Shown here: positions 1 to 64,000 of the stretch, piece after piece | How the letters are laid out: every line of letters starts with the position of its first letter | Numbering within the stretch: the first letter of the stretch is position 1 | DNA from: an uncultured Acidobacteriota bacterium | GTDB lineage: Bacteria; Acidobacteriota; Vicinamibacteria; Vicinamibacterales; 2-12-FULL-66-21 | Assembly (NCBI GenBank): GCA_963710415.1 | Contig: CAVQAH010000024.1 | Location: 150,234 to 214,233 of the forward strand | Direction: 5' to 3' | Length of the DNA: 64,000 nucleotides | Made by a program: the position numbers and the translations under genes | The notes under the pieces: model-generated | The model's database searches: none | Seen by the model: only the letters and a program-made list of their open reading frames with translations | What the model was told of the DNA's origin: nothing

Positions 1-11
1 GCTTAGGGGCA

Positions 12-818
12 ATGGCCCTCGTCCCGTTCCCTTCGTCGCCCCGGCCCGACGACGACCCTTACGGGGAGTCGAACCGCGAGAGCGAGCTCGATGCCGAAGC
101 GAAGATGTCGTTTCTGGAGCATCTCGACGAGCTCCGGACACGACTGATCCACGCCGTCATTGCTATCGGCGTCGCCTGCGTCATCTCGTTCATTTTCCTG
201 AACCGCATTTTCGAGTTCATCACGTTGCCGATGCGGCAGATGTTGCCGCCTGGCGGAAGCCTCATTCAGACCGAGCCGTCCGAGTTCTTCATGCTCTATC
301 TGAAGGTCGGCGCACTGGTCGGACTGCTCATCGCGACGCCCTTCGTGATGTGGCAACTCTGGCTGTTCATCGCACCGGGTCTGTACGCGCACGAGAAGAA
401 GTTCGCCATTCCCTTCGTCGCGCTCTCGACCTTTTTCTTCGCCGCGGGCGCGGCGTTCTCGCATTTCGTCGCCTTCCCGTGGACCTGGAAGTTCTTCATC
501 GACTTCAAGCCGGACTACGTTCAGTCGATGATCAAGCTGGGGCCGGCGTTTTCGCTTTACGTAAAGATGCTGCTCGGCTTCGCCGTCATCTTCCAGATGC
601 CAACGGTGGTGTTCTTCCTCGCCCGAATGGGGATGGTCACCGCGGGGTTCCTGATCCGCCATTTCAAGTACGCGGTGTTGATCATCTTCATTTTGGGTGC
701 GGTGCTCAGCCCGGGTGGCGATGTGGTCTCGCAGGCCATGATGGCCGGCCCCATGCTCGTGCTCTACGGGCTCAGCATCATCATCGCGTGGATCTTCAGC
801 CGCAAAACTCCGGCGTAA
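12..818 (+). CDS. tatC: Twin-arginine translocase subunit TatC
   Basis: ORF 12..818 (268 aa). Multi-TM protein with a TatC-type N-terminus 'MSFLEHLDELRTRLI'. The internal Met at 105 is an alternative start. Confidence 0.9.
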   Translation: MALVPFPSSPRPDDDPYGESNRESELDAEAKMSFLEHLDELRTRLIHAVIAIGVACVISFIFLNRIFEFITLPMRQMLPPGGSLIQTEPSEFFMLYLKVGALVGLLIATPFVMWQLWLFIAPGLYAHEKKFAIPFVALSTFFFAAGAAFSHFVAFPWTWKFFIDFKPDYVQSMIKLGPAFSLYVKMLLGFAVIFQMPTVVFFLARMGMVTAGFLIRHFKYAVLIIFILGAVLSPGGDVVSQAMMAGPMLVLYGLSIIIAWIFSRKTPA

Positions 819-858
819 GTGTTTTTCCCGCGCGGATTTACTCCCCAAGCTCCTCAGT

Positions 859-887
859 TTGACTGCGAAACAGCAACCCCTTATATT
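859..887 (+). promoter_or_regulatory. Candidate sigma70 promoter of the OmpA-family gene (leaderless geometry)
   Basis: 'TTGACT' (859-864), 17-nt spacer, 'TATATT' (882-887). The predicted +1 lies only 1-3 nt before the ATG at 896. Motif match only. Confidence 0.35.
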
Positions 888-895
888 GATGAGTT

Positions 896-2591
896 ATGTC
901 TAACAAATCTGTAGTTGGGGCGCTCCTCACAGTCGCGTCCTTGAGCCTGAGCCCCTCCGCGTCTGCCCAGACGGGTGGGACTCAGGGCGCGACCCAGCCT
1001 CCCGCTTCAACTGCCACGACCGACACGCGCCCGGCGACTACGACGACGATGGGAGATACCGGTCTCTGGTTCGTCCCAACCGGCGAGATCCTGCCCGCGC
1101 GCAAGTGGTCCTTCAGCGTGTATCGCGTGAACTTCGACTACTCACAGGGCTTTACGGACGTCTCGGATTTTCCGGTGACCTTCGGAGTTGGTCTCGCAGA
1201 CCGTGCCGAGGTGTTCGGGGCATGGTCACTCGTGCGCCGAATCGATCGCGACGTGCGTCCGCTCTTCTTCCCTACAGTCGACAGCGCCAACGGCGGCGTC
1301 GTCAACCAGTATCCGTTCGTCAACACCGGGTGGACGGGAAGCCAACTCGGCGATCTCTGGCTCGGCGGCAAGGTCAACATCACCTCTGAGCACACGCAGA
1401 AGCCGGTGGCTTTCGCGGTCCGCGGGATGCTGAAGCTGCCGACCGCGAGCACCGACGACGGCGTGGGAACTGGCAAAACGGATTTCTCGTTCGATGCGGT
1501 TGTCAGCAAGGAACTCAATCAGCGCGTCGAGTTGTCGGCGTTCGGTGGCTACATCTTTCGAGGAGACCCGGATGAGTTCGACTTGCTCGACGGTTTCCGG
1601 TGGGGTTTTGGTGCCGGATTCCCGACGCGCAAGAATCTTCGTCTGACCGCCGAACTGCACGGCGAGATGTACTCGGGTGACACGGTCGAAGTGCAAGGCG
1701 CGTCGATCCTCCCGTTGGACTCGGTGCAGGAGAATCCCGTGAACGCGTCGATCGGGTTGACGTGGATCAGCGGAAACGGTCTGTTCCTGGGTGCCGGTCT
1801 CAACTGGAACATGAACCTGAGCGCCCGCGAGGACTTCGGTAACTTCGAGAATGAAAGTGGCGACGCTCTGGGCTTCCAGTTCAGGATTGGGTATCACCCC
1901 GGCGTGCGCGTCTACGTTCCGCCGCCACCGCCACCACCGCCACCGCCACCACCCCCGGCGGCACCGCAGAATCGCCCACCGACAGTAGTCGCGCGCTGCG
2001 AGCCCTGCACGGTTGAAGTGGGCAGGACGTCGACGGTCACCGCCGACGCATCGGATCCCGACGGCGACCGGCTGACCTACAAGTGGAGCGCGCCGGTGGG
2101 CACGTTCGCCCGCCCGACGGATCGTCAGACGCCGTGGACGGCGCCGATGCAAGAGGGGCCCGTAGTCGTCACGGTCCAAGTTGACGACGGCAAGGGCGGA
2201 ACCGCCAGCGCGAACGTGACAATTCAGGTCATCCGTCCCGAAGTCAAGGCGTTCACGTTCGAGGACGTGCACTTCGACTTCGATCGGTACTCGCTGCGTC
2301 CGGAAGCGACGCGCGCGCTGGATGAGGCGATCAGAGATCATGCAGGCAAACCCGGACGTCCGGATTCAGATCGAAGGCCACACCTGCAACATCGGCACGG
2401 CGGAGTACAACCTGGCGCTCGGCGAACGGCGCGCCGCCGCCGTCCGCGACTACCTGGCGAGCCGTCGAATCAGTGCGGACCGGATGCAGACCACGAGTTA
2501 CGGCGAGGAGCGTCCGAAGCACGACAACGCGCGAGAGGAAACGCGTCGGCTGAACCGTCGCGCCGCCCTCGTCGTCCGGCTGCAGCGCTAG
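896..2591 (+). CDS. OmpA-family outer-membrane protein (barrel + poly-Pro linker + PKD-like + OmpA_C), one frame break
   Basis: ORF 896..2848 gives a signal peptide ('...SPSASAQ'), a barrel-like N-domain, a 13-Pro linker (about 1918-1957) and a PKD-like 'DPDGDRLTYKWSAP'. The OmpA_C domain begins in this frame ('FEDVHFDFDRYSLRPEA') and continues in ORF 2322..2591 ('NPDVRIQIEGHTCNIGTAEYNLALGERRAAAVRDYL'). That places a frame break near 2335. Confidence 0.8.
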
Positions 2592-2612
2592 CGCTGTCGA
2601 GTTCACGCTTAG

Positions 2613-2650
2613 GGGCCGGCTGCCACTGGTGGCCGGCCTTTTCTGTTTGT
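2613..2650 (+). terminator. Rho-independent terminator after the OmpA-family gene
   Basis: 'GGCCGGCTGCCA-CTGG-TGGCCGGCC' stem-loop followed by 'TTTTCTGTTTGT', about 20 nt after the stop. Confidence 0.7.
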
Positions 2651-2712
2651 CGGGCCGACGCTGTCAGCATGTTTTCGTGCTCGCGGGGGCTGCAGGCGCT
2701 TTTCCGATTTCC

Positions 2713-2803
2713 GTGCTCGCGGGGCCCCACCCCCGCTCGCTTCTCGCTCGGCGGCGCGGCTTCGCCGCGCTGCCCTCCGGCGCCTCGCTCAGGCCGCAGG
2801 CGC
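2713..2803. repeat. ~90-nt GC-rich dispersed intergenic element, copy 1
   Basis: 'GTGCTCGCGGGGCCCCACCCCCGCTCGC...CCGCAGGCGCT' is about 80% identical to 36596..36687. The central hairpin is GCGCGGC-TTC-GCCGCGC. Confidence 0.8.
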
Positions 2804-2804
2804 T

Positions 2805-2839
2805 TTTCCGATTTCCGATTTCCGATTTCCGATTTCCGA
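2805..2839. repeat. Tandem heptamer array TTCCGAT x5
   Basis: Five perfect TTCCGAT units read directly. A partial copy 'TTTCCGATTTCCG' lies at about 2701-2713. The same unit family occurs at 25411-25455 and 59831-59965. Confidence 0.9.
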
Positions 2840-2863
2840 TTACACTGACTTCCACCACTCGGC

Positions 2864-3904
2864 ATGCCTATCAAAGCCTCCGCATCCACCGAAATTCGCG
2901 CGCTGGTCGAGGCACTCTGCGGGTCGGATGAAGTGAAGCGCGAGGCGGCCATCGCCAGGCTGGCGATAATCGGGCCGAGGGCCGTCGATCGTCTGCTCAG
3001 CACGTTTGCCGGCACGCCCGATCGAACGGCCCGCGTCGCCATCCTTCGCGCGCTCGAGTCCACGGCTGATCACCGCGCTTTACCGGCCGCACGGCAAGGC
3101 CTCGACGCGGGTGGCGATGTGGCGATCGCGGCAACCGGCGTGCTGCGGAGCCTGCTCGACTCACAGCATGGCAGCGATGCGTCCGCGGCGCTCGATTCGC
3201 TGGTGGCCGTCGCGCTGAACGAACGCGTCGAGCGGCGCGTCCGCGTCGCCGCGCTCGAGGCGCTTGACCAGATGCCCGCGGATGTGCGCGAGAAGGTCGC
3301 TGGCGCGCTCGGATCCGGCGCGGACGATACGGTCCGCCAGCAGGCACGCGCGACTAAACACGGCAGCTTGTCTGACGAGGCGTTGTGGAAGGACGCGCTC
3401 GACGGCCGCTTGCCAGACGAGCCGGAGCTGCTGCGGAACGCCGTTTCTGCGCGTGCCGCCAAAGCGCCGCTCGGTGCCCTGCAAAAGCTGATCGACGAAA
3501 TTCGCCGCGTCGAGTCCGACGTCCGCGGAAAGGCGCGCGAGGAAGATTGGCGGATCGTACGCGGTGCGATCCACCAGGCGCTCGCGCTGCGCGGCAGCCG
3601 CGTGGCGATGTACGACCTCCGCGAAAGCTTTGCGGAACCTGACAGGCGTTTGCCTGTCTCGTTTCTCTCCGCAGTGCAGGCTGTCGGGGACAGTTCGTGT
3701 CTCGAACCGCTCGCGGCGACGCTGAGCAGTCAAGCGACGCAGAACGACGAACGGTGGCGGCATCAGATCACGACGGCGTTCCGGGCGATCGCCAAACGCG
3801 AGAAGGTCACCCGCCGGCACGCCGTGATGCGTCGTATCAGCGCGCGCTGGCCGCAAACACCCGATCGAGTCTTTCCGAAAGCTGCTCGGCCGTCCAGTTC
3901 CTGA
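2864..3904 (+). CDS. HEAT/armadillo-like repeat protein, function unknown
   Basis: ORF 2864..3904 (346 aa). Repeated helical 'A..AL..LG..A...L' units, for example 'EAAIARLAIIGPRAVDRLL' and 'RVAALEALDQMPADVREKV'. The 3' end overlaps the convergent gene, so the true stop may differ. Confidence 0.55.
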   Translation: MPIKASASTEIRALVEALCGSDEVKREAAIARLAIIGPRAVDRLLSTFAGTPDRTARVAILRALESTADHRALPAARQGLDAGGDVAIAATGVLRSLLDSQHGSDASAALDSLVAVALNERVERRVRVAALEALDQMPADVREKVAGALGSGADDTVRQQARATKHGSLSDEALWKDALDGRLPDEPELLRNAVSARAAKAPLGALQKLIDEIRRVESDVRGKAREEDWRIVRGAIHQALALRGSRVAMYDLRESFAEPDRRLPVSFLSAVQAVGDSSCLEPLAATLSSQATQNDERWRHQITTAFRAIAKREKVTRRHAVMRRISARWPQTPDRVFPKAARPSSS

Positions 3905-4729
3905 CCTCGATTCGACCGGCCCGTGCCGTGTCGAACGACGATCCGATCTCCACCTCGTCGCAACTCAATCCCCAGCGAAATCTGGTGCGGACGGGCTCCG
4001 TGCAGAGTCGAGAAACCGCACCGTAGGGATAGGCGAACTCCTGGATGGTCCTGCCGGTGATGCTCGCGAGAGCCGCCCGGCAGTCTTCCAACTCACTCTC
4101 GATAACCCGAGGGGCCTGATCGGGAAGCGAGAGGTGATTCACCGTGTGCGCTCCGATCGACATCCCCGGGATGCGGGCGAGTTGCGCAACTTCGTCGGAC
4201 ACGAGCGGCCGTCGGCGAACCGGAGGCCCACCCAGACGGCGCAACTCGTCGATCAGCCGCTCGCGAACCTCGAGCGTCGCATGAACCAGCAGCGCATGGA
4301 GGTGGTCGTGAGATGCACGCCGTTGATCCGGAGTTGCCGTGCTCAGACGAAGCGGCTCCGGCCCTGACAGGTTGATGGAAGGCGGAACCGACTCGTTGAG
4401 CAGCAGCACACGCTCGAGCGTGTCCCACCAGTATTCGCCTGGAGTACGGAGCCAACCCGACGTGAGAAAGAAGGTCGCTGGCAGCCCCGCACGTTCGAGC
4501 GCCGGCGCCGCGTGCTCCAGATTGTCGAGATAGCCGTCATCGAACGTCAGCGCGATGGCGCGCGGCGGCAGGTCGCAATCTGGCGTGCGCAACAACTCGT
4601 CGAGCGGAAGTCACCCGGTAGTCGCGCGCGAGCATCTTCACGTGTTCGTCGAAGCGCTGCGCGCGAAAGCGCCAGACCGTGAACATCCTCGTCGTCGGCA
4701 ACGCGGTGGTAAAGCAGGACGGCCCTGCC
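3837..4729 (-). CDS. Polysaccharide deacetylase (NodB homology) domain, frame breaks at its 5' end
   Basis: ORF 3837..4595 contains 'AIALTFDDGYLDNLEHAAPALERAGLPATFFL'. The domain start 'VLLYHRVADDEDVHG' sits in the frame of ORF 4547..6319, and 'FRAQRFDEHVKMLARDYRV' sits in a third frame. That implies two breaks near 4610 and 4690. It may be fused to the upstream methyltransferase protein. Confidence 0.75.
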
Positions 4730-6319
4730 CGGCGAGCGAGCGCCGCCCGACTCGCTTCCCTTGCGCGCCCGAATGCCGACCAGGGCCGGGAAATACGGGT
4801 CGACGATGTCGAACTCTTCCTGCGTCAAATCCGAACAGGCGAGACCTTCCAGGAACGCTACGTTCGACAACACGTTGCCATAGGCCGTGGATTCGACGGC
4901 AGCCGGTCCGAAGGCTTTCTCGAACACTGCGCGGCCACCCGCCGGCGTCATCCGCCACAGATCGCCGTCGACTCCGTACTCGAGACACACGCGGCTCGCG
5001 CATGGCAACGTGGCGAGCAGCACGCCGTCAGGCCTCAACAGCCGCCTGCACTCGCTCAGCACAGCATCGACGTCATCGATGAAATGCAGCGTCTGAGTCA
5101 GGATGATGCAGTCGAAGGAGCCGGTCGGGATATGAGGCGCGCACCGCAAGTCCGCCAAGTGGGTGGCTCGCGGATTGGACTCGTTGAGGTCGACCACAGA
5201 CGATGACTGCACACGCGATCCCCCAAACTTCGTTGTGAAGTCGTTCTCCTGGACCTCGAGCACGGCGCCGCGAATGTCTGAGGAATGTGCTCCGAGAAAC
5301 GCTTCGATGTAATACCGGTCGATCGGAACGCCTCGCTCGTAGCCCCAGTTGCGGCCGATCGGATGGGTGCGGCGGAGATCGCCCCAGTCGATGTGATCCT
5401 GACCATGATGGCGAAGATACGCGCGCACGTGCGCGGCGTCGCCGCGTAGTACATCGAGCCGCTGGAGGTCCACGTCCCGGCATCGAACGAGCTCGCGATG
5501 ATCGGCTCGCAGCGTGCCGAATCCGATCTCACGCCGGATGAGCACCTCGCGCATCGCCGGCTCGAGCGCAGAACGATGCTTTTCGATCAGGCGCGCGAAG
5601 CTGGTCAGGTAGTTCTCTGGCGCCGGCCAGATCCGCGTCCAGGTGAGCGGATCGGAAACGTCGCAAGAGGCAAGAGTGTCAGCGATGCCGACCGCCCGGC
5701 CGACCTCCTGGAGCCGAATGAGCAGATCGCAGACGGTCAGGACACCGCAGCCGGACACCAGGCCACCGACTTTGTCCCACGCACTGCGCCGAATGAACAG
5801 GACAGGCGGAACCGCAGAGGGGTCCTCGAGCAGTCTGACGGGTTGATAGTCAGAACAAGCGCGAGCGCGGCTGTGCTGTCCATCCGGCGTTTCCTCGCGG
5901 ATGGCCGGCGCGACGACGACGATCCGGGATTCGTCTTCGACGCGTGAGAGGCATTGTTCGCTCGCACGGGCATCGAGTCGGTAGCCGGACGGAACGAGCA
6001 GAACCCAGTCCGGATCGCCGGACGAAACGGCTGTATTGACCGCTCGAGACATTTCCGGCGCGCGCGCAACCGTCGTCTGCGCCCGGCGTTCCAGCGATTG
6101 CAGAATTGCCTGGGGAGTGCCGTCCAGCGCCGCTATCGCCACGCCCTCGGCAGGCCAGGATTGCCGGAGCAGGCTGTCGACCGTTCGGACGAGCGCCCGG
6201 ACCCGCGCATCGGCCACCACGATGGCTCGCACCGTTCGATGGTGAGTTCTAGGCGGCATCAAGCGCCGCCGCCGGAGAGTCGCGAATACAGCCAGCGCAA
6301 GGGACCCGTGATTCTCCAA
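4547..6319 (-). CDS. Multidomain glycan-modifying protein: GT-like N-domain + class I SAM methyltransferase
   Basis: ORF 4547..6319 (590 aa). The N-terminus 'AIVVADARVRALVRTVDSLLRQSWP' is GT2-like. The C-terminal half 'VLEVQENDFTTKFGG...FDCIILTQTLHFIDDVDAVLSECRRLLRPDGVLLATLP' is a methyltransferase fold. The last ~60 codons run into the deacetylase domain. Confidence 0.7.
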   Translation of the reverse strand: MENHGSLALAVFATLRRRRLMPPRTHHRTVRAIVVADARVRALVRTVDSLLRQSWPAEGVAIAALDGTPQAILQSLERRAQTTVARAPEMSRAVNTAVSSGDPDWVLLVPSGYRLDARASEQCLSRVEDESRIVVVAPAIREETPDGQHSRARACSDYQPVRLLEDPSAVPPVLFIRRSAWDKVGGLVSGCGVLTVCDLLIRLQEVGRAVGIADTLASCDVSDPLTWTRIWPAPENYLTSFARLIEKHRSALEPAMREVLIRREIGFGTLRADHRELVRCRDVDLQRLDVLRGDAAHVRAYLRHHGQDHIDWGDLRRTHPIGRNWGYERGVPIDRYYIEAFLGAHSSDIRGAVLEVQENDFTTKFGGSRVQSSSVVDLNESNPRATHLADLRCAPHIPTGSFDCIILTQTLHFIDDVDAVLSECRRLLRPDGVLLATLPCASRVCLEYGVDGDLWRMTPAGGRAVFEKAFGPAAVESTAYGNVLSNVAFLEGLACSDLTQEEFDIVDPYFPALVGIRARKGSESGGARSPGRAVLLYHRVADDEDVHGLALSRAALRRTREDARARLPGDFRSTSCCARQIATCRRAPSR

Positions 6320-6558
6320 CTCCAGGACGTTCGCAGGGCCGCGACCTCACGATTGAGCTCACCGACTTGATGAACGAGCCTGTCGCGCTCCTCCCGCGCC
6401 AGCTGTTCGGCCCTTACGCGGCTCTCCCGAACACGCAACGCACGAAGCTCCTCTGCCGCGCGCTCGAGTGCCGGCTCGAGCACATTCAGACGCTCGCGTT
6501 CGAGAGCCGCGATTTCGTCGGCGAGCCCGAGCCGCTCGGCTTCCTTACTGACCATCAC
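6259..6558 (-). CDS. Coiled-coil segment with 'SWSWRITGPLR' motif (probably the C-terminal extension of the upstream GT2)
   Basis: ORF 6259..6558 (99 aa) is heptad-rich 'EIAALERERLNVLEPALERAAEELRALRVRE' and ends in 'TSWSWRITGPLRWL'. It overlaps the stop of ORF 6545..8086 in another frame. Confidence 0.5.
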   Translation of the reverse strand: MMVSKEAERLGLADEIAALERERLNVLEPALERAAEELRALRVRESRVRAEQLAREERDRLVHQVGELNREVAALRTSWSWRITGPLRWLYSRLSGGGA

Positions 6559-8086
6559 GCTCAGCGAGATGATCCCGGTAGGGTTGGGCGTGCTTGTCCA
6601 GGAGCGTCTGCAGGGGCTTCCGGTATGATGACGCCGTGGTCATGCCGCGACTCATGGAAGCGGCGTGACGGCGATAGTAGAAGAGCACCTCGGGAATGAT
6701 CGCGCCCGGATAGCCTGCCTCGACGAGGCGCAACCAGAAATCCCAGTCTTCGCATCCGTGGCGCATGGATTCGTCGTATCCGCCGACGGCCTCGAAGGCT
6801 GCACGCGTGACGAGCGCGGCGCCGTTGATCGTGTTCCGCGCGAGCAACGCCGGCAGATCGCATTGCTCTGGTTTCCACGTCCAGTGCTCGTCGCCGAACG
6901 TCTCGAGCCAGTGAGAGACGAACGCGACGTCCGGCCTGCTCTCGAGCAGCGCATTTCCCTTCTCGAACCAGGTGGCGGCAAGCCGGTCGTCGGCGTCGAG
7001 CGCGCAAAACAGCTCGCCGCGCGCGTGAGCGGCCGCATGGTTGCGCGCAGCGGGAAGGCCGCGGTTCTCCGTCCTCAGGACCTGCGTGCCCGGCGCATCG
7101 ATCAAATCGAGCTTCCGGACGGTCGCGGCATCGGTCGACCCGTCATCAACGATCACGATTTCAAAGTCCTGGAAGGTCTGCTGCCACACGCTCTCGAGCG
7201 CCTCGTCGATCCACTGGCCATCGTTGAAGCATGGCAGGAGCACCGATATCCGAGGCGTGGTCATCGACGTGCGGCCCGCTGCGGCCGTGCCTCGCCAGAG
7301 GAGATCCGTCAGCAGCGCCAGGTAGGCGTCCGCCACGTCGGCAGCCGGACCGGCTTTGACGATGCGGCCACCTTCGAGCAGGAGCGCCCTGCTGCAGAAT
7401 GTGGCAATCGTTCGCGGTTCGTGGCTGACGAGCAGCATCGAATGACCAGCGCGGTGCAGTTCGCGATACCGCGCCTGACACCGTTCCTTGAAACCGGCAT
7501 CGCCCACCGCGAAGATCTCGTCGAGGATCAGCACTTCGCGGACGGCATGGAAGGCGACCGCGTAGGCGAGCCGCGCGGCCATCCCGCTCGAATAATGACG
7601 CAGCTCGAGCTTGGCGAAGCGCTCGAGATCGGCGAACGCCAGGATGTCCGCAGTCGCCGCTCGCAGTTCGCGGAGCGTGAGACCCATGACGGTGCCGAGC
7701 AGCTCGATGTTGTCGATCGCATCGAGCTCGGGATTCCATCCGACCCCGAGCTCGAGGATCGGTGTCACGGCACCGTTGAGCGTGACCGAACCGCGATCCG
7801 GCTGGTAGATCCCCGAGATGATCTTCAGCAGCGTGCTCTTGCCGCCGCCGTTGCGCCCCATCAGGCCGAGACTCTCGCCGCGACGCAGCTCGAGAGATAC
7901 CGAATCGAGCACCGTCAGCCTCTCGGACGGGCGTGGCCGGAACAGATCCAGCACGTGCTCGCGAACGGTGTCTCGCCTGACCGACGGGATGGTGAAGGTC
8001 TTCGAAATCCCGTTGGCTTCAATGACCCGAGGCATCAGAGCGTGCTCCGCGACCCTTGGTGCTTTCAGCCTGGTAGATGGCCGCAC
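6545..8086 (-). CDS. wzt: Wzt/TagH-type ABC transporter ATP-binding domain fused in frame to a GT2 glycosyltransferase
   Basis: ORF 6545..8086 (513 aa). Walker A 'GRNGGGKSTLLKIISG', signature 'YSSGMAARLAYA' and Walker B 'LILDE' are present. 'PRISVLLPCFNDGQWIDEALESVWQQTFQDFEIVIVDDGSTD' (GT2) follows with no stop between. The likely start is 'MPRVIEANG' at about 8035. Confidence 0.8.
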   Translation of the reverse strand: MRPSTRLKAPRVAEHALMPRVIEANGISKTFTIPSVRRDTVREHVLDLFRPRPSERLTVLDSVSLELRRGESLGLMGRNGGGKSTLLKIISGIYQPDRGSVTLNGAVTPILELGVGWNPELDAIDNIELLGTVMGLTLRELRAATADILAFADLERFAKLELRHYSSGMAARLAYAVAFHAVREVLILDEIFAVGDAGFKERCQARYRELHRAGHSMLLVSHEPRTIATFCSRALLLEGGRIVKAGPAADVADAYLALLTDLLWRGTAAAGRTSMTTPRISVLLPCFNDGQWIDEALESVWQQTFQDFEIVIVDDGSTDAATVRKLDLIDAPGTQVLRTENRGLPAARNHAAAHARGELFCALDADDRLAATWFEKGNALLESRPDVAFVSHWLETFGDEHWTWKPEQCDLPALLARNTINGAALVTRAAFEAVGGYDESMRHGCEDWDFWLRLVEAGYPGAIIPEVLFYYRRHAASMSRGMTTASSYRKPLQTLLDKHAQPYRDHLAERDGQ

Positions 8087-8830
8087 CAGCCGCCAGGATG
8101 ACGAGCGTTTCGGCGGTCAACAGGGCGTGCGCCAACAGCGACGGCATCTGCCCATCGACCAGGACGCTCCGCGAGAACAGGATGATCGGCGTCGGCGGCC
8201 AGAGATACAGATAGGCGTGCACACGCTCGGGAAGGATCTGCAGCGGATAGATGATCGGAGCGACGAAGAACCCCGCGTGGCTGATCACCTCCCAGACCTG
8301 ATTCAGATCCCGGTACTGCATGAACAGAACGCTGGCGGCGAGCGAGAATCCGGCCACGATCGCCACGTAGTGGATCAGGTACACCGCGTAGAGCCCGACA
8401 TGCGACAGGCGACTGGGGCGCGCCCGGTCAGCGTCAGAAACGTAATCAGCACCACGGAGAACAGGACGAGCGTGATCACCGCGTTCGACGCAGACGTGAC
8501 GACAACAACCCAGGAAGGGAATCTCGCCTTGTTGAGGAGGAAGCCCTTCGCCCGCAGCGACAGGAGGCCCATCTTCGTGGATTCCTGGAAGAACTCGTAG
8601 AGAAACAGGCCGATGATCAGATCCAGTTTGTACTGACGTTCCCCTGCGAACACGTACGAGAACACGGCCATCAGCACCACGAACATCGCCAGCGGCTTGA
8701 GCAGGGCCCAGACGAACCCTCCCAGCGTGCCGTGGTAGCGGGTTTTGAAGTCGGTGCGGATCAGCGTCCAGACAAGGCCGCTGTACTGTGCGCGACCAGG
8801 GCGCAGACCGGCGGTGGCGGCTGAAATCAT
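8019..8830 (-). CDS. wzm: ABC-2 type polysaccharide export permease (Wzm-like), one frame break
   Basis: ORF 8375..8830 reads 'LVWTLIRTDFKTRYHGTLGGFVWALLKPLAMFVVL...'. It continues in ORF 8019..8867 as 'YLIHYVAIVAGFSLAASVLFMQYRDLNQVWEVISHAGFFVAPIIYPL'. The break is near 8410. Confidence 0.8.
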
Positions 8831-8865
8831 CGCTTGGCCTGATACTATACGGCACCGGCCGCTTC

Positions 8866-10074
8866 ATGTCGTTGCTCAGGATTCTGCACGTCGTCCCCTA
8901 TTTCGAAGACGCCTGGGCTTACGGTGGCATCCCAAGGGTCGCGGCTGCAATGACGCGCGGCCTCGCACGCCGTGGACACCACGTCACCGTTTGCACCACG
9001 GACGCATGCGATGCGGAGACCCGTCTGGATCCATCCGGTGTCGCCGCACGCGCCGGCGACCTGGATGTCCGGGTCTTTCGTAACGTCTCGAATCGACTGG
9101 CCTATCACTGTCAGGCCTTTGCGCCAAGGGGCCTGATCCGTTTTCTGCGTGACACCGCCGGGTCGTTCGACGTGGCACACCTGCACGCGTGCCGCAATCT
9201 TCCAGGTTCGATCGCGGCTCGCGAGCTTCGGCGCGCCGGCGTGCCGTACGTGTTGTCGCCGAACGGTACGGCTCCACTGATCGAGCGTCGTATCCTGCTC
9301 AAACGCCTGTTCGATGCAGCCGGCGGCCGGCATGTGATCGAGGGCGCAAACCGTGTACTTGCGACGAGCGAAGCCGAATTTCGTCAACTCGTGGAAACCG
9401 GCATCCCACGCCATCGCGTGACCGTCGTTCCGAACCCACTCGATCTCGGAGAATTCTCGGATGTTCCCGCTCGCGAGATATTCCGCCGGAAGCATGGCCT
9501 CGGAGACGGTCCGATCGTGCTGTTTCTCGGAAAGCTGACGCCACGGAAAGGTGTCGATGTCCTTCTGCACGCCTTTGGCCTGGCCACCGACACGGCGCGC
9601 GCGGCTGGTGATCGCAGGAAACGCCATGGGCATGGGTGCGACTGCTCGAGAGACTGTCAGCCGGCCTCGTTCTTTCCAGCCGCGTGACGCGCGTGGGGTT
9701 GCTGCGAGGCCGCGAACGCCTCGAGGCGCTGGCGAGCGCTGACGTCGTCGTGTATCCGTCGAGAGATGAGGTGTTCGGCCTCGTACCTCTCGAAGCGCTC
9801 CTTTGTGGCACGCCGGTCATCGTCTCGAACGACTGCGGCTGCGGCGAGGTCATCGGCCGCACCGGCGGCGGACACATCGTCCCCTTTGGCGATCGGCGCA
9901 CGCTCGCGGGAGCCATCGACTCGATTCTTGAGATCGCCGGCCCTCTGGAAGACGCGCGCCGTCTCCGCCGGACGCAAGGCTCGGGAATTGTTCGCCGCCG
10001 AGATCGTCTGCGCGCAGTTAGAGAGCCTGTACACCGACGTCGCGCATGCACGTCGATCGGCGGAGACCGGTCGC
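8866..10074 (+). CDS. GT4 (GT-B) glycosyltransferase domain, several frame breaks; apparently in frame with the next GT2
   Basis: The ATG at 8866 opens 'MSLLRILHVVPYFEDAWAYGGIPRVAAAMTRGLARRGHHV'. Pieces lie in ORFs 8788..9687, 9551..9742, 9636..10115 ('VVVYPSRDEVFGLVPLEALLCGTPVIVSN') and 9766..10317 ('ARELFAAEIVCAQLESLY'). Breaks are near 9590, 9650 and 9960. Confidence 0.7.
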
Positions 10075-11100
10075 ATGACACCGCCAGGCGTCTCCGTAGT
10101 CATTCCGATCCATAACGGGCGGCGCCTGCTGCCGGCCGTCCTCGCCGCAATTCGGGACGAGTGTCAAGCCTATCCATACGAGATTCTGGCGGTCGACGAC
10201 GGAAGCAGCGGACGGATCGCGGCGCTACCTGCGGCATCTGTCGGACGCTGGGGCGCTGCGCGTGATCGAAGGGCCCGGCCGCGGCGTGGCAGCGGCAGTC
10301 AACGCGGGCATACGTGAGGCAGCCTATTCGTTCATTTGTCAGATCGATCAGGACGTGATCGTTCAGCCTGGCTGGCTCGATGCGCTACTGGCCGCATTCG
10401 ATTCCGCGGACGTCGCTGCGGCGCAGGGCCGCTACGTCCTTGCCCCCGATGCAGGGTTGTGGGCGCGAGTGATGGGACGCGACCTCGAGGATCGCTATGC
10501 CGCCATTCAGCCCGGCTTCGTCGATCACGTGTGTACGGGCAACACGGTGTATCGCGCATCGGCGCTGCACGCCGTCGGGTTACTCGATGAACGCTTCGGC
10601 TACGGAGCGGATAACGACGTCAGCTACCGGCTGGTCAGCGCCGGGTACAGGCTCGCCTTCCGGCCCTCCGCCACCAGCGTCCACGTCTGGCGCGACTCCG
10701 GGCGCCGGATATCTACGCCAACAGTTCGGCGTCGGCTACGGACGGCTCGATCTGGTGGCCCGACATCCCCGCCGCGTGACCGGCGACGATGTGTCTGGCG
10801 TCGGGATGATTCTGCACGCGGCCATCATGACGGCGGCGCTGGGGCTGCTCCTGGCAGGGGCGATCGCTCTCGCGACGGGACTGCCGTGGCAACCACTGAT
10901 CGCGGCGTCGGTGGCCGATGATGATCATGCTCGCCGGCGAGCGCGCAATCGCCGGGACGTTGGCATGGTGGCGATGCGGGGACCCCGCCTGCTTCGCCTT
11001 TCCCATCGCGCATCTGCTGCGGGACCTGGCGTGGACGGCCGCCGTCCTCGGATGGACGGCCCGGCGCATTGCCGGCACCGGGCGCACTCCTGGGCACAGC
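10075..11100 (+). CDS. GT2 glycosyltransferase with C-terminal membrane segment, several frame breaks
   Basis: 'MTPPGVSVVIPIHNGRRLLPAVLAAIRDECQAYPYEILAVDDGSS' starts at 10075 and continues in ORF 10262..10921 ('ICQIDQDVIVQPGWLDALL...VCTGNTVYRASAL'). It then runs into ORF 10497..11681 ('YLRQQFGVGYGRLDLVARHP...MILHAAIMTAALGLLLAG'). The 3' boundary is uncertain. Confidence 0.65.
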
Positions 11101-11868
11101 ATGCCTCGACGCCACCCGGGCAGGCGCTTGCGATCGAGCGACTCCGGCTGGCTCGCGACGACGTCGACCCTCGTCGTGATTCCGGCATTCAACGAAAGGG
11201 CGAGCCTGAGCCGGGTCGTACGCGACATCAGGCGCGTGGCGCCCGGCGTCGACGTCCTCGTCGTCAACGACGGGTCCACGGACGAAACGGGGGCGCTGCT
11301 ACCGTACCTCGGAGTCCGCTGGCTGACCATGCCCGAACGGCTTGGCGTCGGCAGCGCGATGCGCGCAGGCGTGCGATACGCGCGCAGCCGCGGCTACAAC
11401 TACGTCATCCGGATCGATGGAGATGGGCAGCATCGGGCGTGCGACGTCGGCCGCCTCATGGCACCCATCCTCATCGGCCGGGCGGATGCGGTGTGCGGCT
11501 CGCGTTACGCAAGGCATCCCAGATGGTCTGGGCGGCACCCCACCAAAGCCATGTTGGGACTCCTGCTCTCTGCGCTTACGCGCCGCCGCATCACGGATCC
11601 CACTTCCGGCCTGTGGGCGTTCGGACCACGGGCGATCAGGCTCTTGAGCCGTCACCACCCGACTGGCTACCCCGAGCCTGAACTGCTGCTCCTGTTGCGA
11701 CGCCACGCCGTCCGTTTCGAGGAAGTCGCCATCCGCATGCGCCCGCGAACGACTGGCCGGACGACACTGACCTGGCGGAGGAAGACAGTCGCGCTCGGCA
11801 GAACGCTTCTGGCCGTGCTGATGGTCCCTCTCCGCAGCGTCGACGTGGAAACGGGACCTGAACGGTGA
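11101..11868 (+). CDS. GT2 glycosyltransferase (GtrB/Dpm1-like polyprenyl-phosphate sugar transferase type)
   Basis: Part of ORF 10918..11868, from the Met at 11101. Contains 'TLVVIPAFNERASLSRVVRDIRRVAPGVDVLVVNDGSTDETG...IRIDGDGQH'. Confidence 0.75.
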   Translation: MPRRHPGRRLRSSDSGWLATTSTLVVIPAFNERASLSRVVRDIRRVAPGVDVLVVNDGSTDETGALLPYLGVRWLTMPERLGVGSAMRAGVRYARSRGYNYVIRIDGDGQHRACDVGRLMAPILIGRADAVCGSRYARHPRWSGRHPTKAMLGLLLSALTRRRITDPTSGLWAFGPRAIRLLSRHHPTGYPEPELLLLLRRHAVRFEEVAIRMRPRTTGRTTLTWRRKTVALGRTLLAVLMVPLRSVDVETGPER

Positions 11869-12300
11869 CCAACGTCATTCAACTCGTCGCCGATCGTCAC
11901 CAGCGTCCTGCTCCTGGGAGTGGTGCTCGAGCTGGTACGCCGGCGAAAGCTCACCGAAGAGTATTCATTCATCTGGCTGACGTGCGCGTTCGCACTCCTC
12001 ATCCTCTCGGTCTGGCGCGACAGCCTCCACCTCGCCGCACGCGTGCTGGGGGTGTATTACCCGCCTGCCCTGCTTCTCCTCGTGCTTATCCTGTTCGTGT
12101 TCGTCGCGTCGCTGTATTTCTCGATCGTCGTATCGCGTCAGCGGCAGCAGATCGAGCGTCTGATGGAAGAGATCGCGCTGCTCGATGCGGAGGTTCGGGA
12201 GTTACGCGATGGGTCCGGCGCCGTACCGCCCGCGCAGGTGATCGCAGGTACCGCGCACGACCGCCGCCAGGCCGCTGACCAGCGGCACCTCAGGCGATAG
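11865..12300 (+). CDS. DUF2304-like small membrane protein (usual partner of GtrB-like GT2), one frame break
   Basis: The GTG at 11865 overlaps the GT2 stop (GTGA). 'VLELVRRRKLTEEYSFIWLTCAFALLILSVW' is in ORF 11920..12300. The N-terminal TM segment is in the frame of ORF 11865..12278, with a break near 11890. Confidence 0.6.
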
Positions 12301-14496
12301 CACCGCGTAGGCCGCATTCATGCCGACAATGAGCGCGCTCCGTGCCGCATGCGCGATGGGCGTTCCGGCGAGGGTCGAGCGCGCCAGCCGCAGGTGGTTT
12401 CTGGTGGCGAAGTACACCCTGTTCGGCGACCGCCGTCCGATCGACCGGCCGCCTTCGTGATAGGCAATCGCGCCAGGCACGAGCAGGACACGAAACCCCG
12501 CGCGGCGCGCGCGCAGGCAGAAGTCGAGATCCTCGAACGAGTAGAAATAGTCTTCGTCCAGTAGACCGATGCGCCGGAAGACCGAGGTGCGGATCCACAT
12601 CACGCATCCGCTGATGGCCGGCACGTCGTGCGCGAGGCCTGGCGCGATCTGGGCGATACGGCCGCCCGCATTCCGGTGACGGAGTCTCGCCGTCCGTTCC
12701 GAAAACGAGAGCCCTGCGGAGGCGACATGATCGGGCTCCTCGCGCGACAGCAGCAGCGCGCCGAGAATGCCGGCATCCGGATGTTCCCGCGCCGCGGCGA
12801 ACAACGCGCCCAGCGCGTCCGGTCTCAAGACCACGTCGCTGTTGACGAGCAACACGGCGTCCGCGCCGCGCTCGAGGGCGTGCCGGATGCCGGCGTTGCA
12901 GCCCCCTGAAAACCCGAGATTGCCAGGAGTTTCGATCAATCCGACATCAGGCAGCCGCGCGCGAACGAACGCAGCAGACGCGTCACGCGATCCGTTGTCG
13001 ACGATCACGATCTCGTCGAGCGCCGCCTCCGACGTCTGAAGCGACCTCGCCGCCAGCCACGTCTGATCCGGTGTCTCGTAGTTCAGGACGATTCCGCACG
13101 TCCGCGGGCTGGGCTCGCTTCTCCGCGGCGCCGCACGGACCTGCGTCACCTTCGACTTCAACGCGAGATCCGAATACAGCTGCCTGAGCGCTTCGGCGTC
13201 CCGCTGAATCGTCATTGGTGCCATCACACCCGCACGGAGCCGCGGCAGAAGATCCGGCTCGCTGACCATCCGACGGATCGCCGCGGTCAGGGATTCGGGG
13301 CTTCCTGGCTCGACCAGCAGACCATCGCAATCGTCCCTGACCATCTCGCGCATGCCGCCAAGATTCGAGGCAATGACCGGCGCGCCACTGGCGAAGGCTT
13401 CGCGGATGATGAACGGCGCGTTTTCGATCCAGACGGAGGGCACGACCATCACGTCGACGGCGGCAAGCGCCTCCGGCATGCGTTCGTGGGGAACGAACCC
13501 TGTGCGGCGGACGAACGGAAGCGCAAGGAGCGGCGCAATCCGCCGGGCGTAACTATCGTCGCCGTGAAACGCCCCGCCCCCGCCCAGCACATCGACGCTG
13601 ACCGAACCGGCGGGCATTCTCGACGCGGCCTCGAGCAGAACATGAGGCGCCTTCGACGGGATCAGGCCGCCAGCGTAGCCGAGGCGAAGGATTGTCGACG
13701 GTTGCCGCCGGAACACCCGGAACGGCTCGAGATCGATCCCCTGGTCGCAGCGTCGCAACCGCTCCGGCCCGATGCCGAATCGCGCGAACATCTCCGCCAT
13801 CGTGGCTGACGGGGCCAGGAACACCTGGACGTGTCGGGCTGCCGCGCGCATGTGCGCAAGCCTCGTCGTCGTCGCCGCGCGCGTGCGCTCGGCTGACGTG
13901 GCCGCATCGAGAGCTGAAGCGCCAAAACTGGCGAGCGTCCGTGCGCCTGGAATCGTCAGCGATCGGGCGAGCCGGCCGGCGCGATAGATCGCAGGGGCCG
14001 ATAACGCGCCAGGTGGCAAACACCGGCCGCAGCCGTCATCGAACGGACCGGCGCAACGCGTGCTGTCCAGGTCGAACAACTGACCCCGATGGCAGATCAT
14101 CCAGAAGTCGTTCAGCGTCATGACGACCGGACATCCGCGCGCGGCGAGCGCCTCCGGCAGGCCGGTCGACAGACAGGTCAGGTGGTGGACGTGCGCCACG
14201 TCCGGCCGGACGGCAGCCACTTCCTGCATGGCCACGCGCAGGAAGTCGGGGTTGAGGTAGCTGCTCGCGAAAGAGTCACACGCCTGAAACGTGTTGTTGA
14301 TGCGGACGACCCGAACTGCACCGGTGGTCTGGTGCTTGACGTCGTACTCGGGCCTGCAGGAATCATCATCCCTGGTCAGCACCACGACCTCGTCTCGCAC
14401 ATCGGAGGCAAGCGCATGCGCGAGGCTCTGGACGTAGACCTCGGTGCCGGCCGACGCGAGCGGCGGATAGCCGTGAACAACTAAGAGAATGCGCAC
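12202..14496 (-). CDS. Bifunctional glycosyltransferase, GT4 (N) + GT2 (C), intact
   Basis: ORF 12202..14496 (764 aa). It starts 'MRILLVVHGYPPLASAGTEVYVQSLAHALA' and contains 'VMVVPSVWIENAPFIIREAFASGAPVIASNLGGM' (GT4). 'CGIVLNYETPDQTWLAARSLQ...IVIVDNGSRDASA...GFSGGCNAGI' (GT2) follows. Confidence 0.85.
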   Translation of the reverse strand: MRILLVVHGYPPLASAGTEVYVQSLAHALASDVRDEVVVLTRDDDSCRPEYDVKHQTTGAVRVVRINNTFQACDSFASSYLNPDFLRVAMQEVAAVRPDVAHVHHLTCLSTGLPEALAARGCPVVMTLNDFWMICHRGQLFDLDSTRCAGPFDDGCGRCLPPGALSAPAIYRAGRLARSLTIPGARTLASFGASALDAATSAERTRAATTTRLAHMRAAARHVQVFLAPSATMAEMFARFGIGPERLRRCDQGIDLEPFRVFRRQPSTILRLGYAGGLIPSKAPHVLLEAASRMPAGSVSVDVLGGGGAFHGDDSYARRIAPLLALPFVRRTGFVPHERMPEALAAVDVMVVPSVWIENAPFIIREAFASGAPVIASNLGGMREMVRDDCDGLLVEPGSPESLTAAIRRMVSEPDLLPRLRAGVMAPMTIQRDAEALRQLYSDLALKSKVTQVRAAPRRSEPSPRTCGIVLNYETPDQTWLAARSLQTSEAALDEIVIVDNGSRDASAAFVRARLPDVGLIETPGNLGFSGGCNAGIRHALERGADAVLLVNSDVVLRPDALGALFAAAREHPDAGILGALLLSREEPDHVASAGLSFSERTARLRHRNAGGRIAQIAPGLAHDVPAISGCVMWIRTSVFRRIGLLDEDYFYSFEDLDFCLRARRAGFRVLLVPGAIAYHEGGRSIGRRSPNRVYFATRNHLRLARSTLAGTPIAHAARSALIVGMNAAYAVLSPEVPLVSGLAAVVRGTCDHLRGRYGAGPIA

Positions 14497-14518
14497 CTGA
14501 ACTCAACCCCCGTCCGTG

Positions 14519-14597
14519 GTCGTCGCTCGTCGCTCGGAAGGCCTGTAACCGTGTAGTTCACCGATCTTCGAGCACGAACTCCGAGCCACGAACTACG
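14519..14597. repeat. Intergenic heptamer/inverted-repeat element
   Basis: 'TCGTCGC TCGTCGC', 'GTAGTTC' (14553-59) paired with 'GAACTAC' (14590-96), and direct 'GAGCACGAACTCC GAGCCACGAACTAC'. Confidence 0.6.
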
Positions 14598-14605
14598 GGC
14601 TTCGA

Positions 14606-15547
14606 TCACACTCGTCCAACCGACAGCAGTTCCCGCCCCTCACGAGCCGAACGGGCCCCGAGATACTGACCCAGAGGAAGCGCAAGGGCCAGCCCGGCAT
14701 TGCGCATCAGCGCGCGCGCCCGCCGGCCACGCGGCTCTGATGCGGCAAGGCGGACGTGCAATGGCAGCGTTCGCGCCACGGCCAGGACGAGAGAGGCGGC
14801 CGTCGGCACTGTGGAGAGCCCGAACAGTTGCTGCAGCTGCTGGTGCACGAGATAGGTGCGATCGAGCTCGTAGCGAACGGATCGATCGTGTGAGTGCCAC
14901 ACGACTGCACCCGGCGCGTACGCCAGTCGATAACCTCCGAGCATCACCTCGACCGCCCAGCGCAGGTCCTCAGCGATGGGCGTCCGCCTGAACGGATGCT
15001 TTCGCCACACGTCCAGACGAACGCACGAGCACACGTTGTCGAACGCACAGAGATGATGCCGCGCCAACGGATCGAGCGCGCCAAGCGCATCGGTCGTCAG
15101 CGGACCGGTGACCCTGGGCGTCTCCTGCGCGGCAACCCATGACGCCAGGTAGTGCGTCGTCACGCGGCTCGCATCGGGCATGGCACGCTGACGGCCGAAG
15201 CTGCCGGCGATGTCGGGCTCAGCGAAAGGTTGTATGAGGTTGCGGAGCCAGTCGCGCGAAGCGGGCACAGCGTCCTGGACCAGAAGAACTGCGGCATCTC
15301 CGGACGCCGCAGCCAGTGCAGCATTGCGCGTTTCGCCGTGATTGAACTCAGCGGCTGACGTTTGCCGCACGATCGCGCCGCGGGCCCGCAACCGCTCGAC
15401 CGTGCCGTCTGTCGACCCGGAATCAACCGCAATCAGTTCCCGCTCGCATGGTGCGTCCTGCGCCTCCACCGCGTCGAGCACACGCTCGAGCATGGCGCCA
15501 CCATTCAACGTCGGAATGACGATGGTCACGCGGCGGATCGCGGTCAT
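14606..15547 (-). CDS. GT2 glycosyltransferase
   Basis: ORF 14606..15547 (313 aa) with 'VTIVIPTLNGGAMLERVLDAVEAQDAPCERELIAVDSGSTDGT'. Confidence 0.8.
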   Translation of the reverse strand: MTAIRRVTIVIPTLNGGAMLERVLDAVEAQDAPCERELIAVDSGSTDGTVERLRARGAIVRQTSAAEFNHGETRNAALAAASGDAAVLLVQDAVPASRDWLRNLIQPFAEPDIAGSFGRQRAMPDASRVTTHYLASWVAAQETPRVTGPLTTDALGALDPLARHHLCAFDNVCSCVRLDVWRKHPFRRTPIAEDLRWAVEVMLGGYRLAYAPGAVVWHSHDRSVRYELDRTYLVHQQLQQLFGLSTVPTAASLVLAVARTLPLHVRLAASEPRGRRARALMRNAGLALALPLGQYLGARSAREGRELLSVGRV

Positions 15548-15620
15548 GGCCAGGCCTCAATGGACAGCCCAGTCACGAGAATTCGCAATGGCAGCCGCTG
15601 TGCCAGAGATCGAAACGGCT

Positions 15621-15789
15621 CTCGCAGAGACCGCAGAGCGCAGAGGAGCGCCGGCAGCCTGCAGACGCTTCGCGCGACCAGCGTCGCCAGGCCTGCGGTC
15701 GGCTCGAGCACGTCGCGCGAGCCTCGGCCTGTCCGGCGACCGCTCTGCGACTCTCTAGCCTGACTCACTGCGATCTCTAGCGTCAGAGC
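15621..15789. repeat. Intergenic inverted heptamer element (CGCAGAG type)
   Basis: The left arm 'CTCGCAGAGACCGCAGAGCGCAGAGG' (15621-46) is complementary to the right arm 'CGCTCTGCGACTCTC...' (15741 onward). It lies in a 266-nt spacer inside a co-directional GT gene run. Confidence 0.55.
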
Positions 15790-15813
15790 CTCATTCGTGA
15801 CACCCATGCTTCA

Positions 15814-17245
15814 TCACTCGCCGGCATTCAGAAAAGGTGAGCCAATTGAACACGTCACCTGTGTCACGGGCGAGCACTGCAGAACCTGGTGGTATCGCAA
15901 CGCCCACTCACTCGCATCGTCGACGATCGACTTGACGGGGGGCGCCGCGGAGACGAGGCGGCCGACCAACTCGCGGTCGTTCAGCAGCCTTCCGAGGACC
16001 GCGGCCAGCGCATCGGCCGAAAACGGGTCATACAGGAGGCCGCTGACGCCATCCTCGACGAGATCCGGGATTCCCCCTATTCTCGATCCAACCACCGCAA
16101 CGCCGTGCTGAAAGGCCTCGTGAATGACGAGCGGTGAGTTCTCGGGCCACAACGACGGCACGACGAGCACATCGAGGTGCGCGTAAATATCCGCAACCCG
16201 GCTGCGATCGAAACGACCCTCGAAGGTCACCGGCAATCCAGCCGCCATCTGCTCGAGACGAGTCGTGTACAACGGGAATGTCGCGACATCGCCAAACAAC
16301 TGAACGGTGAACGCTGGATTCCGGCTGCCGCCTGGCGTGAATGTCAGACGCTGCAGCGCTTCGAGGAGCACGTGCGGACCCTTGTGCCAGACGAGCGTTC
16401 CGACAAATCCGATCCGAAGAGTCGAGGCAGCGGTCCTGGGGCGTGCGGCTGCCGGTTCAAAGCCGTAATCCGATACGACGAGTCGCTCGGGTGGCAACCC
16501 GAGCCGAATGTACTCGTCGGCGAGCGAGCGCGACGGGGCGGCAAACAGGTCGATCGTCTCGAGTACGTTGCGGGCAGACGTCAGGCGCTGGCGGATGTCG
16601 CCAGGCGTAATGGCCGGCCCGGGAATCTGGTCGGCTGCAGCGAGCAACCATGGCGCACGCCGGCGGGCAACGCGCGACGCCGTGGCCACGATTCCGCCGA
16701 GCCCGCTGCGCGTCAGCCGGCGCACGCCCATCTGCGAATAGAACGGCGACTGCGTGAAACAGCGGGCGCACCGATCTGGATCGATGACCGTGCAGACGTG
16801 CGCCTCCGCCGTGTGCACGCGCTGGCCGCCTGACGGACACACCAGTGTGTAGTCGTGCAAGCGTGGCCACCGTACGCGCCCCACGCTCGCGTGCAAGACG
16901 CGGCAAGTCAAAGCTCAGATTCAGGAGGTTGTGACAGTGCAGGATGTCCGGCCTGACGGCGTCCAGCACGTGGGTCAGTTGCGCGTTCACCCGCCGCGAG
17001 CTGTACGACTCGGCCAGCGCGCTGAACTCCCAGTTGTTGACCAGCTCGATGACCGGCAAGCCCTCGAATTCACGCCATCTGAGCGTTCCATGCGGCGTTG
17101 CCGGTTCGTACTCGGCGGCAAGGACAAAGACGTCGTGCTCCGCAGCCTGCGTGCGCGCCAGGGAGGCCGCATACAGCTCCGATCCCGCCTGGTGCCGCGG
17201 GAGGAAGTCGTGCACCGCGTGCAGGATGCGAAGCCGCCGACTCAT
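15814..17245 (-). CDS. GT4 glycosyltransferase, one frame break
   Basis: The N-terminal part is in ORF 16457..17293 from the Met at 17245 ('MSRRLRILHAVHDFLPRHQAGSELYAASLA'). The C-terminal part is in ORF 15814..16911 ('VLVVPSLWPENSPLVIHEAFQHGVAVVGSRIGGIPDLV'). The break is near 16910. Confidence 0.8.
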
Positions 17246-19050
17246 CGCGCCCCGTCGTTGGTTCCCGCCAGCTTCTGATTGCGCTGAACGCACTCGACTA
17301 CACCCGGCGTCGCCGGCGCGATCGCACCCGCCTCACCGCACATTCGTGCCGCCGCGTGATAGTCGTGATACGTCGTTTCGTAAAGACGTGCCAGCTGCAT
17401 CCGCGCGAGCACATTGCGCGGTTCCACGGTGAGGGCATGCAGATAGTAGTCGCGGGCCGCATCCATGTTTCCGGCAACGATGGACAGGGCCCCCAGGTTC
17501 GTGTAGGCGCGCGCGTATCCCGGGTCCAGGTCGACCGTCCTCTTGAACGCGAGTTCCGCTTCCTGCAGGTGCCCCGTCTGCGCGAGACAGATCCCGAGAT
17601 TAGTGAAGGCGTCGCGATTCGTCGGCCTGAGATGGACGACGAGACGGTAATGCGGAATGGCCTCGAGACAGCGGCCCCGCTGGCGCAGAACATCGCCGAG
17701 GGCATATCGCGGCTCCCACATGCCGGGCGACCGTTCAACTGCCTCGGCCCACAGCTGGACGGGACTGGACCACACCTCGATTCCTCGTCAAGGTCAACGT
17801 GGTGAGCAACGCCGCGAGCAGGACCAGCGCCGATGCGTAACTCTCGGGCAGCCCGGCCTTGCCGCGCGACAGCGCTCCAAACAGGAGCATGCCCGGGCCG
17901 TGCGAACGCAATGGCGATACCCGCGGTCGCGAGATAGGCCCGATGTTCAGCCATGCCTTCGCGAAGCGCGACGACGCTGGACGACGGCGCGATGACTGCG
18001 AAGAACCAGAGCAGGCCGAAGGGCACGAGCGGTGCGACGCGGCGGAGCTTCAGCGAGGCCAGTAACGAGCAGGACGATCGCCGCCCAGCGCCGACCACGC
18101 CCGGATAGTCGCTCAACGACGTCACGTAGTGAACCGCGTGCATGATCGACTGGCCGTCGGGCCAGAACAACAGCCCCAGATATCGCCAGATCACGATCGA
18201 CTGCGTGAGGAGAGACAAGAGAGGCGCGGCGCCGGTCGCGGAGACGGGCAAGGGAAAAAACACGTACCGGACGATTGCCGCTGCGCCGATCAGCGCAAAG
18301 GCCGGAACGAAGACATGCAGCAGCTCGCCAGCGCCTGCGTTCTGCCGAGTCCGGAATGATCAGCTGGTCGTAGAGGAACAGCACAAACGGCAGTACGGCG
18401 CCGATCTCCTTCGAAAACAGCGCGAGTACGCCAAACACGATCGTCGCGATGGTCGAACGAATCAGCCGCACCCGTCGTCTCCCGACGTTCGCCGACAGCG
18501 GGGCGACGAGGGCGGCGCGCCCGCACAACAGCGCGCTCAGGAAGAACACGCCGACCAGCAATTCCGAGCGGCCGGACACATACGCAACCGCCTCCGTCAT
18601 CAGCGGGTGCACGCCGAACATCGTCGCGGCCGTGCACGCCGCCCAGGCGTCGAATCGTCCCGGATCGCGCCAATCCAGGCTTCCGCCGCTCACGCGAACA
18701 CGGGTATCCGACAGCGCTCTCAGGATGAAGGCATACAGCAACCCCACAACCATCGCGTGCAGCAGGACGTTGGTCATGTGGAAACCGGGAGCCCAGAACC
18801 CCCAGATGCCGCGGTCGAGCGCATACGAGATGTTGACGACCGGTCTGAACGGGCTGTGGACCAGCACGAACATGACGTTCGACAGATCGGCGAGCGAGGG
18901 GTTGGCGATGACTGTGTCGTAGTCGTCGTAGACGAACGGATTGTTGAAGACGTTGACGTAGGCGATGCCGGACAGGGTGAGCGCCAGCAGGCCACCAATC
19001 AGCCGCCGGCGACGCCCGAGGCGCGCGGCGTCTTTCTTTGGCGGACGCAC
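17242..19050 (-). CDS. TMTC/PMT-like multi-pass membrane protein with C-terminal TPR repeats, at least two frame breaks
   Basis: ORF 17947..19224 has 'YVNVFNNPFVYDDYDTVIANPSLADLSNV...HMTNVLLHAMVVGLLYAFI' (DUF1736/PMT_2-like). It continues in ORF 17298..18263, and the TPR part is in ORF 17242..17775 ('AFTNLGICLAQTGHLQEAELAFKRTVDLDPGYARAYTNLG'). The likely GTG start is near 19050. Confidence 0.65.
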
Positions 19051-19081
19051 GGCGACGCCGCCGGAAGTCGAGGCGGCCGAC

Positions 19082-22087
<3,006 letters not shown>

Positions 22088-22190
22088 GGCGTTTTTCTGA
22101 TCCTGCTATCCTACCATTCGCCCTCGCGCCCATTTCGCGCAGGCCGGGCGGCTGCCTACGCGTCACCGCTGACCACCAACGCGACCCACG

Positions 22191-23310
22191 ATGACCGCCG
22201 ATCACCAACACCCGACAGCGCTTCGACGCATAGAAGCACGTGCCGGAACCTCCACCTACCTCATTGAGATCGGCACGGGCGCACAGTCACGCCTCGCGGC
22301 CGTACTCGAGAGATGCCAGGCTTCCGCAGCGCCGGTTCATCGTATCCAGCCAGACGGTCTGGCGGCTGCATGGAGAGAGCTTCGCCAGCGTGGCGGACGA
22401 CGAGCCCGTGCTTCTGCCCGACGGCGAGCGCCACAAGCAGCTGACGACTGTCAGCCGCATCTATGACGCCTTGATCAGGGCCGGTGCCGACCGGGCAACC
22501 ACCATCCTCGCGGTTGGGGGTGGCGTTGTCGGCGATATCGCGGGCTTTGCAGCAGCGACCTATCTGCGCGGCGTGCCGGTCGTGCACGTGCCGACGACGC
22601 TCCTGGCCCAGGTCGATAGCGCGATCGGCGGAAAAGTCGGTGTCAACCATCCGCTCGGCAAGAACCTGATCGGCGCGTTTCACCAGCCCTCGGCCGTGAT
22701 CGTCGACCCGGCCTTCCTGGCCACGCTGCCTCGCCGCGAATTTCGCGCCGGCTTGTACGAGGTCGTGAAGTACGGAATGATTGCCAGCCGGCCGTTGTTC
22801 GACCGCATCCGGGACCAGCTTGCGCTGCTGTTCGCTCGGAATGACGACGTGCTGACGCCCACCATCGCGGAGTGCTGCCAGATCAAGGCGTCCATCGTCC
22901 AGGCCGACGAACGGGAGTCGGGCCCGCGGCGGGCCCTGAACTTCGGTCACACGATCGCGCACGCGCTCGAGGCGGCCACCAGGTATCGACGCTTCAGGCA
23001 CGGCGAAGCGGTCGCATACGGGATGCTCGCCGCCGCAGAAGTTGCTGTCGCCCGGGGGGTCCTGCCGGCCGACGATCGCCGCGCCCTCGCCGCGCTCATC
23101 GCCCAGATGGGGCCCTTGCCGCCCGTCTCGGATCTCGATCCATCGCAGGTGCTCGAAGCGGTCGCCAGGGACAAGAAGGTCGTCGCAGGCCGGCTGCATT
23201 TCGTCCTGCCGACGGCGATCGGTGCCACCACGACCGCCAACGACGTCAGTATCGAGGAACTGTCACGCGCGCTGGGCGCGGTCCGCCTGTCAGGATTGAA
23301 GACCAGTTAA
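22191..23310 (+). CDS. aroB: 3-dehydroquinate synthase, one frame break near the 5' end
   Basis: ORF 22240..23310 has 'ILAVGGGVVGDIAGFAAATYLRGVPVVHVPTTLLAQVDSAIGGKVGVNHPLGKNLIGAFHQP'. The N-terminus 'TSTYLIEIGTGAQSRL' is in ORF 22191..22466. The break is near 22320. Confidence 0.9.
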
Positions 23311-23355
23311 GGATGATCTACTCGAGGATGATCTACGCGAAGATGACCTACTCGA
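23311..23355. repeat. 15-nt tandem repeat x3
   Basis: 'GGATGATCTACTCGA GGATGATCTACGCGA AGATGACCTACTCGA' fills the 37-nt gap between convergent aroB and the regulator. The last unit contains the regulator's stop codon. Confidence 0.8.
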
Positions 23356-24742
23356 GGCGGTGCTCTTTGACCTTGGAGAGCAGCATCTTGTAGGTGATCT
23401 GCAACAGCTCGGCGGCGCGGCCCTTGTTGTTATCGGCTTCCCGCAGGACCTGCTGGATCTTCAGACGCTCGGCCAGTGACATCGCGCGCCTGCCGACGTC
23501 GGTGAGACTGCCCGACATCTCGAACTCCGCCCACGGATCCGCTTCGGGCTCCGGCTGCGCATGAACGGCGTGGAACGTCAGGTTGAGATGACGCGGCAGA
23601 ATCGTGTCGCCTTCGGCGAGGATGACGGCGCGCTCGATGCTGTTCTGCAGCTCGCGGACGTTCCCCGGCCACCGGTATGACACGAGCTGCTCCACGGCGG
23701 CCGGCGACAGCACGATCGGTTTCTTCTTCATGTCGCGGCAGAAGCGGTCCGTGAAGTAACGAGCGAGGAGCGGGATGTCGCCCGGCCGCTCGCGCAGCGG
23801 CGGCACCGTAATCGGGAACACCGATAGCCTGAAGAACAGGTCCTCGCGAAAGCGCCGCGCGGCCACTTGTGCGCGCAGACCGCGATTGGTTGCGGCGACG
23901 AGCCGGACGTCGACCGTCACGAGCGCGGTGCCCCCGACACGCTCGAAGCGTTTTTCTTCGAGGGCGCGGAGAATTTTCGCCTGCAGCGAGAGGGGCAGAT
24001 CGCCGATCTCGTCGAGGAACAGCGTGCCGTGGTGAGCCATCTCGAACTTGCCAGGCTTCCTGGCCACGGCGCCGGTAAACGCGCCCTTTTCATGTCCGAA
24101 GAGCTCGGTCTCGAGCAGGGTTTCAGGGATGGCCGCGCAGTTGATCGCGACAAACGGCTCGTCTGCGCGCGGGCTCAGCGCGTGCAGCGAGCGCGCGAAC
24201 AACTCCTTACCGGTACCGCTTTCCCCTTCGAGGAGCACCGTCGTGTCGGTCGACGCGGCGCGCTGCAGCGAAGCGAACACCTTGCGCAGCGAGGGATCTT
24301 CGCCGACGAGCAACGGCGCGCCGCGCCGCACCGCGAGCTCTTCCTTCAGCAGGAGGTTTTCCGTCTGTATGCGGCGCTGCTCCAGGGCGCGAGCGACCAG
24401 CAGCAACAGATGGTCGGGATCGACAGGCTTCGCCAGAAAGTCGAGCGCGCCTTCCCTCATGGCGGCGACCGCATCCTCGATGCTGCCGTACGCCGTCATG
24501 ACGATCACCGGGATCTCCGAATCGAGTTCCTTGGTCGCGCGGAGGACGCCGAAGCCGTCACCTGCCGGGAGCCGCAGATCCGAAAGGACGAGCGCTGGCT
24601 GGTTGTGCTGAAGAAGTTGGACGGCTTCTTCCTGATCGCGCGCCTCGAGGACACCATGACCCTGGCGCTCCAGCGCGTGCCGAAGCATCGCGCGCAGCGA
24701 GTCCTTGTCCTCGACGATCAGGATTTGGGCGGGCGCAGCCAA
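23348..24742 (-). CDS. Sigma54-dependent response regulator (NtrC family: REC + AAA+ + Fis-type HTH)
   Basis: ORF 23348..24742 (464 aa), intact. Contains '[19 protein letters not shown]...DLRLPAGDG', '[53 protein letters not shown]' and a C-terminal HTH '[23 protein letters not shown]'. Confidence 0.9.
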
Positions 24743-24756
24743 ACTCGAAGTGCGGG

Positions 24757-25341
24757 TCAGCGGAGCCAGCCTGGCGGCACGCCGGCCTTGCGGGCTTCTT
24801 CTTCGATGTCTTCGATCTGCTTCTTGTTCTGGGCGATCTCAGCCGTGACGCGCTCCATCTCCATCAGCGCCTTCTGACGGTCTTCGCCGATCTTGGCGCG
24901 CTGATACGGATCGTCGCGGTTCACGAAATCCGCAGACAGCGCGTTGATACGACTCTGAAGCGCCTCGTGGAACGCCTCGTTCCGTCGCAGCGCCTCGCGC
25001 GCCTGCACGATTCGCTGCTTCCACCAGGTCTCGTCCTTCTCCGGCTCGCCAGCGGGCTTCTGCCCCTCAGCTGGTTTCTGCTCTGTCGCCGCCCCAGCTG
25101 GCGCGGCCGCCGGCGGCGGTGGCGCCGGTTGCTGAGCAGAGGGCGGCAGATCCTTGTTCGTCAGAACTTTCGGTGTGCCGGTGGTCGTCTTTCGCCGCTC
25201 CTGTTCCTTGCGGGCAATTTCCGCAAGTGTCGGATTCTGCGCGTAGACAGGACTCACCCAGCCGAGCGCTCCCACGAAGACCAGGAGGACGCCGGCAAGC
25301 CTGACCTGGGAACGACGGCCGACGAGATTCGGTATCAGCAT
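24757..25341 (-). CDS. Secreted/periplasmic coiled-coil protein, function unknown
   Basis: ORF 24757..25428, likely starting at the Met at 25341 ('MLIPNLVGRRSQVRLAGVLLVFVGALGWVSPVYAQ' signal-like). A Pro/Ala-rich linker is followed by a coiled coil 'AREALRRNEAFHEALQSRINALSADF'. Confidence 0.5.
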   Translation of the reverse strand: MLIPNLVGRRSQVRLAGVLLVFVGALGWVSPVYAQNPTLAEIARKEQERRKTTTGTPKVLTNKDLPPSAQQPAPPPPAAAPAGAATEQKPAEGQKPAGEPEKDETWWKQRIVQAREALRRNEAFHEALQSRINALSADFVNRDDPYQRAKIGEDRQKALMEMERVTAEIAQNKKQIEDIEEEARKAGVPPGWLR

Positions 25342-25410
25342 GAGACGCAACCCTTTATAATTGTATCGGATACAGCCGGCTGAGCCAATAGGAATTAATG
25401 AGCAGAATTG

Positions 25411-25455
25411 CCCGATTCCGCTTTCCAATTCCCGCCATCCGATTTCCGCTTTCCC
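25411..25455. repeat. Degenerate heptamer array (TCCGATT/TCCGCTT type)
   Basis: 'GCCCGAT TCCGCTT TCCAATT CCCGCCA TCCGATT TCCGCTT TCCC'. Same unit family as 2805-2839 and 59831-59965. Confidence 0.75.
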
Positions 25456-25461
25456 ATGAGT

Positions 25462-26107
25462 TCACGGGACTGCACGCCGCGTCAGGACCTGCAGCCATCC
25501 GCCGGCGGCCCGGCCGACGGACGCCTCGAATGCGCGGCGGGCACCACCGCCGCCGTAGGCCTCGGCGTGGAGCAACACCCGCCCGTTGGTGTCTCGCGAG
25601 GGGTTCCCATCGCCATCCCACCCATCGTCCGCTATCCAGACGACGAGGTAGGCTGGCTGCGCGATCGAGCCGGCTGGCAGGATGTCACCGAGACTCGCGT
25701 GGGCGTAGAGCCGCCATTGCGGGCTGTCAGCGCCGAAAGAATGTGACCCGTACGTCGCGTCGCTGTCGCGCTGGCGCTGCAGGGTGAGCTGACCGAGATC
25801 GATACGCCGGCCGTCAGGCGCGACGAACTGCATCTGGCCGTCCGAGAATGATCCGGCGGTCGCGGGTGGCGGCAGCAGCGCAACGCTCCAGTCGGGCAAG
25901 CAGGTCGAGATCGAGCAGCGCACGTTCGAGTGCGGCGTCTGCGGCGTTCGACGTCTCCTCCCCGTGACGGAATGCCGCACTAATCAGCGTCTCGGTCGTG
26001 CTGACATACACGAGAGAAGCCGCGATCGCCGACAGCAACAGCGTCGTGAGAATCGCGATCAGCAAAGCCGCTCCCCTTTCGCTCGACGGTGCGGACGACT
26101 TGACCAC
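25462..26107 (-). CDS. pilX: PilX-like minor pilin, set A, one frame break
   Basis: ORF 25814..26107 has 'ERGAALLIAILTTLLLSAIAASLVYVSTTETLISAAF' (PilX_N-like). It continues in ORF 25462..25980 as 'SPQWRLYAHASLGDILP...AYLVVWIADDGWDGDGNPSRDTNGRVLLHAEAYG', paralogous to 32126..32891. The break is near 25870. Confidence 0.6.
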
Positions 26108-26110
26108 GGA

Positions 26111-27194
26111 TCACCTCGCCGTGCTCAGGTTGCGCGGCGCCACATCGAATGTCACCTCGAAGTCCTTCACCGCGTTCTCGATGGTGGACGCCGATCCGCG
26201 GTTCATGAAGTCTCCGCCGGATGCGCGCAGCTGGTCCGAGCCCGATTGGACGCGGACCGTCACTCGGACTCGACGGATCCTCAGCAGGTCCGCATCGAAC
26301 CGACCCGCTTCCGATTCCGCAAAACGGCCCATCCATCATCTGCTGCGTCGTCAGCGGCACGAGCGTCAGGCCAGGCAACGGTTGCAGGAGCGGAACCGGC
26401 GGAGAGCCTGCAGCATACGCGCAGTTTCCGGCTCCATCGATCGGAGCGGCCACGCTCGCCGGGTTCGGATCCGCATAGTAGGTGAACTGCAGCGCCACCA
26501 CGTTATCGACGAGCGGAACATCACTTTGATATCCGTCGTAGAGCATCAGCCGGTTGGTTGACGTGTCGTGATAGTAGACGTGGTGCACGACGGGCACGAC
26601 GACGCTCGACTCTGACGAGTAGAGTCGCGTGAACGGAGGGTTCGGCGCGCCATGTGCGAGGCCACCCGCGAGATCGGTGACGCTGAACAGCTCGTAGCCG
26701 CTGGCCGGCTCCTTGACGTCGACGATGGCCGCGCGTGAGCCTGGAACGAAGCCACAGATACCGGCGCCGGGGCACCCAGCGGCGGTCTTGACGGTGAGAA
26801 CCTCGTCGGGCGACGCCATATCGCTGGCGAGCGTCGCGCTCCATCCTTCATCAGGTACATGCGTGATGCTGATGCGATTGACGAAAGCGGTGCCTTCGGG
26901 GTCCGCGGCGCGCGCGCCGGTCCGCGCGGGAACAATCGGCGGCAGGTAATTGGCGAGCGTTCGGCCGGCCAGGCCATGGAGCGGCCCGGCGCCGGCGTTC
27001 ATCAGATCGCGCTGCATCATCGAGACAGCTACCCTGAGGCGTTGGTGTACGTCAGCCGCTTCGGGCTGCGATGCGGCCAATCGCTGAGACCGCGCGGCAA
27101 AGTGGAAGAGCATCGCCGCAGCGGTTGTGAAGACGGCAGCCGCCACCAACAGCTCGATCAGCGAGAAGCCGCGCGAGCAAGTCGAGTGGTGCAC
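26111..27194 (-). CDS. pilW: PilW-like minor pilin, set A, one frame break
   Basis: The GTG at 27194 opens the prepilin N-terminus 'RGFSLIELLVAAAVFTTAAAMLF' in ORF 25980..27410. The C-terminus 'DADLLRIRRVRVTVRVQ...KDFEVTFDVAPRNLSTAR' is in ORF 26111..26332. The break is near 26330. Confidence 0.65.
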
Positions 27195-27196
27195 GG

Positions 27197-27784
27197 CTAT
27201 TGGTCCTTCCGCGTCCTGAGTCCGACGAGGAGCGTGTCCTGACCACTGCGTACGCTCCACGGCCTGCTGCCTCGGCGAGCCTCTGCCGCGACCGTCGTGA
27301 CACGCACTGACAGAATCAGCGTGCGAGCGGGTGACACCGGCAGCGGCTGCACCGCCCAGCGCCGAATGAATATCGCGTCCCGTGGCGGTGTGGCACCGTT
27401 GCCGAGCCAACGGCCCTGGTCGTCGAGATAGTCGACAAATGGCGGAATGTTTGCGGACAACGTCCCCGCTGGCGAAGGCATCAGCCCCGTGCCGCTATCG
27501 TCAGGAGGATCGACACTCAGATTCGCCGTCGAATCGGACCTTGGCTGCGGGGTTGCCGATGATGCATCGTAGGCCCACGTCAGGGATCGAAGCTGCTCGA
27601 GTTTTGCGGCCGCGAGAATCGTGGAGGATGTCTGCTCGCGCGCAGCGGCAGCCGCCCGCATCGACATGGCAAAGAGCTGGGCGACCCCTATCGACACGGT
27701 CACCATCAGGCCGAGGGCAACGACAACCTCGATGAGCGTGAAGCCCGCGCAGCTTCTGAGGACCGTCCCATGTCTCCCCGCCAT
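27197..27784 (-). CDS. pilV: PilV-like minor pilin, set A
   Basis: ORF 27197..27784 (195 aa) with 'SCAGFTLIEVVVALGLMVTVSIGVAQLF'. It shares long motifs with 33993..34595, for example 'KLEQLRSLTWAYD' against 'KMEQIRSLTWGFD', and 'FVDYLD.QG.W.G.G.TPP..A.(F/Y)IRRW'. Confidence 0.7.
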   Translation of the reverse strand: MAGRHGTVLRSCAGFTLIEVVVALGLMVTVSIGVAQLFAMSMRAAAAAREQTSSTILAAAKLEQLRSLTWAYDASSATPQPRSDSTANLSVDPPDDSGTGLMPSPAGTLSANIPPFVDYLDDQGRWLGNGATPPRDAIFIRRWAVQPLPVSPARTLILSVRVTTVAAEARRGSRPWSVRSGQDTLLVGLRTRKDQ

Positions 27785-27797
27785 GACGGTCCGTGGT

Positions 27798-27812
27798 GCA
27801 ATGCGAACGCCA
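27798..27812 (-). promoter_or_regulatory. Candidate sigma54 (-24/-12) promoter abutting the pilV (set A) start codon
   Basis: The minus strand reads 'TGGCGTtcgcaTTGCaccacggaccgtcATG'. GG-N10-GC spacing is correct, and the ATG lies 13 nt after the -12 C. Confidence 0.45.
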
Positions 27813-27933
27813 GCCGGCGCGGAAGAGCCGACTGTCGTTTTCTCTCGGGAATCGAAGGAGGGTGGCGAGGGACTCCCGCGTCCCGCGCAACATCAGCACT
27901 TCCGTGATTGCAGCGGGTGCGGCAGAAACTGAA

Positions 27934-28851
27934 TCAGAGCGTCTGTGGATTTCCGGGGTTCGTCGGTGCCGGCGCGCCGGTCAGCTGGCCGATCCGCGCC
28001 TTGATCTTCTCTGCGTCTCCGGCCGCAGGCGCCAGGCGCAGATACTCTTCGTACGCCGCCACCGCATCGGTCGTGCGCTGCAGACGTTCGTAGCTCAGTG
28101 CAAGCGCGAAATGAAACGAGGCATCCGACGGCGACAGCGCGATCGCCTTCTTGTACTCCTCGACTGCCGCCAGGTCGTCGCCTTTCTTGTGCAGCGTCAG
28201 GGCCAGGTTGAACGTCGTTGCGTAGTCGCTTGGAAACAGCTGCTGAGCCTGACGGTAAGAGGCGATCGATTCGTCCCACTTGCCGAGCACTGACAGCGCC
28301 CGTGCGAGATTGAAGCGGTACGCCCAGCGATCTGGAATCAAGCGTAATCGCTTTTTGGAAGTGCGGCACCGCTTCCGCTGGCTTACCAAGCCGGACGAGG
28401 ATCTGCCCGAGGTTGCTGTGCGACTCGGCGTCATCAGGGTTCTTGGCAATCGCCGCCTTGTACTGCTCGAGAGCTGACTGGTAGTCGCCTGTGGCATACG
28501 CGGTCGCTCCGGCGCCCGACGGGTCGAGAAACGGCGTGGGCGCCGGTTCCGCCGGCTTGGCGGCTGCCGCCGCCGGGGCCGGTTCGGGCTTTGGCTGGCG
28601 GCGCGCCGCGAACGGATCGACGGGCTTGGTCGTGAAACCGCGGCCGGCTTGTCGCCTTTCAGGAGCCACAGACCTCCGATGCCCAGGACGAACGCGGCCC
28701 CAAGCGCCGCACTCCATTTGGCGAGCTGCTGGCTGTGGCGAGCGCTGACTGCAGGATCGGGACGGAAACGCGCGCGACAGCGCGGGCAGCGGTCGTGCGC
28801 CGCGTTCACCTTGGCGCCGCAGGACGGACAGAGAACGGCCTCACTCATCAT
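27934..28851 (-). CDS. Zinc-ribbon / TM / TPR-repeat protein, two frame breaks
   Basis: ORF 27934..28851 has N-terminal 'CPSCGAKVNAAHDRCPRCRA', a TM segment, and C-terminal TPR repeats ('YATTFNLALTLHKKGDDLAAVEEYKKAIALSPSDASFHFALALSY'). The middle TPR repeats ('YQSALEQYKAAIAKNPDDAESHSNLGQILVRLGKPAEAVPHFQKAI') are in ORF 27893..28717. Breaks are near 28650 and 28330. Confidence 0.6.
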   Translation of the reverse strand: MMSEAVLCPSCGAKVNAAHDRCPRCRARFRPDPAVSARHSQQLAKWSAALGAAFVLGIGGLWLLKGDKPAAVSRPSPSIRSRRAASQSPNRPRRRQPPSRRNRRPRRFSTRRAPERPRMPQATTSQLSSSTRRRLPRTLMTPSRTATSGRSSSGLVSQRKRCRTSKKRLRLIPDRWAYRFNLARALSVLGKWDESIASYRQAQQLFPSDYATTFNLALTLHKKGDDLAAVEEYKKAIALSPSDASFHFALALSYERLQRTTDAVAAYEEYLRLAPAAGDAEKIKARIGQLTGAPAPTNPGNPQTL

Positions 28852-31800
28852 CGGATTTCCCGCCAGGACAGGATGCGGACGCCGACCTGGCCGATACCGT
28901 TGTTGAAGTCCTCGGGATCGCCGAATGCTTCGACCGCGGCCCCGGTCTCACCGGCGGTACCCAGATACAAGTGCTGATCGACGATGAACGGTGCGGTCGC
29001 CCGCCCGGCCATCGCACGGACGATCGGGCTCTCGTTGTTCTCGAGCTTGCCGCTGTTGTTCGTGTCGTAGGCGGCGCCGCCGCTGTAGGTCAGCGCGTAG
29101 AGTCTCGAGGTGAAGTCCGCGCACGGCGTGCCGGCGACTTCAACGGTCGTCGTGTAGAACACGATGTCACCGGCGACCGATGGAGAGGTCGAAGGCCGCT
29201 CGCCATTTGCCAGGCCGCCGGAGAGGGTCACCGTGCCGAGATCGCGAGTGAACTTCGTCGTCGCGCCGGCGCCTGGCGAGTTGTCCTTGAGACCGAACAA
29301 CTGGAACGTTCCGAGGCCTCCTGGCGCCGTGGCTGCCAGCAGATCGCTGCCCGTCGCGAAGAACATGTACACATCTGCGCTGCCAACGAACAGCAAGGCC
29401 GATGAGGCATAGATGGGTGCCCCTGCGTCGACCATCTCCGAGACCGTGATCGCGCCCGCCGATGTGAAGTTGAACCGCCAGTACTTGCCGTCGATATCAC
29501 CGAGATACGCCTTGGTGACGACGGGGCTTCCCGCCTCACCTGCCGCGGTGGGGTCCGCCTGCAAGGCATTCTTGCGGCCGTTTCCGCCGATGTCGCCAAC
29601 CGAATAGCAGCCCGTGCCGGCGCACGACCCGCCGCCGCTGTTCCCAATCAACTCGCCGGTGTCCGCATTGATCAGGTACATCGACATGCCCGCTTTCGGC
29701 GCGGAGGCCCCGCGATTGGGAATCGACGCCTCGATATCCGGGAAATAGCCCGATCCAACGATCACCGCATTCAGCGAGCGATCCGGGGTCAGCGGACCAA
29801 CCGCCGGGTCCGACCACGTCAGGCCGACCGTCTTCTCGACGTGGTTCGCCGTCGCCTTGAGATCACCAAAGACCTTGAACCTGCCTCCGGGCGTCCCGTC
29901 GGCGACGGTGAACGTCGCGGTGTAGGTCGGGTCGAAGCTCGAGTAGTTCGGGAACGCCCACTTGAACTGGATGCTCTCGCCAGGCGAGTCGAACAGCGAC
30001 AGCATCGTGTTCACCGCGGTTTGTCCATCAGCCGTGGGATCGAGCCCCATGCCGGCTTCGGTGACGTCGAAGGCCTGATAGAACGTTCCGCCCTGGCCCT
30101 GCCCGATGATGAGCATGCTGCGCCAGCTGCCACTCAACTTGACTTCAGCGATCTTCGGCGAGCTGTCCACGAAGTAGTCGAACTGCTCGACCGGCTGGCC
30201 ATCGAGAAGTGTCCGAAGCTTCGGCAGCAGGTTGTACGGAATGAACGCCCATACCTCGAAGCCAGTCCGCGCGTCAACGGCGTGGATCATTCCGTCGTTG
30301 GCACCGAAGAAGATCATGCTGCGACGGTCCTTGTGGCTGCCAGCAAACGTACCGGTCGCGTCAGAACGCCCGTAGTCGTCGTCCGGCGGAGGATCGAGCG
30401 ATGGCGCGTCCATCAACGCCGGCGTGGACCCGATTACCGCTCCAAGCGCTTGCGCGCGGACGAACGTGATCAGAGTCGCCGCGTTCGACACCCCGCCAAG
30501 GTGAGGCGCGAGCGTGGCGGCGTTGCTGGTCGTGAATGCCACCATGGAACCGCCGCCAGATCCATTCGGGATGTAGGTGTAGATGTTGCGCGTGGCTCGG
30601 ATCCGATGGCGTTCTGGCTAGACCTGCCAGCGAAGGCCGTCCATCGATGTCGGGCCAGAGGCGCGTGCCGTCGTTGACGAATTTCCATCCGGCCGGTTTC
30701 GTCGCGTCGATTTCCGGCCGGTAGACGCGGAACGCTCGGAGTCGGCCATCGAACCCCGGAAGCCTGAAACCCGCACTGATCATCACGTTGCTGCGCTGCG
30801 GCAGCGGCTGACCACCTGGGATGGCCGTGATGTCGGTGTTCGGCAGCGGGCTGCCGGCCGAATTGACACCGTCCTTCAGGTTGACGGTGCCGATGATCGG
30901 GCTGACCGGGACGAAGTCGCTCGAATTGCCGGTATCGAAATCCGCCTGGCGCGCAAATCCGGCCTGGACGGCGTAGTTGATGGCAGCGGTGACGTCATTG
31001 GCGGTGACCGCCTTTGTGTACCTGCCGCCACTGTTGGTCGCGACCGAACGGAGCTCCAACTCGTCGGCAGCCGCCGGCCTCACAGCCACGACGTGGATGG
31101 GAACTCGTTTGGTCACGCCGCTGGCGGTGACGGTCAGAAACGTCGTCGCGGTGGTGACCGGATCGTTGCTCGCGTTGTACGCCGCGTCGCCGTCGTCTTT
31201 GCCGCTCGTGATCAGGACGACGACCGTGTTGCGGCATGAACGGTTGGCCGCGCTGTCGGCGGTCATCGCCGCGATGGCGGCAGCCTTCGCATCCAGCAAG
31301 GCGTAGTTGATTGGGCGGTCCTCGTAGCCGACGCCGCCGCGGCCCGCAGGCACCAGGCCAAGGTCGTCGCCAATCGGCCGGTTCAGTCGGTCCAGCACCG
31401 TCGTCGCCGAGGCATTCGCCGGCGTGACCATCACGGTCCCGGCCGGCGCTGCGGCCTGGGCATAACTCGCGGCGGCAACACTCGGCGCATAGATCCCGTA
31501 ACGGCCGAGGCCACCGGCGTTGCACGGATTGGTATCACCGTAGAGCAGCTGGGCCAGGCTGTTGACAGATACCGGACGATCGCAATTCGGCGACACGCGC
31601 CACGCCGGGGTCGACTGGCGCAGCCTGAGCAAACCCCATCTGAACATGCTCCCCGCGTTCTCCGTGACCGCGGCGGCCAGCCCGCTTTTGGCGATCGAGT
31701 AGCGCGTCTCGTCGAGGAACGCCAGATCGGCCGGCGCATTCGACGTCAGTGGCACCGCTGGATCCCAGACGGCCGCCGAGGGCGTAATCAAATCAGCGGA

Positions 31801-32126
31801 GTACCCAGCCGGCAGCGCCACGTGGGTCAGGTTCCGGTAGACGCGACGATAGGTCTTGACGGTGGCCGGCGTTGATCCCCGGGAAGGCCCCCATCACCGC
31901 GGGATCCGCGGTCGTCGAGTAGAACGCAGGATCGTAGAAGTTGCCGTTCCCGTCCTCGAGCATGCGTACGCGACGTGTCCACGACGACAATGACGGTCGG
32001 AGGGACGCGCTTGAGAAAAAGGAGCGGGTCGAGCTGCGCCCACACGGTCGCCGAACCGGCCAGCACGAGCGTCGCTGCCAGTATCGCGGCCGTCGCGCGA
32101 CGAGCGGACGAAGAAGTCATCAACAT
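28848..32126 (-). CDS. pilY1: PilY1-like pilus tip protein (N-terminal vWA-like + C-terminal beta-propeller), at least three frame breaks
   Basis: ORF 31827..32126 has a signal peptide plus 'VIVVVDTS'. ORF 30361..31821 carries the vWA-like region 'NTVVVLITSGKDDGDAAY'. ORF 28848..30545 has the hallmark PilY1 propeller motif 'MIFFGANDGMIHAVDARTGFEVWAFIPYNLLPKL'. Breaks are near 31960, 31825 and 30550. Confidence 0.75.
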
Positions 32127-32891
32127 TACTGCACCGTCAGTCCACCAGTGGTGGTGTTCATCCGCATGTTCGTCAGCGTTTTGCCGGGAGTCTGCACGGC
32201 GGCCTTGCGAGCGCGCTGGTTCAGCTCTTCCTGACCGCGCTGCGCGATCTGGCCGCGCTCGATTTCCGTGCTCGATGTTCGGGCCACGGTCACTTCGACG
32301 ATCTTGCGGGTACCGCCAGGCCCGTACGCTTCCGCATGAACGGTCAGTGTGCCGTTCACGTCGGCTTGTGGGTTGCCGTCATCCTCCGCAGGATCGTCCG
32401 CAATCCAAGCCACGAGATACATCGGGCTGTCGACGGCGGCCGTGTCCGGCAACACCTGCATGAGCGGCCCCCACGCGAAGAGCCGCCACTGCGGGTTGTT
32501 TGCCCCCCACATGTTCAACGTGTCGGTTTCTGACTGCAGCTGGCCGGTCGCGGTGTTCGTGCCGCAGCAGAGCGTCGTCACGCCACCGCCCACAAGCTGC
32601 TTCTGTCCGGTCATGGCCGCCGTCGACGAACGACGACTGCGTCGCGCCGGTCAGGATGTCGTTCCACCGCGGCACCATCAGGAGGTCCTGCACCACCCGC
32701 TCGACCGCGGCATCGGCGGCGTACAGCGCCTCCTGGGCGTTGCTGTAGTTGTTCGAGATCTTGGTTTCCGTCGTGGTCACCATGATCATGGCGGCGCTGA
32801 GCGCGCTCAGGAGCATCATCGCCATGAGCGCGATGATGAGCGCCGTGCCCTCTTCTGCGCCGAGCCGTTGCCGAATTCTCGTCATGTCCAC
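32126..32891 (-). CDS. pilX: PilX-like minor pilin, set B, one frame break
   Basis: ORF 32379..32891 has 'EEGTALIIALMAMMLLSALSAAMIMVTTTETKISNNY'. ORF 32126..32614 has 'NPQWRLFAWGPLMQVLP...MYLVAWIADDPAEDDGNPQADVNGTLTVHAEAYG'. The break is near 32600. Confidence 0.6.
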
Positions 32892-32901
32892 AGCAGCATC
32901 C

Positions 32902-33996
32902 TCAGCGAGCCAGGTTCAGGTTTCGAGGCGTGACCTCGAAGCTCACGGTGTAGTCGGGCACCGAGCGCTCCGCGCCGGCTTGAACGGCCGGGATTTGCCC
33001 AGAGCGTCTGATCGGTGCCCCGCAACGCGGCACTGGCAACCTGGATGCGCAGGGTCACGCGCACTTTGCGCACGCGAAGCAGGTCCGGGTCGAACTGGTT
33101 CGACCCGCCGCCGCAGAAGGGGCCGTCGGTCAACATCGCCGGGGTCAGTGCAGCCAGCGACCCGTCGACTGTCGGCAGGACGCCAGGACCGATGTAGTTG
33201 CCCGAGGCGTCGTAGAGGCAGTTCGCCTCGCCCGCCGCCGGCTTTGGCTTCAAGTGGCGGATTCGGATCGCCGAAATAGCTCAATTGCAGATCGACGACG
33301 TTGTCGACGAGTGGCCGTTCGGCGCTGCCGCCGTCGTATTGCATCAGCTGATTGGTCGTCCGATTCAGGTAGATCGTGCTGCTGACCGCCTGCGTGACGG
33401 AGGCATTTTTTTGATACTCGTGGCTGAGAGTCCTGACCTCGATGCTGAAGGTGAGCCGCGCGTCCTGCACTTGGGTGATCTCGAACGTGTCGAAGTGGCC
33501 ACTCGAGTCGAAGATGATCACGACCATCCCCTCCTCGAAGCCGCACAGCTCATCCCCATGGGGACAATTCGGCTGGTCGTTCACCTTCAGCTCGGCCGAG
33601 AGCGCAGGCATCGGATGGCTGAGCGTCGTCTGCGAATAGGTATTCGGAATGTAGGTCAGCGTGATCGCGTCAGGCCGAAAGACGGTTGGGGGATCCGGAT
33701 TGACGCGCCCAATCCGTCGCGGAAGAACCGGCGCGAAAAAGTTGATGAGCGAACCAGTGACCGGGCCCTTGATACGTGCCGGCACCGGCCATGACCAGCT
33801 CCTTGAACAAGGTGTCGGTCCCCACGCGCATCCGCTGCTGCAGGTCCGAGACCTCGGGCGTCGCCTGGGACATGCCTTGGGCCGGGTTCATGAGCCCGAA
33901 GATCGCACCCGTCACGACGAGCATGACGGCCGACGCCACCAACAGCTCGATCAGTGAGTAGCCGGCCTCCGGCTGACGATGCGCACGGGTCGTCAT
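32902..33996 (-). CDS. pilW: PilW-like minor pilin, set B, at least three frame breaks
   Basis: ORF 33670..33996 has 'EAGYSLIELLVASAVMLVVTGAIFG'. The middle is in ORF 32943..33785. 'DGPFCGGGSNQFDPDLLRVRKVRVTLRIQ' is in ORF 32882..33253. The true C-terminus 'VPDYTVSFEVTPRNLNLAR*' is in a further frame, with its stop at about 32902. Confidence 0.6.
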
Positions 33997-34595
33997 TGTG
34001 CCTTCCTCGTCTTCATCGTGATGAGCAGCGCGTCACCAGCCATTCGCGTGCGTGTCCAGGCCGTCGCGACACGCGTGTTCTCGTTGGCCACCGGCGTGAC
34101 CAGCACCTGGATGACGAGCGAGTTGTTGGGATTGGTGGGCAGGGGCAGAATCGACCAGCGCCTGATGTAGACCGCGCTGGCTGGCGGCGTGGTGCCCGTC
34201 CCGACCCATGCCCCCTGCGCATCGAGGTAGTCCACGAATCCCGACGTGTTCTGCTCGAGCGAATTGTCCGGCGACGGGTTCAGCCCGGACCCGTTCGCCT
34301 GCGGCGGATACACCGCCAGGTTCGACGTCGTATCGCTGACCGGCAGACCGAGACCGTCGGGGTCGAATCCCCACGTCAGCGATCGGATCTGCTCCATCTT
34401 CTGTTCCGCCAGCGTCGTCGCCGACGTCCGGCCCTTGGCAGTCACATTCGCGCGGGTCGACATCGCGAAGAGCTGCGCGACGCCCAGCGACACGACCGAC
34501 AGCAGCCCGATGGCGATGACCACCTCGATCAGGCTGAAGCCATCGCCGTTCCCGGCCGCGCGACTACTGAGCGAGGACGACTTTGCCTGCACCAT
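33993..34595 (-). CDS. pilV: PilV-like minor pilin, set B
   Basis: ORF 33993..34595 (200 aa), intact. Contains 'GDGFSLIEVVIAIGLLSVVSLGVAQLFAMS'. Confidence 0.7.
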   Translation of the reverse strand: MVQAKSSSLSSRAAGNGDGFSLIEVVIAIGLLSVVSLGVAQLFAMSTRANVTAKGRTSATTLAEQKMEQIRSLTWGFDPDGLGLPVSDTTSNLAVYPPQANGSGLNPSPDNSLEQNTSGFVDYLDAQGAWVGTGTTPPASAVYIRRWSILPLPTNPNNSLVIQVLVTPVANENTRVATAWTRTRMAGDALLITMKTRKAQ

Positions 34596-35119
34596 TGACC
34601 GTCACCGTTTTCGACTTGCCCCTTGCGGGTGACCGTGATCGTCACGGTCGTGGCGATGTTCTGAGCTACGTTGGATACAACCTGCGCCGCGGTGCCGTCC
34701 GGCCGGAACTCGAGCACTTCACTGGTCACCGTGGTACCGTCCGACACGATACGCACCGGGCCGTCGAAATTCGGCCGCGTCATGATGTCCTGGTCCGGCG
34801 CGGGGAACGGGTAGTTGGAAGGCACGCACCGGTTGGTGGCCTGATCCGTCGCGTTGCCCAGCACTTCGACGGTCCGGAAGTAACCGGTCGCCGGGCAGTT
34901 GATCCGGACACGCAGCAGGCGGTTGACCGTGACCGCCTTGAGGCGCGCGCTCTGAAGCTCACGCTCGACCTCGCGCGCCGCCGCGGCCAGCTTGCTGCTT
35001 TCCCCGAGGTCACTGAGGATCGGCAGCGCGAAGGCCATCATGGTGGCCGCCACGGCGATGACCATCACCAGTTCCGTCAGGGAGTACCCGCGCTCGGATC
35101 GACTTGCAGAAAACGTCAC
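34565..35119 (-). CDS. FimT/GspH-like minor pilin, one frame break near the 3' end
   Basis: ORF 34529..35119 has 'SERGYSLTELVMVIAVAATMMAFALPIL...AAREVERELQSARLKAV'. A better C-terminus 'KTVTVNGAGKVVLAQ*' lies in another frame, with a break near 34615 and the stop at about 34565. Confidence 0.65.
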
Positions 35120-35131
35120 GCACCCTGTTGA

Positions 35132-35146
35132 GCAATGCCGCTGCCA
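35132..35146 (-). promoter_or_regulatory. Candidate sigma54 promoter abutting the fimT-like start codon
   Basis: The minus strand reads 'TGGCAGcggcaTTGCtcaacagggtgcGTG'. It shares 'TTGCTCAAC' with the pilA promoter, and the GTG start lies 12 nt after the -12 C. Confidence 0.5.
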
Positions 35147-35272
35147 CTGCCGGGCTCCCAGTTGGCACGATGACCCTAAATTACTGTCCGGATTTCTCTT
35201 ATCTGGCGGGGTTCAGAAACGGATCACACTACTGTCTGGTAGGCCCTGTGCCGTTCTGCGACGCGCGGTTAC

Positions 35273-35300
35273 AAATGGGAAATGGGTTGGCGGAAATGGG
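35273..35300. repeat. Heptamer array AAATGGG (3 of 4 units)
   Basis: 'AAATGGG AAATGGG TTGGCGG AAATGGG', about 130-170 nt upstream of the candidate sigma54 promoter. Confidence 0.7.
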
Positions 35301-35329
35301 CGAAGACGTGAAGTTGTCCGAAGGGACGA

Positions 35330-36589
35330 TCACCCCGGGAGAGGGAGCGTCACGGTCAGCCTGGCCCCGCCACCCTCGGCATTGGCGGCCGCCACGCGTC
35401 CGTTGTGCGTCACGATGATCTTCTGGACGAGCGCGAGGCCGAGTCCCGTGCCGCGCGCTTTCGTGGTGAAGAAAGGCCTGAACATGCGTGCCTGCATGGC
35501 CTCCTGGATTCCCGCGCCGTTGTCGGTCACTGTCACGCGGAGCACCGGATGGCCAGGCTCGCGGCTGCCTTCGATGACGATTCTTGGCGTCACATTCGCT
35601 TCGAGGCACGCCTCCAGGGCGTTGCGACAGAGGTTGCTGAAGGCCTGCCGCAGCAGCACCTCGTCACCATCGACGTGGCCAAACTCGCCGAGAATGTCGA
35701 TTGTCCCTCCCCTGGATCTGACGTCGCCGCGCACGTCGTCGGCGGCACGCTCGACCACTGCCGACATGTCCACGGGGGTCAGCACCAACTCGGTGGGCTT
35801 GGCGAAGTTCAGGAAGTTGGTGACCACCTGACCGAGCGCCTCGGTCTCGTCGCGGATGCCGACCACGCACGCTCTGAAATCGTCGGGCAGACGATCGAGA
35901 TCCAGCAGCCGGCTATAGCCATGAATCGTCGCCAGACCATTGCGGAATTCGTGCGCGATGCCGGCGGTCAGCTCACCGAGCCGCGCCAGGCTGTCTTTCA
36001 GCCGCAATTGCTCCTCGAGCTCGACGACGTCGCTCAGGTCCGTGAACAGGCAGATGGCGCCGTGCGCCGCATCGTCGCCGGCGATGGGCGAGACGGTGAC
36101 GCCGAGGTGTGACGTCGTACCGTTGGCTTTCTTCATCTGCACCGCGCGGCGTACGATGGCGCGGCGGCTCGTCAGACATTCGTCCAGGACGTCGGCCAAC
36201 GCGCTGCTGTCCGTCAACATTTCACGAAAATGTCCGAGCGGCGCGTCCGTGGGCAGATGCAGTATCGATCGGCCGGCGGGGTTCAACGTGCGCACGGCGC
36301 CCTCGGCGCCGACCACCAGCAGGCCTGACGTCATGCTCGCGATGATTTCGCTGCTCAGGCGTTCTGATGCCTCGGCGCGCGCCGCCATCGCACGCTCCTC
36401 GATCCGGAGCTTGCGCACGGCTTCCTCCATGGCTGATGCCATGAAGGCCGTTTCCGCACCTTCGACACGACCTGATTGCGTAGCGGCGCGGGCGGCGGTA
36501 AAGAACTTCGCTGCCGCGAAGGCGAGCAACCCCACCAGCGCCGCGACGACGGCCGTCAAACCGAGGAAGAGGTAGGCTGACTGAGTCAT
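35330..36589 (-). CDS. Membrane sensor histidine kinase (TM + PAS-like + HisKA + HATPase_c, NtrB/AtoS-like)
   Basis: ORF 35330..36589 (419 aa), intact. The H-box is 'LGELTAGIAHEFRNGLATIHGYSRLL'. 'VTDNGAGI' and 'GTGLGLALVQKIIVTHNG' are present. Confidence 0.85.
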   Translation of the reverse strand: MTQSAYLFLGLTAVVAALVGLLAFAAAKFFTAARAATQSGRVEGAETAFMASAMEEAVRKLRIEERAMAARAEASERLSSEIIASMTSGLLVVGAEGAVRTLNPAGRSILHLPTDAPLGHFREMLTDSSALADVLDECLTSRRAIVRRAVQMKKANGTTSHLGVTVSPIAGDDAAHGAICLFTDLSDVVELEEQLRLKDSLARLGELTAGIAHEFRNGLATIHGYSRLLDLDRLPDDFRACVVGIRDETEALGQVVTNFLNFAKPTELVLTPVDMSAVVERAADDVRGDVRSRGGTIDILGEFGHVDGDEVLLRQAFSNLCRNALEACLEANVTPRIVIEGSREPGHPVLRVTVTDNGAGIQEAMQARMFRPFFTTKARGTGLGLALVQKIIVTHNGRVAAANAEGGGARLTVTLPLPG

Positions 36590-36595
36590 CTATTG

Positions 36596-36687
36596 GTGCT
36601 CGCGGGGCCCCAGCCCCGCTCGCTCTCGCTCGGCGGCCGGCCTGCGGCCGGCTTCACTCCGTCGCCTCGCTCGGAGCCGCAGGCGCT
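36596..36687. repeat. ~90-nt GC-rich dispersed intergenic element, copy 2
   Basis: Aligns to 2713..2803. The central hairpin here is GCCGGCC-TGC-GGCCGGC, a different sequence with the same structure. It is followed by 'CGAGCAC', the inverse of its 5' 'GTGCTCG'. Confidence 0.8.
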
Positions 36688-36723
36688 TGCTGGCTGCACG
36701 AGCACGATCATGCGACTCATCAA

Positions 36724-37500
36724 TCAGATCCTATAGAGCCCCACATACCACGCGACGATCTGATCGCCGAACAACGACGCGATGAGGGCGCCCAGCGCGA
36801 GGAAGGTACCGTAGGGGAGCGCGTATTTCAAACCGCCCTTCCTGATCGCCAGAACCAGCAGGCCGATCAGCGCGCCTGCGATCGACGAGAACACCAGCGT
36901 GACGATGGCCAGCTTCCAGCCGAGGAAGGCGCCAATCATCGCCAACATCTTCACGTCGCCGCCGCCCATGCCTTCCTGGCCGGAAAAGCGGTAGTACACC
37001 TCGCCGATGGCCCAGAGACTGCCGCCGCCAATCAAGGCTCCGAGTGCGGCCGCGATGATCCCGGGCGGCAGCAACAAGCTGAAGGCCAATCCGATGGCGA
37101 TCCCGGGGAGCGTGATGGCATTCGGCAGCAGATGATGCTCCAGGTCGATGGCGAAGAGCACGATCAGCATGCAGGCAAAGAACAGCCGCGGGACAAGCAG
37201 GATGTCCGGCCCGATGATCAGATAGTGCGCCAGGAATACGACCATCGTCACGACCTCGATGATCGGATACCGGATCGAGATTGGCGCGCGGCACGAGCGG
37301 CATCGGCCGCGCAGGAGCAGGTAGCTGATCACCGGAATGTTGTCGTACCAGCGCAGGGCGTAGCCGCACCCGGGGCACCGGGAACCGGGGCTGACGACCG
37401 ACTTGTGTTCTGGTAAGCGGTGGATGCAGACGTTGAGGAAACTGCCGACAGCGAGACCGAACAGGGCCAGCACTGTCACCACGAAAGTGTCGGACATCAT
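36724..37500 (-). CDS. pilD: Prepilin peptidase / N-methyltransferase (A24 family)
   Basis: ORF 36724..37500 (258 aa), intact. Contains 'FLNVCIHRLPEHKSVVSPGSRCPGCGYALRWYDNIPVISYLLLRGRCRSCRAPISIRYPIIE' and 'GGGDVKMLAMIGAFLG'. Confidence 0.9.
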   Translation of the reverse strand: MMSDTFVVTVLALFGLAVGSFLNVCIHRLPEHKSVVSPGSRCPGCGYALRWYDNIPVISYLLLRGRCRSCRAPISIRYPIIEVVTMVVFLAHYLIIGPDILLVPRLFFACMLIVLFAIDLEHHLLPNAITLPGIAIGLAFSLLLPPGIIAAALGALIGGGSLWAIGEVYYRFSGQEGMGGGDVKMLAMIGAFLGWKLAIVTLVFSSIAGALIGLLVLAIRKGGLKYALPYGTFLALGALIASLFGDQIVAWYVGLYRI

Positions 37501-38396
37501 GAAGGAGGACGGACCGGATTCTCAGGCATCGGTTGCAGCTCTGACGACGCCGACACGCTGACCTTCCCCGTCGTCGGGTCGATCACGTAGGGCGTGCGGG
37601 TGGAATCCACGGGAACTCCTGGCAGCGCGCGCTGCGAGATCAACCAGCGCCACGAGTACTGCCCGCCCGCCGGCGGTGGGTTGTTCCGCGCGACCCGCTC
37701 CAGCTCGTCGATCACGTCGAGCGCGTCGAGTTGCTGAAGACGGCGAGTGGCGAGCCGGCGCAGCCAGTCCTGATCCGACGCAAGAATCTGACGCCACACC
37801 AGTCGCGCCGACGCGCGATCACCACCGGCGTTGAGCATCACCGCCGCAATCGGCTCCAGCCAGTTGGGCGCACCCGGCTGATCTGCCGCGCGCTGGAACC
37901 ACGTCGCGGCGGCCTTGTAGTCCTTCAAGTGCCAGTAATGCACGAAGGCGACGTCATGGTAGTACTGCCACTTGGTCGGCTGGGCCTTCAGGCCCTTTTG
38001 CAGAAGCGCTTGGGCCTGGTCGGGACGTCCTGGTCCGCCGGGAACCGGCTCGCTGAGAAAGATGGCGCCGAACCGGTAGGCAATCGTGAAGTACGGATCG
38101 AGCGTGGTCGCCAGATCGAGCAGCGGATAGAGCAGATCGTAGTTGCGCGGTCGTGTCTTGATGAGCCGCTCGCCGCCGTAGACCTGAAGCGCTCGGATCC
38201 AGTACACGTCGGACGCCAGCGCATCGAACTCCATCGCCATCCGATCCATGGCCGCGCCGGACTGCACATAAAGGACGCGGCTGGTATCGGCTATCTGACG
38301 AGGGAACTGCCGGTCGCGGAAGACCTGAACGGCGACCGCGGCGGCAAAGACGACGACGGCGGCCACGGCCACGATTGGGTTGCCGGGCCGGCTCAC
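37497..38396 (-). CDS. Membrane-anchored TPR-like protein of unknown function (positional analog of Myxococcus PilG)
   Basis: This is the 3' part of ORF 37497..38789. The likely GTG start overlaps the upstream stop (GTGA). An N-terminal TM segment 'PIVAVAAVVVFAAAVAV' is followed by helical repeats. Confidence 0.5.
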   Translation of the reverse strand: MSRPGNPIVAVAAVVVFAAAVAVQVFRDRQFPRQIADTSRVLYVQSGAAMDRMAMEFDALASDVYWIRALQVYGGERLIKTRPRNYDLLYPLLDLATTLDPYFTIAYRFGAIFLSEPVPGGPGRPDQAQALLQKGLKAQPTKWQYYHDVAFVHYWHLKDYKAAATWFQRAADQPGAPNWLEPIAAVMLNAGGDRASARLVWRQILASDQDWLRRLATRRLQQLDALDVIDELERVARNNPPPAGGQYSWRWLISQRALPGVPVDSTRTPYVIDPTTGKVSVSASSELQPMPENPVRPPS

Positions 38397-39199
38397 TTGA
38401 AATCCCTTCTCGAGAAGATGAACATCGCCAGGAGGAGCACGGCGGTCACGTAGAGCACGCCGTACACCGCCGTCGATGCGAGATACGCGGGAGCCACCGG
38501 CAGGCCATGGACGACCTCGGTCTTGACGTCGAAGGCCGAGAGATCGGGCAGCAAATAGTAGATGCCGCGGGCCAGCCAGATCGCGGGCTTCGATTCGACA
38601 ATCCGATCGAAGTTCTTCAAATCGGTGTTGAAGTGGCCGGCGATGTAGATGCCGAAGGTCAGGGCCGCGGAGAGCAAAGGCGTTGAGAAGGTGGAGAAGA
38701 ACACCGCGACCGCGGTGACGATCGCCAGCTGCATGAAGATCAGGAAGATGGCCTTGAGCAGCGCGGGATCGATGCCCGGTGCGTCCCAACCGGCTTTGAA
38801 CTCGGCCGACTCGGTCACCGTCATGTAGGTCAGCACCAGGTAGAGCGCCGCGGTCATCACGGCGACGTTGACGGCCAGCGTGAGCACGAGGCCGAAGTAC
38901 TTGCCGATGACGAACTGCGTGCGGCTGATGGGCTTCGCGAGGATGGCGTAGATGCTCCGCCGCTCCACCTCTTTCGACACCAGACCGATGCCGATGAAAA
39001 TCGCGATGAACAATCCGAACACGGACGTCGCGGCAAGCCCGAGATCCTTGATGATCTTGACGTCCTGCCCCGCCGTCAGCTGGCCCAGCAGGTAGCTGGA
39101 CGAGATCAGGAGCACCGCGAAGAGCACGAGGTTGTAGGGCACGCGATCGCGGACCGACTCCCGGAACACGTTGATCGCGATCCCGCTAATGGTCCGCAC
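38393..39199 (-). CDS. ABC-2 family transporter permease
   Basis: ORF 38393..39391 has 'VFRESVRDRVPYNLVLFAVLLISSSYLLGQ...VSKEVERRSIYAILAKPISRTQFVIGKYFG'. The likely GTG start is near 39199, overlapping the end of the ATPase gene. Confidence 0.75.
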   Translation of the reverse strand: MRTISGIAINVFRESVRDRVPYNLVLFAVLLISSSYLLGQLTAGQDVKIIKDLGLAATSVFGLFIAIFIGIGLVSKEVERRSIYAILAKPISRTQFVIGKYFGLVLTLAVNVAVMTAALYLVLTYMTVTESAEFKAGWDAPGIDPALLKAIFLIFMQLAIVTAVAVFFSTFSTPLLSAALTFGIYIAGHFNTDLKNFDRIVESKPAIWLARGIYYLLPDLSAFDVKTEVVHGLPVAPAYLASTAVYGVLYVTAVLLLAMFIFSRRDFK

Positions 39200-40169
39200 G
39201 GACGGTCTCTCCTGACTGCGGGGCGCGCGCCCCGGCCCCCATCTCCTGGACCCGGCGGACGAAGAAGTCCTCGAGCGTGTCACGAACGGGATTGATCGAC
39301 ACAAGGCGTGCGCCGGTCGCGACGAGATCCGCCAGCAGCCTTTCCGGCGGGTAGGCAGCGGGCACTTCGAGCGCGTACCGGCCCGGCGCAATCTCCGTCG
39401 AGCGACGGGTGACCGCGCTGATCCGCGCGTGCACGTCCGCCTTCAACCCATCGACGACAATCTCCCAGCCGCGAATGTCGAACGCGAGGATCTCCGTCAG
39501 ACGCCCGGCTGCTGCCAACCGCCCGCCCGCCACGACGGCGACACGGCTGCACAGCGCTTCGGCATCGGACAGGATGTGCGAGCTGAAGAACACCGTACGA
39601 CCCTGATCGCGAAGCTCGAGGATCAACGTACGAATGTCCCGCCGGCCGAGAGGATCCAGGCCCGACATCGGCTCGTCGAGAAAAATCACCTCGGGATCGT
39701 TGATGAGGGCCTGCGCCACGCCGACGCGCTGCACCATGCCTTTTGAGAACTTGCGCAGCTGCAACCGGCGCTCCGCCCCGATGCCGACGCGATCCAGCAG
39801 CGCCGATACCCGCGTTTTCTGATCGGCACGACTGAAGCCAAAGAGTTGCGCGAAGTAGGTGAGCAGCTCCTCCGCCGTGAGGTAGTCGTAAAAGTAGGGA
39901 TTCTCCGGCAGGTAACCGATGCGCTTGCGGACCGAAACGTCGCCAACAGGCTTGCCGAGAATGTCGGCACGGCCGGCGCTGGGAAAAATCAGCTGCATCA
40001 GCAGCTTCAGCGTCGTCGTCTTCCCGGCGCCGTTGGGGCCAAGGAAACCGAACACTTCCCCCGGTTCAACCTGAAGAGACAGGCGATCCAGCGCACGGTA
40101 CGGCCGCTTCCGCCAGAAACCGACCGCGTAGTCCTTTGTCAGCTCCTCGATCTGAATCGCTGGAGGCAT
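39186..40169 (-). CDS. ABC transporter ATP-binding protein
   Basis: ORF 39186..40367, from the Met at 40169. Contains 'MPPAIQIEELTKDY...FGFLGPNGAGKTTTLKLLM', 'FSKGMVQRVGVAQAL' and 'VIFLDEPMSGLDP'. Confidence 0.85.
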   Translation of the reverse strand: MPPAIQIEELTKDYAVGFWRKRPYRALDRLSLQVEPGEVFGFLGPNGAGKTTTLKLLMQLIFPSAGRADILGKPVGDVSVRKRIGYLPENPYFYDYLTAEELLTYFAQLFGFSRADQKTRVSALLDRVGIGAERRLQLRKFSKGMVQRVGVAQALINDPEVIFLDEPMSGLDPLGRRDIRTLILELRDQGRTVFFSSHILSDAEALCSRVAVVAGGRLAAAGRLTEILAFDIRGWEIVVDGLKADVHARISAVTRRSTEIAPGRYALEVPAAYPPERLLADLVATGARLVSINPVRDTLEDFFVRRVQEMGAGARAPQSGETVRADH

Positions 40170-40173
40170 GCAG

Positions 40174-41377
40174 TTACTTGGCTCTCTTGAGCTCCAGATC
40201 GATGATGGCGTCAAGGTATTGCGGCTGCACCGCCTGCGGCAGCTTGCGTCCGGCGATGAAGAAGGTCGGCGTTGAGTGGACGTCGAGCAGCTTGCCCAGG
40301 CCTGCGTCCGTCTTGACCTCTTCGAGCGCGCGCGCATATTGCGCATCGAAATCCTGGATTCCGGCAACGTCGTGCGCCGCCTGCTTGACCTGCTCGGGCG
40401 TGAGCGCCGGCGGACCGAAGTTGGCGAAGATCCAGTCTTCCATCTTCTTCGACGTCCCTTTCGCTCTGGCCATCACCACCGCTGCGGCCGCCTCGCACGA
40501 CGCGTAATGGTTGCCCCCGGGAACGTTGACGTTGCACTCGGGCTCCAGCGGGTAATGCTTGACGACGTAACGGACCTGCCCGGCAGCCTCGTACTTGCTC
40601 AGCACGCCCTTGTACAAATCGTGGGTGATCTTGCAAGCGGGGCACTGATAGTCGTTGAACTTCACCACCAGCACCTTGGCCCCGTTGTCGGGGATCGGCA
40701 CGTCGACCTTGGGCTGCATGTCCCACCACTCGGCAAGCTTCGCCCGCTCGGCATCGGTGACAGGCGGGAGCTGGACCTCCTGGGTCTGCGCAGCCGGCTT
40801 GCGCGAGACCCTCGCGAGGGAACGCGGCGACAACGCCGACGGCCGCCGCCGCGAAGAGCACGGCCGTCAGCAACGCCACCGGCGTGGCAACCATCGTCCG
40901 CACATCGCGGAGCGCACGAGAAGGCAGCTTGGTCATGGGTAACGCAGTCGCTCCACCGGAGATCACGAAAATCGCGACCACCGATACGTAGGTGATCGCA
41001 CACAGAACGCAGAAGACTTTCAGAACGAAGTACGAGGCCCAACCGAGATACAGCACGAACGCAAGCGCCACCGTCGAGAGCGCGAAGATGTACGCAGGGG
41101 CGCTGTCGTGGGCCGCTGACGACGGACGGCGTGTCATCGCGCTCATGACGAGCACGAACGCGAAGTACAGGAGTCCGAGCGGCGCGACTGGAACCCCCAG
41201 AAAGCTACCGTACGGGCTCAGATACGCTTCCGTACAGCTCACTGTCGAACTGACGTCGCAGAAGCTCGTGTACGCGGGATCGGTGAGCAGGCGATAGTGG
41301 ACGTAGGTTGACGTCGCCGCAGCCCCGAGACCCAGGGCCGAGAACGCCAACAACAGCCGGCGCATCGAGGGTTTCAT
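40174..41377 (-). CDS. VKOR (vitamin K epoxide reductase-like) fused to a DsbA-like thioredoxin domain, one frame break
   Basis: ORF 40211..41377 carries the N-terminal multi-TM VKOR with 'SFCDVSSTVSCTEAYLSPYG' and 'FCVLCAITY'. ORF 40174..40833 carries DsbA-like 'VLVVKFNDYQCPACKITH...LDVHSTPTFFIAGRKL'. The break is near 40810. Confidence 0.8.
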
Positions 41378-41489
41378 GTTGTTGATGTGGAATCACGCAG
41401 AGTCCGGCTTCAGCCGGACATCTACTTTGTACCGCGTATCCGTCTGACCGTCAAGGTGTTAGGGGCGTCGCCGCCCGGTTCGAGCGGCG

Positions 41490-42026
41490 TTACCGGGCGG
41501 TCGGCAGCTTCAGCTCGCGCCCGTTCGAAGGGGCGCCCTTCTCGGGCATCTTCCCGGTGAACGTCTCCATGCCCTCGAAGATCACACGGTCGACGTTCGA
41601 GCCGAAATACCGAATCCCGGTCGACCCCGGGTTGGTGGGGTCGGCAGTCACCTGATAACCGGAAGCGGGCTTGTTGCCGGTGCACGCCTTCACGTCGGTC
41701 TCGACCTCGGTGCCGGCCATCTGCACGAAGTACCCATTCTTCCGCACTTGCTCGGCGTAGGTCAGGTCGGGACTCAGGAAAGCCGTGCCAGACCCGGGCA
41801 CCGGTGTTCCCAGCTCCACCAACGTCGGCGCGAAATTCTGCCGACCGCACGTCTGCATGTAAGCGAACTGTGCCTGGTTGATCGCCTCGAGCGCGGCAAT
41901 GGCGGATGCCTCGGCGCCCAATATCCGCGCGTTTCGATACGACGCGACCGAGATCGACAGCAGGACCGCGATGACCGCCATCACGATCAACAGCTCGACC
42001 AGCGTGAAACCGCGAATACCTCGCAC
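41490..42026 (-). CDS. Type IV pilin paralog 1
   Basis: ORF 41490..42026 (178 aa) with 'IRGFTLVELLIVMAVIAVLLSISVASYRNARILGAEASAIAALEAINQAQFAY'. Two Cys residues are present. Confidence 0.8.
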   Translation of the reverse strand: MRGIRGFTLVELLIVMAVIAVLLSISVASYRNARILGAEASAIAALEAINQAQFAYMQTCGRQNFAPTLVELGTPVPGSGTAFLSPDLTYAEQVRKNGYFVQMAGTEVETDVKACTGNKPASGYQVTADPTNPGSTGIRYFGSNVDRVIFEGMETFTGKMPEKGAPSNGRELKLPTAR

Positions 42027-42039
42027 GAATCCAGCTTAC

Positions 42040-42217
42040 ACGTGTTTACTGCGGACGTGTGCAGTGCCACGTGCTGCCGTGGTCCGTGGTCGCGTGCGTC
42101 CGTGTCTGCCGTGCGATCTGCAGCACGCGCGAACATAACCGTGACAGCAGTATCGATGCGAGACACGTAGCACGTGACGAAGCAGCACGGACTACGGAGG
42201 ACGTCCGCACGTGCACG
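42040..42217. repeat. ACGTGC-type heptamer array forming a long imperfect inverted repeat
   Basis: The arms are 'CTGCGGACGTGTGCAGTGCCACGTGCTGCCGTGGTCCGTGG...' and '...CACGGACTACGGAGGACGTCCGCACGTGCACG'. Same unit family as 61801-61967 and 63955-64000. Confidence 0.7.
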
Positions 42218-42764
42218 TTACTGCAGCACGGTCCCTCCGCCTGACGGATCCATCTCCCCCTCGGTTGGCGGAGATGCCGTCCGGCCTGAAGAACAGCACG
42301 TACTTGTTCGTCGTGGCGAACGCCCTGTGGCCGGACCGCCCAATCGACAGCGGAGCGGCGGTCAGGTAATAGCCCATGCGCGTCTGCGATCCGTGGCAGT
42401 CGAATGGCCCGAGCACGGCGCTGCCGGCGTCGAGCGTGATTGTGTAGCCGCTCTTCGTCGACGGGTCCACCGCGAGGTCGGGCGAGATGAATCCGACGGA
42501 TCCGCCGGGGCATGCGGTGGCGAGCACCGACAACTGCACCGCGTATCCTCCGGTCGTGGCCGACGCCGCAAACGCGGCTTCGGCGCTGTTCACCGCGCGC
42601 AGCGTTCCGATGGCGGAGGACTCGTTGCCCGCCATGCGTGCCCGCAGCAGCATCGGCAGCGCCATGGCCGAGACGATTCCGATGATCGCCACCGCTGCCA
42701 GAAGTTCTATCAGTGAAAATCCGCGCGCGCCGTTCGAACGCGCTCGCGCAGCACGCCCCGCCAT
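42192..42764 (-). CDS. Type IV pilin paralog 2 (3' end probably mis-framed; likely true stop near 42218)
   Basis: ORF 42192..42764 has 'ARGFSLIELLAAVAIIGIVSAMALPMLLRARMAGNESSAIGTLRAVNSAEAAF'. An alternative frame ends '...SGGGTVLQ*', parallel to '...ETGGTPLQ*' in the pilA alternative frame. Confidence 0.8.
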   Translation of the reverse strand: MAGRAARARSNGARGFSLIELLAAVAIIGIVSAMALPMLLRARMAGNESSAIGTLRAVNSAEAAFAASATTGGYAVQLSVLATACPGGSVGFISPDLAVDPSTKSGYTITLDAGSAVLGPFDCHGSQTRMGYYLTAAPLSIGRSGHRAFATTNKYVLFFRPDGISANRGGDGSVRRRDRAAVTCTCGRPP

Positions 42765-42857
42765 ACATTCCTCCGTTCAGGGCGGCCTTCGGTCGGGTCT
42801 CGTCCCCAGGCGAACCTTCCGCCTTGTCGAGGCCCCCGGCGTGAGCTGTCGAAGGCC

Positions 42858-42895
42858 AAAAAAAAAGGATGCCCGTGCAGCCGGGCATCCTTTTT
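42858..42895 (-). terminator. Strong intrinsic terminator after pilA
   Basis: The minus strand reads 'AAAAAGGATGCCCG-gctgca-CGGGCATCC-TTTTTTTTT'. It has a 9-bp perfect stem, a 6-nt loop and a 9-T tract. Confidence 0.85.
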
Positions 42896-42901
42896 CGGGT
42901 C

Positions 42902-43438
42902 TTACGAGGTGCTTACTGGAGCGGCGTGCCGCCGGTCTCCGGCAGGAGCGCCACCGGTCGCGTCCGCCACGAAGTAGAGCGTGCCGTGCGCTGCAGTCGA
43001 GAACCCGCGAACGCCCGTGTTGCCGACGCCCACCGGAACTGCCGTCGCGTAGTAACCCGTGCGGCTCACCGTCGTGCCGCTGCAATCCGTCGTCACGTCC
43101 GCAGGCGTTCCAACCGTGCTGTCCGCCAGCGCGATCGTGTAGCCGCTCTTGATGGACGGGTCGGCCGCGAGGTCAGGCGAAATGAACCCCTGCGACGAGC
43201 CCGGGCAGGGCGTTGACAGCACCGCCAGCAGAATCGCATATCCGCCGCCACCCGCCGACGCTGAATACGCCGCTTCCGCGCTGTTGACCGCGCGAAGCGA
43301 ACCGATAGCCGACGACTCGTTGCCCGACATGCGGGCGCGCAGCAGACCCGGAACGGCGATCGCCGCGATGATGCCGATGATCGCCACGACGATCAGCAGC
43401 TCAATAAGCGTGAAACCCTTCTGGTTACGAACCTTCAT
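42902..43438 (-). CDS. pilA: Major type IV pilin (own sigma54 promoter and terminator)
   Basis: ORF 42902..43438 (178 aa) with 'QKGFTLIELLIVVAIIGIIAAIAVPGLLRARMSGNESSAIGSLRAVNSAEAAY'. Two Cys residues are present. An alternative-frame C-terminus '...ETGGTPLQ*' would put the stop at about 42913. Confidence 0.85.
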   Translation of the reverse strand: MKVRNQKGFTLIELLIVVAIIGIIAAIAVPGLLRARMSGNESSAIGSLRAVNSAEAAYSASAGGGGYAILLAVLSTPCPGSSQGFISPDLAADPSIKSGYTIALADSTVGTPADVTTDCSGTTVSRTGYYATAVPVGVGNTGVRGFSTAAHGTLYFVADATGGAPAGDRRHAAPVSTS

Positions 43439-43529
43439 GACACTCTCCCTCGAAAAATTCAGTTGGCCGCTTGAGCGTTATGTCGGACTCGACTTGGCCT
43501 AAGCCCAGCGGCCGACGAGCTTCCGTTGA

Positions 43530-43544
43530 GCAACGGAAGTGCCA
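43530..43544 (-). promoter_or_regulatory. Sigma54 (-24/-12) promoter of pilA
   Basis: The minus strand reads 'TGGCACttccgTTGCt', a perfect consensus, about 95 nt upstream of the pilA ATG. pilR (a sigma54 activator) is adjacent. Confidence 0.8.
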
Positions 43545-43652
43545 CCCTCTTCCTTCAGACGGGTGTATCGGCTAAACGGCCTTATCTCAAGAGGTTATCT
43601 AGGATGGCGTCTTACGGGGCGGAGCATCCAGACCTGCCAATTTTCGGTCTCC

Positions 43653-43667
43653 TGACAAATTCTGTCA
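43653..43667. promoter_or_regulatory. Palindrome TGACA-N5-TGTCA (candidate enhancer/PilR site) upstream of pilA
   Basis: 'cTGACAaattcTGTCAa' lies about 115 nt upstream of the -24 element in a locally AT-richer region. A near-identical site occurs at 51257..51271. Confidence 0.5.
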
Positions 43668-43835
43668 ACCCGGAGCTGGCAGGAATTGTCGATACACCCC
43701 TATGCATATATTACCCGTAAGTTGTACTAGCGTAAGCCGTAGCCCGACGCTGTGGCCGTAACTCGTCAGCTCGGCTAGCTCGAATCCAGCCGCGACCTTG
43801 CCGATTCACCGCGACGCCCGACCTGAAGGTCGGGC

Positions 43836-45267
43836 TTACTTCAGATTGTATTTCTTCATGTAATACCGGAACGATCGGAAGCTCATGCCGAGCAGTTCGG
43901 CGGCCTTGACCTTGACACCGCCGGCGCGCCGTAGGGCTTCGGCGATGTACTCCCGCTCGATGTGCTGGACGTGCTGTTCGAGGTCGATCCCGCCTTCGGG
44001 GAAGCCGTCCCCTGGCTGGACGTTCACCGGGCAGTTGGATGCGGCGCTGTTTCGCGGACCTGCTCGGGCAGGCTGTCCGCGAGGATCGTCGGCGTGCGCT
44101 CGAGCGCCACCGCCCGTTCGATGGCGTTTTCGAGCTCGCGGATATTCCCCGGCCACGGGTAGGCCTTCAGGCAGGCCAGCGCGTCGCCCGAGATGCCGGT
44201 AATCCCCTTCCCCATCTGCTCGGCGAAGCGGGTCACGAAGTGCTCGGCCAGGAACGGGATGTCTTCGACCCGCTCGCGCAGGGCTGGCAAGACGAATGGG
44301 GATGACGTTGATCCGGTAGAAGAGGTCCTCGCGGAACTCGCCCGCGGCCACCATCTTCGACAAATCCCGGTTGGTGGCGGCAATGACCCGGATGTCCGCT
44401 TCGACCTCCTCGGTCCCGCCGAGCCGCCTGAAGCGCCGCTCCTGCAGCACACGCAGACAGCTTGACCTGGACGAGCGGGCTCATCTCGCCGATCTCGTCG
44501 AGGAAGATCGTGCCCTTGTCGGCGACTTCGATCAGTCCCTTCTTGTTGGTGTCCGCGCCCGTGAACGCGCCGCGCATATGTCCGAACAGTTCCGAGTCGA
44601 GCAGGGTCTCGGACAGTGCCCCGCAGTTGACCGCCACGAACGGCTTGTCTTTTCGGAGCGAGTGGAAGTGGATGGCCCGCGCGACGAGCTCCTTGCCGGT
44701 GCCCGACTCGCCGGTGATCAGCACCGTGCTGCTGGTCGGCGCAATCGTCTCGATCAGCTGGAAGACCGCGAGCATCGGCTCGCTGCGCCCGATGATGTTC
44801 GAGAACTGGTGCGCGGTCTGCAGCGCGCGCTTCAGGAGCACGTTCTCCCGCTGCAGGTGGCGGCGCTCCATTTCCTTTCGCACCCGCAGCCGGACTTCGT
44901 TGGCGGCGCCAGGCGACTTGTGCACGTAATCGGCCGCGCCGAGGCGCAGCGCTTCGACCGCGGTGTCCGTCGACGCGAACGCCGTCATCACGATGCTGAT
45001 GATCTCCGGGTCGATCTTCTTGGCCTCCCTGAGGACGTCCACGCCGCTCATCTGCGGCATCCGGATATCGGTGATCAGGATGTCGACGCGTTCGCGCTTG
45101 AGCAGGTCGATCGCGACCGCCCCATTCTCGGCAAGCAGCACTTCATAGCCATCGCGGCGCAGCACGATCGTCAGCAGCTCCCGCATCGACCGCTCGTCGT
45201 CGACGACGAGCACGCGGGGAGGAGTCTCCGACGCCGAACGATTCGGTGTTCGCACCTCGGTGGCCAT
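43836..45267 (-). CDS. pilR: Sigma54-dependent response regulator PilR, three frame breaks
   Basis: ORF 44233..45267 carries REC plus '[53 protein letters not shown]'. It continues in ORFs 43836..44450 and 44024..44452 ('[14 protein letters not shown]'). The C-terminal HTH is '[25 protein letters not shown]'. Breaks are near 44455, 44290 and 44030. Confidence 0.85.
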
Positions 45268-45270
45268 AGA

Positions 45271-46949
45271 TCAGTTCGTCAGCGCCGCGTGGGATTCGGC
45301 CGGTTGCGAGGCGAGCGGAAGCTTCACGGTCACGCTCGTGCCCTGATTCGGTTGCGACGTGACCTGAAGCTCGCCGCCGTAGTCGCTGACAATCCGGTGG
45401 ACGATCGAAAGTCCGAGCCCGGTTCCGCGTGAGAACCCGCCGCGAAATGGCTGCAGGATGCCCTCGAGCTGATCGGACGGGATGCCGACGCCCTCGTCGC
45501 GCGACCACGATCATCGCCTCGCCGGGCGCGTCCCCGTCGCGGTCTACTGCCGTGACGGCCAGTGTGAGCCGGCCGCCGCCGGGCATCGCGCGAAGCCCGT
45601 TGGTCGCGAGGTTCCACACAATCTGCCTCATTTGCCCTTCGTCGGCCGTGCACCAGACCGGCTCGTCGGGCACCTCCAGCTTCATGTCGTGCGTCTCGTG
45701 CAGCTCGGGGCTGTTCTGCAGCAGCGTTGCCGTGTCCGTCACCGCCTTGCGCAGGTCGAGCCTCGCGGCAGACTGACGCTGCGGCCGCGCATAGGCCAGG
45801 AAGCTCTTGATCGTCTCGTTCAGCCGCTCGGACTCGCGCATGACGATGTCCATCAGCTGTGCCTGTTCGTCGGTCAGCGGCAGTTCCTGGCGCAGGATCT
45901 GAATCGAACCGGACATCGACGCCAGCGGGTTTCGAATCTCGTGTGCGATCCCGGCCGCCATCTCGCCCACCGCGGCGAGGCGCTGCTGAATCCGTGCCTC
46001 GCGCTCGTGTTTCCGCGCGTCGGTGACGTCCTGGAACGTGATCACGAACCCGCTCTCGCCGCGGGGCGTGATCAGAATCGCGGTGCTGATGCCGAGCTCG
46101 ATCTGCCGGCCGTCCGCCTGCCGGTAGTCGGTACTCGACGCGAGGTAACGGCGGCCGCTGCTCCCTCGGCCCGAACAAGGCCGAACACCCGGGCGGCAGC
46201 TGGAGAATTTCGAACGCGCCGCGGCCGACGGCGTAGCGCGCCGGAATGCCGGTGATCGTCTCAGCGGCACGGTTGAACGTGAGCACGCGGCCGGCGAGAT
46301 CGGTGGTCAACAGCCCGCTCGCGAGACTGTTGATGGCGTATTCGCTGAACGCTTGCAGGTCGGCAATCTGGTTGGACGCCTCCTCGAGCTCCTGCCCGGC
46401 GCGGCGCAGACCTTCGGCCAGGTATCCGCTCAGGGAAGCGACGGCAATGAAGCCGAAGACGTTCAAGCCGACCGTATAGAGCGCCACGCGCTCGGGCGGC
46501 AGGATCTCGGCGCCGGTGACGACCGACATCGGCGGCGGTCCCGCGTATTGCGCCCATACGAGCCCGCTGTAGATCAGCGAGCTCAACACGCCGATCATCA
46601 GCCCGCCGCGCAGCGACTGGATAGTACTCGCGGCGATGATCGGCAGCATGTACAGCGTCGAGAAGGAGCTCACGACACCGCCGGTCATGTGCACGACGGC
46701 CGACACGATCAGGACGTCGCAGGCGAGCTGGACGTCGACGATCCAGCGATGCTGTTCGGCCTGCTTCAGCAGCAGCGAATACACCGCCGTCAGCGTGTAG
46801 GTCAGGCCGATGAGGAAAAAGAACGGATCGACCGGCAGCGCGCCCGGCGAATGGATTTGGATCACAATCGCCGAGCCGAGCAGGACCGTTACGGCTGCCG
46901 CGCGGCAGCCAATCAGCCAGAGAAGTCTTCGACGAAGCTCGACCGCCAC
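45271..46949 (-). CDS. pilS: Sensor histidine kinase PilS (multi-TM + PAS + HisKA + HATPase), two frame breaks
   Basis: ORF 45330..46949 carries the TM region and the start of the PAS domain. ORF 45143..46270 has the H-box 'AAGIAHEIRNPLASMSGSIQIL'. The last ~75 codons ('RDEGVGIPSDQLEGILQPFRGGFSRGTGLGLSIVHRIV...ALTN*') are in a third frame, with the stop at about 45271. Breaks are near 46150 and 45500. Confidence 0.85.
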
Positions 46950-46950
46950 G

Positions 46951-48165
46951 TCACCCTGTCAACTTGTTGATCAGGTCGAAGATCGGCATATACATCGCGA
47001 TGACGATGCCGCCGACCACAACTCCCAGGAACGCGATCATGATCGGCTCGAGCAGCGTCAGCATGCCGGCCACGGCGGAGTCCACTTCCTCTTCATAGAA
47101 ATCGGCAATCTTCGACAGCATCGCGTCGAGCGCGCCGGTCGTTTCGCCGACGTTGATCATTTGGACGACCATCGACGGAAAGACGTTGGTTTCTTTGAGG
47201 GGACCCGAAATGGTCTCGCCGCGCTCGATGCCGGAGCGAGTCAGCAGTATGGCATCCTCGATGATGGCGTTGCCGGACGTCCGGGCCGTGATGTCCAGCC
47301 CGTCCAGGATGGGAACGCCCGAGGCCAGCAGGGTCGACAACGTGCGGCAGAATCGGGCCACAGAGACCTTGCGGATGATGTTGCCGAGGACAGGGGTCTT
47401 GAGCATGATCCGGTCGATCATGTGCCGCCCGCCATCGGTCGCGTAGTAGCGGTTCACCATGTAACCGGCGGCGCCGACGATGATGAGCATCAGCCAGCCC
47501 CAGGCGACGACGATGTCGCTGGCGGCCATGACGATGCGGGTGGGGAGCGGCAGCTGGGCACCAAGACCTTGGAACAGGGAGGCGAAGGTCGGGATGACCT
47601 TCCACAGGATGGCGCCGACGACCAGCGTCGCAATGACGATGACGGCGACCGGGTAGATCATCGCCGACTTCACGTCACCCTTCAGCTTGACGTTCTTCTC
47701 GATGTAGGTCGCCAGCCGCTTCAGGATCGTGTCCAGGATACCGCCGGCCTCACCTGCCGCGATCATGTTCGAGTAGAGCGCGTCGAACGTCTTCGGATGG
47801 CGCTTCATGCTGTCGGCGAGTGCCGCGCCCGCCTCGACGTCTTCCCGGACCTTGAGGATGACCGCCGAGAAATGCTTGTTCGGCTCCTGCTTGCCGAGGA
47901 TGTCCAGACACTGGACGAGCGGCAGGCCGGCGTCGATCATGACCGAGAACTGTCGCGTGAAGATCGCCAGGTTCTTGGCAGGGACGGATTTGCCCTTGGG
48001 CGGTTTGGCCTTTGCCTCCGCCCTGGCTTTCGACGGATCGATCTTCGTGACGACGATCTGCTCGCGCCTGAGCAGTGCCATCGCGCCGTCCATCGTGTCC
48101 GCGACACGCTCGCCGGTGACCGATTGCCCCGTCCGTGTCCGCCCCGAGAAGGCAAAAGTAGGCAT
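46951..48165 (-). CDS. pilC: Type IV pilus platform protein PilC
   Basis: ORF 46951..48165 (404 aa), intact. Contains 'LAIFTRQFSVMIDAGLPLVQCLDIL' and a repeated GspF domain. Confidence 0.9.
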   Translation of the reverse strand: MPTFAFSGRTRTGQSVTGERVADTMDGAMALLRREQIVVTKIDPSKARAEAKAKPPKGKSVPAKNLAIFTRQFSVMIDAGLPLVQCLDILGKQEPNKHFSAVILKVREDVEAGAALADSMKRHPKTFDALYSNMIAAGEAGGILDTILKRLATYIEKNVKLKGDVKSAMIYPVAVIVIATLVVGAILWKVIPTFASLFQGLGAQLPLPTRIVMAASDIVVAWGWLMLIIVGAAGYMVNRYYATDGGRHMIDRIMLKTPVLGNIIRKVSVARFCRTLSTLLASGVPILDGLDITARTSGNAIIEDAILLTRSGIERGETISGPLKETNVFPSMVVQMINVGETTGALDAMLSKIADFYEEEVDSAVAGMLTLLEPIMIAFLGVVVGGIVIAMYMPIFDLINKLTG

Positions 48166-48196
48166 AAGTAGACTCTCGCTTTAGCAGCGCAGACGC

Positions 48197-49315
48197 CTAA
48201 CGGCGCGGCTGCGCTCCGACCCGATTCATCCCTGCTCCGGCAACCACTCCCGTGCCCCGTTCGATCATCTGCTGGAGTTCGTCTTTGATCGACGACGCCC
48301 CGAGCGCGGCATCCAGCGTGATGAACCGCCGTTGATACAGCGTCGCCAGATTCTGGTTCATCGTCTGCATCCCCAGCTTTTCCTGCCCCGCCTGCATCGT
48401 CGAATAGATCTGATGGACTTTGTCGTCGCGAATCAGGTTACGGATGGCGGCAGTGGGGATCATGATCTCGAGCGCGACGACACGCCCCTGTCCATCGGCC
48501 CTCGGCAGCAGCGTCTGACACACGATGCCTTCGAGCACCAGCGACAGCTGCGTTCTGATCTGGCCCTGCTGGTGTGAGGGGAAGACGTCGATGATTCGGT
48601 TGATCGTCTGCGCCGCGGAGTTGGTGTGCAGCGTCGCGAACGTGAGGTGCCCCGTTTCGGCGATGCGCAGCGCGTTCTCGATCGTCTCGAGATCGCGCAA
48701 CTCGCCGATGAGGACGATGTCCGGGTCCTCGCGCAGCGCCGAGCGCAGCGCGGACGCAAACCCGTGGGTGTCGGCGTGTACTTCTCTCTGGTTGACGATG
48801 CACCCCTTGTGCGGGTGGATGTACTCGATCGGATCCTCGATGGTGAGGATGTGCTCGCGGCGCTCCGTATTGATCTTGTCGATCATGGCGGCGAGCGTCG
48901 TCGACTTGCCGCTGCCGGTCGGGCCGGTGATCAGCACCAGGCCGCGCGGTCGATCGGCCAGCGAGCCGATGACTTCGGGAAGACCGAGCTCGTGAAAGCT
49001 CTTGATCTGTTCTGGAATGACTCGATAGACGGCCGCCACCGCCCCGCGCTGGTTGAAGACGTTGCAGCGGAAGCGGGCGATGCCCCGGATGCCGAAGGAA
49101 AAGTCCAGTTCGAGCGTCTCCTCGAAACGCTTCTTCTGGGCATCGGTGAGGACGCTGTAGGCCAGCGTCTTCGTCTCGGCTGGACCGAGTGGCGGCAGGT
49201 CGAGCAACTGCAGCTTACCGTGCAGCCGGATCTGGGGCGGCGTCTGCGTCGTCAGGTGCAGGTCGGAGCCGCCGAATTCGACCAGTGTTTTCAGGAGTTC
49301 GGGTAGCGTTGCCAT
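48197..49315 (-). CDS. pilT: Type IV pilus retraction ATPase PilT
   Basis: ORF 48197..49363, from the Met at 49315. Contains 'GLVLITGPTGSGKSTTLAAMID', 'ILTIEDPIEY', 'DPDIVLIGELRDLETI' and 'AETGHLTFATLHTNSA'. Confidence 0.9.
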   Translation of the reverse strand: MATLPELLKTLVEFGGSDLHLTTQTPPQIRLHGKLQLLDLPPLGPAETKTLAYSVLTDAQKKRFEETLELDFSFGIRGIARFRCNVFNQRGAVAAVYRVIPEQIKSFHELGLPEVIGSLADRPRGLVLITGPTGSGKSTTLAAMIDKINTERREHILTIEDPIEYIHPHKGCIVNQREVHADTHGFASALRSALREDPDIVLIGELRDLETIENALRIAETGHLTFATLHTNSAAQTINRIIDVFPSHQQGQIRTQLSLVLEGIVCQTLLPRADGQGRVVALEIMIPTAAIRNLIRDDKVHQIYSTMQAGQEKLGMQTMNQNLATLYQRRFITLDAALGASSIKDELQQMIERGTGVVAGAGMNRVGAQPRR

Positions 49316-49319
49316 AGCG

Positions 49320-51128
<1,809 letters not shown>

Positions 51129-51256
51129 CGTTGTCTCTTGATGCGAATGTGCGCGGCGCAGACGCCGACGCCGTTCCATCTGAACGCACGTCGACGTACG
51201 TGTTCCGACGGCGAGGGGCGTCTTGCTGCTTGGGGAGGTCAATAGTTTGGGGGTGC

Positions 51257-51271
51257 TGACAAATATTGTCA
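51257..51271. promoter_or_regulatory. Palindrome TGACA-N5-TGTCA upstream of pilB
   Basis: 'cTGACAaatatTGTCAa' lies about 130 nt upstream of the pilB ATG. Same motif and flanks as 43653..43667. Confidence 0.45.
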
Positions 51272-51368
51272 AGGGCTGAGCTAATGGAATCGGGAGGGGT
51301 GATGGATTGATTGCAGAATCGTAAAGAACCATGTCGGGTGGAAGTTGGCAGTTGGGATTTGACAAGGA

Positions 51369-52352
51369 TCAGAAGATGACCCGCGCCCCGATCCCCCACC
51401 CTCGATCGCCAGCTTCCGAGCCCAGCGTGGCCTGCCCGTCGACGAGCAAGGAACCGAACACCGCAAAGCTGCCGCCCACGCTGATGACCGGTCGCGCGCC
51501 TGCGGACTGGTCGCTCACGGTGTTGAAGCGAAACCCTGATCGGACATACGCGCGAGGAAAGATTCGGGCTTCGGCGCCGACGGCGATGTTTCGTTCGTCG
51601 CCGACGGTCCCAGGCACGCGATCGAGATCGAAGTCCGCCGCCGCCACAAGGACACCTTGCGCCAGCGTCACGGCGACTCCCGCTCGAAACTGCCGCTTCA
51701 ATTCGATGTTCCCGCCCGGCCCCTCGAACTCGTTTTCGACGACGTTGCGCACCGTGAGCCCAGCGCGAAGGTGGCCGCTCGTGGCGATCACGCCGATGTC
51801 CGCATCGAACTTGTTCGAGGCGGACCCAATCAGGTCGTTGGCCTCGTCCAGCAGATCGTCACGATCGCCGGCCGGAGCGAGACCGGTCGCGGCGATGCCG
51901 CGCACGAGTTTGAGTGTCGCGCCGACCGCGATGTGATCGGTCAGCGACTGGACCAGTGTCCCCCCGGTGTGGTGGGTAATGAGCGTCTGAAGCTGGACGA
52001 CGTCGTCGTTGCCGGGCACTTCGCTCAGCGTGGTCATTCGCAGCCGGTAGTACGAGGCGCCAAGAGCCGGCAGCGCAAAGGCGATCGCGGACCCCGACCG
52101 CGATCCGGCCCGAACGGGGTCATCCGGCTCCGCCTTCGCGGTGCTGTAATCGAGCAACAGGCTGAAATAGGCCCCCATTGCAAGCCCAGCAGGGTTCCAG
52201 TATGTTGCCGAGGCGTCGTCGGCGACGGCCACGAACGCGCCCCCCATGCCCTGGGCTCGGGTACCGAGGACCTCGAAGTTCTGAGCAGTCACGGGACTCG
52301 GAAGCGCCAAAACCGACGCTAGTAGAACCCCGACCCACGCCATCCGTCTCAT
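51369..52352 (-). CDS. Outer-membrane beta-barrel protein (PorV/FadL-like N-terminal motif), function unknown
   Basis: ORF 51369..52385 has a signal peptide 'VGVLLASVLALPSPVTAQ'. 'GTRAQGMGGAFVAVADDASATYWNPAGLA' follows. The pattern of alternating strands ends in 'GIGARVIF'. Confidence 0.6.
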   Translation of the reverse strand: MRRMAWVGVLLASVLALPSPVTAQNFEVLGTRAQGMGGAFVAVADDASATYWNPAGLAMGAYFSLLLDYSTAKAEPDDPVRAGSRSGSAIAFALPALGASYYRLRMTTLSEVPGNDDVVQLQTLITHHTGGTLVQSLTDHIAVGATLKLVRGIAATGLAPAGDRDDLLDEANDLIGSASNKFDADIGVIATSGHLRAGLTVRNVVENEFEGPGGNIELKRQFRAGVAVTLAQGVLVAAADFDLDRVPGTVGDERNIAVGAEARIFPRAYVRSGFRFNTVSDQSAGARPVISVGGSFAVFGSLLVDGQATLGSEAGDRGWGIGARVIF

Positions 52353-52560
52353 GGACAGTGAGCTTAGCGTACAGGCCGAGCACATCCCTGTTCGGAATCC
52401 GCCCCGGCATCCGTCCCTAAACCATAGGCAACGCAGGGACTTCTCCGGCCCAGGAAACGAAACTTCCGGAGTCGATCAGTCGTATTATTCCGGTACAATT
52501 GGCCAGAATTGTTCGGGCGCCTATGCGCTCACCACAGGTCAGACTCACTCCACGATTACC

Positions 52561-53302
52561 ATGACTGACACCTCCAACCCGTCCGGGGCGACCTCTGTGC
52601 CAGCGCAGGGGCTGCTGTCACGATTCATCGGCATCATTACGTCCCCCAAGGCGACGTTCCAGGCCGTCGTGGCGCACCCGCGATGGTTCGGGATATTCGC
52701 GCTGACGACGCTGATCGTCGCGTGCTGTACCGTCGCTGCCCATGTTCACGGAGTCCGGACGGCAGGCGGCCCTCGATCAGCAGGTGCATCAGATGGAATC
52801 GTTCGGCATGAAGATCGACGAAGCGGCGTACGCGCGCATGGAACAGGGAATGGCCATCGCCCCGTACACGACGTTCGCCGGCGTCGTGATCGTGACGCCG
52901 ATCTTCGTCCTGATCGTCAGTGGGATTCTGTTCGTCGTGTTCAACGCGATCATGGGTGGTACGTCGACGTTCAAGCAGTTGTTCAGCGTGATCGTCCACG
53001 CCGGCGTGATTTCGGCGCTGGCGCAGCTGTTCACGGCGCCGTTGAACTACATGTCGGGCAGCATGTCCGGCAAGACGAACCTGGCTGTTCTCTTGCCCAT
53101 GATCGACGAGAACTCGTTCCTTGGATCGTTGCTGGGCACGATCGATCTGTTCATGGTGTGGTACGTCATCGTGCTGGCCATCGGCCTGGCGGTGCTCTAC
53201 AAGCGGCGGACGCAAAGAATTGCGATCGGCCTGTTTGCGGTCTACGCCGTCATCGGGGTGTGCATCGCCTTGTTCAAGAGCAGCTTCGGAGGAAGTAATT
53301 GA
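52561..53302 (+). CDS. Yip1-domain membrane protein, one frame break
   Basis: The ATG at 52561 opens 'MTDTSNPSG...LLSRFIGIITSPKATFQAVVAHPRW' in ORF 52351..53298. The remainder is in ORF 52742..53302 ('FAGVVIVTPIFVLIVSGILFVVFNAIMGG'). The break is near 52745. Confidence 0.7.
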
Positions 53303-54645
53303 GTCGGAACAAGAAGATCCTGATCGGCGTCGGCGTCGTCGTCCTCCTTGCGCGCGATCGTCTTCGCGAACCTCAAGTTCAAGCGGACCGAAGGTGTGAC
53401 CGTCAACACCGAAACGATCAAGAAGCAGAACCTCGAGGCGCTGGTCTCGGCCTCGGGCAAGATCCAGCCGACCCGGTCGGTCAACATCAGCGCCGATACC
53501 ATGGGCCGAGTGACCAACCTGGCGGTCAACGAAGGCGATCGGGTCAAGCGCGATCAGTTCCTGCTGCAGATCGATCCGCGCAACCTGCGAACGGCGGTGC
53601 AGCGGACCGAAGCCTCGCTGGCGGCGGCGACGATCGCAGATGGAACAACTGCGCCTCTCGCTCGAAAGCGCACAGGTCGCGGTCAAGCAGGCGGAAGAGA
53701 ACTTGAAGCGCCAGCAGGATCTCTGGAAGGGCGGCCTGACGACGCGCGAGTTGCTCGAGCGGACCGAGCACGATCTGAAGATCCGGCAGGCGGACCTGCG
53801 GTCGCAGGAACAGCAGGTCAAGACACAAGAGCTGCGGATGCAGCAGGAGAGCGCGACGGCGGAAAGCGCGCGCTTCGACCTGAGCAAGGTCCGCATCGAA
53901 TCGCCCATCGACGGCATCGTCACCCGGCGCAACATCGAGGAAGGCGAAACCGTCGTCATCGGCACGATGAACAACGCCGGCACGGTGTTGCTTACCATCG
54001 CCGACATGTCAGTGATTCAGGCCGAAGTCGACGTGGACGAGACCGATATTCCGAGCATTCAGATCGGCCAGCGGGCGAAGATCGCGATCGATGCGTTGCC
54101 GGGGAAAACATTCACCGGCAAGGTCACCGAGATCGGCAACAGCCCGATTCAGGCAGCCGGCCAGTCGACGGCACAGAGCACGCAGGCCACGAACTTCAAA
54201 GTCGTCGTCACGCTGGATTCAGAGATCGCGGAGGTGCGGCCCGGCTTCACGTGCACCGCGGAAATCACGACCGCCGTCCGCGAAAACGTTGTCGCCGTGC
54301 CGATCCAGGCGCTCGCCGTGCGCGAACTCATCTCACGACGAGAAGGGGCAGATCGTCCGTCCCAAGAAGGAGGATCGCCCGCGGCGTCCCGGCATCACGA
54401 GCGCGTCTGCCGAGGAACTACCGAAAGGACAGACGCGAAAGGAAGAGGAAGGCGTTTTCGTCGCCCGCGACACGACCGTCGAGTTCGTTCCGGTGAAGAC
54501 CGGGATCGCCGGCGACAAGTACTTTGAAGTGCTCGCCGGGTTGAAGGAAGGCGACAAGGTCGTTGTCGGGCCCTTCAACTCCGTGCGCAATCTCGCCGAC
54601 GGCGACTGCAATCAAGGTGGCGGCGGCCACACCGACACGGCGGCC

Positions 54646-54649
<4 letters not shown>
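53299..54649 (+). CDS. Efflux periplasmic adaptor (HlyD/MacA-like), about four frame breaks
   Basis: Pieces lie in ORFs 53299.., 53348.. ('VSASGKIQPTRSVNISADTMGRVTNLAVNEGDRVKRDQFLLQIDP'), 53640.. (coiled-coil hairpin, 'IESPIDGIVTRRNIEEGETV') and 54091.. ('VEFVPVKTGIAGDKYFEVLAGLKEGDKVVV'). The likely C-terminus 'DAIKVAAATPTRRP*' overlaps the next ATG (ATGA). Confidence 0.75.
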
Positions 54650-55873
<1,224 letters not shown>

Positions 55874-55946
55874 GCACCGGGCCGCCGACACAACGCCGCC
55901 GCGTAGCGGCTCGCTTCGGGCGGGCCTTTTCGCCGAGATCCTGACC

Positions 55947-57179
55947 ATGGCGTTCGATACGTTGCGCGCCAACAAGCTGCGCTCCGCGCTGACGATTCTC
56001 GGCGTGGTGATCGGCGTGACGTCGATCGTCGCGATGACCTCCCTCATCCGCGGTTTCGGGGATCAGATGTACCAGCTGATCCGGCAGATGGGCTCCGACA
56101 CGGTTTACCTGCAGAAGTTCGGCATGGGCAGCTTTGCGAGCGGACGCAGTTTTCTCGACGTACTGAAGCGCCCCAACCTGTCCGAGGAGGACGCCAAAGC
56201 GATCGTGAAGGGGGCGCCGTCGGTGTCGATGGTGGGGCTGCAGCTTGGTGGCGGCCCGGGATCCCAACCCCAGCGCATGACCTATGGCAACCAGTCCACC
56301 AAGCAAATGATGGTCATGGGCGCGAGCGCGAACTTCGCCGATACGAACTATATCGCTCTGGAGAACGGCCGGTTCTTCAGCGACTACGAGGTCTCGCATC
56401 GTCGGGCCGTCGTCGTGCTCGGCTATGCGCCGGCCTCGACGCTGTTTCCCAATCTCGATCCGATCGGCAAGCGCGTCCGGATCGGCTCGACGGAGTTCAC
56501 CGTCGTCGGCACCTTGGGCAAGCGGCCGAGCCCGCTCGGCAATCCCGACGAGTTCGCGGTCATTCCCCTGACGACTTACGAGAAGCTTTTCCGGTCGCCG
56601 GTGATTCGCGGCATCCTGACACGGTTCCTGACGATCACGGTCGTACCCCGAGCGGGCGTGCCGAGCGACCAGGTCATTCGCGAGATCGAGGATGTGATGC
56701 GCAGCCGCCATCGGCTGCGGCTCGACGAAGAAAACGACTTCGACATGTTGACGTCCGACGCGGTGATGAAGATCGTCGATCAGCTCACCCAGGCCGTCGC
56801 GCTGGCGCTCGTCGTGATCTCGTCCATCGCGTTGCTGGTCGGCGGCATCGGCGTCATGGCGATCATGACCATTTCCGTGACCGAGCGTACGCGCGAGATC
56901 GGCATCCGCAAGGCGATTGGCGCGCGCCGCCGTGAAATCCTGGTCCAGTTTCTCCTCGAGGCAGTCTTCCTGACGTCGGTGGGGGGGCTGCTCGGCATCC
57001 TGCTCGGGAGCGGAATCGGCCTCGTCGTCAACCAGCTCGCCAACTTCCCCGTGTCGTTGCCGTTGTGGTCGTTCGCGCTGGGCTTCGCGTTCTCGGCGAC
57101 GGTCGGCATTTTCTTCGGCATGTATCCCGCGGTCCGCGCCTCCCGGCTCGACCCGATCGAGGCGCTGCGGTACGAATAG
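55947..57179 (+). CDS. MacB/FtsX-type ABC permease (no ATPase domain), intact
   Basis: ORF 55947..57179 (410 aa) with 'MAFDTLRANKLRSALTILGVVIGVTSIVAMTSL' and 'VTERTREIGIRKAIGARRREI'. Confidence 0.85.
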   Translation: MAFDTLRANKLRSALTILGVVIGVTSIVAMTSLIRGFGDQMYQLIRQMGSDTVYLQKFGMGSFASGRSFLDVLKRPNLSEEDAKAIVKGAPSVSMVGLQLGGGPGSQPQRMTYGNQSTKQMMVMGASANFADTNYIALENGRFFSDYEVSHRRAVVVLGYAPASTLFPNLDPIGKRVRIGSTEFTVVGTLGKRPSPLGNPDEFAVIPLTTYEKLFRSPVIRGILTRFLTITVVPRAGVPSDQVIREIEDVMRSRHRLRLDEENDFDMLTSDAVMKIVDQLTQAVALALVVISSIALLVGGIGVMAIMTISVTERTREIGIRKAIGARRREILVQFLLEAVFLTSVGGLLGILLGSGIGLVVNQLANFPVSLPLWSFALGFAFSATVGIFFGMYPAVRASRLDPIEALRYE

Positions 57180-57184
57180 AGCGG

Positions 57185-57233
57185 CCAGCTGCCAGCTACC
57201 AGCTGCCAGCTGCCAGCTACCAGCTACCAGCTA
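57185..57233. repeat. Heptamer array CCAGCT(G/A) x7 (left flank of four-helix-bundle gene)
   Basis: 'CCAGCTG CCAGCTA CCAGCTG CCAGCTG CCAGCTA CCAGCTA CCAGCTA' read directly. Confidence 0.9.
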
Positions 57234-57302
57234 CATGTTGAGTTCCCTCCTACCTGAGCATCAAGATTGCAGGCTGCGGCGCGTCTCATTCAGGAGGACG
57301 CG

Positions 57303-57658
57303 ATGAAAGACTACCGCAAGCTCGTGGTGTGGCAGAAAGCGCACATGCTCACGCTGCAGACGTACGAACTTTCTCCGCACTTACAGAAACCCGAAGCGTG
57401 GCCTCTGCGCGATCAGCTGTTGCGAGCAGCGATCTCGATTCCCTCCAACATCGCTGAAGGCGCCGGCCGCGGCACCGATCCAGACTTTCGTAGATTTCTA
57501 TGGCATTCCTTGGGTTCGTCGAACGAACTTGAGTATGATCTCCTTCTTGCCCGAGACCTCCGGTTCCTGCAGGGTGACATTGCATTGCCGGCTCACCGGC
57601 GCAGCTGGAGGAGGTCCGGCGGATGCTCACGGGCCTCGTACAGTCGTTGAACTCGTGA
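57303..57658 (+). CDS. Four-helix-bundle protein (23S rRNA intervening-sequence protein / Avd-like family, PF05635-type), one frame break
   Basis: ORF 57267..57650, from the Met at 57303. It reads 'MKDYRKLVVWQKAHMLTLQTYELS...LRDQLLRAAISIPSNIAEGAGRGTDPDFRRFLWHSLGSSNELEYDLLLARDL'. A family-typical C-terminus 'AQLEEVRRMLTGLVQSLNS*' is in another frame, with a break near 57590. Confidence 0.75.
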
Positions 57659-57673
57659 TAACGCCGAGTCGCC

Positions 57674-57722
57674 GGCAGCTGGCCGCTGGCAGCTGGCGAC
57701 TGGCAGCTGGATGCTGGCAGCT
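57674..57722. repeat. Heptamer array GGCAGCT-type x7 (right flank, inverted relative to the left flank)
   Basis: 'GGCAGCT GGCCGCT GGCAGCT GGCGACT GGCAGCT GGATGCT GGCAGCT'. It contains 'GGCAGCTGG', the reverse complement of 'CCAGCTGCC' in the left array. Confidence 0.9.
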
Positions 57723-57740
57723 GACGCGGAGGTTGCCCTT

Positions 57741-59828
57741 ATGAAGGTCTATGACGCTCAAACATTGAGAAATGTGGCGCTCGTCGGTCATTCGGGCGCC
57801 GGCAAGACGCAGCTCCTTTCGGCGCTGCTCTTCGACGCCGGCGCTGTCAACCGTCTGGGTCGGGTCGACGATGGCTCGAGCGTGACCGACTACGACGAAG
57901 AAGAAATCGCCCGCAAACACACCCTCTCGTCCAGCCTCGCCTACGCTGAATGGAACAAGAACAAGATCAATTTCATCGACACGCCGGGAATGGCGAACTT
58001 CCTGAGCGAAGCGCGCGCGACGCTGCGCGTGGTGGATACCGCTCTGGTCGTCGTCGACGCCGTGTCCGGCGTTCAGGTATCGACCGAAAAGGTGTGGGCT
58101 ATTGCCGATGAGCTCGAGGTGCCCCGGCTCGTCGTGCTCAACCGCGTGGATCGCGAGCGCGCCAGCCTCGATCGGTCTCTGGATTCACTGCGCACGGTGT
58201 TCGGTCGCGCCGTCGTGCCGATTCAGCTGCCCATCGGTGAAGAGAAGTCGTTCCGTGGAGTCGTCGATCTCGTGGCCATGAAGGCCTATACATTCGCCAC
58301 CGACGGCAGCGGCAAGCCGACCGAAGGAGCGATTCCCGCCGAGCTCGAGTCGCGCCGCCAAGACCGCCCGTGAGGCGCTCATCGAAATGGTCGCGGAAGC
58401 CGACGATTCGCTCATGGAGAAGTTTTTCGAGGCCGGCACGCTCACGCAGGACGAGCTGGTCGGCGGGCTCAAGCGCGGGCTTCAGCGCCGCGCGGGTTTT
58501 CCCCCTCGTCTGCACGTCAGGCATCACGAATGTCGGCATCCAGCCGCTGCTCGACGCCATCGTCACCTACGTGCCTTCACCGGCCGAACGGCCGTTCAAG
58601 GTGGACGATGCGACGATCGCGAGCACGGACAATGGGTCGAGCGCAGCGTTCGTCTGGAAGACGGTGGCTGACCCCTTCGCCGGCCGCATCACGATGTTCC
58701 GCGTCGTCTCGGGAACGATCAAGGCCGACTCGACGCTGCACAACGTGACCAGGGACGTCAGCGAGCGCCTTGGCCATGTCGTGCTGCTCCAGGGCAAGAC
58801 GCAGAGCAACGTCCCCGAGATCAAGGCGGGCGATGTCGGCGCGGTCGCCAAGCTGAAGGAAACGCAGACGAGCGACTTGCTGGCTGACAAGGGCGTCAAA
58901 TTCAAGATCTCGCCGATCAAGTTCCCCGAACCGGTCATTTCGTACGCGATCGAGCCGAAGAGCCGGGCCGACGAGGAAAAGATCAGCACGTCTTTGCACC
59001 GGTCTGCAGGAAGAGGATCCGAGCATCAGCTACAACCGCGACGCGCAGACGAAGGAACTGCTGCTGGCCGGTCAGGGGCAGTCGCACATCGAAGTCACCG
59101 TCGCCAAGCTGAAGCGGCGCTTCGGGGTCGAAGTGAACCTGAAGCTTCCGCGCATTCCCTACCGCGAAACGATCACCGCGGCAACCGAAGCGCACGGGCG
59201 TCACAAGAAGCAGACCGGCGGCCACGGGCAGTTCGGCGACTGCAAGGTGAAGTTCGAGCCGCTGCCGCGCGGCGCCGACTTCGAGTTCGTGGACGACATC
59301 TTCGGCGGGTCGATCCCGCGTCAGTACATACCTGCCGTCGAGAAAGGTCTGCAGGACGCGCGACTGCGCGGTTTCCTCGCCGGCTTCCCGATGGTGGATT
59401 TCCGCGCGACGGTGTTCGACGGCTCGTTCCACCCGGTCGATTCGAACGAGCTTTCGTTCAAGATGGCCGCGTCCCTGGCGTTCAAGGACGGCATGTCCCG
59501 CGCGCGCCCGACGCTGCTCGAACCGGTGATGGACGTCGAGGTGTACGCGCCGAGCGATTTCGCGGGTGATTTGATGGGCGACCTGAACAGCCGCCGCGGA
59601 CGCATCGGAGGAATGGATACGCGCGGCGTTTCGACGATCATCCGCGCGAAGGTGCCGATGTCCGAGATGCTGACCTACGAACAGCACCTCACGTCAGCCA
59701 CTGGCGGCCGCGGCTCGTATCACATGGAGTTTTCGCACTACGAAGAGGTGCCGTCACACCTGCACAGCAAGATCATCGCAGCGTCGAAGGCTGAGCGTGG
59801 AGGACACGAGGCGGCTGAGGAGTCCTGA
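57741..59828 (+). CDS. Elongation factor G family GTPase (EF-G paralog type), three frame breaks
   Basis: The Met at 57741 opens '[31 protein letters not shown]...[12 protein letters not shown]...VLNRVDRE' in ORF 57711..58373. The middle is in ORFs 58387.. and 58370... Domains IV-V are in ORF 59133..59828 ('[17 protein letters not shown]...[15 protein letters not shown]'). Breaks are near 58350, 58480 and 59000. Confidence 0.85.
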
Positions 59829-59830
59829 GA

Positions 59831-59965
59831 ATCGGAAATCGGACATCGGAAATCGGAAATCGGAAATCGGACATCGGACATCGGACATGGAATCCGATTG
59901 TTCGACACTGAGTCGCCCGATTGTCGACTATCCGATGTCCGATGTCCGATGTCCGATTTCCGATT
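59831..59965. repeat. Large heptamer palindrome (ATCGGAA/ATCGGAC x8 opposite TCCGATG/TCCGATT x5)
   Basis: The left arm is 'ATCGGAA ATCGGAC ATCGGAA ATCGGAA ATCGGAA ATCGGAC ATCGGAC ATCGGAC'. A ~44-nt centre separates it from the right arm 'TCCGATG TCCGATG TCCGATG TCCGATT TCCGATT'. It lies between the convergent EF-G gene and rplQ. Confidence 0.9.
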
Positions 59966-60593
59966 AAGAGCCGCCGGCTTTACGTGGCGATGACGTCTTG
60001 GCGCCTTTGCCGCGGGTATCGGCACGGCCACCCTTGACGCGCTCCCGGTCCGGCTTGGCTTTGCGGGTCGTTTCCTCGCCAGTCTCGCCTTCCGCGTCGG
60101 CTTTCTTGCCGCGCAGCCGTTCCGCAGCGGCGCGCAGGCGTCCGCCCACACCCTTGGCCTTCGGCTTCGCTGCCGCCTCGGACTTCTCGGTCTCGGCGTT
60201 GGGATTGAACTCGCTGCCGACGAGCTCGATCTGTGCGACTTCCGCGCTGTCGCCGCGGCGGTAACCAATCCGCAGAATACGGGTGTAGCCGCCAGGCCGC
60301 CCCTCGAAGCGGGGCGCGAGCGTGTCGAAGAGCTTCGCCACGACGTCGCGGTCCTGCAGGTCGCGAAGCACGAGCCGCCGCGCGTGCAGTGTCTTGCCGT
60401 TCTCGCCGCCGCCGGCAATGCCACGTTTGGCGATGGTGATGATCCGCTCCACGAACGGACGCAGCTCTTTTGCGCGCGGAACCGTCGTTTCGAGGTGCTC
60501 GTATCGGAGCAGCTCCTGCGCCTGGTTCCGGAGCATCGCGATACGATGATTCGTCACGCGCCCGAGCTTACGATGGCCTACTCTGTGTCTCAT
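59964..60593 (-). CDS. rplQ: 50S ribosomal protein L17 with ~85-aa Lys/Ala/Glu-rich C-terminal extension
   Basis: ORF 59964..60593 (209 aa). It reads 'MRHRVGHRKLGRVTNHRIAMLRNQAQELLRYEHLETTVPRAKELRPFVERIIT'. Confidence 0.95.
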   Translation of the reverse strand: MRHRVGHRKLGRVTNHRIAMLRNQAQELLRYEHLETTVPRAKELRPFVERIITIAKRGIAGGGENGKTLHARRLVLRDLQDRDVVAKLFDTLAPRFEGRPGGYTRILRIGYRRGDSAEVAQIELVGSEFNPNAETEKSEAAAKPKAKGVGGRLRAAAERLRGKKADAEGETGEETTRKAKPDRERVKGGRADTRGKGAKTSSPRKAGGS

Positions 60594-60614
60594 TGCCGTG
60601 ATCCTTGTTGCTTG

Positions 60615-60699
60615 CCGGGGACTCGCGCTCGGATCCGTCGTCGGGTGGCTCGGCGCGACGGACTTCGAGCACCGAGTCCCGAGCCCCGAGTCCCGGCAC
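60615..60699. repeat. Inverted heptamer element (CCGAGTC type) in the rpoA-rplQ spacer
   Basis: 'CCGGGGACTCGCGCTCGG' (60615-32) is complementary to 'CCGAGTC CCGAGCC CCGAGTC CCGG' (60672-95). Confidence 0.7.
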
Positions 60700-60707
60700 G
60701 ATCTAGT

Positions 60708-61754
60708 CTACTCCTGAGACTGCGCTGCCGGCTGATCGAGCCGCATGCCGAGGCTCAGACCCATGCCCGTCAGGATTTCCTTGATCTCGTTCAGCGACTT
60801 TCTGCCGAAGTTCTTGGTCTTCAGCATCTCGCCTTCGCTCTTCTGCACGAGCTCGCGGATGGTCCTGATGTTCGCGTTCTTCAGGCAGTTGTACGACCGC
60901 ACCGACAGCTCGAGCTCCTCGACGCTCTTGTCGAGATTCTCGTTGAGCGCCGCGCGCGGCGTATCGGACGACGCGTCCTGCTGCATGTCGCCGGACTCTT
61001 CGAGGTTGATGAAGATGTTCAGGTGGTCGCGAATCAGCTTGGCCGAGAGCGACATCGCATCGCGCGGCGTCACCGATCCGTTCGTCCACACGTCCACCGT
61101 CAGCTTGTCGTAGTCGGTGGCCTGACCGATACGCGCCGCCTCGACCAGGTAGTTCACCTTCTTGATCGGGGAGTGCACGGAGTCGATCGGGATCCAGCCG
61201 ATGCCGAGATCCTCGTCGAAGTTCTTGTCCGCCGCCACGTAGCCACGGCCGCGCTTCACGCGCATCTCCATGTGCAGCTTGCCGCCCTCGGCCACGGTCG
61301 CGATGTGCGCTTCGGGCTCGAGGATTTCGACGTCGGCGTCGGTCTCGATGTCGCGAGCCTTGACCGGGCCCGCCTTGTCCACGCGCAGATACAGCGTCTT
61401 GGTCATGTCGACGTGCATCTTGAGCGGAATCTGCTTGAGGTTGAGGATGATATCCGTCGCGTCCTCGACGACCCCGGGGATCGGAGAGAACTCGTGCAGG
61501 ACGCTGTCGATCTTCACCGCGGTGACGGCAGCGCCGTCAATCGAGGAGAGGAGCACGCGCCGCAGCGCGTTGCCGATCGTCGTCCCGAACCCGCGCTCGA
61601 AGGGCTGCGCGTAGAACCGTCCGAACCTGTCCGTGAGCGTCTCGCGCTCGAACTCGAGCCGCTTCGGCCGCTGAAAACCTTTCCAGAGCATTCTGTCCGT
61701 TCCTTTCGCGTTCATGCGCCCGACTTCCGGACGCCGCCAGACCTTCGGGTTCAC
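60708..61754 (-). CDS. rpoA: DNA-directed RNA polymerase subunit alpha
   Basis: ORF 60708..61754. The probable start is the Met at 61691 ('[15 protein letters not shown]') or at 61715. Contains '[16 protein letters not shown]' and the C-terminal domain '[23 protein letters not shown]'. Confidence 0.95.
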
Positions 61755-61800
61755 TCCCCGCCTCCCGCCGCAGGTCTGGGATGGCTGCGGGCGAGGAGCT

Positions 61801-61967
61801 AGCTACTGACGTGCTTACGTGCGACGCTGCTGCACGTGCTACGTGCCACTCCATGCCGATTGTGACGTGCTTACATGCGACATGCGCACGTGCCGTGACA
61901 CGGCAATGGCACGTGACAGGCAGCACGTGCGCACCGTGAGCACGTCCGCACGTAAGCACGTGACACT
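61801..61967. repeat. ACGTGC-type heptamer array in the rpsD-rpoA spacer
   Basis: About 165 nt of units such as 'GACGTGC TTACGTG ... GCACGTG CTACGTG CCAC ... GGCACGT GACAGGC AGCACGT GCGCACC GTGAGCA CGTCCGC ACGTAAG CACGTGA'. The region is self-complementary because it is ACGT/CACGTG-rich. Confidence 0.75.
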
Positions 61968-62597
61968 TCACTTGCTATACAACTCCACAATCAGCTGTTC
62001 CTGCACGGGCAGGTTGATCTGCTCGCGTGTGGGCAACGACTGAATCCGTCCGGTCATGTTGCCGGCGTCGAACTGCAGCCAGTCCGGGATGCCGCGTCCT
62101 TTGACCTCTTCGATCGCGTGCTGGATCGCCGTGTTCTGGGCGCTCGTGCCGCGGACCGTGATCACGTCACCTGCCTTCACCGAGTAGGAGGGCACGTCGA
62201 CCTTGCGCCCGTTGACCAGGAAGTGCCCGTGGCGAACGAGCTGGCGCGCCTGCGGACGCGAGGTGGACAGGCCGAGGCGGTAGATGACGTTGTCGAGCCG
62301 TCGCTCGAGCAGCTGCAGCAGCGTCTCGCCGGTGATCCCGCGGGTGCGGTCGGCCATCTCGAAGTAGCGCCGGAACTGGTTCTCCAGCACGCCATAGATG
62401 CGCTTGACCTTCTGCTTCTCGCGGAGCTGCAGCCCGTAGCCCACGAGCTTCGCCTTGCGCAGCTTGCCATGCTGCCCCGGCGGCAGGTTGCGCTTCTCGA
62501 TGGCGCACTTCTCCGTGTAGCAGCGCTCTCCCTTCAGAAAGAGCTTCATCCCTTCGCGCCGGCAGAGCCGGCAGACCGCTCCGATGTAACGTGCCAT
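61968..62597 (-). CDS. rpsD: 30S ribosomal protein S4
   Basis: ORF 61968..62597 (209 aa) with '[36 protein letters not shown]'. Confidence 0.95.
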
Positions 62598-62618
62598 TCT
62601 TTTGTCCTTCTGTCCACT

Positions 62619-62696
62619 GCAAGCTCCAGCTCTCAGCTTCAGCCCCTCGACGTCACTGCGCTCACCGCCCGACCTGAAGCTGGCAGCTGGAGCTGC
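62619..62696. repeat. ~23-bp-stem hairpin of CAGCT-type heptamers in the rpsK-rpsD spacer
   Basis: 'GCAAGCTCCAGCTCTCAGCTTCAG' and 'CTGAAGCTGGCAGCTGGAGCTGC' pair at about 21 of 24 positions, with a 31-nt loop. Confidence 0.8.
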
Positions 62697-63151
62697 TACA
62701 CTCGCCGACGCTTCGGTGGCCGGCAGCCGTTGTGCGGAATCGGCGTGACGTCGCGGATCGACTTCACGTCGATCCCGATCGTCTGCAGGGCGCGAATCGC
62801 CGACTCGCGTCCGGCGCCCGGGCCCTTGACGCGCACTTCGACACTACGCATGCCGAATGCCTTGGCCGCATTACCAGCCGCGATCGCCGCCTGCGTCGCC
62901 GCGAACGGCGTCCCCTTGCGCGATCCCTTGAACCCGATACCGCCGGCGCTCGACCATGCCACCACCGCCCCCTCGGGATCGGTGATCGTCACGATCGTGT
63001 TGTTGAAGGAAGCCTGGATATGCGCGAACCCGTGGTGCACGATGCGCTTCTCGCCACGCTTCTTGAACGTCTTCTTTTTCGTCGGGCGTCCGGCCGGTTT
63101 TTTTCCGCCTTCAGCCGGTGCTGTCGGATCTACGGGGTCATTTTTTGCCAT
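62696..63151 (-). CDS. rpsK: 30S ribosomal protein S11 (about 20-aa N-terminal extension)
   Basis: ORF 62696..63151 (151 aa) with '[42 protein letters not shown]...[16 protein letters not shown]'. Confidence 0.95.
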
Positions 63152-63155
63152 GTGT

Positions 63156-63531
63156 CTACACCGTCTTCTTCTTCGCGATCGCGCCCTTGCGCGGACCCTT
63201 CCGCGTACGCGCGTTGGTGCGCGTCCGCTGTCCGCGCACCGGGAGGTTCCGCCGGTGGCGCATCCCGCGCCAGCTGCCGATTTCCATCAGCCGCTTGATG
63301 TTCATCGAGATCTCCTTGCGGAGATCGCCCTCGACGCGGCCCTGTTCCTCGATCACGCGGCTGATCTTGCGGACGTCGTCTTCAGAGAGGTCCTTGACGC
63401 GGATGTCCCCGCTCACAGCCTGCCTCGCCGAGGATGTCGTTCGACCGTTTCCGTCCGATCCCGTAGATGTAGGTCAGGCCGACCTCGATCCGCTTCGTCC
63501 GTGGAAGATCCACACCAGCTATACGTGCCAT
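63156..63531 (-). CDS. rpsM: 30S ribosomal protein S13, one frame break
   Basis: ORF 63156..63416 has '...[42 protein letters not shown]'. The N-terminus '[34 protein letters not shown]', from the ATG at 63531, is in another frame. The break is near 63420. Confidence 0.9.
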
Positions 63532-63540
63532 ATCTTTGAT

Positions 63541-63613
63541 CCTTGTAGTCGTGAGTCGACTAGTCGTCAGTCAGTCGACTGACTGTCGACTGCCGACTGC
63601 CGACTCCCGACTG
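63541..63613. repeat. Inverted heptamer element (GACTGNC type) in the rpmJ-rpsM spacer
   Basis: The left arm is 'GTAGTCG TGAGTCG ACTAGTC GTCAGTC AGTC'. The right arm is 'GACTGTC GACTGCC GACTGCC GACTCCC GACTGTC'. Confidence 0.8.
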
Positions 63614-63727
63614 TCATCCCTGTCTCTGCTTGTGCTTCTGATTCGGGCAGATCACCCGCACCACGCCGCGGCGGCGGACGATCTTGCACTTGTCACAAAT
63701 TCGTTTGACCGATGCTCTGACCTTCAT
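63614..63727 (-). CDS. rpmJ: 50S ribosomal protein L36
   Basis: Not in the ORF track because it is too short. My own minus-strand translation gives '[37 protein letters not shown]' (37 aa). Confidence 0.9.
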
Positions 63728-63745
63728 GACGCGCTTGTGCCTTCC

Positions 63746-63946
63746 TTACGAAATCTTCTCGACGATCCGGCCGCGCGTGAGATCCCGCGGCGACAGCTCG
63801 ATGCGAACGCGATCTCCGACCAGCACCCGGATGAAGTTCTTGCCGGGCCCACTCGGTGCGTGCGCGGTCACCTGCCGCTGCTTGTCGATCCCCACCTTGT
63901 AGAGACCGTGCGGCAACTGCGCCAGCACCGTTCCTTCAACCACCAC
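63746..63946 (-). CDS. infA: Translation initiation factor IF-1
   Basis: ORF 63746..63946 (66 aa, GTG start) with 'VEGTVLAQLPHGLYKV...KNFIRVLVGDRVRIELSPRDLTRGRIV'. Confidence 0.9.
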   Translation of the reverse strand: MVVEGTVLAQLPHGLYKVGIDKQRQVTAHAPSGPGKNFIRVLVGDRVRIELSPRDLTRGRIVEKIS

Positions 63947-63954
63947 CCTCGCTC

Positions 63955-64000
63955 AACTACGCGCTGCCGCACGTCGCACGTGGCACGTCGGCACGTCGCA
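63955..64000. repeat. GCACGTC-type heptamer array upstream of infA (runs off the window)
   Basis: 'GCACGTC GCACGTG GCACGTC GGCACGTC GCA' read directly. Confidence 0.7.

Follow-up and report, generated by a model that had tools for sequence, protein, structure and literature searches.

We lean toward reading the TTCCGAT arrays in this window (the whole 64,000-nt stretch of DNA analyzed, from a soil acidobacterium) as part of a system of heptanucleotide arrays, transcribed and intergenic, that extends across the lineage and acts as the stem modules of elements resembling intervening sequences (IVSs). What is new here is that two CAGCTG-type arrays, at 57180-57234 and 57668-57723, form the arms of a stem enclosing a gene of the PF05635 family. 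Heptamer arrays as stem arms around a PF05635 gene recur in at least five bacterial phyla and link two long-unexplained features of bacterial genomes, and the window brings together three separate, decades-old puzzles: the excess of heptanucleotide repeats, the nature of rRNA IVSs, and the role of the very common PF05635 proteins outside diversity-generating retroelements (DGRs).

The spacer upstream of a HEAT-repeat gene (ATG at 2864) contains the following features.
2611 to 2641, plus strand: intrinsic-terminator-like hairpin with T-run (14-pair stem, T-rich tail; canonical site)
2677 to 2713, plus strand: abbreviated copy of the 90-nt element's ends (GTGCTCGCGGGG + GCTGCAGGCGC), then two TTCCGAT units, as read from the sequence
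2714 to 2803, plus strand: 90-nt dispersed element TGCTCGCGGGGCCCCACCCCC...GCCGCAGGCGC, not a heptamer array, adjoining or sitting within the TTCCGAT array
2804 to 2841, plus strand: perfect solo array (TTTCCGA)x5.3 with no inverted partner, predicted to be single-stranded

The five TTCCGAT units that the initial annotation placed at 2805-2839 were recovered by TRF as (TTTCCGA)x5.3 at 2805-2841 with 100% matches, making the heptamer array perfect. Because the window resembles a long-read assembly, the precise number of copies could be wrong by one unit. The 3' end of the array (2804-2841) lies 22 nt upstream of the HEAT-repeat start codon, and the spacer is bounded on the left by the hairpin at 2611-2641, which ends the preceding Ig/OmpA-like gene (stop at 2590). 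The same annotation had described direct repeats and a 90-nt element interleaved with the array at 2674-2840, and this arrangement was borne out. GTGCTCGCGGGG occurs twice as a direct repeat (2677-2688 and 2713-2724), as does GCAGGCGCTTTTCCGATTTCCG (2692-2713 and 2796-2817), and the partial TTCCGAT array reported at about 2701-2713 is TTTTCCGATTTCCG at 2700-2713. The 90-nt element has a second copy in the window at 36597-36686 and a further copy in another locus (L002). Folding of the solo array at 2805-2841 gave a z score of +0.63, and since it is predicted to be unstructured, a stem function cannot apply to it. Promoter prediction found no promoter-like site near 2805. The other arrays of the window lie inside ribosomal-protein and housekeeping operons; the array at 2805 precedes the HEAT-repeat gene. 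A CRISPR array was rejected, as the units are contiguous 7-mers and not 24-48-nt repeats with unique spacers.

TTCCGAT occurs 18 times in the window, compared with 9.5 ± 3.1 times in shuffled sequences, and 0 of 100 shuffles reached 18. Its other loci are as follows.
25411 to 25455, no strand assigned: degenerate TTCCGNT-like array, a weak family member in the spacer between two minus-strand ORFs
59830 to 59893, plus strand: left arm, AATCGGA/CATCGGA x8-9, the reverse complement of TTCCGAT, starting 2 nt past the EF-G stop codon
59922 to 59965, plus strand: right arm, TCCGATG/TCCGATT x5-6, overlapping the stop of rplQ (59964-60593, minus strand)

What had been described as an ATCGGAA/TCCGAT palindrome at 59831-59965 is this pair of inverted arms, which are 86-97% complementary and for which TRF gave 8 plus 4.9 copies at 59830-59964. 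The resulting hairpin lies between convergent genes and is predicted to be very stable (dG of -76.3 / -83.6 kcal/mol, z of -7.7 / -10.3). An intrinsic terminator was rejected at this site, as there is no T-run on either side. The degenerate units proposed at 25411-25455 are real in that they have period 7, but the array is weak (62% matches, TRF score 36, fold z -1.7). The TTCCGAT repeat TCCGATTTCCGAT was absent from the 163 loci searched, and no four-helix-bundle gene with TTCCGAT arms was found.

Of the repeat periods compared in the window, period 7 alone is enriched. At a threshold of 17/21 matches, there were 7 arrays of period 7 (327 nt), whereas the other periods from 4 to 12 gave 0-1 and shuffles approximately 0. 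All 7 strict arrays lie in spacers, outside likely coding regions. The same excess appears in 1.48 Mb from 81 Acidobacteriota loci, in which 283 arrays of period 7 compare with 1, 17, 55, 19 and 2 for periods 5, 6, 8, 9 and 10. Most arrays form inverted pairs that are predicted to fold into long hairpins in operon spacers. The purine-rich arm is the 3' arm relative to transcription in 25 of 32 hairpins (p 0.002), a polarity that points to a constraint acting on the RNA. Further arrays in the window are listed below.
42040 to 42217, minus strand: ACGTG-rich imperfect inverted region including CCGTGGT x3.7, a weak case whose fold does not stand out (z -1.5 for 42030-42225)
60611 to 60700, minus strand: rpoA-rplQ spacer hairpin with GGGACTC / CCGAGYC units (z -2.4), a unit that L001 and L002 also carry at this site
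61803 to 61967, minus strand: rpsD-rpoA spacer with irregular ACGTGC-type units in inverted arrangement (dG -93 kcal/mol, z -5.1 for 61800-61970)
62619 to 62696, minus strand: rpsK-rpsD spacer hairpin with CAGCT units, the flavor of the cassette arms (21-nt arms, no ORF in the loop, z -3.1)
63545 to 63621, minus strand: rpmJ-rpsM spacer hairpin of a CAGTCGG/CAGTCGA array and its partner (z -4.9)
63955 to 64000, minus strand: CGCACGT-type array truncated by the window end, upstream of infA; the L001 array at the same site is longer

The three regions to which ACGTGC-type units had been assigned (42040-42217, 61801-61967 and 63955-64000) do exist, but their units are irregular, at 7-9 nt, and as a family they are much weaker than the TTCCGAT and CAGCTG types.

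Genome-specific unit flavors are real. In the window and 80 Acidobacteriota rpoA-region loci, we compared arrays lying more than 400 nt apart in one genome, and a unit counted as shared if it had at most 1 mismatch in any rotation or on either strand. Units were shared by 28% of within-genome pairs compared to 7% of pairs between genomes, and none of 1000 label permutations reached the observed value. The window alone, whose 64 kb are what was covered of this genome, gives a weak statistic, with one exact flavor match in ~10 locus pairs where ~0.1 is expected. The dominant unit or units are specific to each genome, and units differ at orthologous spacers in sister genomes. The window and L001 share 98-99% identity in coding DNA and 67-71% in array spacers, where the flavor is preserved. 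Past the EF-G stop codon, L180 has only 'AATCGGAAATCGAC', a 2-unit remnant, where the window has 8-9 units and their partner. The initial annotation's central claim, that a small number of flavors is dispersed in a way that purely local slippage would not produce, is thus upheld, and unit sequences are not essentially random, as the within-genome sharing survived this test across the window and the 80 loci.

The cassette around the PF05635 gene comprises three parts.
57180 to 57234, plus strand: 5' arm, CCAGCTG/CCAGCTA x7, starting 1 nt past the stop of a MacB/FtsX-type permease gene (55947-57179)
57303 to 57655, plus strand: PF05635 gene (23S_rRNA_IVP; four-helix-bundle, Avd-like; PF05635 match E 2e-27)
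57668 to 57723, plus strand: 3' arm, GGCAGCT/GGCCGCT-type x7, the reverse complement of the 5' arm, ending 5 nt before GGAGG (57728)

The CAGCTG-type units reported at 57185-57722 and 62619-62696 are both real, although the first is two inverted arms around a gene and not one 540-nt array. The arms are 55 nt long and 80% complementary, and the stem between them is present in both the MFE and the centroid structure (z -4.4). The enclosed gene has AGGAGG 8 nt upstream and matches PDB 2GSC (E 1e-13); its last 20 codons, at the C-terminal end, lie in a different frame, and this change near 57596-57614 is likely an indel error. The gene matched PF05635 only, with no Y1/HUH transposase. Downstream, an EF-G-like gene follows its own GGAGG (57728) with an ATG at 57741. 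The cassette sits between the MacB/FtsX permease and EF-G genes and not in helix 9, 25 or 45 of a 23S rRNA; there was no rRNA match in the window, and an Rfam search of the window returned no family. Comparison with another locus (L004) revealed no target-site duplication at the cassette borders, and an exact-protein look-up of the HEAT-repeat protein, the four-helix-bundle protein of the window and P0001 gave no match. Orthologous cassettes carry different units with matching arms (CCAGCTR in the window, GCTTCCR in L005, TTTGCCG in L012), and the arm flavor recurs at distant ORF-less sites in each genome: 62619-62696 in the window, at least 13 arrays in L005, and position 1368 in L012.

This architecture extends far beyond the window. 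Among 83 homologous PF05635 genes, 63 (76%) had period-7 arrays on both sides, compared to 0.9% of random 350-nt segments, an 84-fold enrichment in bracketing that was seen in five phyla. The arms were inverted, not direct, in 56 of the 63 bracketed loci, and the unit of each arm fitted the reverse complement of its partner's unit more closely than reverse complements taken from other loci (0 of 10000 permutations). The four-helix-bundle gene of X. campestris, X. sacchari and Pseudoxanthomonas lies between accB and accC with GGGAATC arms, and the arrangement of array, gene and array also occurs on cyanobacterial plasmids and in Gemmatirosa (Gemmatimonadota). On Anabaena pANA02, 7 of the 7 heptamer arrays found in 50 kb adjoin a four-helix-bundle gene. 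In Pseudanabaena, the arrays immediately beside the gene run in the same direction instead of being inverted. In Azospirillum, a true 23S rRNA IVS contains an array-bracketed four-helix-bundle gene, and the stem arms themselves are heptamer repeats. The protein is under purifying selection, with a median dN/dS of 0.15. Across the ~1.5 Mb of Acidobacteriota loci, only 3 such genes compare with 283 arrays. We rejected the idea that the ORF-less hairpins are recently decayed cassettes: when the 21 loops with a length of 90 nt or more were searched in six frames with an HMM, the two genes already known were the only matches. In the open-access literature, the Coxiella IVS was the only published link between PF05635 and heptamers.

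Under the explanation that we favor, the arrays take three forms: (i) inverted pairs with a short loop, predicted to fold into stems of 20-60 bp that separate cistrons or lie at the 3' ends of genes, as at 59830-59965; (ii) inverted pairs enclosing a PF05635 gene, as at 57180-57723, which has the architecture of a 23S rRNA IVS in an mRNA spacer; and (iii) solo arrays in 5' leaders, as at 2804-2841. Arrays would grow, shrink and turn over by replication slippage, as copy-number and unit differences between near-identical relatives show indirectly, and covariation at the level of units shows that complementarity of paired arms is maintained. The flavor pattern observed within genomes may arise through homogenization by copying between loci, a genome-specific factor, or both. 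By analogy with rRNA IVSs, paired arms in polycistronic RNA would form long double-stranded stems cut by RNase III, and such a cut would separate cistrons or release the four-helix-bundle cistron, leaving the flanking genes intact. TTCCGAT would then recur at distant loci as one current flavor of the genome and not through independent local slippage, and its arrays would be ORF-less or solo members of IVS-like elements. The four-helix-bundle protein may have a role in spreading arrays.

A possible but rather doubtful version of events, which extends rather than excludes our preferred explanation, likens these elements to RAYTs and REPINs: the PF05635 protein would be a trans-acting, flavor-specific partner that binds the 7-nt units, in the form of either RNA or single-stranded DNA, and helps them to persist, expand or spread, and ORF-less arrays would depend on the protein. 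Its homologue Avd acts in an RNA-protein complex. Avd is needed, together with reverse transcriptase, for DGR retrohoming (PMC10053308). The PF05635 gene lies between inverted copies of a dispersed repeat, as RAYT genes do between REPs (PMC2817692), and Xanthomonas XCC0516 is flanked by GGGAATC, the unit of 186 genome-wide arrays (PMC4692102). Recurrence of the arm flavor at ORF-less sites of the same genome (window, L005 and L012), clustering of arrays around four-helix-bundle genes on plasmids, and purifying selection on the protein are consistent with such a partnership. Stand-alone PF05635 proteins, however, have no known nucleic-acid binding or catalytic activity; the TTCCGAT, ACGTGC and GACTCGG flavors of the window have no four-helix-bundle gene of their own in 64 kb; many genomes have ribosomal-protein operons full of arrays and no such gene within 20 kb; and covariation of flavor and protein is confounded by vertical descent. 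Three other kinds of element were rejected. Same-flavor hairpins differ in loops and flanks, unlike MITEs; TTCCGAT, CAGCTG and ACGTGC lack the G-runs of a G-quadruplex as read for Xanthomonas; and a CsrA sponge (AUCGGA contains GGA) is not general, as the TTGCAGA and ACTTTGA flavors lack GGA.

It is unlikely that the arrays are neutral by-products of slippage alone, favored by a 7-nt polymerase footprint and tolerated without function in spacers, with shared units due to chance, base composition or common descent. Polymerase slippage bias is the simpler published explanation of the heptamer excess (Mrazek 2007, as relayed in PMC4679880 and PMC4692102), and the two papers also cite heptanucleotide repeats as the most abundant class of long SSR in many bacteria. 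Array copy number does differ between near-identical relatives, and coding DNA lacks arrays, as a period not divisible by 3 would predict. Yet slippage alone does not account for inverted pairing with matched arms, for arrays being 84-fold enriched beside a single gene family across five phyla, for units shared within but not between genomes and different at orthologous sites, or for strand polarity relative to transcription. We give slightly less credence still to protein-binding tracts in RNA or DNA unrelated to PF05635, recognized by cold-shock-domain proteins (CSPs; about 7 nt per domain), S1 or a heptad-recognizing transcription factor, that would tune the downstream gene as proposed for TAACTGA repeats. 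The solo array, predicted to be unstructured and ending 22 nt before a start codon, would suit such a tract, as would the many solo arrays of ribosomal-protein operons just before start codons (purine-rich 82 versus 45), and the CSP idea is discussed in PMC4679880. Against this, sister genomes have wholly different units at one and the same site, whereas CSPs and S1 are conserved proteins of low specificity. Most arrays are also predicted to be sequestered in hairpins, and no promoter-like site is predicted near 2805. An artifact of assembly or sequencing in a long-read metagenome-assembled genome is very improbable: the window does have frameshifts in EF-G and the four-helix-bundle gene where the L180 ortholog is intact, and the nearest genomes are long-read metagenome-assembled genomes, but the same arrays occur at the same sites in independent short-read contigs (JGI, ENA), and arrays are also present in finished isolate genomes and plasmids.

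We tentatively propose, at less than even confidence, that PF05635 proteins and heptanucleotide arrays constitute one widespread, unrecognized class of genetic element in which the protein would be a flavor-specific partner, as RAYTs are for REPINs. rRNA IVSs would then be such an element that landed in 23S rRNA, and the heptamer excess (STRR, GGGAATC, TAACTGA) would be its footprint. The association of gene and array provides a concrete hypothesis for culturable organisms, such as Xanthomonas with accB-XCC0516-accC, for which the protein structure is solved (PDB 2GSC). By placing long hairpins between its cistrons, the arrays should alter processing and regulation of the alpha ribosomal-protein operon in Acidobacteriota. 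The arrays also break short-read assemblies and coincide with breaks in synteny.

Among known systems, the GGGAATC arrays of Xanthomonas campestris and X. axonopodis (Rehm et al. 2015, PMC4692102) comprise 186 arrays, of which 70-75 are in convergent inverted pairs. As in the window, the heptamers are in tandem and lie between genes, one unit there predominating in each genome, and the window unit GGAAATC is one base from GGGAATC. Likewise, sister species of Xanthomonas fill the same spacers with arrays of different length and sequence, and most arrays are transcribed (PMC4692102). That study read the arrays as G-quadruplex formers and mentioned neither XCC0516 nor PF05635. Unlike in Xanthomonas, units in the window lack G-runs, several flavors coexist, and spacers of ribosomal-protein operons are filled. 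The 23S rRNA IVSs of Coxiella and Leptospira (PMC4990558) share a PF05635 ORF in the loop of a terminal-inverted-repeat stem; in Coxiella, variable-copy GACAGAT heptamers precede the S23p ORF, and the stem is cut by RNase III (PMC4990558). The window cassette differs in lying between protein-coding genes (macB-like and EF-G) with 55-nt arrays as arms, and its ORF is under purifying selection, whereas that of Coxiella is reported to be decaying (PMC4990558). The TTCCGAT arrays, unlike S23p IVSs, contain no ORF.

Cyanobacterial STRRs and the TAACTGA repeats of Beggiatoaceae, cyanobacteria and Bacteroidetes (PMC4679880) are likewise intergenic tandem heptamers with a lineage-specific unit, often just before start codons and of unexplained origin, and on the opposite strand TAACTGA reads TCAGTTA, which is similar to the YCAGYTN units of Acidobacteriota. 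Those repeats are mainly direct, with one indirect set among 170 in BOGUAY (PMC4679880), whereas inverted pairs are common here and a gene family is associated. REP/BIME elements, with their RAYT transposases (PMC2817692), are likewise short, genome-specific intergenic repeats that form inverted pairs in operons and hairpins in mRNA, with a single-copy gene flanked by inverted copies; REPs are 20-40-nt imperfect palindromes in contrast to the 7-nt tandem units here, and the flanked gene here lacks an HUH/Y1 transposase domain. The heptanucleotide SSR in the 5' UTR of Haemophilus influenzae hmw1A (PMC12721329) also lies in a transcribed leader and affects expression through RNA structure and RNase III, but it is a single contingency locus of a pathogen surface adhesin and not a set of genome-wide arrays in housekeeping operons. 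With at least three head-to-tail 7-nt copies, intergenic location, reused units and variation at the same site, the arrays described here belong with the heptanucleotide long SSRs.

The TTCCGAT arrays of the window belong to a broader class of tandem heptamer arrays, those at 59830-59965 as an ORF-less pair and that at 2805-2841 as a solo array. The window has a G+C content of 62-67%. It is most closely related to MAGs of the Vicinamibacterales (Acidobacteriota), with MFD02840.bin.2.141 nearest at ~90% DNA identity. TTCCGAT occurs 18 times in the window against 9.5 ± 3.1 expected, and the layout given for 2674-2841 in the initial annotation needed only minor corrections. The proposed relative at 25411-25455 is indeed related, but degenerate (62% matches). 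The features of these loci are as follows.

2611-2641: terminator-like hairpin ending the upstream gene
2677-2713: 23-nt mini-copy of the two ends of a 90-nt element (2677-2699), then TTTTCCGATTTCCG
2714-2803: full 90-nt dispersed element; second copy at 36597-36686
2805-2841: perfect (TTTCCGA)x5.3 array, 22 nt short of the ATG of a HEAT-repeat gene
59830-59893 and 59922-59965: inverted pair, both arms of the TTCCGAT unit, where the EF-G-like and rplQ genes converge

The 90-nt element reads TGCTCGCGGGGCCCCA[C/G]CCCCGCTCGC...GCCGCAGGCGC, contains a GC hairpin and is also present in comparison locus L002 (1-80, reverse strand); TTTTCCGATTTCCG follows each copy, the 23-nt version included. In L004, L006 and L009, the motif at its 5' end, TGCTCGCGGGG, also precedes r-protein start codons by ~20 nt.

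Heptamer arrays are a class of spacer sequence in their own right, and one that evolves fast. At a threshold of 17/21 matches, the window holds seven arrays of period 7, all in spacers, against none or one for each other period from 4 to 12 and approximately none in shuffles. Across 1.48 Mb (the window and 80 Acidobacteriota loci around rpoA), arrays of periods 5, 6, 7, 8, 9 and 10 numbered 1, 17, 283, 55, 19 and 2. Octamers replace heptamers in some genomes (e.g., L008), and units of 8 or 9 nt occur in the same architecture in L008, L069, L017, L177 (Gemmatirosa) and L176 (Picosynechococcus); the period is therefore lineage-specific rather than fixed at 7. Arrays tend to begin 0-5 nt past the upstream stop codon and fill the spacer from there (window 57180 and 59830; L018 8431 and 8982; L006 2955 and 7967; L008 4817, 8495 and 9752).

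Folding predictions show that inverted array pairs would form strong hairpins. The TTCCGAT pair is predicted to fold at -76 kcal/mol on the plus strand (z -7.7) and -84 kcal/mol on the minus strand (z -10.3), and the alpha operon spacers rpmJ-rpsM, rpsK-rpsD, rpsD-rpoA and rpoA-rplQ each carry an inverted pair (z -2.4 to -5.1); the solo array at 2805 is predicted to be unstructured (z +0.6). No Rfam family matched the window. Of 32 hairpins in r-protein operons of 80 genomes, 25 had the purine-rich arm by the downstream start codon (p 0.002), a polarity relative to transcription that argues for constraint at the RNA level. Among solo arrays in the r-protein operon parts of L004-L083, a purine-rich sense strand was seen in 82 versus 45. 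Immediately upstream of the rpoA start lies a 48-nt leader (61755-61802, minus strand; GCTAGCTCCTCGCCCGCAGCCATCCCAGACCTGCGGCGGGAGGCGGGGA), kept in L001 and L003 and slightly altered in L002 and L004 while the adjoining arrays vary. A CCGCAG...CTGCGG hairpin and the ribosome-binding site lie within this 48-nt stretch, which may therefore be a regulatory leader. Sister genome L004 has repeated copies of a REP-like palindrome, CGCCCGACCTGAAGGTCGGGC, in its r-protein spacers (9190-9225 and 9885-9905), and part of the palindrome falls in the CAGCT hairpin loop of the window (62655-62675).

Unit sequences, here termed flavours, evolve in concert inside a genome. A unit was common to 28% of same-genome array pairs (arrays >400 nt apart; ≤1 mismatch, any rotation or strand) against 7% between genomes, a difference reached in 0 of 1,000 permutations, which bears out the earlier proposal of real unit families. 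Individual genomes favor GCTTCCR (L005), TTGCAGA (L006), ACTTTGA (L018) or GGGTAATT/GATTGCAG (L008), and flavours switch between sister genomes at orthologous spacers: window 51330-51360 reads GGAAGTT GGCAGTT, and the same site in L004 and L180 is a CGTAGCT/CCGTGGT hairpin. L001 shares 98-99% identity with the window in coding DNA, compared with 67-71% in the three array spacers, where the flavour is retained. After the EF-G stop of L180 there are only two AATCGGA units; the TTCCGAT array at this site is therefore ancestral and has since expanded or contracted. Synteny breaks between close relatives coincide exactly with this TTCCGAT/AATCGGA site, both after rplQ (L001 8447-8766 versus window 59829-59963) and after EF-G (L180 12554-12700 versus window 59829-59900).

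The CAGCTG-type units reported at 57185-57722 are present, but as two separate arrays, 57180-57234 and 57668-57723, which are inverted (55 nt, 80% complementary) and enclose a 115-119-codon ORF, which has an AGGAGG of its own. The encoded protein matches PF05635, "23S rRNA-intervening sequence protein" (E 2e-27), a four-helix-bundle (4HB) protein whose closest solved structure is XCC0516 of Xanthomonas campestris (PDB 2GSC), and the 566-nt stretch is predicted to fold with arm-arm pairing closing it. Among 83 homologous 4HB genes (80 soil-metagenome contigs, the window, L005 and L012), 63 had period-7 arrays on both sides, contig ends cutting most of the remainder, compared with 0.9% of random 350-nt segments of acidobacterial loci; arms were inverted in 56 of the 63. 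Left units matched the reverse complement of their own right unit better than those of other loci (0 of 10,000 permutations), and the cassettes of L005 and L012, at the orthologous site, have units other than the window's, with arms matched in each. About 55 cassettes lie at the macB-EF-G site, some flipped, and ~17 elsewhere. In the window, in L005 and in 55 metagenome contigs, that spacer is occupied by a CCAGCTT cassette; L018 has a TTCAAAG hairpin there, L017 a 9-mer hairpin, and L004, L008 and L014 nothing. Purifying selection acts on the 4HB protein (median dN/dS 0.15). The final 20 codons of the window copy (57596-57655) are frame-shifted, and the EF-G-like gene (57741-59828) is split over three frames (ORFs 57711-58373, 58370-59569 and 59133-59828). 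L180 has an intact EF-G ortholog (694 aa). Both disruptions resemble long-read indel errors more than they do pseudogenes. Short metagenome contigs often stop ≤~100 nt from the 4HB gene, in or beside arrays (L085, L091, L094, L097, L105, L111, L116, L126, L130 and L137); arrays appear to break short-read assemblies.

The same arm type encloses PF05635 genes far beyond chance, from rRNA intervening sequences (IVSs) to mRNA spacers. In Azospirillum lipoferum (L178), the 4HB match lies inside the 23S rRNA gene (Rfam LSU positions 877-1655), with IVS stem arms of GGACAGA/GGACGGA repeats; in Coxiella, 2-3 GACAGAT heptamers reportedly precede the S23p ORF of the IVS, whose stem is cleaved by RNase III (PMC4990558). 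The two units are alike. In X. campestris, X. sacchari and Pseudoxanthomonas, accB and accC enclose the XCC0516 orthologue, which is flanked by GGGAATC GGGAGTG GAGAATC GGGAATC and its reverse complement. GGGAATC (locus L164) is the unit of 186 Xanthomonas arrays, 70 in inverted pairs, described without mention of XCC0516 (Rehm et al.); it differs by one mismatch from the window's GGAAATC. Acidobacterial YCAGYTN units likewise resemble the reverse complement of Beggiatoa/cyanobacterial TAACTGA, and the L075 unit is TAACTGA-like. Arrays with 7- or 8-nt units flank plasmid 4HB genes, many of them located inside operons, in Anabaena, Nostoc, Trichormus, Picosynechococcus, Pseudanabaena and Gemmatirosa. 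Some sit within CRISPR-cas operons (cas6-4HB-cas4 twice, cas10-4HB-cmr3 once), on Pseudanabaena pPg_01 (L171/L183), on Anabaena pANA02 (L179/L181) and in Picosynechococcus (L176); Pseudanabaena cas4 itself lies between inverted arrays of the 4HB-flanking unit. All seven heptamer arrays found in 50 kb of pANA02 adjoin the 4HB gene, and the plasmid's DGR avd gene has none. Arrays also cluster around the 4HB gene in Pseudanabaena and N. punctiforme.

Pure slippage leaves the matching of arms, the association with 4HB genes and the strand polarity unexplained. A conserved RNA-binding protein is at odds with units that change from one sister genome to the next. Assembly artefact is excluded, as arrays also occur in independent assemblies and finished genomes.

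Slippage together with arm-to-arm correction could instead keep array pairs going, with flavours spreading via copying or a trans-acting factor, and by analogy with IVSs the stems may be processed by RNase III. A search of 163 loci yielded no 4HB gene flanked by TTCCGAT arms, and a six-frame HMM search of 21 hairpin loops of ≥90 nt recovered the two known 4HB genes and no remnants, so the relation of TTCCGAT arrays to cassettes rests on shared architecture rather than demonstrated descent. Heptamer arrays have been described in Xanthomonas/Nostoc, Beggiatoaceae and the Coxiella IVS; a limited check of the open-access literature found no published link between PF05635 genes and genome-wide heptamer arrays. 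A candidate role for the 4HB protein is that of a partner of the arrays, as RAYT transposases are for REPINs; this would fit both the clustering of arrays around 4HB genes and the match between arm flavour and dispersed flavour seen in Xanthomonas, L005, L012 and the window.

Follow-up and report, generated by a model that had tools for sequence, protein, structure and literature searches.

The pilV2 gene of a Vicinamibacteria-type soil acidobacterium is preceded by a sigma-54-type −24/−12 promoter that abuts its start codon. The gene is the first of the second minor-pilin module in a type IV pilus region, which was analyzed as one stretch of 64,000 nucleotides (hereafter the window). We consider the promoter very probably genuine. 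The full reading, in which it would work with an activator, give a transcript with a leader of at most 5 nt and have that transcript translated, is likely as a whole, judging from sequence and conservation. The initial annotation of this DNA had suggested that sigma-54 drives both minor-pilin modules separately with near-leaderless mRNAs. The motifs conserved at both modules support this suggestion.

The type IV pilus region and module 2

The window consists of a large type IV pilus region encoded wholly on the minus strand. In the order of transcription, it starts with PilB, PilT, PilC, a PilS-type kinase, PilR and three pilin genes. These are followed by a DsbA-like gene, ABC transporter genes, a TPR gene, PilD and a PAS kinase, and then by minor-pilin module 1 with PilY1, a zinc-ribbon/TPR gene, module 2 and EBP2. 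Homologues carried names beginning with Vicinamibacter or were named Acidobacteria, and the window is of the Vicinamibacteria type. No rpoN was found among the scanned ORFs of the window. Its presence in the genome is implied, because the window encodes two sigma-54 activators. Several split genes and 1-nt indels were also observed in the window.

PilV2 matched the N-terminal methylation motif PF07963 with 23.2 bits (cut-off, 21.2). Its score against the PilV equivalog TIGR02523 was 25.3 bits, below the cut-off of 52.2, so the product is called PilV-like rather than a certified PilV. The rest of module 2 (24757..27194) is tightly packed on the same strand, and its gene order was kept in five orthologous loci (L044, L046, L066, L089, and L122). 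Two 1-nt indels were seen in this part when it was compared with a relative of 96% identity. Coordinates are given in Table 1.

The last gene of the operon encodes EBP2, an NtrC-type response regulator. It matched Sigma54_activat (PF00158) with E = 7.5e-70 and contains the GAFTGA sequence, the loop of which is the sigma-54 contact. EBP2 was present 3' of pilV2, at 82–95% identity, in each locus that extended far enough. It is the likely activator of the pilV2 promoter, going by its domains and its conserved position.

Table 1. Features of the pilV2 locus and of the promoters compared with it (positions in the window)
Feature	Position	Strand	Sequence or domains	Remarks
pilV2, PilV-like minor prepilin, 195 aa	27197..27784	−	leader MAGRHGTVLRSCAG/FTLIEV	first gene of module 2
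Sigma-54-type −24/−12 promoter of pilV2	27797..27812	−	TGGCGT-tcgca-TTGCA	from sequence and conservation in orthologous loci
Predicted transcription start zone	27784..27787	−		11th to 14th nt past −12 C, predicted from geometry
Third conserved block	27838..27851	−	TTCCCGAGAGAAAA, TTYCC-N4-6-RAAW	centre ~46 nt upstream of −12 C
UAS2, proximal (predicted)	27886..27898	−	TGCTGATGTTGCG, weaker palindrome copy	centre 94 nt upstream of −12 C
UAS1, distal (predicted)	27922..27932	−	TCAGTTTCTGC, CGCAG-N3-CTGCG copy	centre 129 nt upstream of −12 C
Zinc-ribbon/TPR gene	27934-28851	−		upstream of pilV2
PilW-like prepilin	27194-25980	−		module 2
Two further ORFs	25980-25462 and 25428-24757	−		module 2
EBP2, NtrC-type response regulator	23348..24742	−	receiver, AAA+ with GAFTGA, HTH_8	operon's last gene
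PAS histidine kinase	35330..36589	−	PAS, HisKA and HATPase only	
Module 1 sister promoter	35117..35146	−	TGGCAG-cggca-TTGCT (TGGCAGcggcaTTGCT, 35146-35131)	12 nt before GTG
pilA sigma-54 promoter	43529..43544	−	TGGCAC-ttccg-TTGCT	classic internal comparator

The promoter element and the start codon of pilV2

On the minus strand, TGGCGT occupies 27812-27807, the spacer tcgca 27806-27802, and TTGCA 27801-27797. The GG (27811-27810) and the GC (27799-27798) have the canonical GG-N10-GC spacing, and the coordinates of both doublets agreed with the spacing given in the initial annotation. Compared with the consensus TGGCAC-N5-TTGCW, the element differs only at two bases, both in the −24 hexamer. 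Between the −12 C and the ATG (27784-27782) lie exactly 13 nt, made up of the A of TTGCA plus ccacggaccgtc; the same distance had been noted earlier and is exact on the minus strand. The stretch from promoter to ATG was identical in L127, an independent assembly with 96% identity overall.

The ATG at 27784 is the first start codon of pilV2 after an in-frame stop. No alternative ATG, GTG or TTG precedes the G|FTLIEV cleavage site of PilV2, and the start codon is therefore beyond doubt.

Two other assignments of the element were rejected. It could be coding sequence of a longer ORF, but there is no in-frame start upstream, the conservation is not three-periodic, and the leader peptides are variable. 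The TTGCA could be a sigma-70 −35 box, but the implied transcription start would then lie inside the coding region, beyond the sole start codon. A −10 box (TANNNT) is absent ahead of the ATG at 27784, and Rfam gave no matches within the window.

Chance occurrence and conservation in orthologous loci

The strict pattern TGGC-N7-TTGC occurred seven times in the 64-kb window against 2.3 ± 1.5 expected, and none of 100 shuffles reached seven. Three of the seven matches (27798, 35132, and 43530) are located just 5' of pilin genes on the correct strand. The loose pattern GG-N8-TTGCW was not enriched in the window (9 observed, 11.9 expected), and the wrong-spacing control GG-N9-TTGCW gave 10 matches against 11.8 expected. 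As the loose pattern is not enriched, a single match proves little, and the pilV2 site alone exceeds chance only weakly.

The initial annotation had argued that two independent occurrences, the other lying 7 kb away in front of module 1, made chance less likely. Both sites are real, but the modules are paralogous, with 52% identity between PilV1 and PilV2, and the two occurrences are therefore not statistically independent. What lifts the pilV2 site above chance is its position together with its conservation in relatives.

No contig was matched by an exact-sequence search with PilV2, and a protein search gave 207 relatives. A metagenome scan, using an alignment with the N-terminus trimmed, returned 80 loci. 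A scan of genome contigs with the full-length alignment was dominated by the generic GFTLIEV prepilin pattern and gave two true relatives, both of the PilV1 type. The 80 loci separated cleanly into PilV1 and PilV2 orthologues. PilV1 orthologues, corresponding to the module 1 copy, were located directly 3' of a GspH-like gene and had no motif of their own, and PilV2 orthologues were always the first gene following an intergenic region.

Twenty-one distinct pilV2 loci with upstream sequence were available, comprising a first set of 18 and the additional loci L124–L127, in which L125 and L126 are duplicates. GG-N10-GC was kept in all 21, with TTGC invariant. GG, TTGC and their spacing were invariant in all 18 promoters of the first set; the intergenic regions averaged 43% column identity. 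The four closer relatives, L124–L127, kept the same promoter motif. These loci are phylogenetically related, and the counts overstate their independence. In the same loci, the background of the motif was 6.5e-4 per position, which gives 0.4% for a match in a 6-nt distance window.

The gene upstream of pilV2 differed between loci. The PAS kinase gene was immediately upstream of the promoter in ten orthologous loci, the TPR gene in four, D2 in two, PilD in two and a divergent gene in one. Because the neighbor changes, the promoter is a feature of pilV2 itself rather than of its neighborhood. The PAS kinase is likely to be the sensor partner of EBP2, given how often it adjoins the promoter.

These data bear on the simplest alternative, that the element is a chance likeness to the sigma-54 consensus in GC-rich intergenic DNA. 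The lack of enrichment of the loose pattern in the window speaks for it. On the other side, GG and TTGC stay unchanged across more than 20 diverged orthologous loci despite differing surroundings and upstream genes, and the combination of the promoter with both upstream palindromes described below occurs once in the window. We judge that the conservation data effectively refute a chance likeness, which retains hardly any credibility.

Predicted upstream activator sites and a third conserved block

Three further conserved blocks appeared in the alignment of the intergenic regions (Table 1). Two of them are CGCAG-N3-CTGCG palindromes, predicted to be upstream activator sites (UAS). UAS1 begins 2 nt past the stop codon of the TPR gene. 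UAS2 matches six of eight half-site positions and is 35 bp from UAS1. Palindromes centered 127–130 and 93–96 nt upstream of the −12 C were found in 14 of 18 orthologous loci. Both distances are inside the range of about 80–150 nt of sigma-54 activator sites. In 15 of 22 loci, the third block had its center 45–47 nt before the −12 C. In many sigma-54 promoters, DNA-bending sites of the IHF type occupy this position.

Both strands of the window and of all loci were scanned for the −24/−12 element with both palindromes at the conserved distances. The search recovered the pilV2 promoters plus a few weak matches that lacked TTGC. Within the 64-kb window, the only match was at position 27812.

An occupied but unproductive element is another possibility. 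The element may bind the sigma-54 holoenzyme or another factor as a roadblock or in a repressor-like manner, with a leadered mRNA coming from an unrecognised promoter further upstream. Enterobacteria are known to have sigma-54 binding sites that are intragenic or non-productive, and the block at 27838-27851 could serve another regulator. Against this, no sigma-70-like promoter was found in 27300-28300, and a productive sigma-54 promoter requires just such a complete enhancer arrangement, with two palindromes at fixed distances and a GAFTGA activator encoded in the operon. We therefore regard unproductive binding as very unlikely and a productive sigma-54 promoter as the better reading.

Distance to the start codon and the predicted transcription start

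The initial annotation had proposed the motif-to-ATG distance in orthologous loci as a check on its suggestion. The comparison was run, and its outcome was favorable to the suggestion. The first usable start codon was 13 nt from the −12 C in ten loci, 14 nt in three, 15 nt in one, 16 nt in four and 17 nt in one. In the remaining two loci, the distance was 22 nt (L045) and 29 nt (L120). The distance was thus 13–17 nt in 19 of 21 loci, with a sharp lower bound at 13 nt. None of the 13–17 nt spacers contained a GGAGG-type element, and both longer spacers had one (GGAGGG in L045 and AGGAGG in L120). The leader peptides of the PilV2 orthologues varied from 5 to 23 aa, indicating that the distance held constant is that from promoter to start codon and not that from promoter to cleavage site.

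By the standard −24/−12 numbering, initiation takes place about 11–13 nt past the −12 C. RNA polymerase prefers a pyrimidine at −1 and a purine at +1. Of 18 loci, 16 have C directly before the start codon and 17 have a pyrimidine there, which would fit initiation on the codon's first base, A or G. Because these loci are related, the nominal binomial p-value makes this bias look stronger than it is. In Campylobacter jejuni, dRNA-seq located sigma-54 motifs 8–13 nt upstream of transcription starts (PMC3847290). The A of the pilV2 ATG is the 14th base past the −12 C. If initiation occurs 11–14 nt past the −12 C, the 5' untranslated region of pilV2 would be 0–3 nt. In loci with 16–17 nt, initiation on the start codon itself would require an unusually long gap from the −12 element, and leaders of 3–5 nt are more likely. 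Overall, the geometry places the predicted start of the pilV2 transcript at the start codon or within 0–5 nt of it.

The distances also bear on where PilV2 is translated from. The promoter may be real and its transcript may serve mainly pilW2, X2, D2 and EBP2, with PilV2 made chiefly by read-through on longer transcripts from the operon of PilY1/TPR or of the kinase. In that case the promoter would lie close to the start codon solely because the genome is compact. The genes are tightly packed on the same strand, and the stretch from the TPR stop codon to pilV2 showed no terminator-like structure, so that read-through may contribute to pilV2 transcription. Many genes of the window have no Shine–Dalgarno sequence, and internal initiation without one seems common in this organism. 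As ribosome sites are scarce across the window generally, the missing site before pilV2 is weak evidence for leaderless translation.

Three observations argue against read-through as the chief source of PilV2. The distances have a floor at 13 nt and cluster at 13–17 nt, and the longer spacers gain strong ribosome sites. This combination suggests selection that keeps the start codon inside the promoter's own transcript. The C at −1 noted above fits initiation on the start codon. Finally, L045 keeps the promoter although its upstream gene is divergent, which makes read-through impossible in that locus. Taken together, read-through as the main source of PilV2 is unlikely, and translation from the promoter's own transcript is preferred.

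The module 1 sister promoter and the pilA promoter

The initial annotation had reported a like arrangement at 35117-35146. It is real: the GTG at 35119, which starts a GspH/FimU-like prepilin, is 12 nt from the sister promoter. At module 1, TGGCA[AG]-N5-TTGCT was conserved in about 30 loci. The enhancer layout of pilV2 is not shared by the module 1 promoter, where the upstream sites differ. Module 1 promoters also have a G-rich, ribosome-site-like run after the −12 element and ahead of the ATG; an in-frame GTG is also frequent, 10–12 nt past the −12 C. A purely leaderless reading leaves this G-rich run unexplained, and it does not fully explain the GTG either.

The leader from the pilA promoter is about 80 nt long, with a GGGAG ribosome site in front of the ATG at 43438, and a palindrome, TGACAGAATTTGTCA, is located 130 nt upstream of the promoter. 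Given this long leader and ribosome site, the organism uses both leadered and abutting sigma-54 layouts. Among the promoters compared here, the abutting layout is confined to those of the minor-pilin modules.

Discussion

We propose the following scheme for module 2. A sigma-54 (RpoN) promoter with an enhancer-binding activator would head the operon pilV2-pilW2-X2-D2-EBP2. The PAS kinase probably phosphorylates EBP2, which would bind both palindromes, centered about 129 and 94 nt ahead of the −12 element, and oligomerise. The DNA would loop over the conserved block about 46 nt upstream, and EBP2 would use ATP to open the closed complex of the sigma-54 holoenzyme at TGGCGT-N5-TTGCA. Transcription would run from the ATG at 27784, or from 1–3 nt earlier, through EBP2; the start would have to fall there because the sole start codon begins 14 nt past the −12 C. 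PilV2 would be translated without a Shine–Dalgarno sequence, in a leaderless manner. The circuit should reinforce itself, since the activator EBP2 would be co-transcribed with its targets. In this scheme, the choice of EBP2 as activator, the exact start point, translation without a leader, the pairing with the kinase and the feedback are predictions.

The nearest known parallel is the control of pilA by PilS/PilR and sigma-54 in Pseudomonas aeruginosa, Myxococcus xanthus and Geobacter. There, too, a GAFTGA regulator of the NtrC family acts at a −24/−12 promoter before a pilin gene, and palindromic sites lie about 100–130 nt upstream of the promoter. The window also has its own PilS/PilR-pilA system, with a PilS-type kinase containing 6TM_PilS (45330-46949), PilR, and the pilA promoter at 43529-43544. 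The module 2 system differs from it in several respects. The target is the minor-pilin operon and not pilA, and the activator gene closes that operon at its 3' end. The PAS kinase at 35330-36589 gave no match to the six-helix membrane domain of PilS. The palindrome is CGCAG-N3-CTGCG, whereas that at pilA is TGACA-N5-TGTCA. The start codon of pilV2 abuts the promoter, whereas pilA has its long leader and ribosome site.

In M. xanthus, pilS2/pilR2 are located within a single pil cluster (PMC6060248). The gene order of that cluster is similar to that of the window: pilB-pilT-pilC-pilS-pilR-pilA, later the ABC genes and pilD, and then a second kinase and a second sigma-54 activator. A review of the system names no direct targets of PilS2R2 (PMC6060248). 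By gene order, the PAS kinase and EBP2 occupy the place of PilS2/PilR2. A difference is that, in this lineage, the minor-pilin genes with a dedicated promoter lie between kinase and activator, which points to them as a direct target.

Two-component control of minor pilins is also found in P. aeruginosa, where FimS/AlgR controls fimU-pilVWXY1E apart from the major-pilin system. Both there and, in the proposed scheme, here, a two-component system is dedicated to a minor-pilin/PilY1 operon. AlgR is of the LytTR type and acts on a sigma-70 promoter with a normal leader, whereas module 2 has a −24/−12 promoter and an AAA+ activator.

Leaderless mRNAs are usually associated with sigma-70 −10 boxes, and sigma-54 promoters are usually depicted with leaders containing ribosome sites. 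In the leaderless class of Actinobacteria, Deinococcus-Thermus and Caulobacter, a sigma-70-type −10 element is located about 6–8 nt from the start codon. In contrast, the abutting element of pilV2 is a sigma-54 −12 box, with no −10 box, and transcription would consequently depend strictly on the activator. A literature search found no title or abstract describing a sigma-54-driven leaderless class, which is no proof of novelty.

A stronger version of the scheme is possible, and we hold it only tentatively. According to it, the sigma-54 holoenzyme would start transcription precisely at the first base (A or G) of the start codon, and the mRNA would be truly leaderless and strictly gated by the activator. 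This would be a conserved design of the minor-pilin (pilus-priming) operon across Vicinamibacteria, in which the activator in the PilR2 position closes a positive feedback loop.

A conserved family of sigma-54 promoters abutting start codons would show that activator-gated, essentially non-leaky promoters can feed leaderless translation directly. Such a layout would abolish any control based on the 5' untranslated region. It would also give the second pilus-linked two-component system, in the PilS2/PilR2 position, a concrete target in the form of the minor-pilin operon, with predicted binding sites. If the reading is true, it would provide a direct target for PilS2/PilR2-type systems and the first conserved class of leaderless genes driven by sigma-54.

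The pilA promoter and its adjoining activator gene

A perfect palindrome, TGACAGAATTTGTCA, was found 130 nt upstream of the −12 C (the C of TTGC) in the sigma-54-type promoter of pilA. The same distance separates the promoter of pilV2, the PilV-like prepilin gene that opens module 2 of the two paralogous minor-pilin modules, from its distal upstream site. The pilA palindrome is probably the PilR site.

Three pilin genes lie in tandem at this locus. Ribosome sites are clear at the first two (GGGAG and GGAGG); the third, whose start codon is GTG, lacks one. The PilR-type sigma-54 activator gene adjoining pilA is broken over two frames (43836-45267), either by a frameshift mutation or by an assembly error.

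Features of the window and their coordinates
Feature	Position	Strand	Content
PilR-type activator, part 1	44233-45267	−	ORF; stops within AAA+ domain
PilR-type activator, part 2	43836-44450	−	ORF; remainder of AAA+ domain and HTH_8
TGACAGAATTTGTCA palindrome	43653-43667	−	
Tandem pilin genes	41490-43438	−	
Module-1 upstream sites	35210-35265	−	GCAGAAYTGC
Module-1 promoter	35117-35146	−	TGGCA[AG]-N5-TTGCT
PilY1, first ORF	30361-31821	−	
PilY1, second ORF	28848-30545	−	
Extra match in pilW2 end	26061-26075	−	GG-N8-TTGCT
EF-G-like gene, part 1	57651-58373	+	GTPase domain
EF-G-like gene, part 2	58857-59828	+	domains III, IV and C

Other split or altered loci

PilY1 is encoded by two overlapping ORFs in the window (28848-31821), whereas in relatives it is one product of 1,089-1,102 aa. 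An EF-G-like gene also appears to be split (57651-59828).

Compared with L127, a 96%-identical contig, the window carries two single-base insertions on the minus strand, at about 26308 and about 25900, so that pilW2 ends, and the gene after it begins, at shifted positions. The products of these two genes are 404 and 172 aa long in the window; in relatives they are 360 and about 210 aa long. The extra GG-N8-TTGCT match in the pilW2 end precedes the start of the following gene by about 80 nt; it may be coincidental or may be an internal promoter.

In L054, a PilV2-type locus, a repeated ctgtgttgtctgtggctaaagaaaa unit at the contig edge takes the place of the promoter region (positions 1-123). 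The repeat might have been inserted there, or it might have arisen in assembly.

Module-1 promoters

The module-1 promoter was very strongly conserved in the window and about 30 related loci (e.g. L092, L123 and L071), and the prepilin cleavage codon lay at a constant 42-44 nt past the −12 C. In many of these loci a GTG lies in frame 10-12 nt past the −12 C, with an ATG six bases further on. In others, a run of GGGGG or AGGAG comes immediately before the ATG, at a position that would fall outside a canonical sigma-54 transcript.

The module-1 promoters of the window and the related loci come with paired upstream sites of their own, which take the form GCAGAAYTGC and lie about 21 nt apart. A difference from the pilV2 palindrome (CGCAG-N3-CTGCG) is that their spacer is shorter by one base. 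This form of the site suggests that module-1 promoters would respond to an activator related to, yet distinct from, that of the pilV2 promoter.

Follow-up and report, generated by a model that had tools for sequence, protein, structure and literature searches.

A conserved −24/−12 promoter with a predicted transcription start at the first codon of a minor-pilin operon in Vicinamibacterales

In an uncultured member of the Acidobacteriota, the minor-pilin operon fimT/U-pilV-pilW-pilX-pilY1 is preceded by a −24/−12 element that abuts its first start codon. Our analysis supports a conserved enhancer-dependent promoter at this place, with a predicted transcription start on or within a few bases of that codon. 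The mechanism that we propose, in which an enhancer-dependent sigma-54 promoter drives the operon as a leaderless mRNA, is in our judgement moderately probable when taken as a whole. The motifs, their conservation, the fixed distances between them and the synteny of the genes are direct observations. Here 'the window' means the whole stretch of 64,000 nucleotides that was analysed, coordinates are positions in it, and C+n denotes the nth nucleotide past the C of the −12 element.

The minus strand of the window reads pilB-pilT-pilC-pilS-pilR, a sigma-54 promoter, three tandem pilA genes, a VKOR-family gene, an ABC-transporter ATPase gene, TPR430 (an open reading frame of 430 aa with no Pfam match), pilD and a gene for a PAS-HisKA-HATPase kinase. 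The promoter under study comes next and is followed by fimT-pilV-pilW-pilX-pilY1, an open reading frame with TPR-like repeats, a second minor-pilin set (pilV2 from ATG 27784) and, last, the activator gene EBP2. A gene of the GspH/FimT fold followed by pilV, pilW, pilX and pilY1 is the order of a minor-pilin operon, and this order is conserved; in Pfam, PilY1 corresponds to PF05567 and PilV to N_methyl.

The promoter element and the first codon of fimT

The features at the head of the operon, and the second promoter with which they are compared, are as follows.

35141..35146, minus strand: −24 element TGGCAG, with GG at 35145-35144
35132..35135, minus strand: −12 element TTGC, with GC at 35133-35132, extended as TTGCTCAAC to 35127
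35121..35125, minus strand: G-rich tract GGGTG, at C+7 to C+11, anchored on the promoter
35117..35119, minus strand: GTG start codon, the only start; G35119 is the predicted transcription start (C+13)
34529..35119, minus strand: fimT, gene for a FimT/FimU (GspH-family) minor prepilin, first gene of fimT-pilV-pilW-pilX-pilY1
43530..43544, minus strand: sigma-54 promoter of pilA, with a leader of about 79 nt, Shine-Dalgarno (SD) sequence GGGAGAG and enhancer TGACAAATTCTGTCA at 43653-43667

Read on the minus strand from 35146 to 35117, the sequence TGGCAGCGGCATTGCTCAACAGGGTGCGTG consists of TGGCAG, CGGCA, TTGC, TCAACAGGGTGC and GTG. Its GG and GC doublets lie one helical turn apart, as in the sigma-54 consensus TGGCAC-N5-TTGCW, which is represented here by TGGCAG-CGGCA-TTGCT (35146-35131). 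The canonical spacing of the −24 GG and −12 GC claimed in a preliminary description of this DNA is an exact match (TGGCAG-CGGCA-TTGC, 35146-35132), and the identity that it noted with the −12 region of the pilA promoter also holds, as the 9-mer TTGCTCAAC occurs at the fimT and pilA promoters and nowhere else in the window. The gene behind the latter promoter (43544-43530) encodes a typical major pilin, MKVRNQKG/FTLIELL (the slash marks the cleavage site).

The pattern TGGCA-N6-TTGC has exactly two matches on the two strands of the window (128 kb), both on the minus strand, one being the fimT promoter and the other the pilA promoter at 43544-43530. Dinucleotide-preserving shuffles gave a mean of 0.29 exact matches per shuffle, with at least two in 3 of 100. 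That the −24/−12 motif is a chance match is a reading to which the one-mismatch matches lend something, as their number in the window is at chance level (14 observed versus 12 expected), but exact matches are rare and the element sits at the same place in 46 species-level loci. Conservation has already effectively refuted this explanation, and we give it next to no probability.

Scans of positions 34800-35700 found neither a sigma-70 promoter nor an intrinsic terminator, including between the kinase gene and fimT; these missing matches are in themselves neutral on transcriptional read-through into fimT. Compared with Rfam, positions 34000-45000 gave no match to a known RNA element between the genes here.

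Upstream of GTG 35119 the reading frame is free of further ATG, GTG and TTG codons as far as an in-frame stop 83 nt upstream of the −12 C, which bears out the earlier claim that the prepilin has a single possible start. Twelve nucleotides separate the −12 C from this codon, as had also been described, and its G is the 13th. The encoded N-terminus, MTFSASRSERG/YSLTEL, is a class III prepilin leader, in which SERG/YSLTEL supplies Gly at −1, a hydrophobic residue at +1 and Glu at +5; the products of pilV, pilW, pilV2 and pilW2 carry the prepilin motif as well. FimT has 395 database homologues, on which the Pfam families PF12019 (GspH) and PF07963 are found, and those with a named source or product come from Vicinamibacterales/Acidobacteria metagenome-assembled genomes or are called FimT, GspH or prepilin-type proteins. 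The window's own FimT falls below the Pfam threshold, and an exact database look-up of the protein returned no record.

Many apparent frameshifts occur in the window (at the C-terminus of fimT and in pilW, pilX, pilY1 and pilR), so the quality of the sequence at the start site needed checking. In fimT about 30 C-terminal codons are out of frame, and homologues end in KGKSKTVTVNGAGKVVLVQ. At the start site, however, GGGTGC-GTG-ACG-TTT is found in close relatives as well, on three independent short-read contigs (L057, L058 and L059, from ENA and Logan assemblies), of which L057 has one extra G that places GTG at C+14. The identical GTGACG in all three rules out a sequencing error behind ACG/GTG.

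In L001, the next relative (78% protein identity), GAG-ATG stands in place of the window's GTG-ACG, from which we conclude that an ancestral ATG was lost in the window lineage and that the start shifted one codon upstream. This substitution (ATG to ACG) could also be read as a sign that fimT is silent or decaying and that GTG is there by coincidence, a view with which it would agree that the public gene calls of the closest orthologues (P0001, P0003 and P0007, 166 aa) begin at a Met inside the protein and lack the prepilin leader. Against it, the dN/dS of fimT is 0.26-0.29 inside the GTG clade, similar to the 0.19-0.22 found against L001, four strains share the same leader and transmembrane segment, in which the codon of the cleavage-site Gly has changed synonymously (GGG/GGC), and GTG at C+13/14 recurs in other species (L038, L039, L040, L050 and L054). 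By these ratios fimT is under purifying selection, which rules it out as a pseudogene, and we regard decay as highly improbable. The internal-Met calls show that automatic callers mishandle this start.

Conservation of the layout and the predicted start of transcription

Scanning one genome per species yielded 56 loci, nearly all labelled Vicinamibacterales/Acidobacteriota (one record is labelled Acidimicrobiia), that have in common the synteny TPR430-pilD-kinase-fimT-pilV-...-pilY1. Promoter loci were selected by the pattern TGG[CT]-N7-TTGC just upstream of fimT, and 46 of the 56 species-level loci carry a −24/−12 promoter there, a count that covers phylogenetically related genomes and does not represent independent events. 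Bases outside the search pattern are also conserved, namely A and G behind TGGC (38 of 46 loci have TGGCA, and 32 have G as the next base) and T, C, A and A after TTGC (with T at C+1 in 41 of 46, C at C+2 in 36 and A at C+3 in 33). In 42 of the 46 promoter loci the start codon lies 13-20 nt past the −12 C, and the distances peak at 17-18 and at 13-14.

Distance 13: 2 loci (the window and L050)
Distance 14: 8 loci
Distance 15: 2 loci
Distance 16: 1 locus
Distance 17: 15 loci
Distance 18: 12 loci
Distance 19: 1 locus
Distance 20: 1 locus

L055, with a TGGAA variant of the −24 element, would be a third locus at distance 13. A few loci have distances of 27-75 nt, and most of these carry a canonical SD sequence (AGGAG, GGAGG or GAGGTG) 6-9 nt before the start, indicating that these bacteria use SD sites when a leader exists. 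The pilA gene of the window likewise has a leader and an SD site. On these comparisons, the layout of predicted promoter and start codon is conserved in Vicinamibacterales.

Transcription usually favours a pyrimidine at −1 and a purine at +1, and the window has such a pair, with C at C+12 and G at C+13. Of the 42 loci, 33 have a pyrimidine at C+13 and 33 a purine at C+14; in the class with a start at C+17 or beyond, where the start codon does not force the pattern, the corresponding figure is 23 of 29 at each position. This suggests that transcription may start at C+13 or C+14 across the family. A reference point is provided by the Sinorhizobium meliloti nifH sigma-54 promoter scaffold used for cryo-EM and numbered −35 to +28, in which GG lies at −26/−25 and GC at −14/−13; its +1 is a G, 13 bases past the C of GC, and has a T before it at −1 (PMC5505868). 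Applied to the window, this numbering places +1 at G35119, the first base of GTG. The leader predicted in this way is 0 nt long in the window and 0-7 nt across the family, with 0-1 nt in the class with a distance of 13 or 14 and 3-5 nt in that with 17 or 18. The preliminary description had arrived at a 5′ untranslated region of 1-2 nt, a figure that the nifH numbering corrects to 0 nt. Its wording 'possibly leaderless' finds support in the geometry alone (a start codon at C+13-20 in 42 loci and a nifH +1 at C+13). Leaders of 4-5 nt are not strictly leaderless.

The 5′-terminal codon of the predicted mRNA would be GTG in the window and in L057-L059 and ATG in most relatives. In Escherichia coli a 5′-terminal GUG is a poor start on leaderless mRNAs, which counts against the leaderless reading. 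Leaderless genes have been predicted at 10-19% in three Acidobacteria genomes, in an analysis covering sigma-70-type promoters only, a limitation named by its authors (PMC3160421); this frequency makes a leaderless fimT plausible.

The G-rich tract bears on a second explanation, in which the sigma-54 promoter is real but FimT comes mainly from a longer transcript, made by read-through from the upstream kinase gene or from another promoter, with the tract acting as an SD sequence. In that case the sigma-54 transcript would be used chiefly for pilV-pilY1, or FimT would be made from it inefficiently. Consistent with this, the stretch from the −12 element to the start codon pairs with the anti-SD sequence at −5 kcal/mol or lower in 40% of loci versus 9% of control windows, and such pairing, if it marks a working ribosome-binding site, would require the translated mRNA to begin upstream of the tract. 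The kinase gene is also co-directional in most loci, with no terminator found after it, and the spacing of the tract is SD-like in the C+17/18 class. It is SD-like only in that class, however. G occurs at a frequency of 0.5-0.66 at C+7 to C+11 in both start-distance classes, so that the tract tracks the promoter and not the start codon, and in the C+13/14 class a gap of only 1-2 nt separates its end from the start codon, too short for an SD sequence; in the window this gap is 1 nt and the tract lies upstream of the predicted +1. This position, fixed relative to the promoter, weakens the tract as an SD candidate. Three loci (L007, L015 and L016) have the kinase gene divergent and hence no upstream co-directional gene for read-through, yet they keep the geometry, with starts at C+14, C+14 and C+17 and without an SD. 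Read-through would, in addition, leave the tight clustering of start codons at C+13-18 unexplained. Because of the promoter-anchored tract and the divergent-kinase loci we rank it second to initiation at the sigma-54 promoter and consider it unlikely.

The putative enhancer and its candidate regulators

Upstream of the promoter, a conserved motif, a spacer, two sets of repeats and two regulatory genes were considered.

35247..35279, minus strand: putative conserved enhancer (upstream activating sequence), CCCATT TGTAAC CGCGC GTCGCA GAAC GGCACA
35174..35206, minus strand: A+T-rich spacer, a possible bend or IHF-like site, containing the second CCGGACAGTA repeat copy
35226..35239, minus strand: first repeat copy, CCAGACAGTA, overlapping a clade-conserved dyad, ACAGTAGTGT(GATC)
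35273..35300, minus strand: array of three CCCATTT copies (35300-35294, 35286-35280 and 35279-35273)
35330..36589, minus strand: orphan PAS-HisKA-HATPase histidine kinase (Pfam), candidate sensor for the operon
23348..24742, minus strand: EBP2, a REC-AAA+(GAFTGA)-HTH activator of the NtrC type, candidate cognate activator

The putative enhancer spans 33 bp at about −128 to −160 from the predicted start and combines a dyad, TGTnAC-N5-GTnnCA, with a third half-site, GCACA. Upstream regions aligned on the promoter give the family motif CAGAA-n-TGTyAs-N5-GTnnCA-rAA-nn-GnACA, likewise a 17-bp dyad with a third half-site. In about 30 of the 46 loci the best match starts at −133 ± 1 relative to TGGC, and in a few it starts about 107-109 nt upstream; its mean score is 16.8 versus 12.2 in shuffles. 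A putative upstream enhancer for an enhancer-binding protein is, by these matches, present at a near-fixed offset. Between it and the promoter, G+C content falls to a mean of 0.43-0.47 at −60 to −31 from TGGC across the 46 loci, compared with about 0.65 elsewhere. As an IHF site this spacer fared poorly, as the strict E. coli consensus was found in only 2 of the 46 loci.

The upstream repeats of the preliminary description are real but are lineage-specific, and the conserved control element is instead the motif at 35279-35247. Its direct repeats TACTGTC(C/T)GG correspond on the minus strand to copies of CCRGACAGTA at 35239-35230 and 35191-35182. We rejected these as the enhancer, since both copies are present in the window/L001 lineage only and since the first falls in a clade-specific dyad and the second in the A+T-rich spacer; the dyad, CACAG-GT(T)GTGATC, is kept only in the window, L001, L002, L003, L006 and L037. 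The array described as AAATGGG heptamers at 35273-35300 is likewise genuine, as three copies of CCCATTT on the minus strand, and these 28 nt hold three of the window's four copies. The array is confined to the closest relatives, being degenerate in L001 and absent from more distant loci, and was therefore rejected as a conserved element beyond the window/L001 lineage. Its last copy, the only one to do so, overlaps the first half-site of the putative enhancer.

Two activators with the GAFTGA motif are encoded in the window, and no RpoN box was found in its 64 kb. The pilA enhancer TGACAAATTCTGTCA differs in sequence from TGTAAC-N5-GTCGCA-GAAC-GGCACA, so the fimT operon does not have the enhancer expected of a member of a PilR regulon, and a different activator is expected for fimT. 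In L029 and L034, orthologues of EBP2 (70-90% identity) are encoded immediately before the fimT promoter, and in L007, L015, L016 and L050 they lie near it; the PAS kinase gene adjoins the promoter in most of the 56 loci (it is divergent in L007, L015 and L016). On the basis of this synteny with the operon we propose the two as a cognate pair; they are the likely regulators of the operon. Control of the minor-pilin operon by an enhancer-binding protein, which the preliminary description had proposed, is strongly supported by the element conserved in 46 of 56 loci, the near-fixed putative enhancer, the two GAFTGA activators and the syntenic EBP2 and kinase genes.

From these features we infer the transcription start point, the dependence on RpoN, the acting activator and the mode of translation. 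An NtrC-type response regulator, most likely EBP2, would receive its phosphate from the PAS histidine kinase whose gene (35330-36589) immediately precedes the promoter, and would bind the 33-bp enhancer some 130-160 bp upstream of the start. The A+T-rich spacer would permit DNA looping, and the activator would open the closed sigma-54 complex at TGGCAG-N5-TTGC. RNA polymerase would then start 13-14 nt past the −12 C, in the window at the G of GTG, producing a leaderless mRNA (in most relatives, one with a leader of 0-5 nt). Initiation at the first gene would depend on the 5′ end, as on leaderless mRNAs, and the downstream genes would use ordinary internal initiation.

The −24/−12 element might alternatively be mainly a stable binding site for sigma-54 holoenzyme, acting as a roadblock or insulator against read-through and not as a productive promoter. 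The holoenzyme does form stable closed complexes, and many sigma-54 sites in E. coli lie in non-canonical positions (PMC4591121). The conserved putative enhancer at fixed spacing, the synteny of activator and kinase genes with the operon and the loci that have no upstream co-directional gene speak for activation, and we consider a roadblock very unlikely compared with an enhancer-dependent promoter.

Occurrence elsewhere and comparison with known systems

The same geometry is found at the second minor-pilin operon of the window.

27784..27812, minus strand: promoter and start of the second minor-pilin operon, TGGCGTTCGCATTGC (27812-27798), with ATG 27784 at C+14

Its first product begins MAGRHGTVLRSCAG/FTLIE. 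When metagenome contigs were searched promoter first, with TGGCA-N6-TTGCTCAAC, 45 matches fell on contigs with at least 58% G+C. Eight of these 45 have, at C+13-15, an ATG or GTG that opens an open reading frame of at least 100 aa, compared with 2.5% of random positions on the same contigs (p = 1e-5), and in seven of the eight the codon is exactly at C+14. Two kinds of N-terminus are unambiguous, one a secreted protein family with the signal peptide MRVKTLL... on three contigs and the other a response regulator, MRVVIADDD, with its start at C+15. The arrangement therefore probably extends beyond pilin genes.

Whether sigma-54-dependent mRNAs with leaders of 0-5 nt form a recurrent, selected class in Acidobacteriota, and perhaps in other GC-rich soil bacteria, with the start fixed 13-14 nt past the −12 C and a promoter-anchored G-rich tract ahead of it, is a proposal that we put forward tentatively, at slightly less than even chances. 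If it is correct, an ATP-driven enhancer switch and 5′-end-dependent translation would alone determine the expression of whole operons, here those for minor pilins, secreted proteins and response regulators, and standard gene callers would systematically mis-start such genes.

The arrangement is one of known parts newly combined. Control of pilA by PilS-PilR and sigma-54 is classical in Pseudomonas, Myxococcus and Geobacter, and the fimT promoter resembles it in having a −24/−12 element with the same TTGCTCAAC, an upstream enhancer for an NtrC-type activator and a pilin target. The window's own pilA differs from fimT in its leader of about 79 nt, its strong ribosome-binding site and its palindromic enhancer TGACAAATTCTGTCA, whereas at the minor-pilin operon the promoter directly adjoins the first codon and comes with a separate putative enhancer and with a candidate kinase and activator of its own. 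In Pseudomonas aeruginosa, FimS-AlgR controls fimU-pilVWXY1Y2E; there too a dedicated two-component system by the operon sets the levels of minor pilins and PilY1, but AlgR is of the LytTR type and not an AAA+ sigma-54 activator, and the promoter is not of the −24/−12 kind.

Leaderless mRNAs from sigma-70-type promoters are known in Actinobacteria, Deinococcus, Caulobacter and rhizobia. As predicted for fimT, their start codon lies at or within a few nucleotides of the 5′ end and no SD sequence is required; unlike fimT, they have a −10 box (Pribnow or extended −10) some 7 nt ahead of the start codon. Sigma-54 promoters and leaderless mRNAs are each well known and are usually discussed apart, because leaderless genes are recognized by a sigma-70 −10 box near the start, and a literature search of incomplete coverage found nothing that links the two.

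Closer to the operon at hand, RpoN2-PilRX of Xanthomonas oryzae affects the fimT-pilVWXYE operon (PMC7170775), so that there, as proposed here, a sigma-54 system influences a fimT-led minor-pilin operon. The direct sigma-54 targets reported in that species are pilR, pilA and pilC, the effect on fimT running through PilRX, and a promoter abutting the start codon is not described for this member of another phylum (PMC7170775). The nifH promoter of S. meliloti is alike in TGGCAC-N5-TTGC, the 12 nt from the −12 C to +1, the pyrimidine at −1 and the G at +1 (PMC5505868). Its mRNA has an ordinary leader, whereas the predicted +1 of fimT is the start codon itself.

If transcription does start on the start codon, enhancer dependence and leaderlessness are compatible, and a whole operon would be controlled in a way that leaves a 5′ leader no regulatory part. 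From sequence alone, the comparison predicts, precisely and in testable form, where transcription starts in a soil lineage that is abundant and uncultured. It also has a practical side, in that annotation pipelines miss such starts and the prepilin signal is lost in the closest orthologues. Relative to the systems above, it adds a previously undescribed candidate kinase-activator pair and a putative enhancer for pilus-tip proteins in Vicinamibacterales.

Distance from promoter to start codon

35121-35125, minus strand: G-rich tract, found at the same position in 42 loci
27784-27812, minus strand: promoter region of the pilV2/pilW2 operon, with its own -24/-12-like element, TGGCGTTCGCATTGC

Across these 42 loci, the G-rich tract is fixed 3′ of the -12 element, 7 to 11 nucleotides after the C of the -12 GC (C+7 to C+11), regardless of where the start codon lies. 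It could be a promoter-proximal element, the ribosome-binding site of a longer transcript, or both. At the second minor-pilin operon of the window, pilV2/pilW2, the -12 C is separated from the ATG by 14 nt, and at the orthologous promoters in three compared loci (L007, L015 and L016) the distance to the start is 16-24 nt. Short distances also occurred in metagenome contigs of unassigned taxon carrying the promoter pattern TGGCA-N6-TTGCTCAAC (L061:2419-2450, L134:4066-4097, L145 and L078:1618-1650). Here, the ATG lies 14 nt past the -12 C for an unrelated, secreted Gly/Asn-rich protein (MRVKTLL...), and 15 nt past it for a response regulator (MRVVIADDD).

Gene calls and split reading frames

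28848-35119, 43836-45267 and 25980-27410, minus strand: many genes split across frames

The GTG start lacks a ribosome-binding site, and for this reason the public calls of the closest FimT orthologs (P0001, P0003 and P0007; loci L057-L059) begin at an internal methionine, Met19; they are 166 aa long and omit the prepilin leader. In the window, pilW and pilY1 are each spread over three frames, and pilX and pilR over two; the fimT C-terminus and pilW2 are also frame-split. These interruptions look like indel errors of long-read assembly rather than pseudogenes.

Activators and upstream sites

23348-24742, minus strand: EBP2, an activator of the NtrC type (REC-AAA+ with GAFTGA-HTH) and a different protein from PilR
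35226-35235, minus strand: dyad ACAGTAGTGT, just 3′ of the minor-pilin enhancer
41502-43438, minus strand: three tandem pilA paralogs with a single sigma-54 promoter in front
43653-43667, plus strand: pilA enhancer, the palindrome TGACAAATTCTGTCA

In other species, orthologs of EBP2 (70-90% identity) adjoin the fimT promoter. In one species (L032:130-200), a pilR-like activator gene runs into fimT, its stop codon sharing bases with the fimT ATG (ATGA), and there is no -24/-12 element; here the operon seems to share a transcript with this gene, its own regulator. The dyad, which takes the form CACAG-GT(T)GTGATC in L001, L002, L003, L006 and L037, is conserved within a single clade; a second regulator may act there. 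The pilA enhancer precedes the predicted start by ~136-150 nt; its sequence differs from that of the minor-pilin enhancer.

Follow-up and report, generated by a model that had tools for sequence, protein, structure and literature searches.

Neisseria REP2, and likewise Borrelia IR-A, are dispersed repeats of ~120–150 bp that lack terminal inverted repeats and are predicted to form stem-loops as RNA (Delihas 2011, PMC3184786). REP2 stands directly upstream of open reading frames, to which it supplies the 5′ UTR, the ribosome-binding region and the ATG (PMC3184786). [quoted passage not shown] REPs are single hairpins of 20–40 nt that carry a GTAG or CGTC tag (PMC3733652).

The repeat considered here occurs twice in the window, the 64,000-nt stretch of DNA from an uncultured Acidobacteriota bacterium that we analysed. 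A sequence-only reading of this DNA had picked out two ~90-nt intergenic stretches as related to each other; both are indeed present, and they are copies of one undescribed folded repeat family scattered through the genomes of Vicinamibacterales. These bacteria are among the commonest in soil, and to our knowledge almost nothing is known about their gene-expression signals. The literature that we searched held no paper with the motif and none on repeats in this bacterial group.

The element fails the tests that define REPs, MITEs, attC sites, terminators and Rfam families, including the three candidate identities put forward by the sequence-only reading in the form in which it stated them. With the RAYT-associated REPs and BIMEs it shares high copy number, GC-rich imperfect palindromes, a mosaic and modular build, spread without target duplication and, probably, handling as a single strand. 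It differs from REPs in its length of 70–100 nt, its three helices and its position 5′ of genes in sense orientation, whereas each kind of REP is restricted to one species or genus and is found mainly at gene 3′ ends or between convergent genes; the element alignments have no GTAG or CGTC tag flanking the core or the 5′ box, and a location at gene 3′ ends, the other hallmark of REPs, is likewise lacking. As a miniature mobile element it would join Correia elements and other bacterial MITEs (ERIC, RUP, Nezha), which it resembles in its small size, its many copies, its presence or absence at orthologous sites, its frequent location 5′ of genes and its probable co-transcription; however, neither the regular terminal inverted repeats nor the fixed target duplication of such elements (TA for Correia) was found, and we know of no transposase related to it. 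Its likeness to integron attC sites extends to the conserved ends around a variable structured centre, the strand-specific folding and the location just before the next open reading frame, but its consensus has no R″/R′ core sites (RYYYAAC ... GTTRRRY) and its neighbours are core housekeeping genes rather than cassettes, with no integrase context. As a structured RNA it matches no Rfam family: the whole window gives nothing at the gathering score, and the surroundings of both copies give only noise at E up to 10. The tRNA/tmRNA scan found nothing either.

Two full copies in the window

Both copies read on the minus strand, which we call the informative strand. Their parts are as follows.

36590–36687, minus strand: copy 2, full long form (5′ box, P1, internal loop, P2, P1′, core hairpin, tail)
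36676–36687, minus strand: 5′ box AGCGCCUGCGGC of copy 2, a module kept in 87 of 128 core-bearing copies
36625–36674, minus strand: P1 helix of copy 2, with arms 36663–36674 and 36625–36635 around the loop CGGAGUGAAG and P2; covariation at two P1 pairs and tandem G·A at fixed positions
36636–36652, minus strand: 7-bp hairpin P2 of copy 2, capped by the minus-strand triloop GCA
36598–36623, minus strand: core hairpin P3 of copy 2, GCGAGCGGGG-CUGGGG-CCCCGCGAGC, a 10-bp stem with tandem G·A and with compensatory natural variants elsewhere
36590–36600, minus strand: tail of copy 2, AGCACCAAUAG
2713–2804, minus strand: copy 1, full long form with the tail shortened to AGCAC
2754–2770, minus strand: 7-bp hairpin P2 of copy 1, capped by the minus-strand triloop GAA
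2715–2740, minus strand: core hairpin of copy 1

The proposed ~90-nt alignment is borne out, with 14 differences over ~93 aligned columns (~85% identity), and the element proves slightly longer at both sites than had been claimed. Six of the 14 differences make up three compensated pairs in the central hairpin, which, as the sequence-only reading had noticed, changes its sequence and keeps its structure: GCGCGGC-TTC-GCCGCGC (2754–2770) and GCCGGCC-TGC-GGCCGGC (36636–36652) are both perfect 7-bp stems. That reading had missed the strand, the third (core) hairpin and the link to start codons described below. It had also bounded copy 2 with the inverted repeat GTGCTCG (36596–36602) ... CGAGCAC (36699–36705), which does exist, with a right arm that falls beyond the conserved element and is peculiar to copy 2. 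Terminal inverted repeats common to all copies were not found, the ends AGCGCCTGCGGC and GCGAGCAnTRA not being mutually inverted.

The 28-nt left part has exactly two matches in the window at up to three mismatches, and none in shuffles. A covariance model was trained on 19 long-class copies, 17 of them taken from other genomes and two from the window, so that the scores of the window copies are partly circular; it gives 106.3 bits to copy 1 and 105.1 bits to copy 2. Because the third-best match reaches only 12.1 bits (E 0.21), we take the window to hold two full copies and no diverged ones.

Family size, range and modular build

In a scan of one genome per species, the 23-nt core CGCGGGGCCCCANCCCCGCTCGC occurs at no fewer than 120 loci in ~65 assemblies; the sequence-only reading had named the lack of further copies as grounds for giving up its proposal, and they turned up in large numbers. 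Nearly all carriers are labelled Vicinamibacterales, Vicinamibacteria, Acidobacteria gp6 or Acidobacteriota (Vicinamibacterales being Acidobacteriota subgroup 6). Core matches in one Sandaracinaceae and one Deltaproteobacteria genome come without the other modules and look like chance; three matches in a genome labelled Betaproteobacteria (MAG252) have the core plus the tail. Viral contigs gave no core match. The core is identical across ~60 species-level genomes, and the 27-nt hairpin across dozens of species; sampling the loci by an exact match to the 23-nt core makes that core look better conserved than it is. On 763 kb of these seeded loci the covariance model finds 123 copies, ~20 of them beyond the seeds, and on 291 kb of unseeded orthologous loci from relatives it finds none. 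The two counts imply a density of about one copy per 30–100 kb in carriers and zero in other genomes, and the empty loci of the relatives mean that the element is dispensable.

Read along the informative strand, the parts follow in the order 5′ box AGCGCCUGCGGC, P1 left arm CCGAGCGAGGCG, middle, P1 right arm, core and tail. The middle of the commonest, 42-nt class is a hexaloop, CGAAGU, without P2; that of the 63-nt class, to which both window copies belong, consists of the conserved, purine-rich internal loop CCGGAGGGAAG and a P2 with a GNA triloop. The family core, GCGAGCGGGG-GUGGGG-CCCCGCGAGC, forms a 10-bp hairpin, and the tail, AGCAnURARAAA, is unpaired, A-rich and adjoins the start codon. 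This canonical layout is found in 87 of 128 core-bearing copies, with 42, 51 and 63 as the main length classes. The remaining 41 have the same core and tail behind different 5′ modules, again with CGAAG(U) loops, and some 5′ boxes are joined to other 3′ modules; since 5′ and 3′ modules occur in differing combinations, the family is a mosaic. As a rule the tail contains a stop codon, 3–6 nt 5′ of the start codon; at tail offset 5–7 one is present in 68 of the 128 copies.

An additional 5′ hairpin, UGCYG...CRGCA, precedes the element in 17 copies, and its Y and R covary in 16 of them. It belongs to an extra module of ~45 nt (GGCCGUGCYGGGCUG, ~25 nt, then AUCRGC joined to the 5′ box), where the Y/R covariation implies a further helix; the module is listed for loci L050, L051, L055, L057, L061, L064, L071, L081, L086, L093, L095, L098, L105, L117 and L030. 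Other repeat families related by shared parts occur at L016, L075 and L078 (adjoining the element) and at L066, L031, L036 and L092, either with the hairpin centre GGGGCCCCACCCCC inside different complementary stems (GCGAT/ATCGC, GCGTT/AACGC, GCGCT/AGCGC) or with the 5′ box before a different 3′ part; the GGGGCCCCACCCCC hairpin centre may be the unit under constraint. No autonomous parent element was found among the orphan 5′ boxes.

We considered whether the element is protein-coding and rejected the idea: the lengths 42, 51 and 63 divide by three, but those of one third of the copies do not, the frames differ among copies, and the middle covaries as a helix.

Structure and strand specificity

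Across the 19 long copies, the three-helix model has 86% of its cells paired versus 75% in shuffles, and 41 compensated cells versus 13 in shuffles (0 of 500), with 3–7 in slid controls. P2 is paired at 97.7% of cells in these copies, and both sides have changed at five of its seven pairs, which strengthens the earlier claim of compensatory change in the stem. The 42-nt class has 219 paired cells versus 190 ± 3, and the cells of its P1 that are not Watson–Crick are G·A (71 cells), in tandem and alternating with G–C or C–G at the same positions. The rare variants of the core are all compensatory, three from C–G to U–A and three from tandem G·A to Watson–Crick, so that the apparent direct repeat GCGAGC...GCGAGC is in fact a stem. 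P1, P2 and the core are real helices, maintained by compensatory changes together with tandem G·A pairs. Compensatory changes between paralogous copies speak less strongly for selection than those between orthologues would, and homogenisation of palindrome arms at the DNA level could account for a part of them.

The strand follows from the same mismatches. Where the sense strand has G·A the opposite strand would have C·U, and because the mismatches are tandem G·A pairs only the informative strand folds well. Folding predictions make the sense strand the more stable one for 74 of 80 copies under RNA parameters, with a mean advantage of 3.9 kcal/mol, and for 66 of the 80 under DNA parameters. 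The P2 loops take the form C-GNA-G, and the predicted stability of the hairpins is about −50 kcal/mol. Tandem G·A pairs of the CGAG/CGAG type and C-GNA-G triloops are stable in RNA and DNA alike.

Energy minimisation favours another hairpin, in which the 5′ box pairs with the P1 left arm; we rejected it, since compensations are absent and every variant disrupts its pairing.

Position relative to genes

In the carrier genomes, whose loci were seen as 8-kb pieces with crude gene calls (open frames with GC3 bias), the gene downstream of the tail is co-oriented with the element in 95 copies and opposite in 29. A sense gene start lies downstream in 87 of 114 copies; by context, 51 copies are in divergent intergenic DNA and 36 are co-directional in sense, and the antisense co-directional (15) and convergent (12 of 114) settings are both depleted. 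A stricter test looked for gene starts no more than 30 nt from either end of the element: the tail side has one in 29 of 87 copies, the 5′ side in five. Start codons cluster either 10–12 nt after the core, as the ATG of ...AAAUG, or 20–25 nt after it, behind a GAGGA-like motif. The adjacent-gene position is not obligatory, as copy 1 is antisense and faces a terminator and about one quarter of the copies are not sense-oriented.

The genes downstream are functionally unrelated, encoding the ribosomal proteins L3 (in two genomes), L4 and L16, Pth (peptidyl-tRNA hydrolase), UbiD, a Clp ATPase, RuvA, an ABC ATPase, a glutamine amidotransferase and a sigma-54 activator. Some copies, preceding rplC, rplD and rplP, are intercistronic within the ribosomal S10 operon; transcription must then carry them in sense as part of a polycistronic mRNA, and they are not terminators. 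It is this operon context that leads us to infer transcription of the element. One locus (L057) has two copies in its S10 operon (2108–2205 and 3970–4089), one preceding rplD (Pfam L4) and the other a gene starting MSRSLKKG that looks like rpsS by eye.

Neither sigma-70-type promoters nor intrinsic terminators were found within or beside either window copy, and the sequences 5′ of the element are heterogeneous, with no conserved target sequence there. A sigma-54 promoter was also considered, as GG and GC at −24/−12 spacing can be made out by eye in the core, and rejected, as its predicted start site would fall 3′ of the ATG used in copy 2 and in many other copies.

Neisseria REP2 and Borrelia IR-A, together with the mycobacterial MIRUs, are the nearest relatives in kind among described repeats, and REP2 is the best functional analogue. 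Like REP2, the element stands directly 5′ of open frames and provides the region before the ATG, as the 29 versus 5 asymmetry and the conserved tail indicate. Unlike the element, REP2 has its own promoter, none being detectable by the sigma-70-type scan at the window copies, and many copies here are intercistronic; REP2 is also limited to one genus, ~25 copies and a co-regulated gene set, whereas the element spans an order and unrelated genes. The two have no sequence similarity.

Copy 2 between pilD and a histidine kinase gene

Copy 2 fills the junction of two minus-strand genes.

36724–37500, minus strand: prepilin peptidase (PilD), the upstream gene (Pfam A24_N_bact, Peptidase_A24)
36586–36720, minus strand: putative 44-codon open frame, starting 4 nt after the pilD stop, running through the element and ending in a UGA that overlaps the kinase AUG (AUGA)
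35330–36589, minus strand: PAS histidine kinase, the downstream gene, with its start codon 11 nt after the core hairpin (Pfam PAS, HisKA, HATPase_c)

The kinase AUG (36589–36587) is also directly preceded, in frame, by the UAG that ends the tail. A search for proteins identical to this PilD, aimed at near-identical strains, gave no record. At the orthologous pilD-kinase junctions in metagenome contigs of relatives, the two genes overlap (TGATG, TAATG or ATGA), are separated by a 10-nt spacer, or have a spacer of unrelated heptamer arrays; the true empty sites in relatives are without both flanks of the element. Because relatives have overlapping stop and start codons at this place, copy 2 was inserted between two genes that had been coupled before.

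The arrangement recalls the MIRUs, in that copy 2 has the same stop/start overlaps and lies between cistrons in the direction of translation, as do the 36 copies that are co-directional with the genes on both sides. The likeness has limits. MIRUs are best known as variable-number tandem arrays, whereas tandem copies are a minority for the element, and they have tetranucleotide direct repeats, whereas no regular repeat is found at the element. The bridging frame with its stop/start overlap is seen for copy 2 only; unlike in MIRUs, the frame through the element is not conserved, there being no conserved start or reading frame inside it across copies.

Copy 1, its short form and the spread of the family

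Copy 1 is flanked by an OmpA-like gene with its terminator on one side and by a HEAT-repeat gene on the other, and is antisense to both genes. Its surroundings are as follows.

2611–2651, plus strand: intrinsic terminator of the OmpA-like gene, facing the short-form tail
2661–2676, minus strand: canonical tail GAAAACAUGCUGACAG after the short form
2677–2700, minus strand: short form, AGCGCCUGCAGCC joined to CCCGCGAGCAC
2701–2712: spacer GGAAATCGGAAA between the long and short copies, repeating the heptamer sequence from the other flank of copy 1
2805–2841: heptamer array (TTTCCGA) × 5.3, adjoining the 5′ box of copy 1

With this terminator pointing at the short-form tail, copy 1 has no sense gene behind it. 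The short form had been taken for something like an empty site. It exists, at 2677–2700, but that interpretation of it is wrong, for the true empty sites have neither flank; it is an internally deleted tandem copy that retains the 5′ box and the 3′ end of the core. It is separated from the long copy by GGAAAUCGGAAA, which is repeated on the other side of the long copy. Similar fragments stand beside full copies at three loci of other genomes (L014, L102, L108). The high-GC3 phase of the OmpA-like gene (896–2591) shifts near 2310, by either a frameshift or a sequencing error, and the first frame stays open through the terminator and the repeat to 2848, so that copy 1 falls inside a spurious open frame of 650 aa.

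Tandem copies, internal deletions and swapping of modules between copies are all seen in the family. At orthologous sites the middle module can differ by a whole subtype, as it does 5′ of rplC in L081 and L098 and at the site shared by L005 and L029, which points to recombination between copies or to repeated insertion. Flanking direct repeats beyond the 99th percentile of shuffled pairs were found for 10 of 86 copies, with lengths of 10 to 71 nt, by a test that is blind to duplications of 2–4 nt. A regular target duplication, or a retroposition-like insertion with an A-rich tail and variable flanking repeats, was rejected because too few copies have flanking repeats. At three loci (L029, L005 and L092), long diverged direct duplications of host coding sequence (54–71 nt) flank the element; the duplicated part is the 3′ end of a gene that looks like ATP synthase gamma by eye in L029 and L005, and the first 18 codons of a sigma-54 response regulator in L092. 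These duplications hint at an unusual mechanism of insertion or duplication.

Discussion

We propose, with middling confidence, that the element is a portable, transcribed and structured module of mRNA leaders or intercistronic regions, and that its family is confined to Vicinamibacteria. What the copies display is a fold, a strand, a position before start codons and insertion between existing genes. On our proposal the compact GC-rich fold would keep the insert from pairing with the start region, insulating it, and the tail would replace the native translation-initiation region, with ribosomes perhaps re-initiating after the stop codon of the tail or loading onto its A-rich stretch. The hairpins may in addition buffer mRNA decay between cistrons. 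Copies that happen to work in this way would survive, and the orientation bias would be the outcome of that survival. If the module is functional in this sense, it would be a natural portable leader that uncouples the start of translation from the upstream context.

The main rival, which we regard as rather doubtful, is that of a selfish, non-autonomous element without host function, moved as single-stranded DNA by an enzyme that recognises hairpins, such as the TnpA of IS200/IS605 or a REP-associated Y1 transposase. The folding strand would then be the substrate of the enzyme, and the orientation would reflect the lagging-strand template together with the survival of harmless insertions. Much of the evidence can be read this way. 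Insertion polymorphism without regular target duplication is what IS200/IS605-type transposons display; both ends are conserved and hairpin-forming around a variable middle; the better-folding strand is favoured by DNA parameters too, in the 66 of 80 copies given above; and GNA triloops and tandem G·A pairs are stable in DNA too. Orientation agrees with GC skew (88:40) and with the locus-wide direction of genes (89:38) to about the same degree as with the nearest gene, so that replication may have a part in the bias. The window copies lie on one strand although their neighbour genes differ in direction. Against this, the skew is unbiased (16:13) for copies whose downstream gene is opposite, and one locus (L095) has two divergent copies, separated by 160 nt and each directed at its own gene start, an arrangement that a replication rule makes impossible. 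The tight spacing to start codons would be unexpected of such an element, and the sequence 5′ of it contains no conserved target. Neither a transposase nor an inverted pair flanking a small gene was seen among at least 120 loci, where only about two would be expected. Were the element purely selfish after all, it would be a clean new case of the spread of a small element without inverted ends or target duplications.

The leader module that we favour may also be taken further, to a functional RNA module of the whole lineage, whose conserved core is read by a conserved partner (the ribosome, an RNase or an RNA-binding protein) and sets SD-independent initiation or the stability of cistrons. We consider this stronger proposal unlikely. 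If true, the module would serve about a hundred genes per genome, ribosomal-protein cistrons included, and would amount to a mobile 'insulated translation start' cassette.

A discrete regulatory RNA, whether a small RNA gene or a riboswitch-like leader that answers to a ligand or protein and controls a regulon, would account for the covarying multi-helix structure, for the conservation of the purine-rich loop CCGGAGGGAAG in the 63-nt class and for the location in 5′ leaders. It seems to us decidedly unlikely, as the genes downstream have no common function, the P2 domain that bears this loop is missing from the commonest class, neither a promoter nor a terminator brackets the element, Rfam offers no match even with the E threshold raised to 10, and riboswitches do not typically occur in tandem or vary by insertion.

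The palindromes might instead be read in double-stranded DNA, as duplex or as cruciforms, by a nucleoid-associated or regulatory protein. Such a site would suit the promoter-proximal location and the highly conserved 8-bp palindrome GGGGCCCC inside a larger palindrome. However, the G·A mismatches are confined to the better-folding strand, an asymmetry irrelevant to duplex recognition, the stem sequences vary freely while pairing is kept, and there are copies between the cistrons of the S10 operon, all of which makes this idea very unlikely. A U-tract-free terminator or attenuator, such as has been suggested for GC-rich genomes, finds the very stable GC-rich hairpins (about −50 kcal/mol) in intergenic DNA to its credit and is nevertheless scarcely credible, because no T-run follows the hairpins on either strand, the copies lie 5′ rather than 3′ of genes, termination between S10 cistrons would be harmful, and copy 1 adjoins a separate canonical terminator.

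The element is also of practical use, both in genome annotation, which it burdens with spurious open frames, and as a marker of the lineage in metagenomic data.

Other repeats and gene families in the window

The window is rich in genes for type IV pili and type II secretion, among them pilD, paralogous pilin-like genes and repeated prepilin-type N-termini.

27132, 33925, 41973, 42684 and 43379: sites of type IV pilus/type II secretion genes
23625–24164 versus 44109–44650: a pair of compared stretches
42422–42721 versus 43117–43416: a second such pair

It also holds two paralogous regulator genes that are ~72% identical over 165 nt.

Intergenic tandem arrays of 7 nt, with differing units, occur at 2805–2841, 25412–25449, 57185–57234 with 57674–57723, 59830–59885 with 59931–59964, 60672–60695, 63581–63613 and 63968–64000. 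Several of them are inverted pairs and thus potential long hairpins. They resemble the heptamer repeats of cyanobacteria. The same type of array fills the pilD-kinase junction of relatives and sits 5′ of many copies of the element, and a comparison of two loci (L136 and L147) has such an array grown from a 10-nt spacer.

Follow-up and report, generated by a model that had tools for sequence, protein, structure and literature searches.

In an acidobacterial type IV pilus cluster, genes for an ABC-2-type transporter follow the pilin genes and precede the one for prepilin peptidase, which raises the question of whether these genes are counterparts of Myxococcus pilG, pilH, and pilI, and what such a transporter would be doing beside pilins. 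To our knowledge, the role of PilG, PilH, and PilI has not been defined, and the three proteins are usually omitted from models of the type IV pilus machine. In Myxococcus xanthus, the one species for which the requirement is known, mutants lacking any of the three genes have no pili, S motility, or EPS and behave like a pilA deletion (PMC3724824, PMC5544727); that Myxococcus pili depend on these proteins has been known since 1998 (Wu et al. 1998, cited in PMC3724824). Sharma et al. 2018 reported pilGHI matches only inside deltaproteobacterial clusters, and we found nothing specific in the literature on PilGHI outside the Deltaproteobacteria.

The locus lies in a 64,000-nt stretch of DNA (hereafter, the window) from a soil acidobacterium of the Vicinamibacterales (Acidobacteriota), with an RpoA 94% identical to that of a Vicinamibacterales MAG. 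No rRNA, tRNA, or other Rfam matches were detected within the 64 kb. The window carries a T4aP backbone in the order pilB-pilT-pilC-pilS-pilR-pilA...pilD-HK (Table 1), and pilB, pilT, pilC, pilD, pilins, minor pilins, and PilY1 were all found. A preliminary description of this DNA had read the backbone as that of Myxococcus with the order inside the transporter trio changed, and both statements hold, as the trio runs H-I-G here rather than pilG-pilH-pilI.

Table 1. Features of the T4aP cluster in the window, listed from pilB to the kinase gene beyond pilD.
Feature	Coordinates	Strand	Supporting matches and remarks
pilB assembly ATPase	49320..51365	(-)	T2SSE + MshEN; 55% identical to Myxococcus PilB
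pilT retraction ATPase	48197..49363	(-)	T2SSE
pilC platform protein	46951..48165	(-)	T2SSF x2
pilS sensor kinase, frameshifted	45143..46949	(-)	6TM_PilS + PAS only, in ORF 45330-46949
pilR sigma-54 response regulator, frameshifted	43836..45267	(-)	Response_reg + truncated Sigma54_activat match
Sigma-54 promoter consensus TGGCACTTCCGTTGC	43530..43544	(-)	~90 nt upstream of first pilin gene
Pilin 1, candidate major pilin	42902..43438	(-)	N_methyl, weak NF041775 match; Cys78/Cys119
Pilin 2	42192..42764	(-)	Cys pair
Pilin 3	41490..42026	(-)	Cys pair
VKOR-thioredoxin/DsbA fusion gene, frameshifted	40174..41377	(-)	VKOR + Thioredoxin_4 in two frames
PilH homologue, ABC-2-type (DrrA/NosF/GldA-like) ATPase, 327 aa	39186..40169	(-)	ABC_tran
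PilI homologue, ABC-2 permease, 268 aa	38393..39199	(-)	ABC2_membrane_2
PilG homologue, 299 aa	37497..38396	(-)	One N-terminal hydrophobic helix, weak TPR matches
pilD prepilin peptidase	36724..37500	(-)	A24_N_bact + Peptidase_A24
Second histidine kinase, pilS2 position	35330..36589	(-)	PAS + HisKA + HATPase_c

All genes of the block lie on the minus strand, and reading of the junctions confirmed the co-directional arrangement with overlapping or abutting stop and start codons that had been described from the outset; the coordinates first given for the ATPase, the permease, and the helical-repeat protein proved exact to the base. The PilG stop and the pilD start overlap as ATGA, the PilI stop and the PilG start overlap as GTGA, the PilH and PilI genes share 14 nt, and the DsbA stop is separated from the PilH start by a 4-nt gap. 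The PilH, PilI, and PilG genes are translationally coupled to one another and to pilD. A hairpin at 41402-41419, downstream of the pilins and ahead of the VKOR gene, has no T tract, and there is therefore no clear operon boundary at this point. The TGGCAC-N5-TTGC upstream of the first pilin gene is perfect and is the sole zero-mismatch match across the 64 kb, making it a candidate promoter by consensus. The second histidine kinase downstream of pilD is also kept in relatives.

Judged by sequence comparison, the three genes between the VKOR-DsbA gene and pilD are homologues of M. xanthus PilH, PilI, and PilG, which upholds the original proposal that the trio is a PilGHI equivalent. The ATPase matches M. 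xanthus PilH at 43% identity over 307 aa (E 7e-81), and when M. xanthus PilH was searched back against the window, it scored 252 bits on this ATPase, as against 79 bits and 28% identity for the other, generic ABC ATPase in the window; generic ABC matches in the Myxococcota loci reach 26-27% at most. The similarity is thus not merely that of any ABC protein, which was the outcome that would have undone the proposal. With M. xanthus PilI, the permease can be aligned over its full length (31% identity, E 5e-41), and it is the sole match of that protein in the window; it matches its own Pfam family at only 1.5e-9 and retrieved no sequence relatives from the PDB at E<=1. Apart from the lower-scoring second ATPase, the M. 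xanthus proteins searched back against the window matched the genes of the trio alone.

For PilG, which is only ~28% identical to its M. xanthus counterpart (BLASTP E 3e-14), profile alignment with hhalign gave a probability of 99.6% and an E of 1.9e-24 over 227 columns, and the M. xanthus DK1622 counterpart is labelled 'PilG' by both NCBI and UniRef. The family comprises 894 clusters at 50% identity (E<=1e-30). Its predicted model (pLDDT 89) has a transmembrane helix at residues 7-30 and helical repeats, and the protein as a whole consists of one N-terminal transmembrane helix followed by a TPR-like solenoid and, at the C-terminus, a small beta region; a structure search with the full model retrieved only generic TPR superhelices, with TM values of 0.3-0.4. 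In both subfamilies, a positive-inside test found about the same net charge on either side of the helix. The conserved 'L..G.L...P.DP.GG' of the C-terminus, which we take to resemble the head domain of the GspG pseudopilin, led us to consider a pseudopilin-like domain there, and this was not supported by domain, profile, or structure searches: T2SSG was found in 0/61 family members at E<=1 (Pfam), profile searches of the PDB retrieved no pseudopilin, whether the query was the family as a whole or the C-terminal 82 residues, and a model of the C-terminus alone (pLDDT 78) gave no Foldseek match at E<5.

The M. xanthus system and the window thus share three homologous proteins, including a PilG of ~300 aa that has a hydrophobic helix at its N-terminus as well as helical repeats, and in both the trio comes after pilA and before pilD within a backbone of the order pilB-pilT-pilC-pilS-pilR-pilA...pilD-pilS2. 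The window differs in its H-I-G order (G-H-I in M. xanthus), in the VKOR-DsbA gene that separates the pilins from the trio, in its three pilin genes, and in belonging to the phylum Acidobacteriota. Gene order is itself variable: the Myxococcota loci have matches to all three proteins directly after pilA, and eight of them (L023, L038, L039, L044, L061, L069, L075, and L080) carry pilD-pilH on one strand and pilA-pilG-pilI on the other. Since the order of the trio varies even inside the Myxococcota, we did not treat it as defining.

A metagenome survey of the window's own clade (47-68% identity) yielded 80 loci found via their PilG-like gene, in which, counting only loci with enough flanking sequence, the permease was present in 60/60 and the ATPase in 34/34, a pilin in 17/18, and PilD in 54/55. 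The block is also kept in four relatives with called genes (L001 and L081-L083). Farther afield, all four distant members of the PilG family (L164-L167) lie in pil clusters, directly after pilin genes, and the adjacent ATPases and permeases are 44-56% and 29-43% identical, respectively, to those of the window. The preliminary description would have failed had linkage to pil genes not been conserved in related genomes, and it is conserved in the four relatives, the 80 metagenome loci, and the four distant members. A PilGHI module directly after pilin genes is found in several deeply divergent lineages, and it is widespread, tied to pilin genes, and not a Myxococcus oddity. Adjacency to pilD is missing in L164, L166, and L167, so the idea of PilGHI working with PilD rests on part of the family.

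The gene between the pilins and the trio had been described as a VKOR-DsbA fusion occupying 40174-41377; both domains are indeed there, but they do not form a single ORF, as the interval of 1204 nt is not a multiple of 3. The VKOR domain (PF07884, 1.2e-25) follows the frame of 40211-41377, and the Thioredoxin_4/DsbA domain (6.8e-15, with a CPAC motif) follows that of 40174-40833. Relative to L001, the gene has one extra base near 40796, and any one-base deletion in 40780-40839 restores an ORF of 400 aa, equal in length to the intact fusion of L001; intact fusions of 400-420 aa are present in L001 and L081-L083. The restored protein has all catalytic cysteines, namely the loop pair C40/C48 and membrane CXXC (C123-V-L-C126) of the VKOR domain and C245-P-A-C248, in addition to C281/C294. 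Its PDB relatives are 6wv9, 3kp9, and 4nv6, which include the Synechococcus VKOR-Trx fusion. Like Synechococcus VKOR (3kp9/4nv6) and actinobacterial VKOR with DsbA, the restored protein would combine a loop Cys pair, a membrane CXXC, an extra transmembrane helix, and a CXXC thioredoxin fold; it differs from bacterial VKOR-Trx fusions in having a Thioredoxin_4/DsbA-type (ScsC/BdbD-like) thioredoxin part and in that its gene lies in, and is conserved with, a T4P cluster.

This gene had also been called an insertion, which is accurate for its position and not for the suggestion of an incidental event, as in the PilG-anchored survey the DsbA domain accompanies the block in 24/24 loci and the VKOR domain in 19/20. 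Neither VKOR nor DsbA was found in the Myxococcota pilA loci (0/79), and the oxidoreductase is thus a clade-specific, fixed addition. A Cys pair is present in every pilin of the clade that was checked, namely 11/11 pilins of L001 and L081-L083 and all three of the window, and the Cys78/Cys119 pair of pilin 1 is conserved in relatives; one pilin of a relative has a third Cys, and pilin 2 of the window has two more in its tail. Full-text searching found no published description of a VKOR-DsbA placed in a pilus cluster.

The extra base in the VKOR-DsbA gene is one of ~14 uncompensated single-base indels that separate ~20 kb of the window from L001. Insertions of single bases lie near 46131 and 45503 in pilS and near 44457, 44291, and 44042/44032 in pilR, genes that are intact in L001 (a 569-aa PilS with HisKA and HATPase_c, and a 448-aa PilR), and the minor-pilin/PilY1 genes are also frameshifted relative to L001; the C-terminal tail of pilin 2 may be altered by indels as well. 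Should the breaks in pilS, pilR, and the VKOR-DsbA gene be genuine, expression of the cluster may be lost, and the number of uncompensated indels, with pilS and pilR each disrupted several times, could be read as a cluster in decay whose pilus system is non-functional. We nevertheless regard decay as decidedly unlikely. Nearly all of the indels are +1 insertions, several of which duplicate the adjacent base, and a split of this kind (57711-58373 / 58370-59569) also affects a gene for a translation-factor-type GTPase in another part of the window. In-frame stops and larger deletions are absent, the protein sequence beyond the shifts is highly conserved, and all affected genes are intact in relatives. 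The +1 bias, the lack of in-frame stops and larger deletions, and the conserved flanking protein sequence are what errors of assembly or sequencing would be expected to produce.

That the trio is a generic ABC-2 exporter of the drug, copper-enzyme maturation, or gliding type that just happens to adjoin pil genes in this genome is suggested by the automatic annotation of the permease as a subunit of an 'ABC-type transport system involved in multi-copper enzyme maturation' and by the best named families of the ATPase, which are DrrA, GldA, and NosF; among solved structures with a single NBD, NosF is likewise the one that it matches best (166 bits). We consider this highly improbable, given that all NCBIfam matches of the ATPase score far under their cutoffs (GldA, 188 vs. 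402.6; DrrA, 206 vs. 312), the partners NosD, NosL, and GldG are absent from the locus, the transporter has instead a specific partner homologous to Myxococcus PilG, and its linkage to pilin genes is kept across very divergent lineages. The resemblance to NosF/NosY (NosDFY) and GldA/GldF is still informative: these systems likewise join an ABC2_membrane_2 permease and a DrrA/NosF/GldA-like ATPase to an accessory protein, and like the trio, they are ABC machines that build or run an envelope apparatus and do not import nutrients. The window differs from them in that its accessory protein is a TPR protein, not the NosD beta-helix or GldG, its ATPase falls far short of the NCBIfam cutoffs for GldA and the other equivalogs, and its permease has no PDB sequence match.

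A more specific substrate is conceivable, as ABC-2 permease/ATPase pairs of the same fold as PilHI include exporters of glycans and teichoic acids, and PilGHI could, in the manner of Wzm/Wzt, export or flip a lipid-linked sugar or glycan for pilin glycosylation or export a pilus polysaccharide. Genes for glycosyltransferases, of the GT-C type or others, adjoin the module in some lineages, namely a PMT_2 gene immediately after PilG in L166, TMEM260_N/TPR and GT2 genes beside the module in L165, and GT87 and YfhO genes upstream of the pilins in L081. However, no glycosyltransferase lies in the block of the window, L001, L082, L083, L164, or L167, or of Myxococcus as far as tested, and no Wzt-type carbohydrate-binding extension was detected on the ATPase (Pfam). 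The total loss of pili in Myxococcus would also go unexplained unless glycosylation is essential there, and we find this reading fairly unlikely.

The region is the pilin-proximal part of a T4aP cluster, in which PilH-PilI-PilG and VKOR-DsbA likely serve as a cassette for pilin production and maturation. PilH, PilI, and PilG would form one ABC-2-fold machine composed of an ATPase dimer, a short-loop permease dimer, and PilG, with PilG contributing a protein-binding surface to PilH-PilI. By analogy with Myxococcus, where piliation is abolished when any one of the genes is lost, this machine would handle pilins that are pooled in or at the inner membrane prior to assembly, and it would be separate from the PilB/PilC/PilMNOPQ motor. 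VKOR-DsbA would form the single disulfide possible in each pilin of the clade, with its thioredoxin domain (CPAC) handing electrons on to the VKOR domain at the CVLC/quinone site. With a pilin-pool machine and a disulfide enzyme side by side, the block of pilins, VKOR-DsbA, PilH-PilI-PilG, and PilD reads as a maturation cassette, and it would probably be transcribed from the candidate sigma-54 promoter that precedes pilin 1. As a tentative extension, it is possible that PilGHI is an ancient pilin-linked ABC-2 machine that defines a large T4aP subclass across phyla and performs mechanical work on pilins (insertion, extraction, or hand-over to PilD or the platform) rather than small-molecule transport, to which the Vicinamibacterales-like clade would have added a dedicated disulfide enzyme, making the cassette self-contained.

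The trio, PilG included, recurs directly behind pilin genes both in an unrelated phylum and in several other deep lineages, and the family has hundreds of clusters at 50% identity, which points to a general, pilin-centred function. These loci offer comparative material for that function in the form of conserved PilG residues, variable gene order, and co-occurring PilD, VKOR-DsbA, and glycosyltransferases, and a VKOR-DsbA in a pilus cluster would be a case of an oxidative-folding enzyme dedicated to pilins. Current annotation overlooks the PilGHI genes, which appear under names such as 'hypothetical', 'TPR repeat protein', and 'copper-enzyme maturation permease'. Two gene calls at the far end of the cluster may also be refined: the true start of pilB is probably the internal MAVRIGELL..., and a 372-aa form of PilT beginning MATLPELL is matched exactly in the protein collection.

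The ATPase, permease and 299-aa helical-repeat protein encoded between the pilins and pilD belong to the PilGHI family of Myxococcus xanthus, and the relationship is more than mere resemblance. An M. xanthus PilA query (identical to PDB 8tj2 across 208 residues) was used to collect 79 pilA loci from Myxococcota with 10 kb of flanking DNA on either side, against which the window proteins were searched by tblastn. The matches fall immediately 3' of pilA and follow the anticipated pilG-pilH-pilI-pilD order, i.e., the helical-repeat protein matches at the pilG position (E 1e-7 to 1e-19), the ATPase at pilH (37-49% identity), the permease at pilI (28-43%), and PilD at pilD (about 36-50%). For M. 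xanthus AM003, the window pairs align at 28% identity over 244 aa for PilG (E 3e-14), 43% over 307 aa for PilH (E 7e-81), and 31% over 264 aa, the whole protein, for PilI (E 5e-41). A database search with the Myxococcus pilG retrieved the DK1622 protein named "putative efflux ABC transporter accessory factor PilG", and a profile-profile comparison of 28 window-type with 33 Myxococcota PilG sequences gave a probability of 99.6% (E 1.9e-24, 227 columns).

The preliminary description had proposed that the trio is equivalent to PilGHI, and because of these homologies and the following ABC controls the similarity is not just that generic to ABC proteins. M. xanthus PilH scores 252 bits on the trio ATPase vs. 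79 bits (28%) on the other ABC ATPase of the window, M. xanthus PilI and PilG find no second match in the window, and unrelated ABC ATPases within the Myxococcota loci reach at most 26-27% identity. The best single-domain solved relative of the ATPase is NosF (166 bits), no PDB sequence matches the permease at E<=1, and NCBIfam equivalog scores all lie far under their cutoffs.

The gene content of the region, as obtained from Pfam and NCBIfam scans, is listed in the table below. The boundaries first proposed for the ATPase, permease, helical-repeat protein and pilD were exact, and the genes are translationally coupled, with the overlapping or abutting junctions already described (an ATGA overlap at one, GTGA at another, an overlap of 14 nt at a third and a gap of 4 nt at the fourth). 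A perfect match to the sigma-54 promoter consensus, TGGCACTTCCGTTGC, lies ~90 nt 5' of the first pilin gene and is the sole zero-mismatch match in the window. The M. xanthus pilA gene is controlled by PilS/PilR, and the predicted site would be consistent with regulation by the neighbouring PilS/PilR. Another sigma-54 response regulator, this one intact (Response_reg, Sigma54_activat and AAA_lid_14), is encoded at 23348-24742 (-); it is possibly a pilR2 equivalent, with minor-pilin genes standing between it and the pilS2-like kinase. Immediately 5' of pilB is a TraF_2 gene with an outer-membrane beta-barrel-like domain (51369-52385, -).

Features of the pil region (every gene on the minus strand) and of glycosyltransferase genes adjoining the pilin/PilGHI module on related contigs
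Feature	Position	Strand	Basis
pilB	49320-51365	-	Pfam/NCBIfam
pilT	48197-49363	-	Pfam/NCBIfam
pilC	46951-48165	-	Pfam/NCBIfam
pilS	45330-46949	-	Pfam/NCBIfam
pilR	44233-45267, other frames onward to 43836	-	Pfam/NCBIfam
Predicted sigma-54 site	43530-43544	-	consensus match
Pilin 1 (first in transcription order)	42902-43438	-	Pfam/NCBIfam
Pilin 2	42192-42764	-	Pfam/NCBIfam
Pilin 3	41490-42026	-	Pfam/NCBIfam
VKOR domain	frame of 40211-41377	-	Pfam/NCBIfam
Thioredoxin_4/DsbA domain	frame of 40174-40833	-	Pfam/NCBIfam
ABC ATPase (PilH-like)	39186-40169	-	Pfam/NCBIfam
ABC2_membrane_2 permease (PilI-like)	38393-39199	-	Pfam/NCBIfam
PilG-like protein, 299 aa	37497-38396	-	weak TPR matches
pilD prepilin peptidase	36724-37500	-	Pfam/NCBIfam
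PAS/HisKA/HATPase kinase	35330-36589	-	Pfam/NCBIfam
Minor pilin and PilY1-like gene	after kinase in transcription order	-	Pfam/NCBIfam
Single-base insertions	46131, 45503, 44457, 44291, 44042/44032, 40796, 33769, 33252, 32615, 31970, 31864, 30596		vs. L001
PMT_2	L166: 8952-10298
TMEM260_N with TPR	L165: 3670-5721
GT2	L165: 10563-11522
GT87 and YfhO	L081: 1-2877

The linkage of the trio to pil genes, as anticipated, is tight and ancient. The window belongs to the Vicinamibacterales, its RpoA sharing 94% identity with the RpoA of a MAG given that name, and all four relatives with called genes (L001 and L081-L083; PilG identities to the window of 85, 64, 66 and 64%) carry pilins, an intact VKOR+Thioredoxin_4 gene, ABC_tran, ABC2_membrane_2, the PilG-like gene and pilD. 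A JGI metagenome scan anchored on the PilG-like gene yielded 80 loci at 47-68% identity; among those with sufficient flanking DNA, the permease lies directly upstream of it in 60/60 and pilD directly downstream in 54/55, with the ATPase present in 34/34 and a pilin in 17/18. When a combined PilG profile was searched with HMMER against 1.84 billion representatives, 6286 proteins were found at E<=1e-3, of which 3734 reach E<=1e-10 and 894 reach E<=1e-30; the best 150 form a continuum from the window type to the Myxococcus type. Four contigs were examined whose PilG representatives are just 25-34% identical to the window protein: L164 reads pilT-pilC-pilS-pilR-pilA-H-I-G-kinase-pilMNOPQ; L165, pilS-pilR, two pilins, a TMEM260-like/TPR protein, G-H-I, GT2, pilD; L166, pilin, H-I-G, PMT_2, LolA, pilC-pilB-pilM-pilN; and L167, pilin-G-H-I-kinase-regulator-minor pilins. 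Overall, a pilin gene is the universal neighbour of the trio, and pilD is often close by. The trio itself is not fixed in order, even inside the Myxococcota, where eight MAGs (L023, L038, L039, L044, L061, L069, L075 and L080) have pilD-pilH on the opposite strand 5' of pilA and pilG-pilI 3' of it; their PilI shares 38-43% identity with the window's, more than Myxococcus PilI does (about 31%). In the Vicinamibacterales-like L082, a two-gene cassette (2350-3233; a faint Rv2175c_C match and a RES domain), presumably resembling a toxin-antitoxin pair, sits between pilR and the pilins.

Both domains of the VKOR-DsbA fusion initially placed at 40174-41377 are present, but its 1204 nt do not form a single ORF, as the domains lie in two different frames. 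Aligned with L001, the closest relative with called genes (about 85-89% DNA identity), the window has one extra base near 40796, and removing any one base within 40780-40839 restores a 400-aa ORF of the same length as the intact L001 fusion. The two sequences differ by ~14 uncompensated single-base indels across ~20 kb, almost all +1 insertions and several duplicating the adjacent base, which break pilS, pilR, VKOR-DsbA and the minor-pilin/PilY1 genes. The ATPase, permease, PilG-like and pilD genes are all free of them (0 in the 3.7 kb from PilH to PilD vs. about 2.6 expected, a difference that is not significant). A translation-factor-type GTPase gene distant from the pil locus is split likewise (57711-58373 / 58370-59569). 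This pattern of single-base insertions suggests probable assembly errors, not decay.

The restored fusion has loop cysteines C40 and C48, a membrane CVLC (C123, C126), a thioredoxin CPAC (C245, C248) and one additional pair, C281 and C294. Its VKOR part is related to solved VKORs, the Synechococcus VKOR-thioredoxin fusion among them, and its thioredoxin part to ScsC/BdbD/DsbA-like proteins. The gene is nearly invariant within the window's clade (DsbA in 24/24 and VKOR in 19/20 testable JGI loci), and no VKOR or DsbA gene was found in the cluster in the 79 Myxococcota loci or the four distant contigs. A cysteine pair occurs in all 11 pilins of the four relatives and all three window pilins, at about positions 78 and 117-119 in the first pilin; one relative pilin has a third cysteine, and the tail of window pilin 2 has two more. 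Type IV pilins of other bacteria depend on DsbA, and the simplest reading is that VKOR-DsbA would be a dedicated disulfide-forming enzyme for the clade's pilins. The C-terminal tail of pilin 2 (42192-42280, -; ...VTCTCGRPP) is unlike that of its L001 orthologue, with indels near 42269 and 42219/42213, so the additional cysteines there may be artefactual.

A fixed VKOR-DsbA gene and an H-I-G order set the window module apart from M. xanthus PilGHI. Our literature searches found no description of a PilGHI module in Acidobacteriota, where public annotations label the proteins hypothetical, TPR proteins or copper-enzyme-maturation permeases. This is a solid and useful finding that extends the known PilGHI system; it does not reveal the system's mechanism.

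In M. xanthus, pilG, pilH and pilI are each required for pili, S motility and EPS, and a pilB suppressor test groups their mutants with a pilA mutant rather than with core-machine mutants (PMC3724824, PMC5544727). Most likely, PilH2-PilI2 would be an ABC-2-fold machine, with PilG as its membrane-anchored TPR adaptor, and PilGHI would handle pilins within or at the inner membrane before assembly. In the AlphaFold model of the PilG-like protein (pLDDT 89), residues 7-30 form a transmembrane helix and residues 58-238 the helical repeats, alongside a small beta region. A rival reading, in which PilGHI exports a lipid-linked sugar for pilin glycosylation, is kept alive by the glycosyltransferases beside the module in L081, L165 and L166, although the majority of loci have none adjacent. 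These GT-C-type and other genes hint at pilin glycosylation or a glycan-related transporter role.

Elsewhere in the window, 4547-17000 (-) holds a cluster that may serve polysaccharide export, made up of glycosyltransferase genes (GT2, GT1/GT4), a methyltransferase gene and an ORF (6545-8086) joining an ABC ATPase domain to a GT2 domain, a pairing that may be a frameshift artefact. Adjoining the pil cluster on the opposite strand, 53348-57179 (+) encodes MacB-type ABC permeases (MacB_PCD, FtsX) and a biotin-lipoyl-like adaptor; one MacB-type ORF (54091-55605) is without its FtsX part, which may reflect another frameshift.
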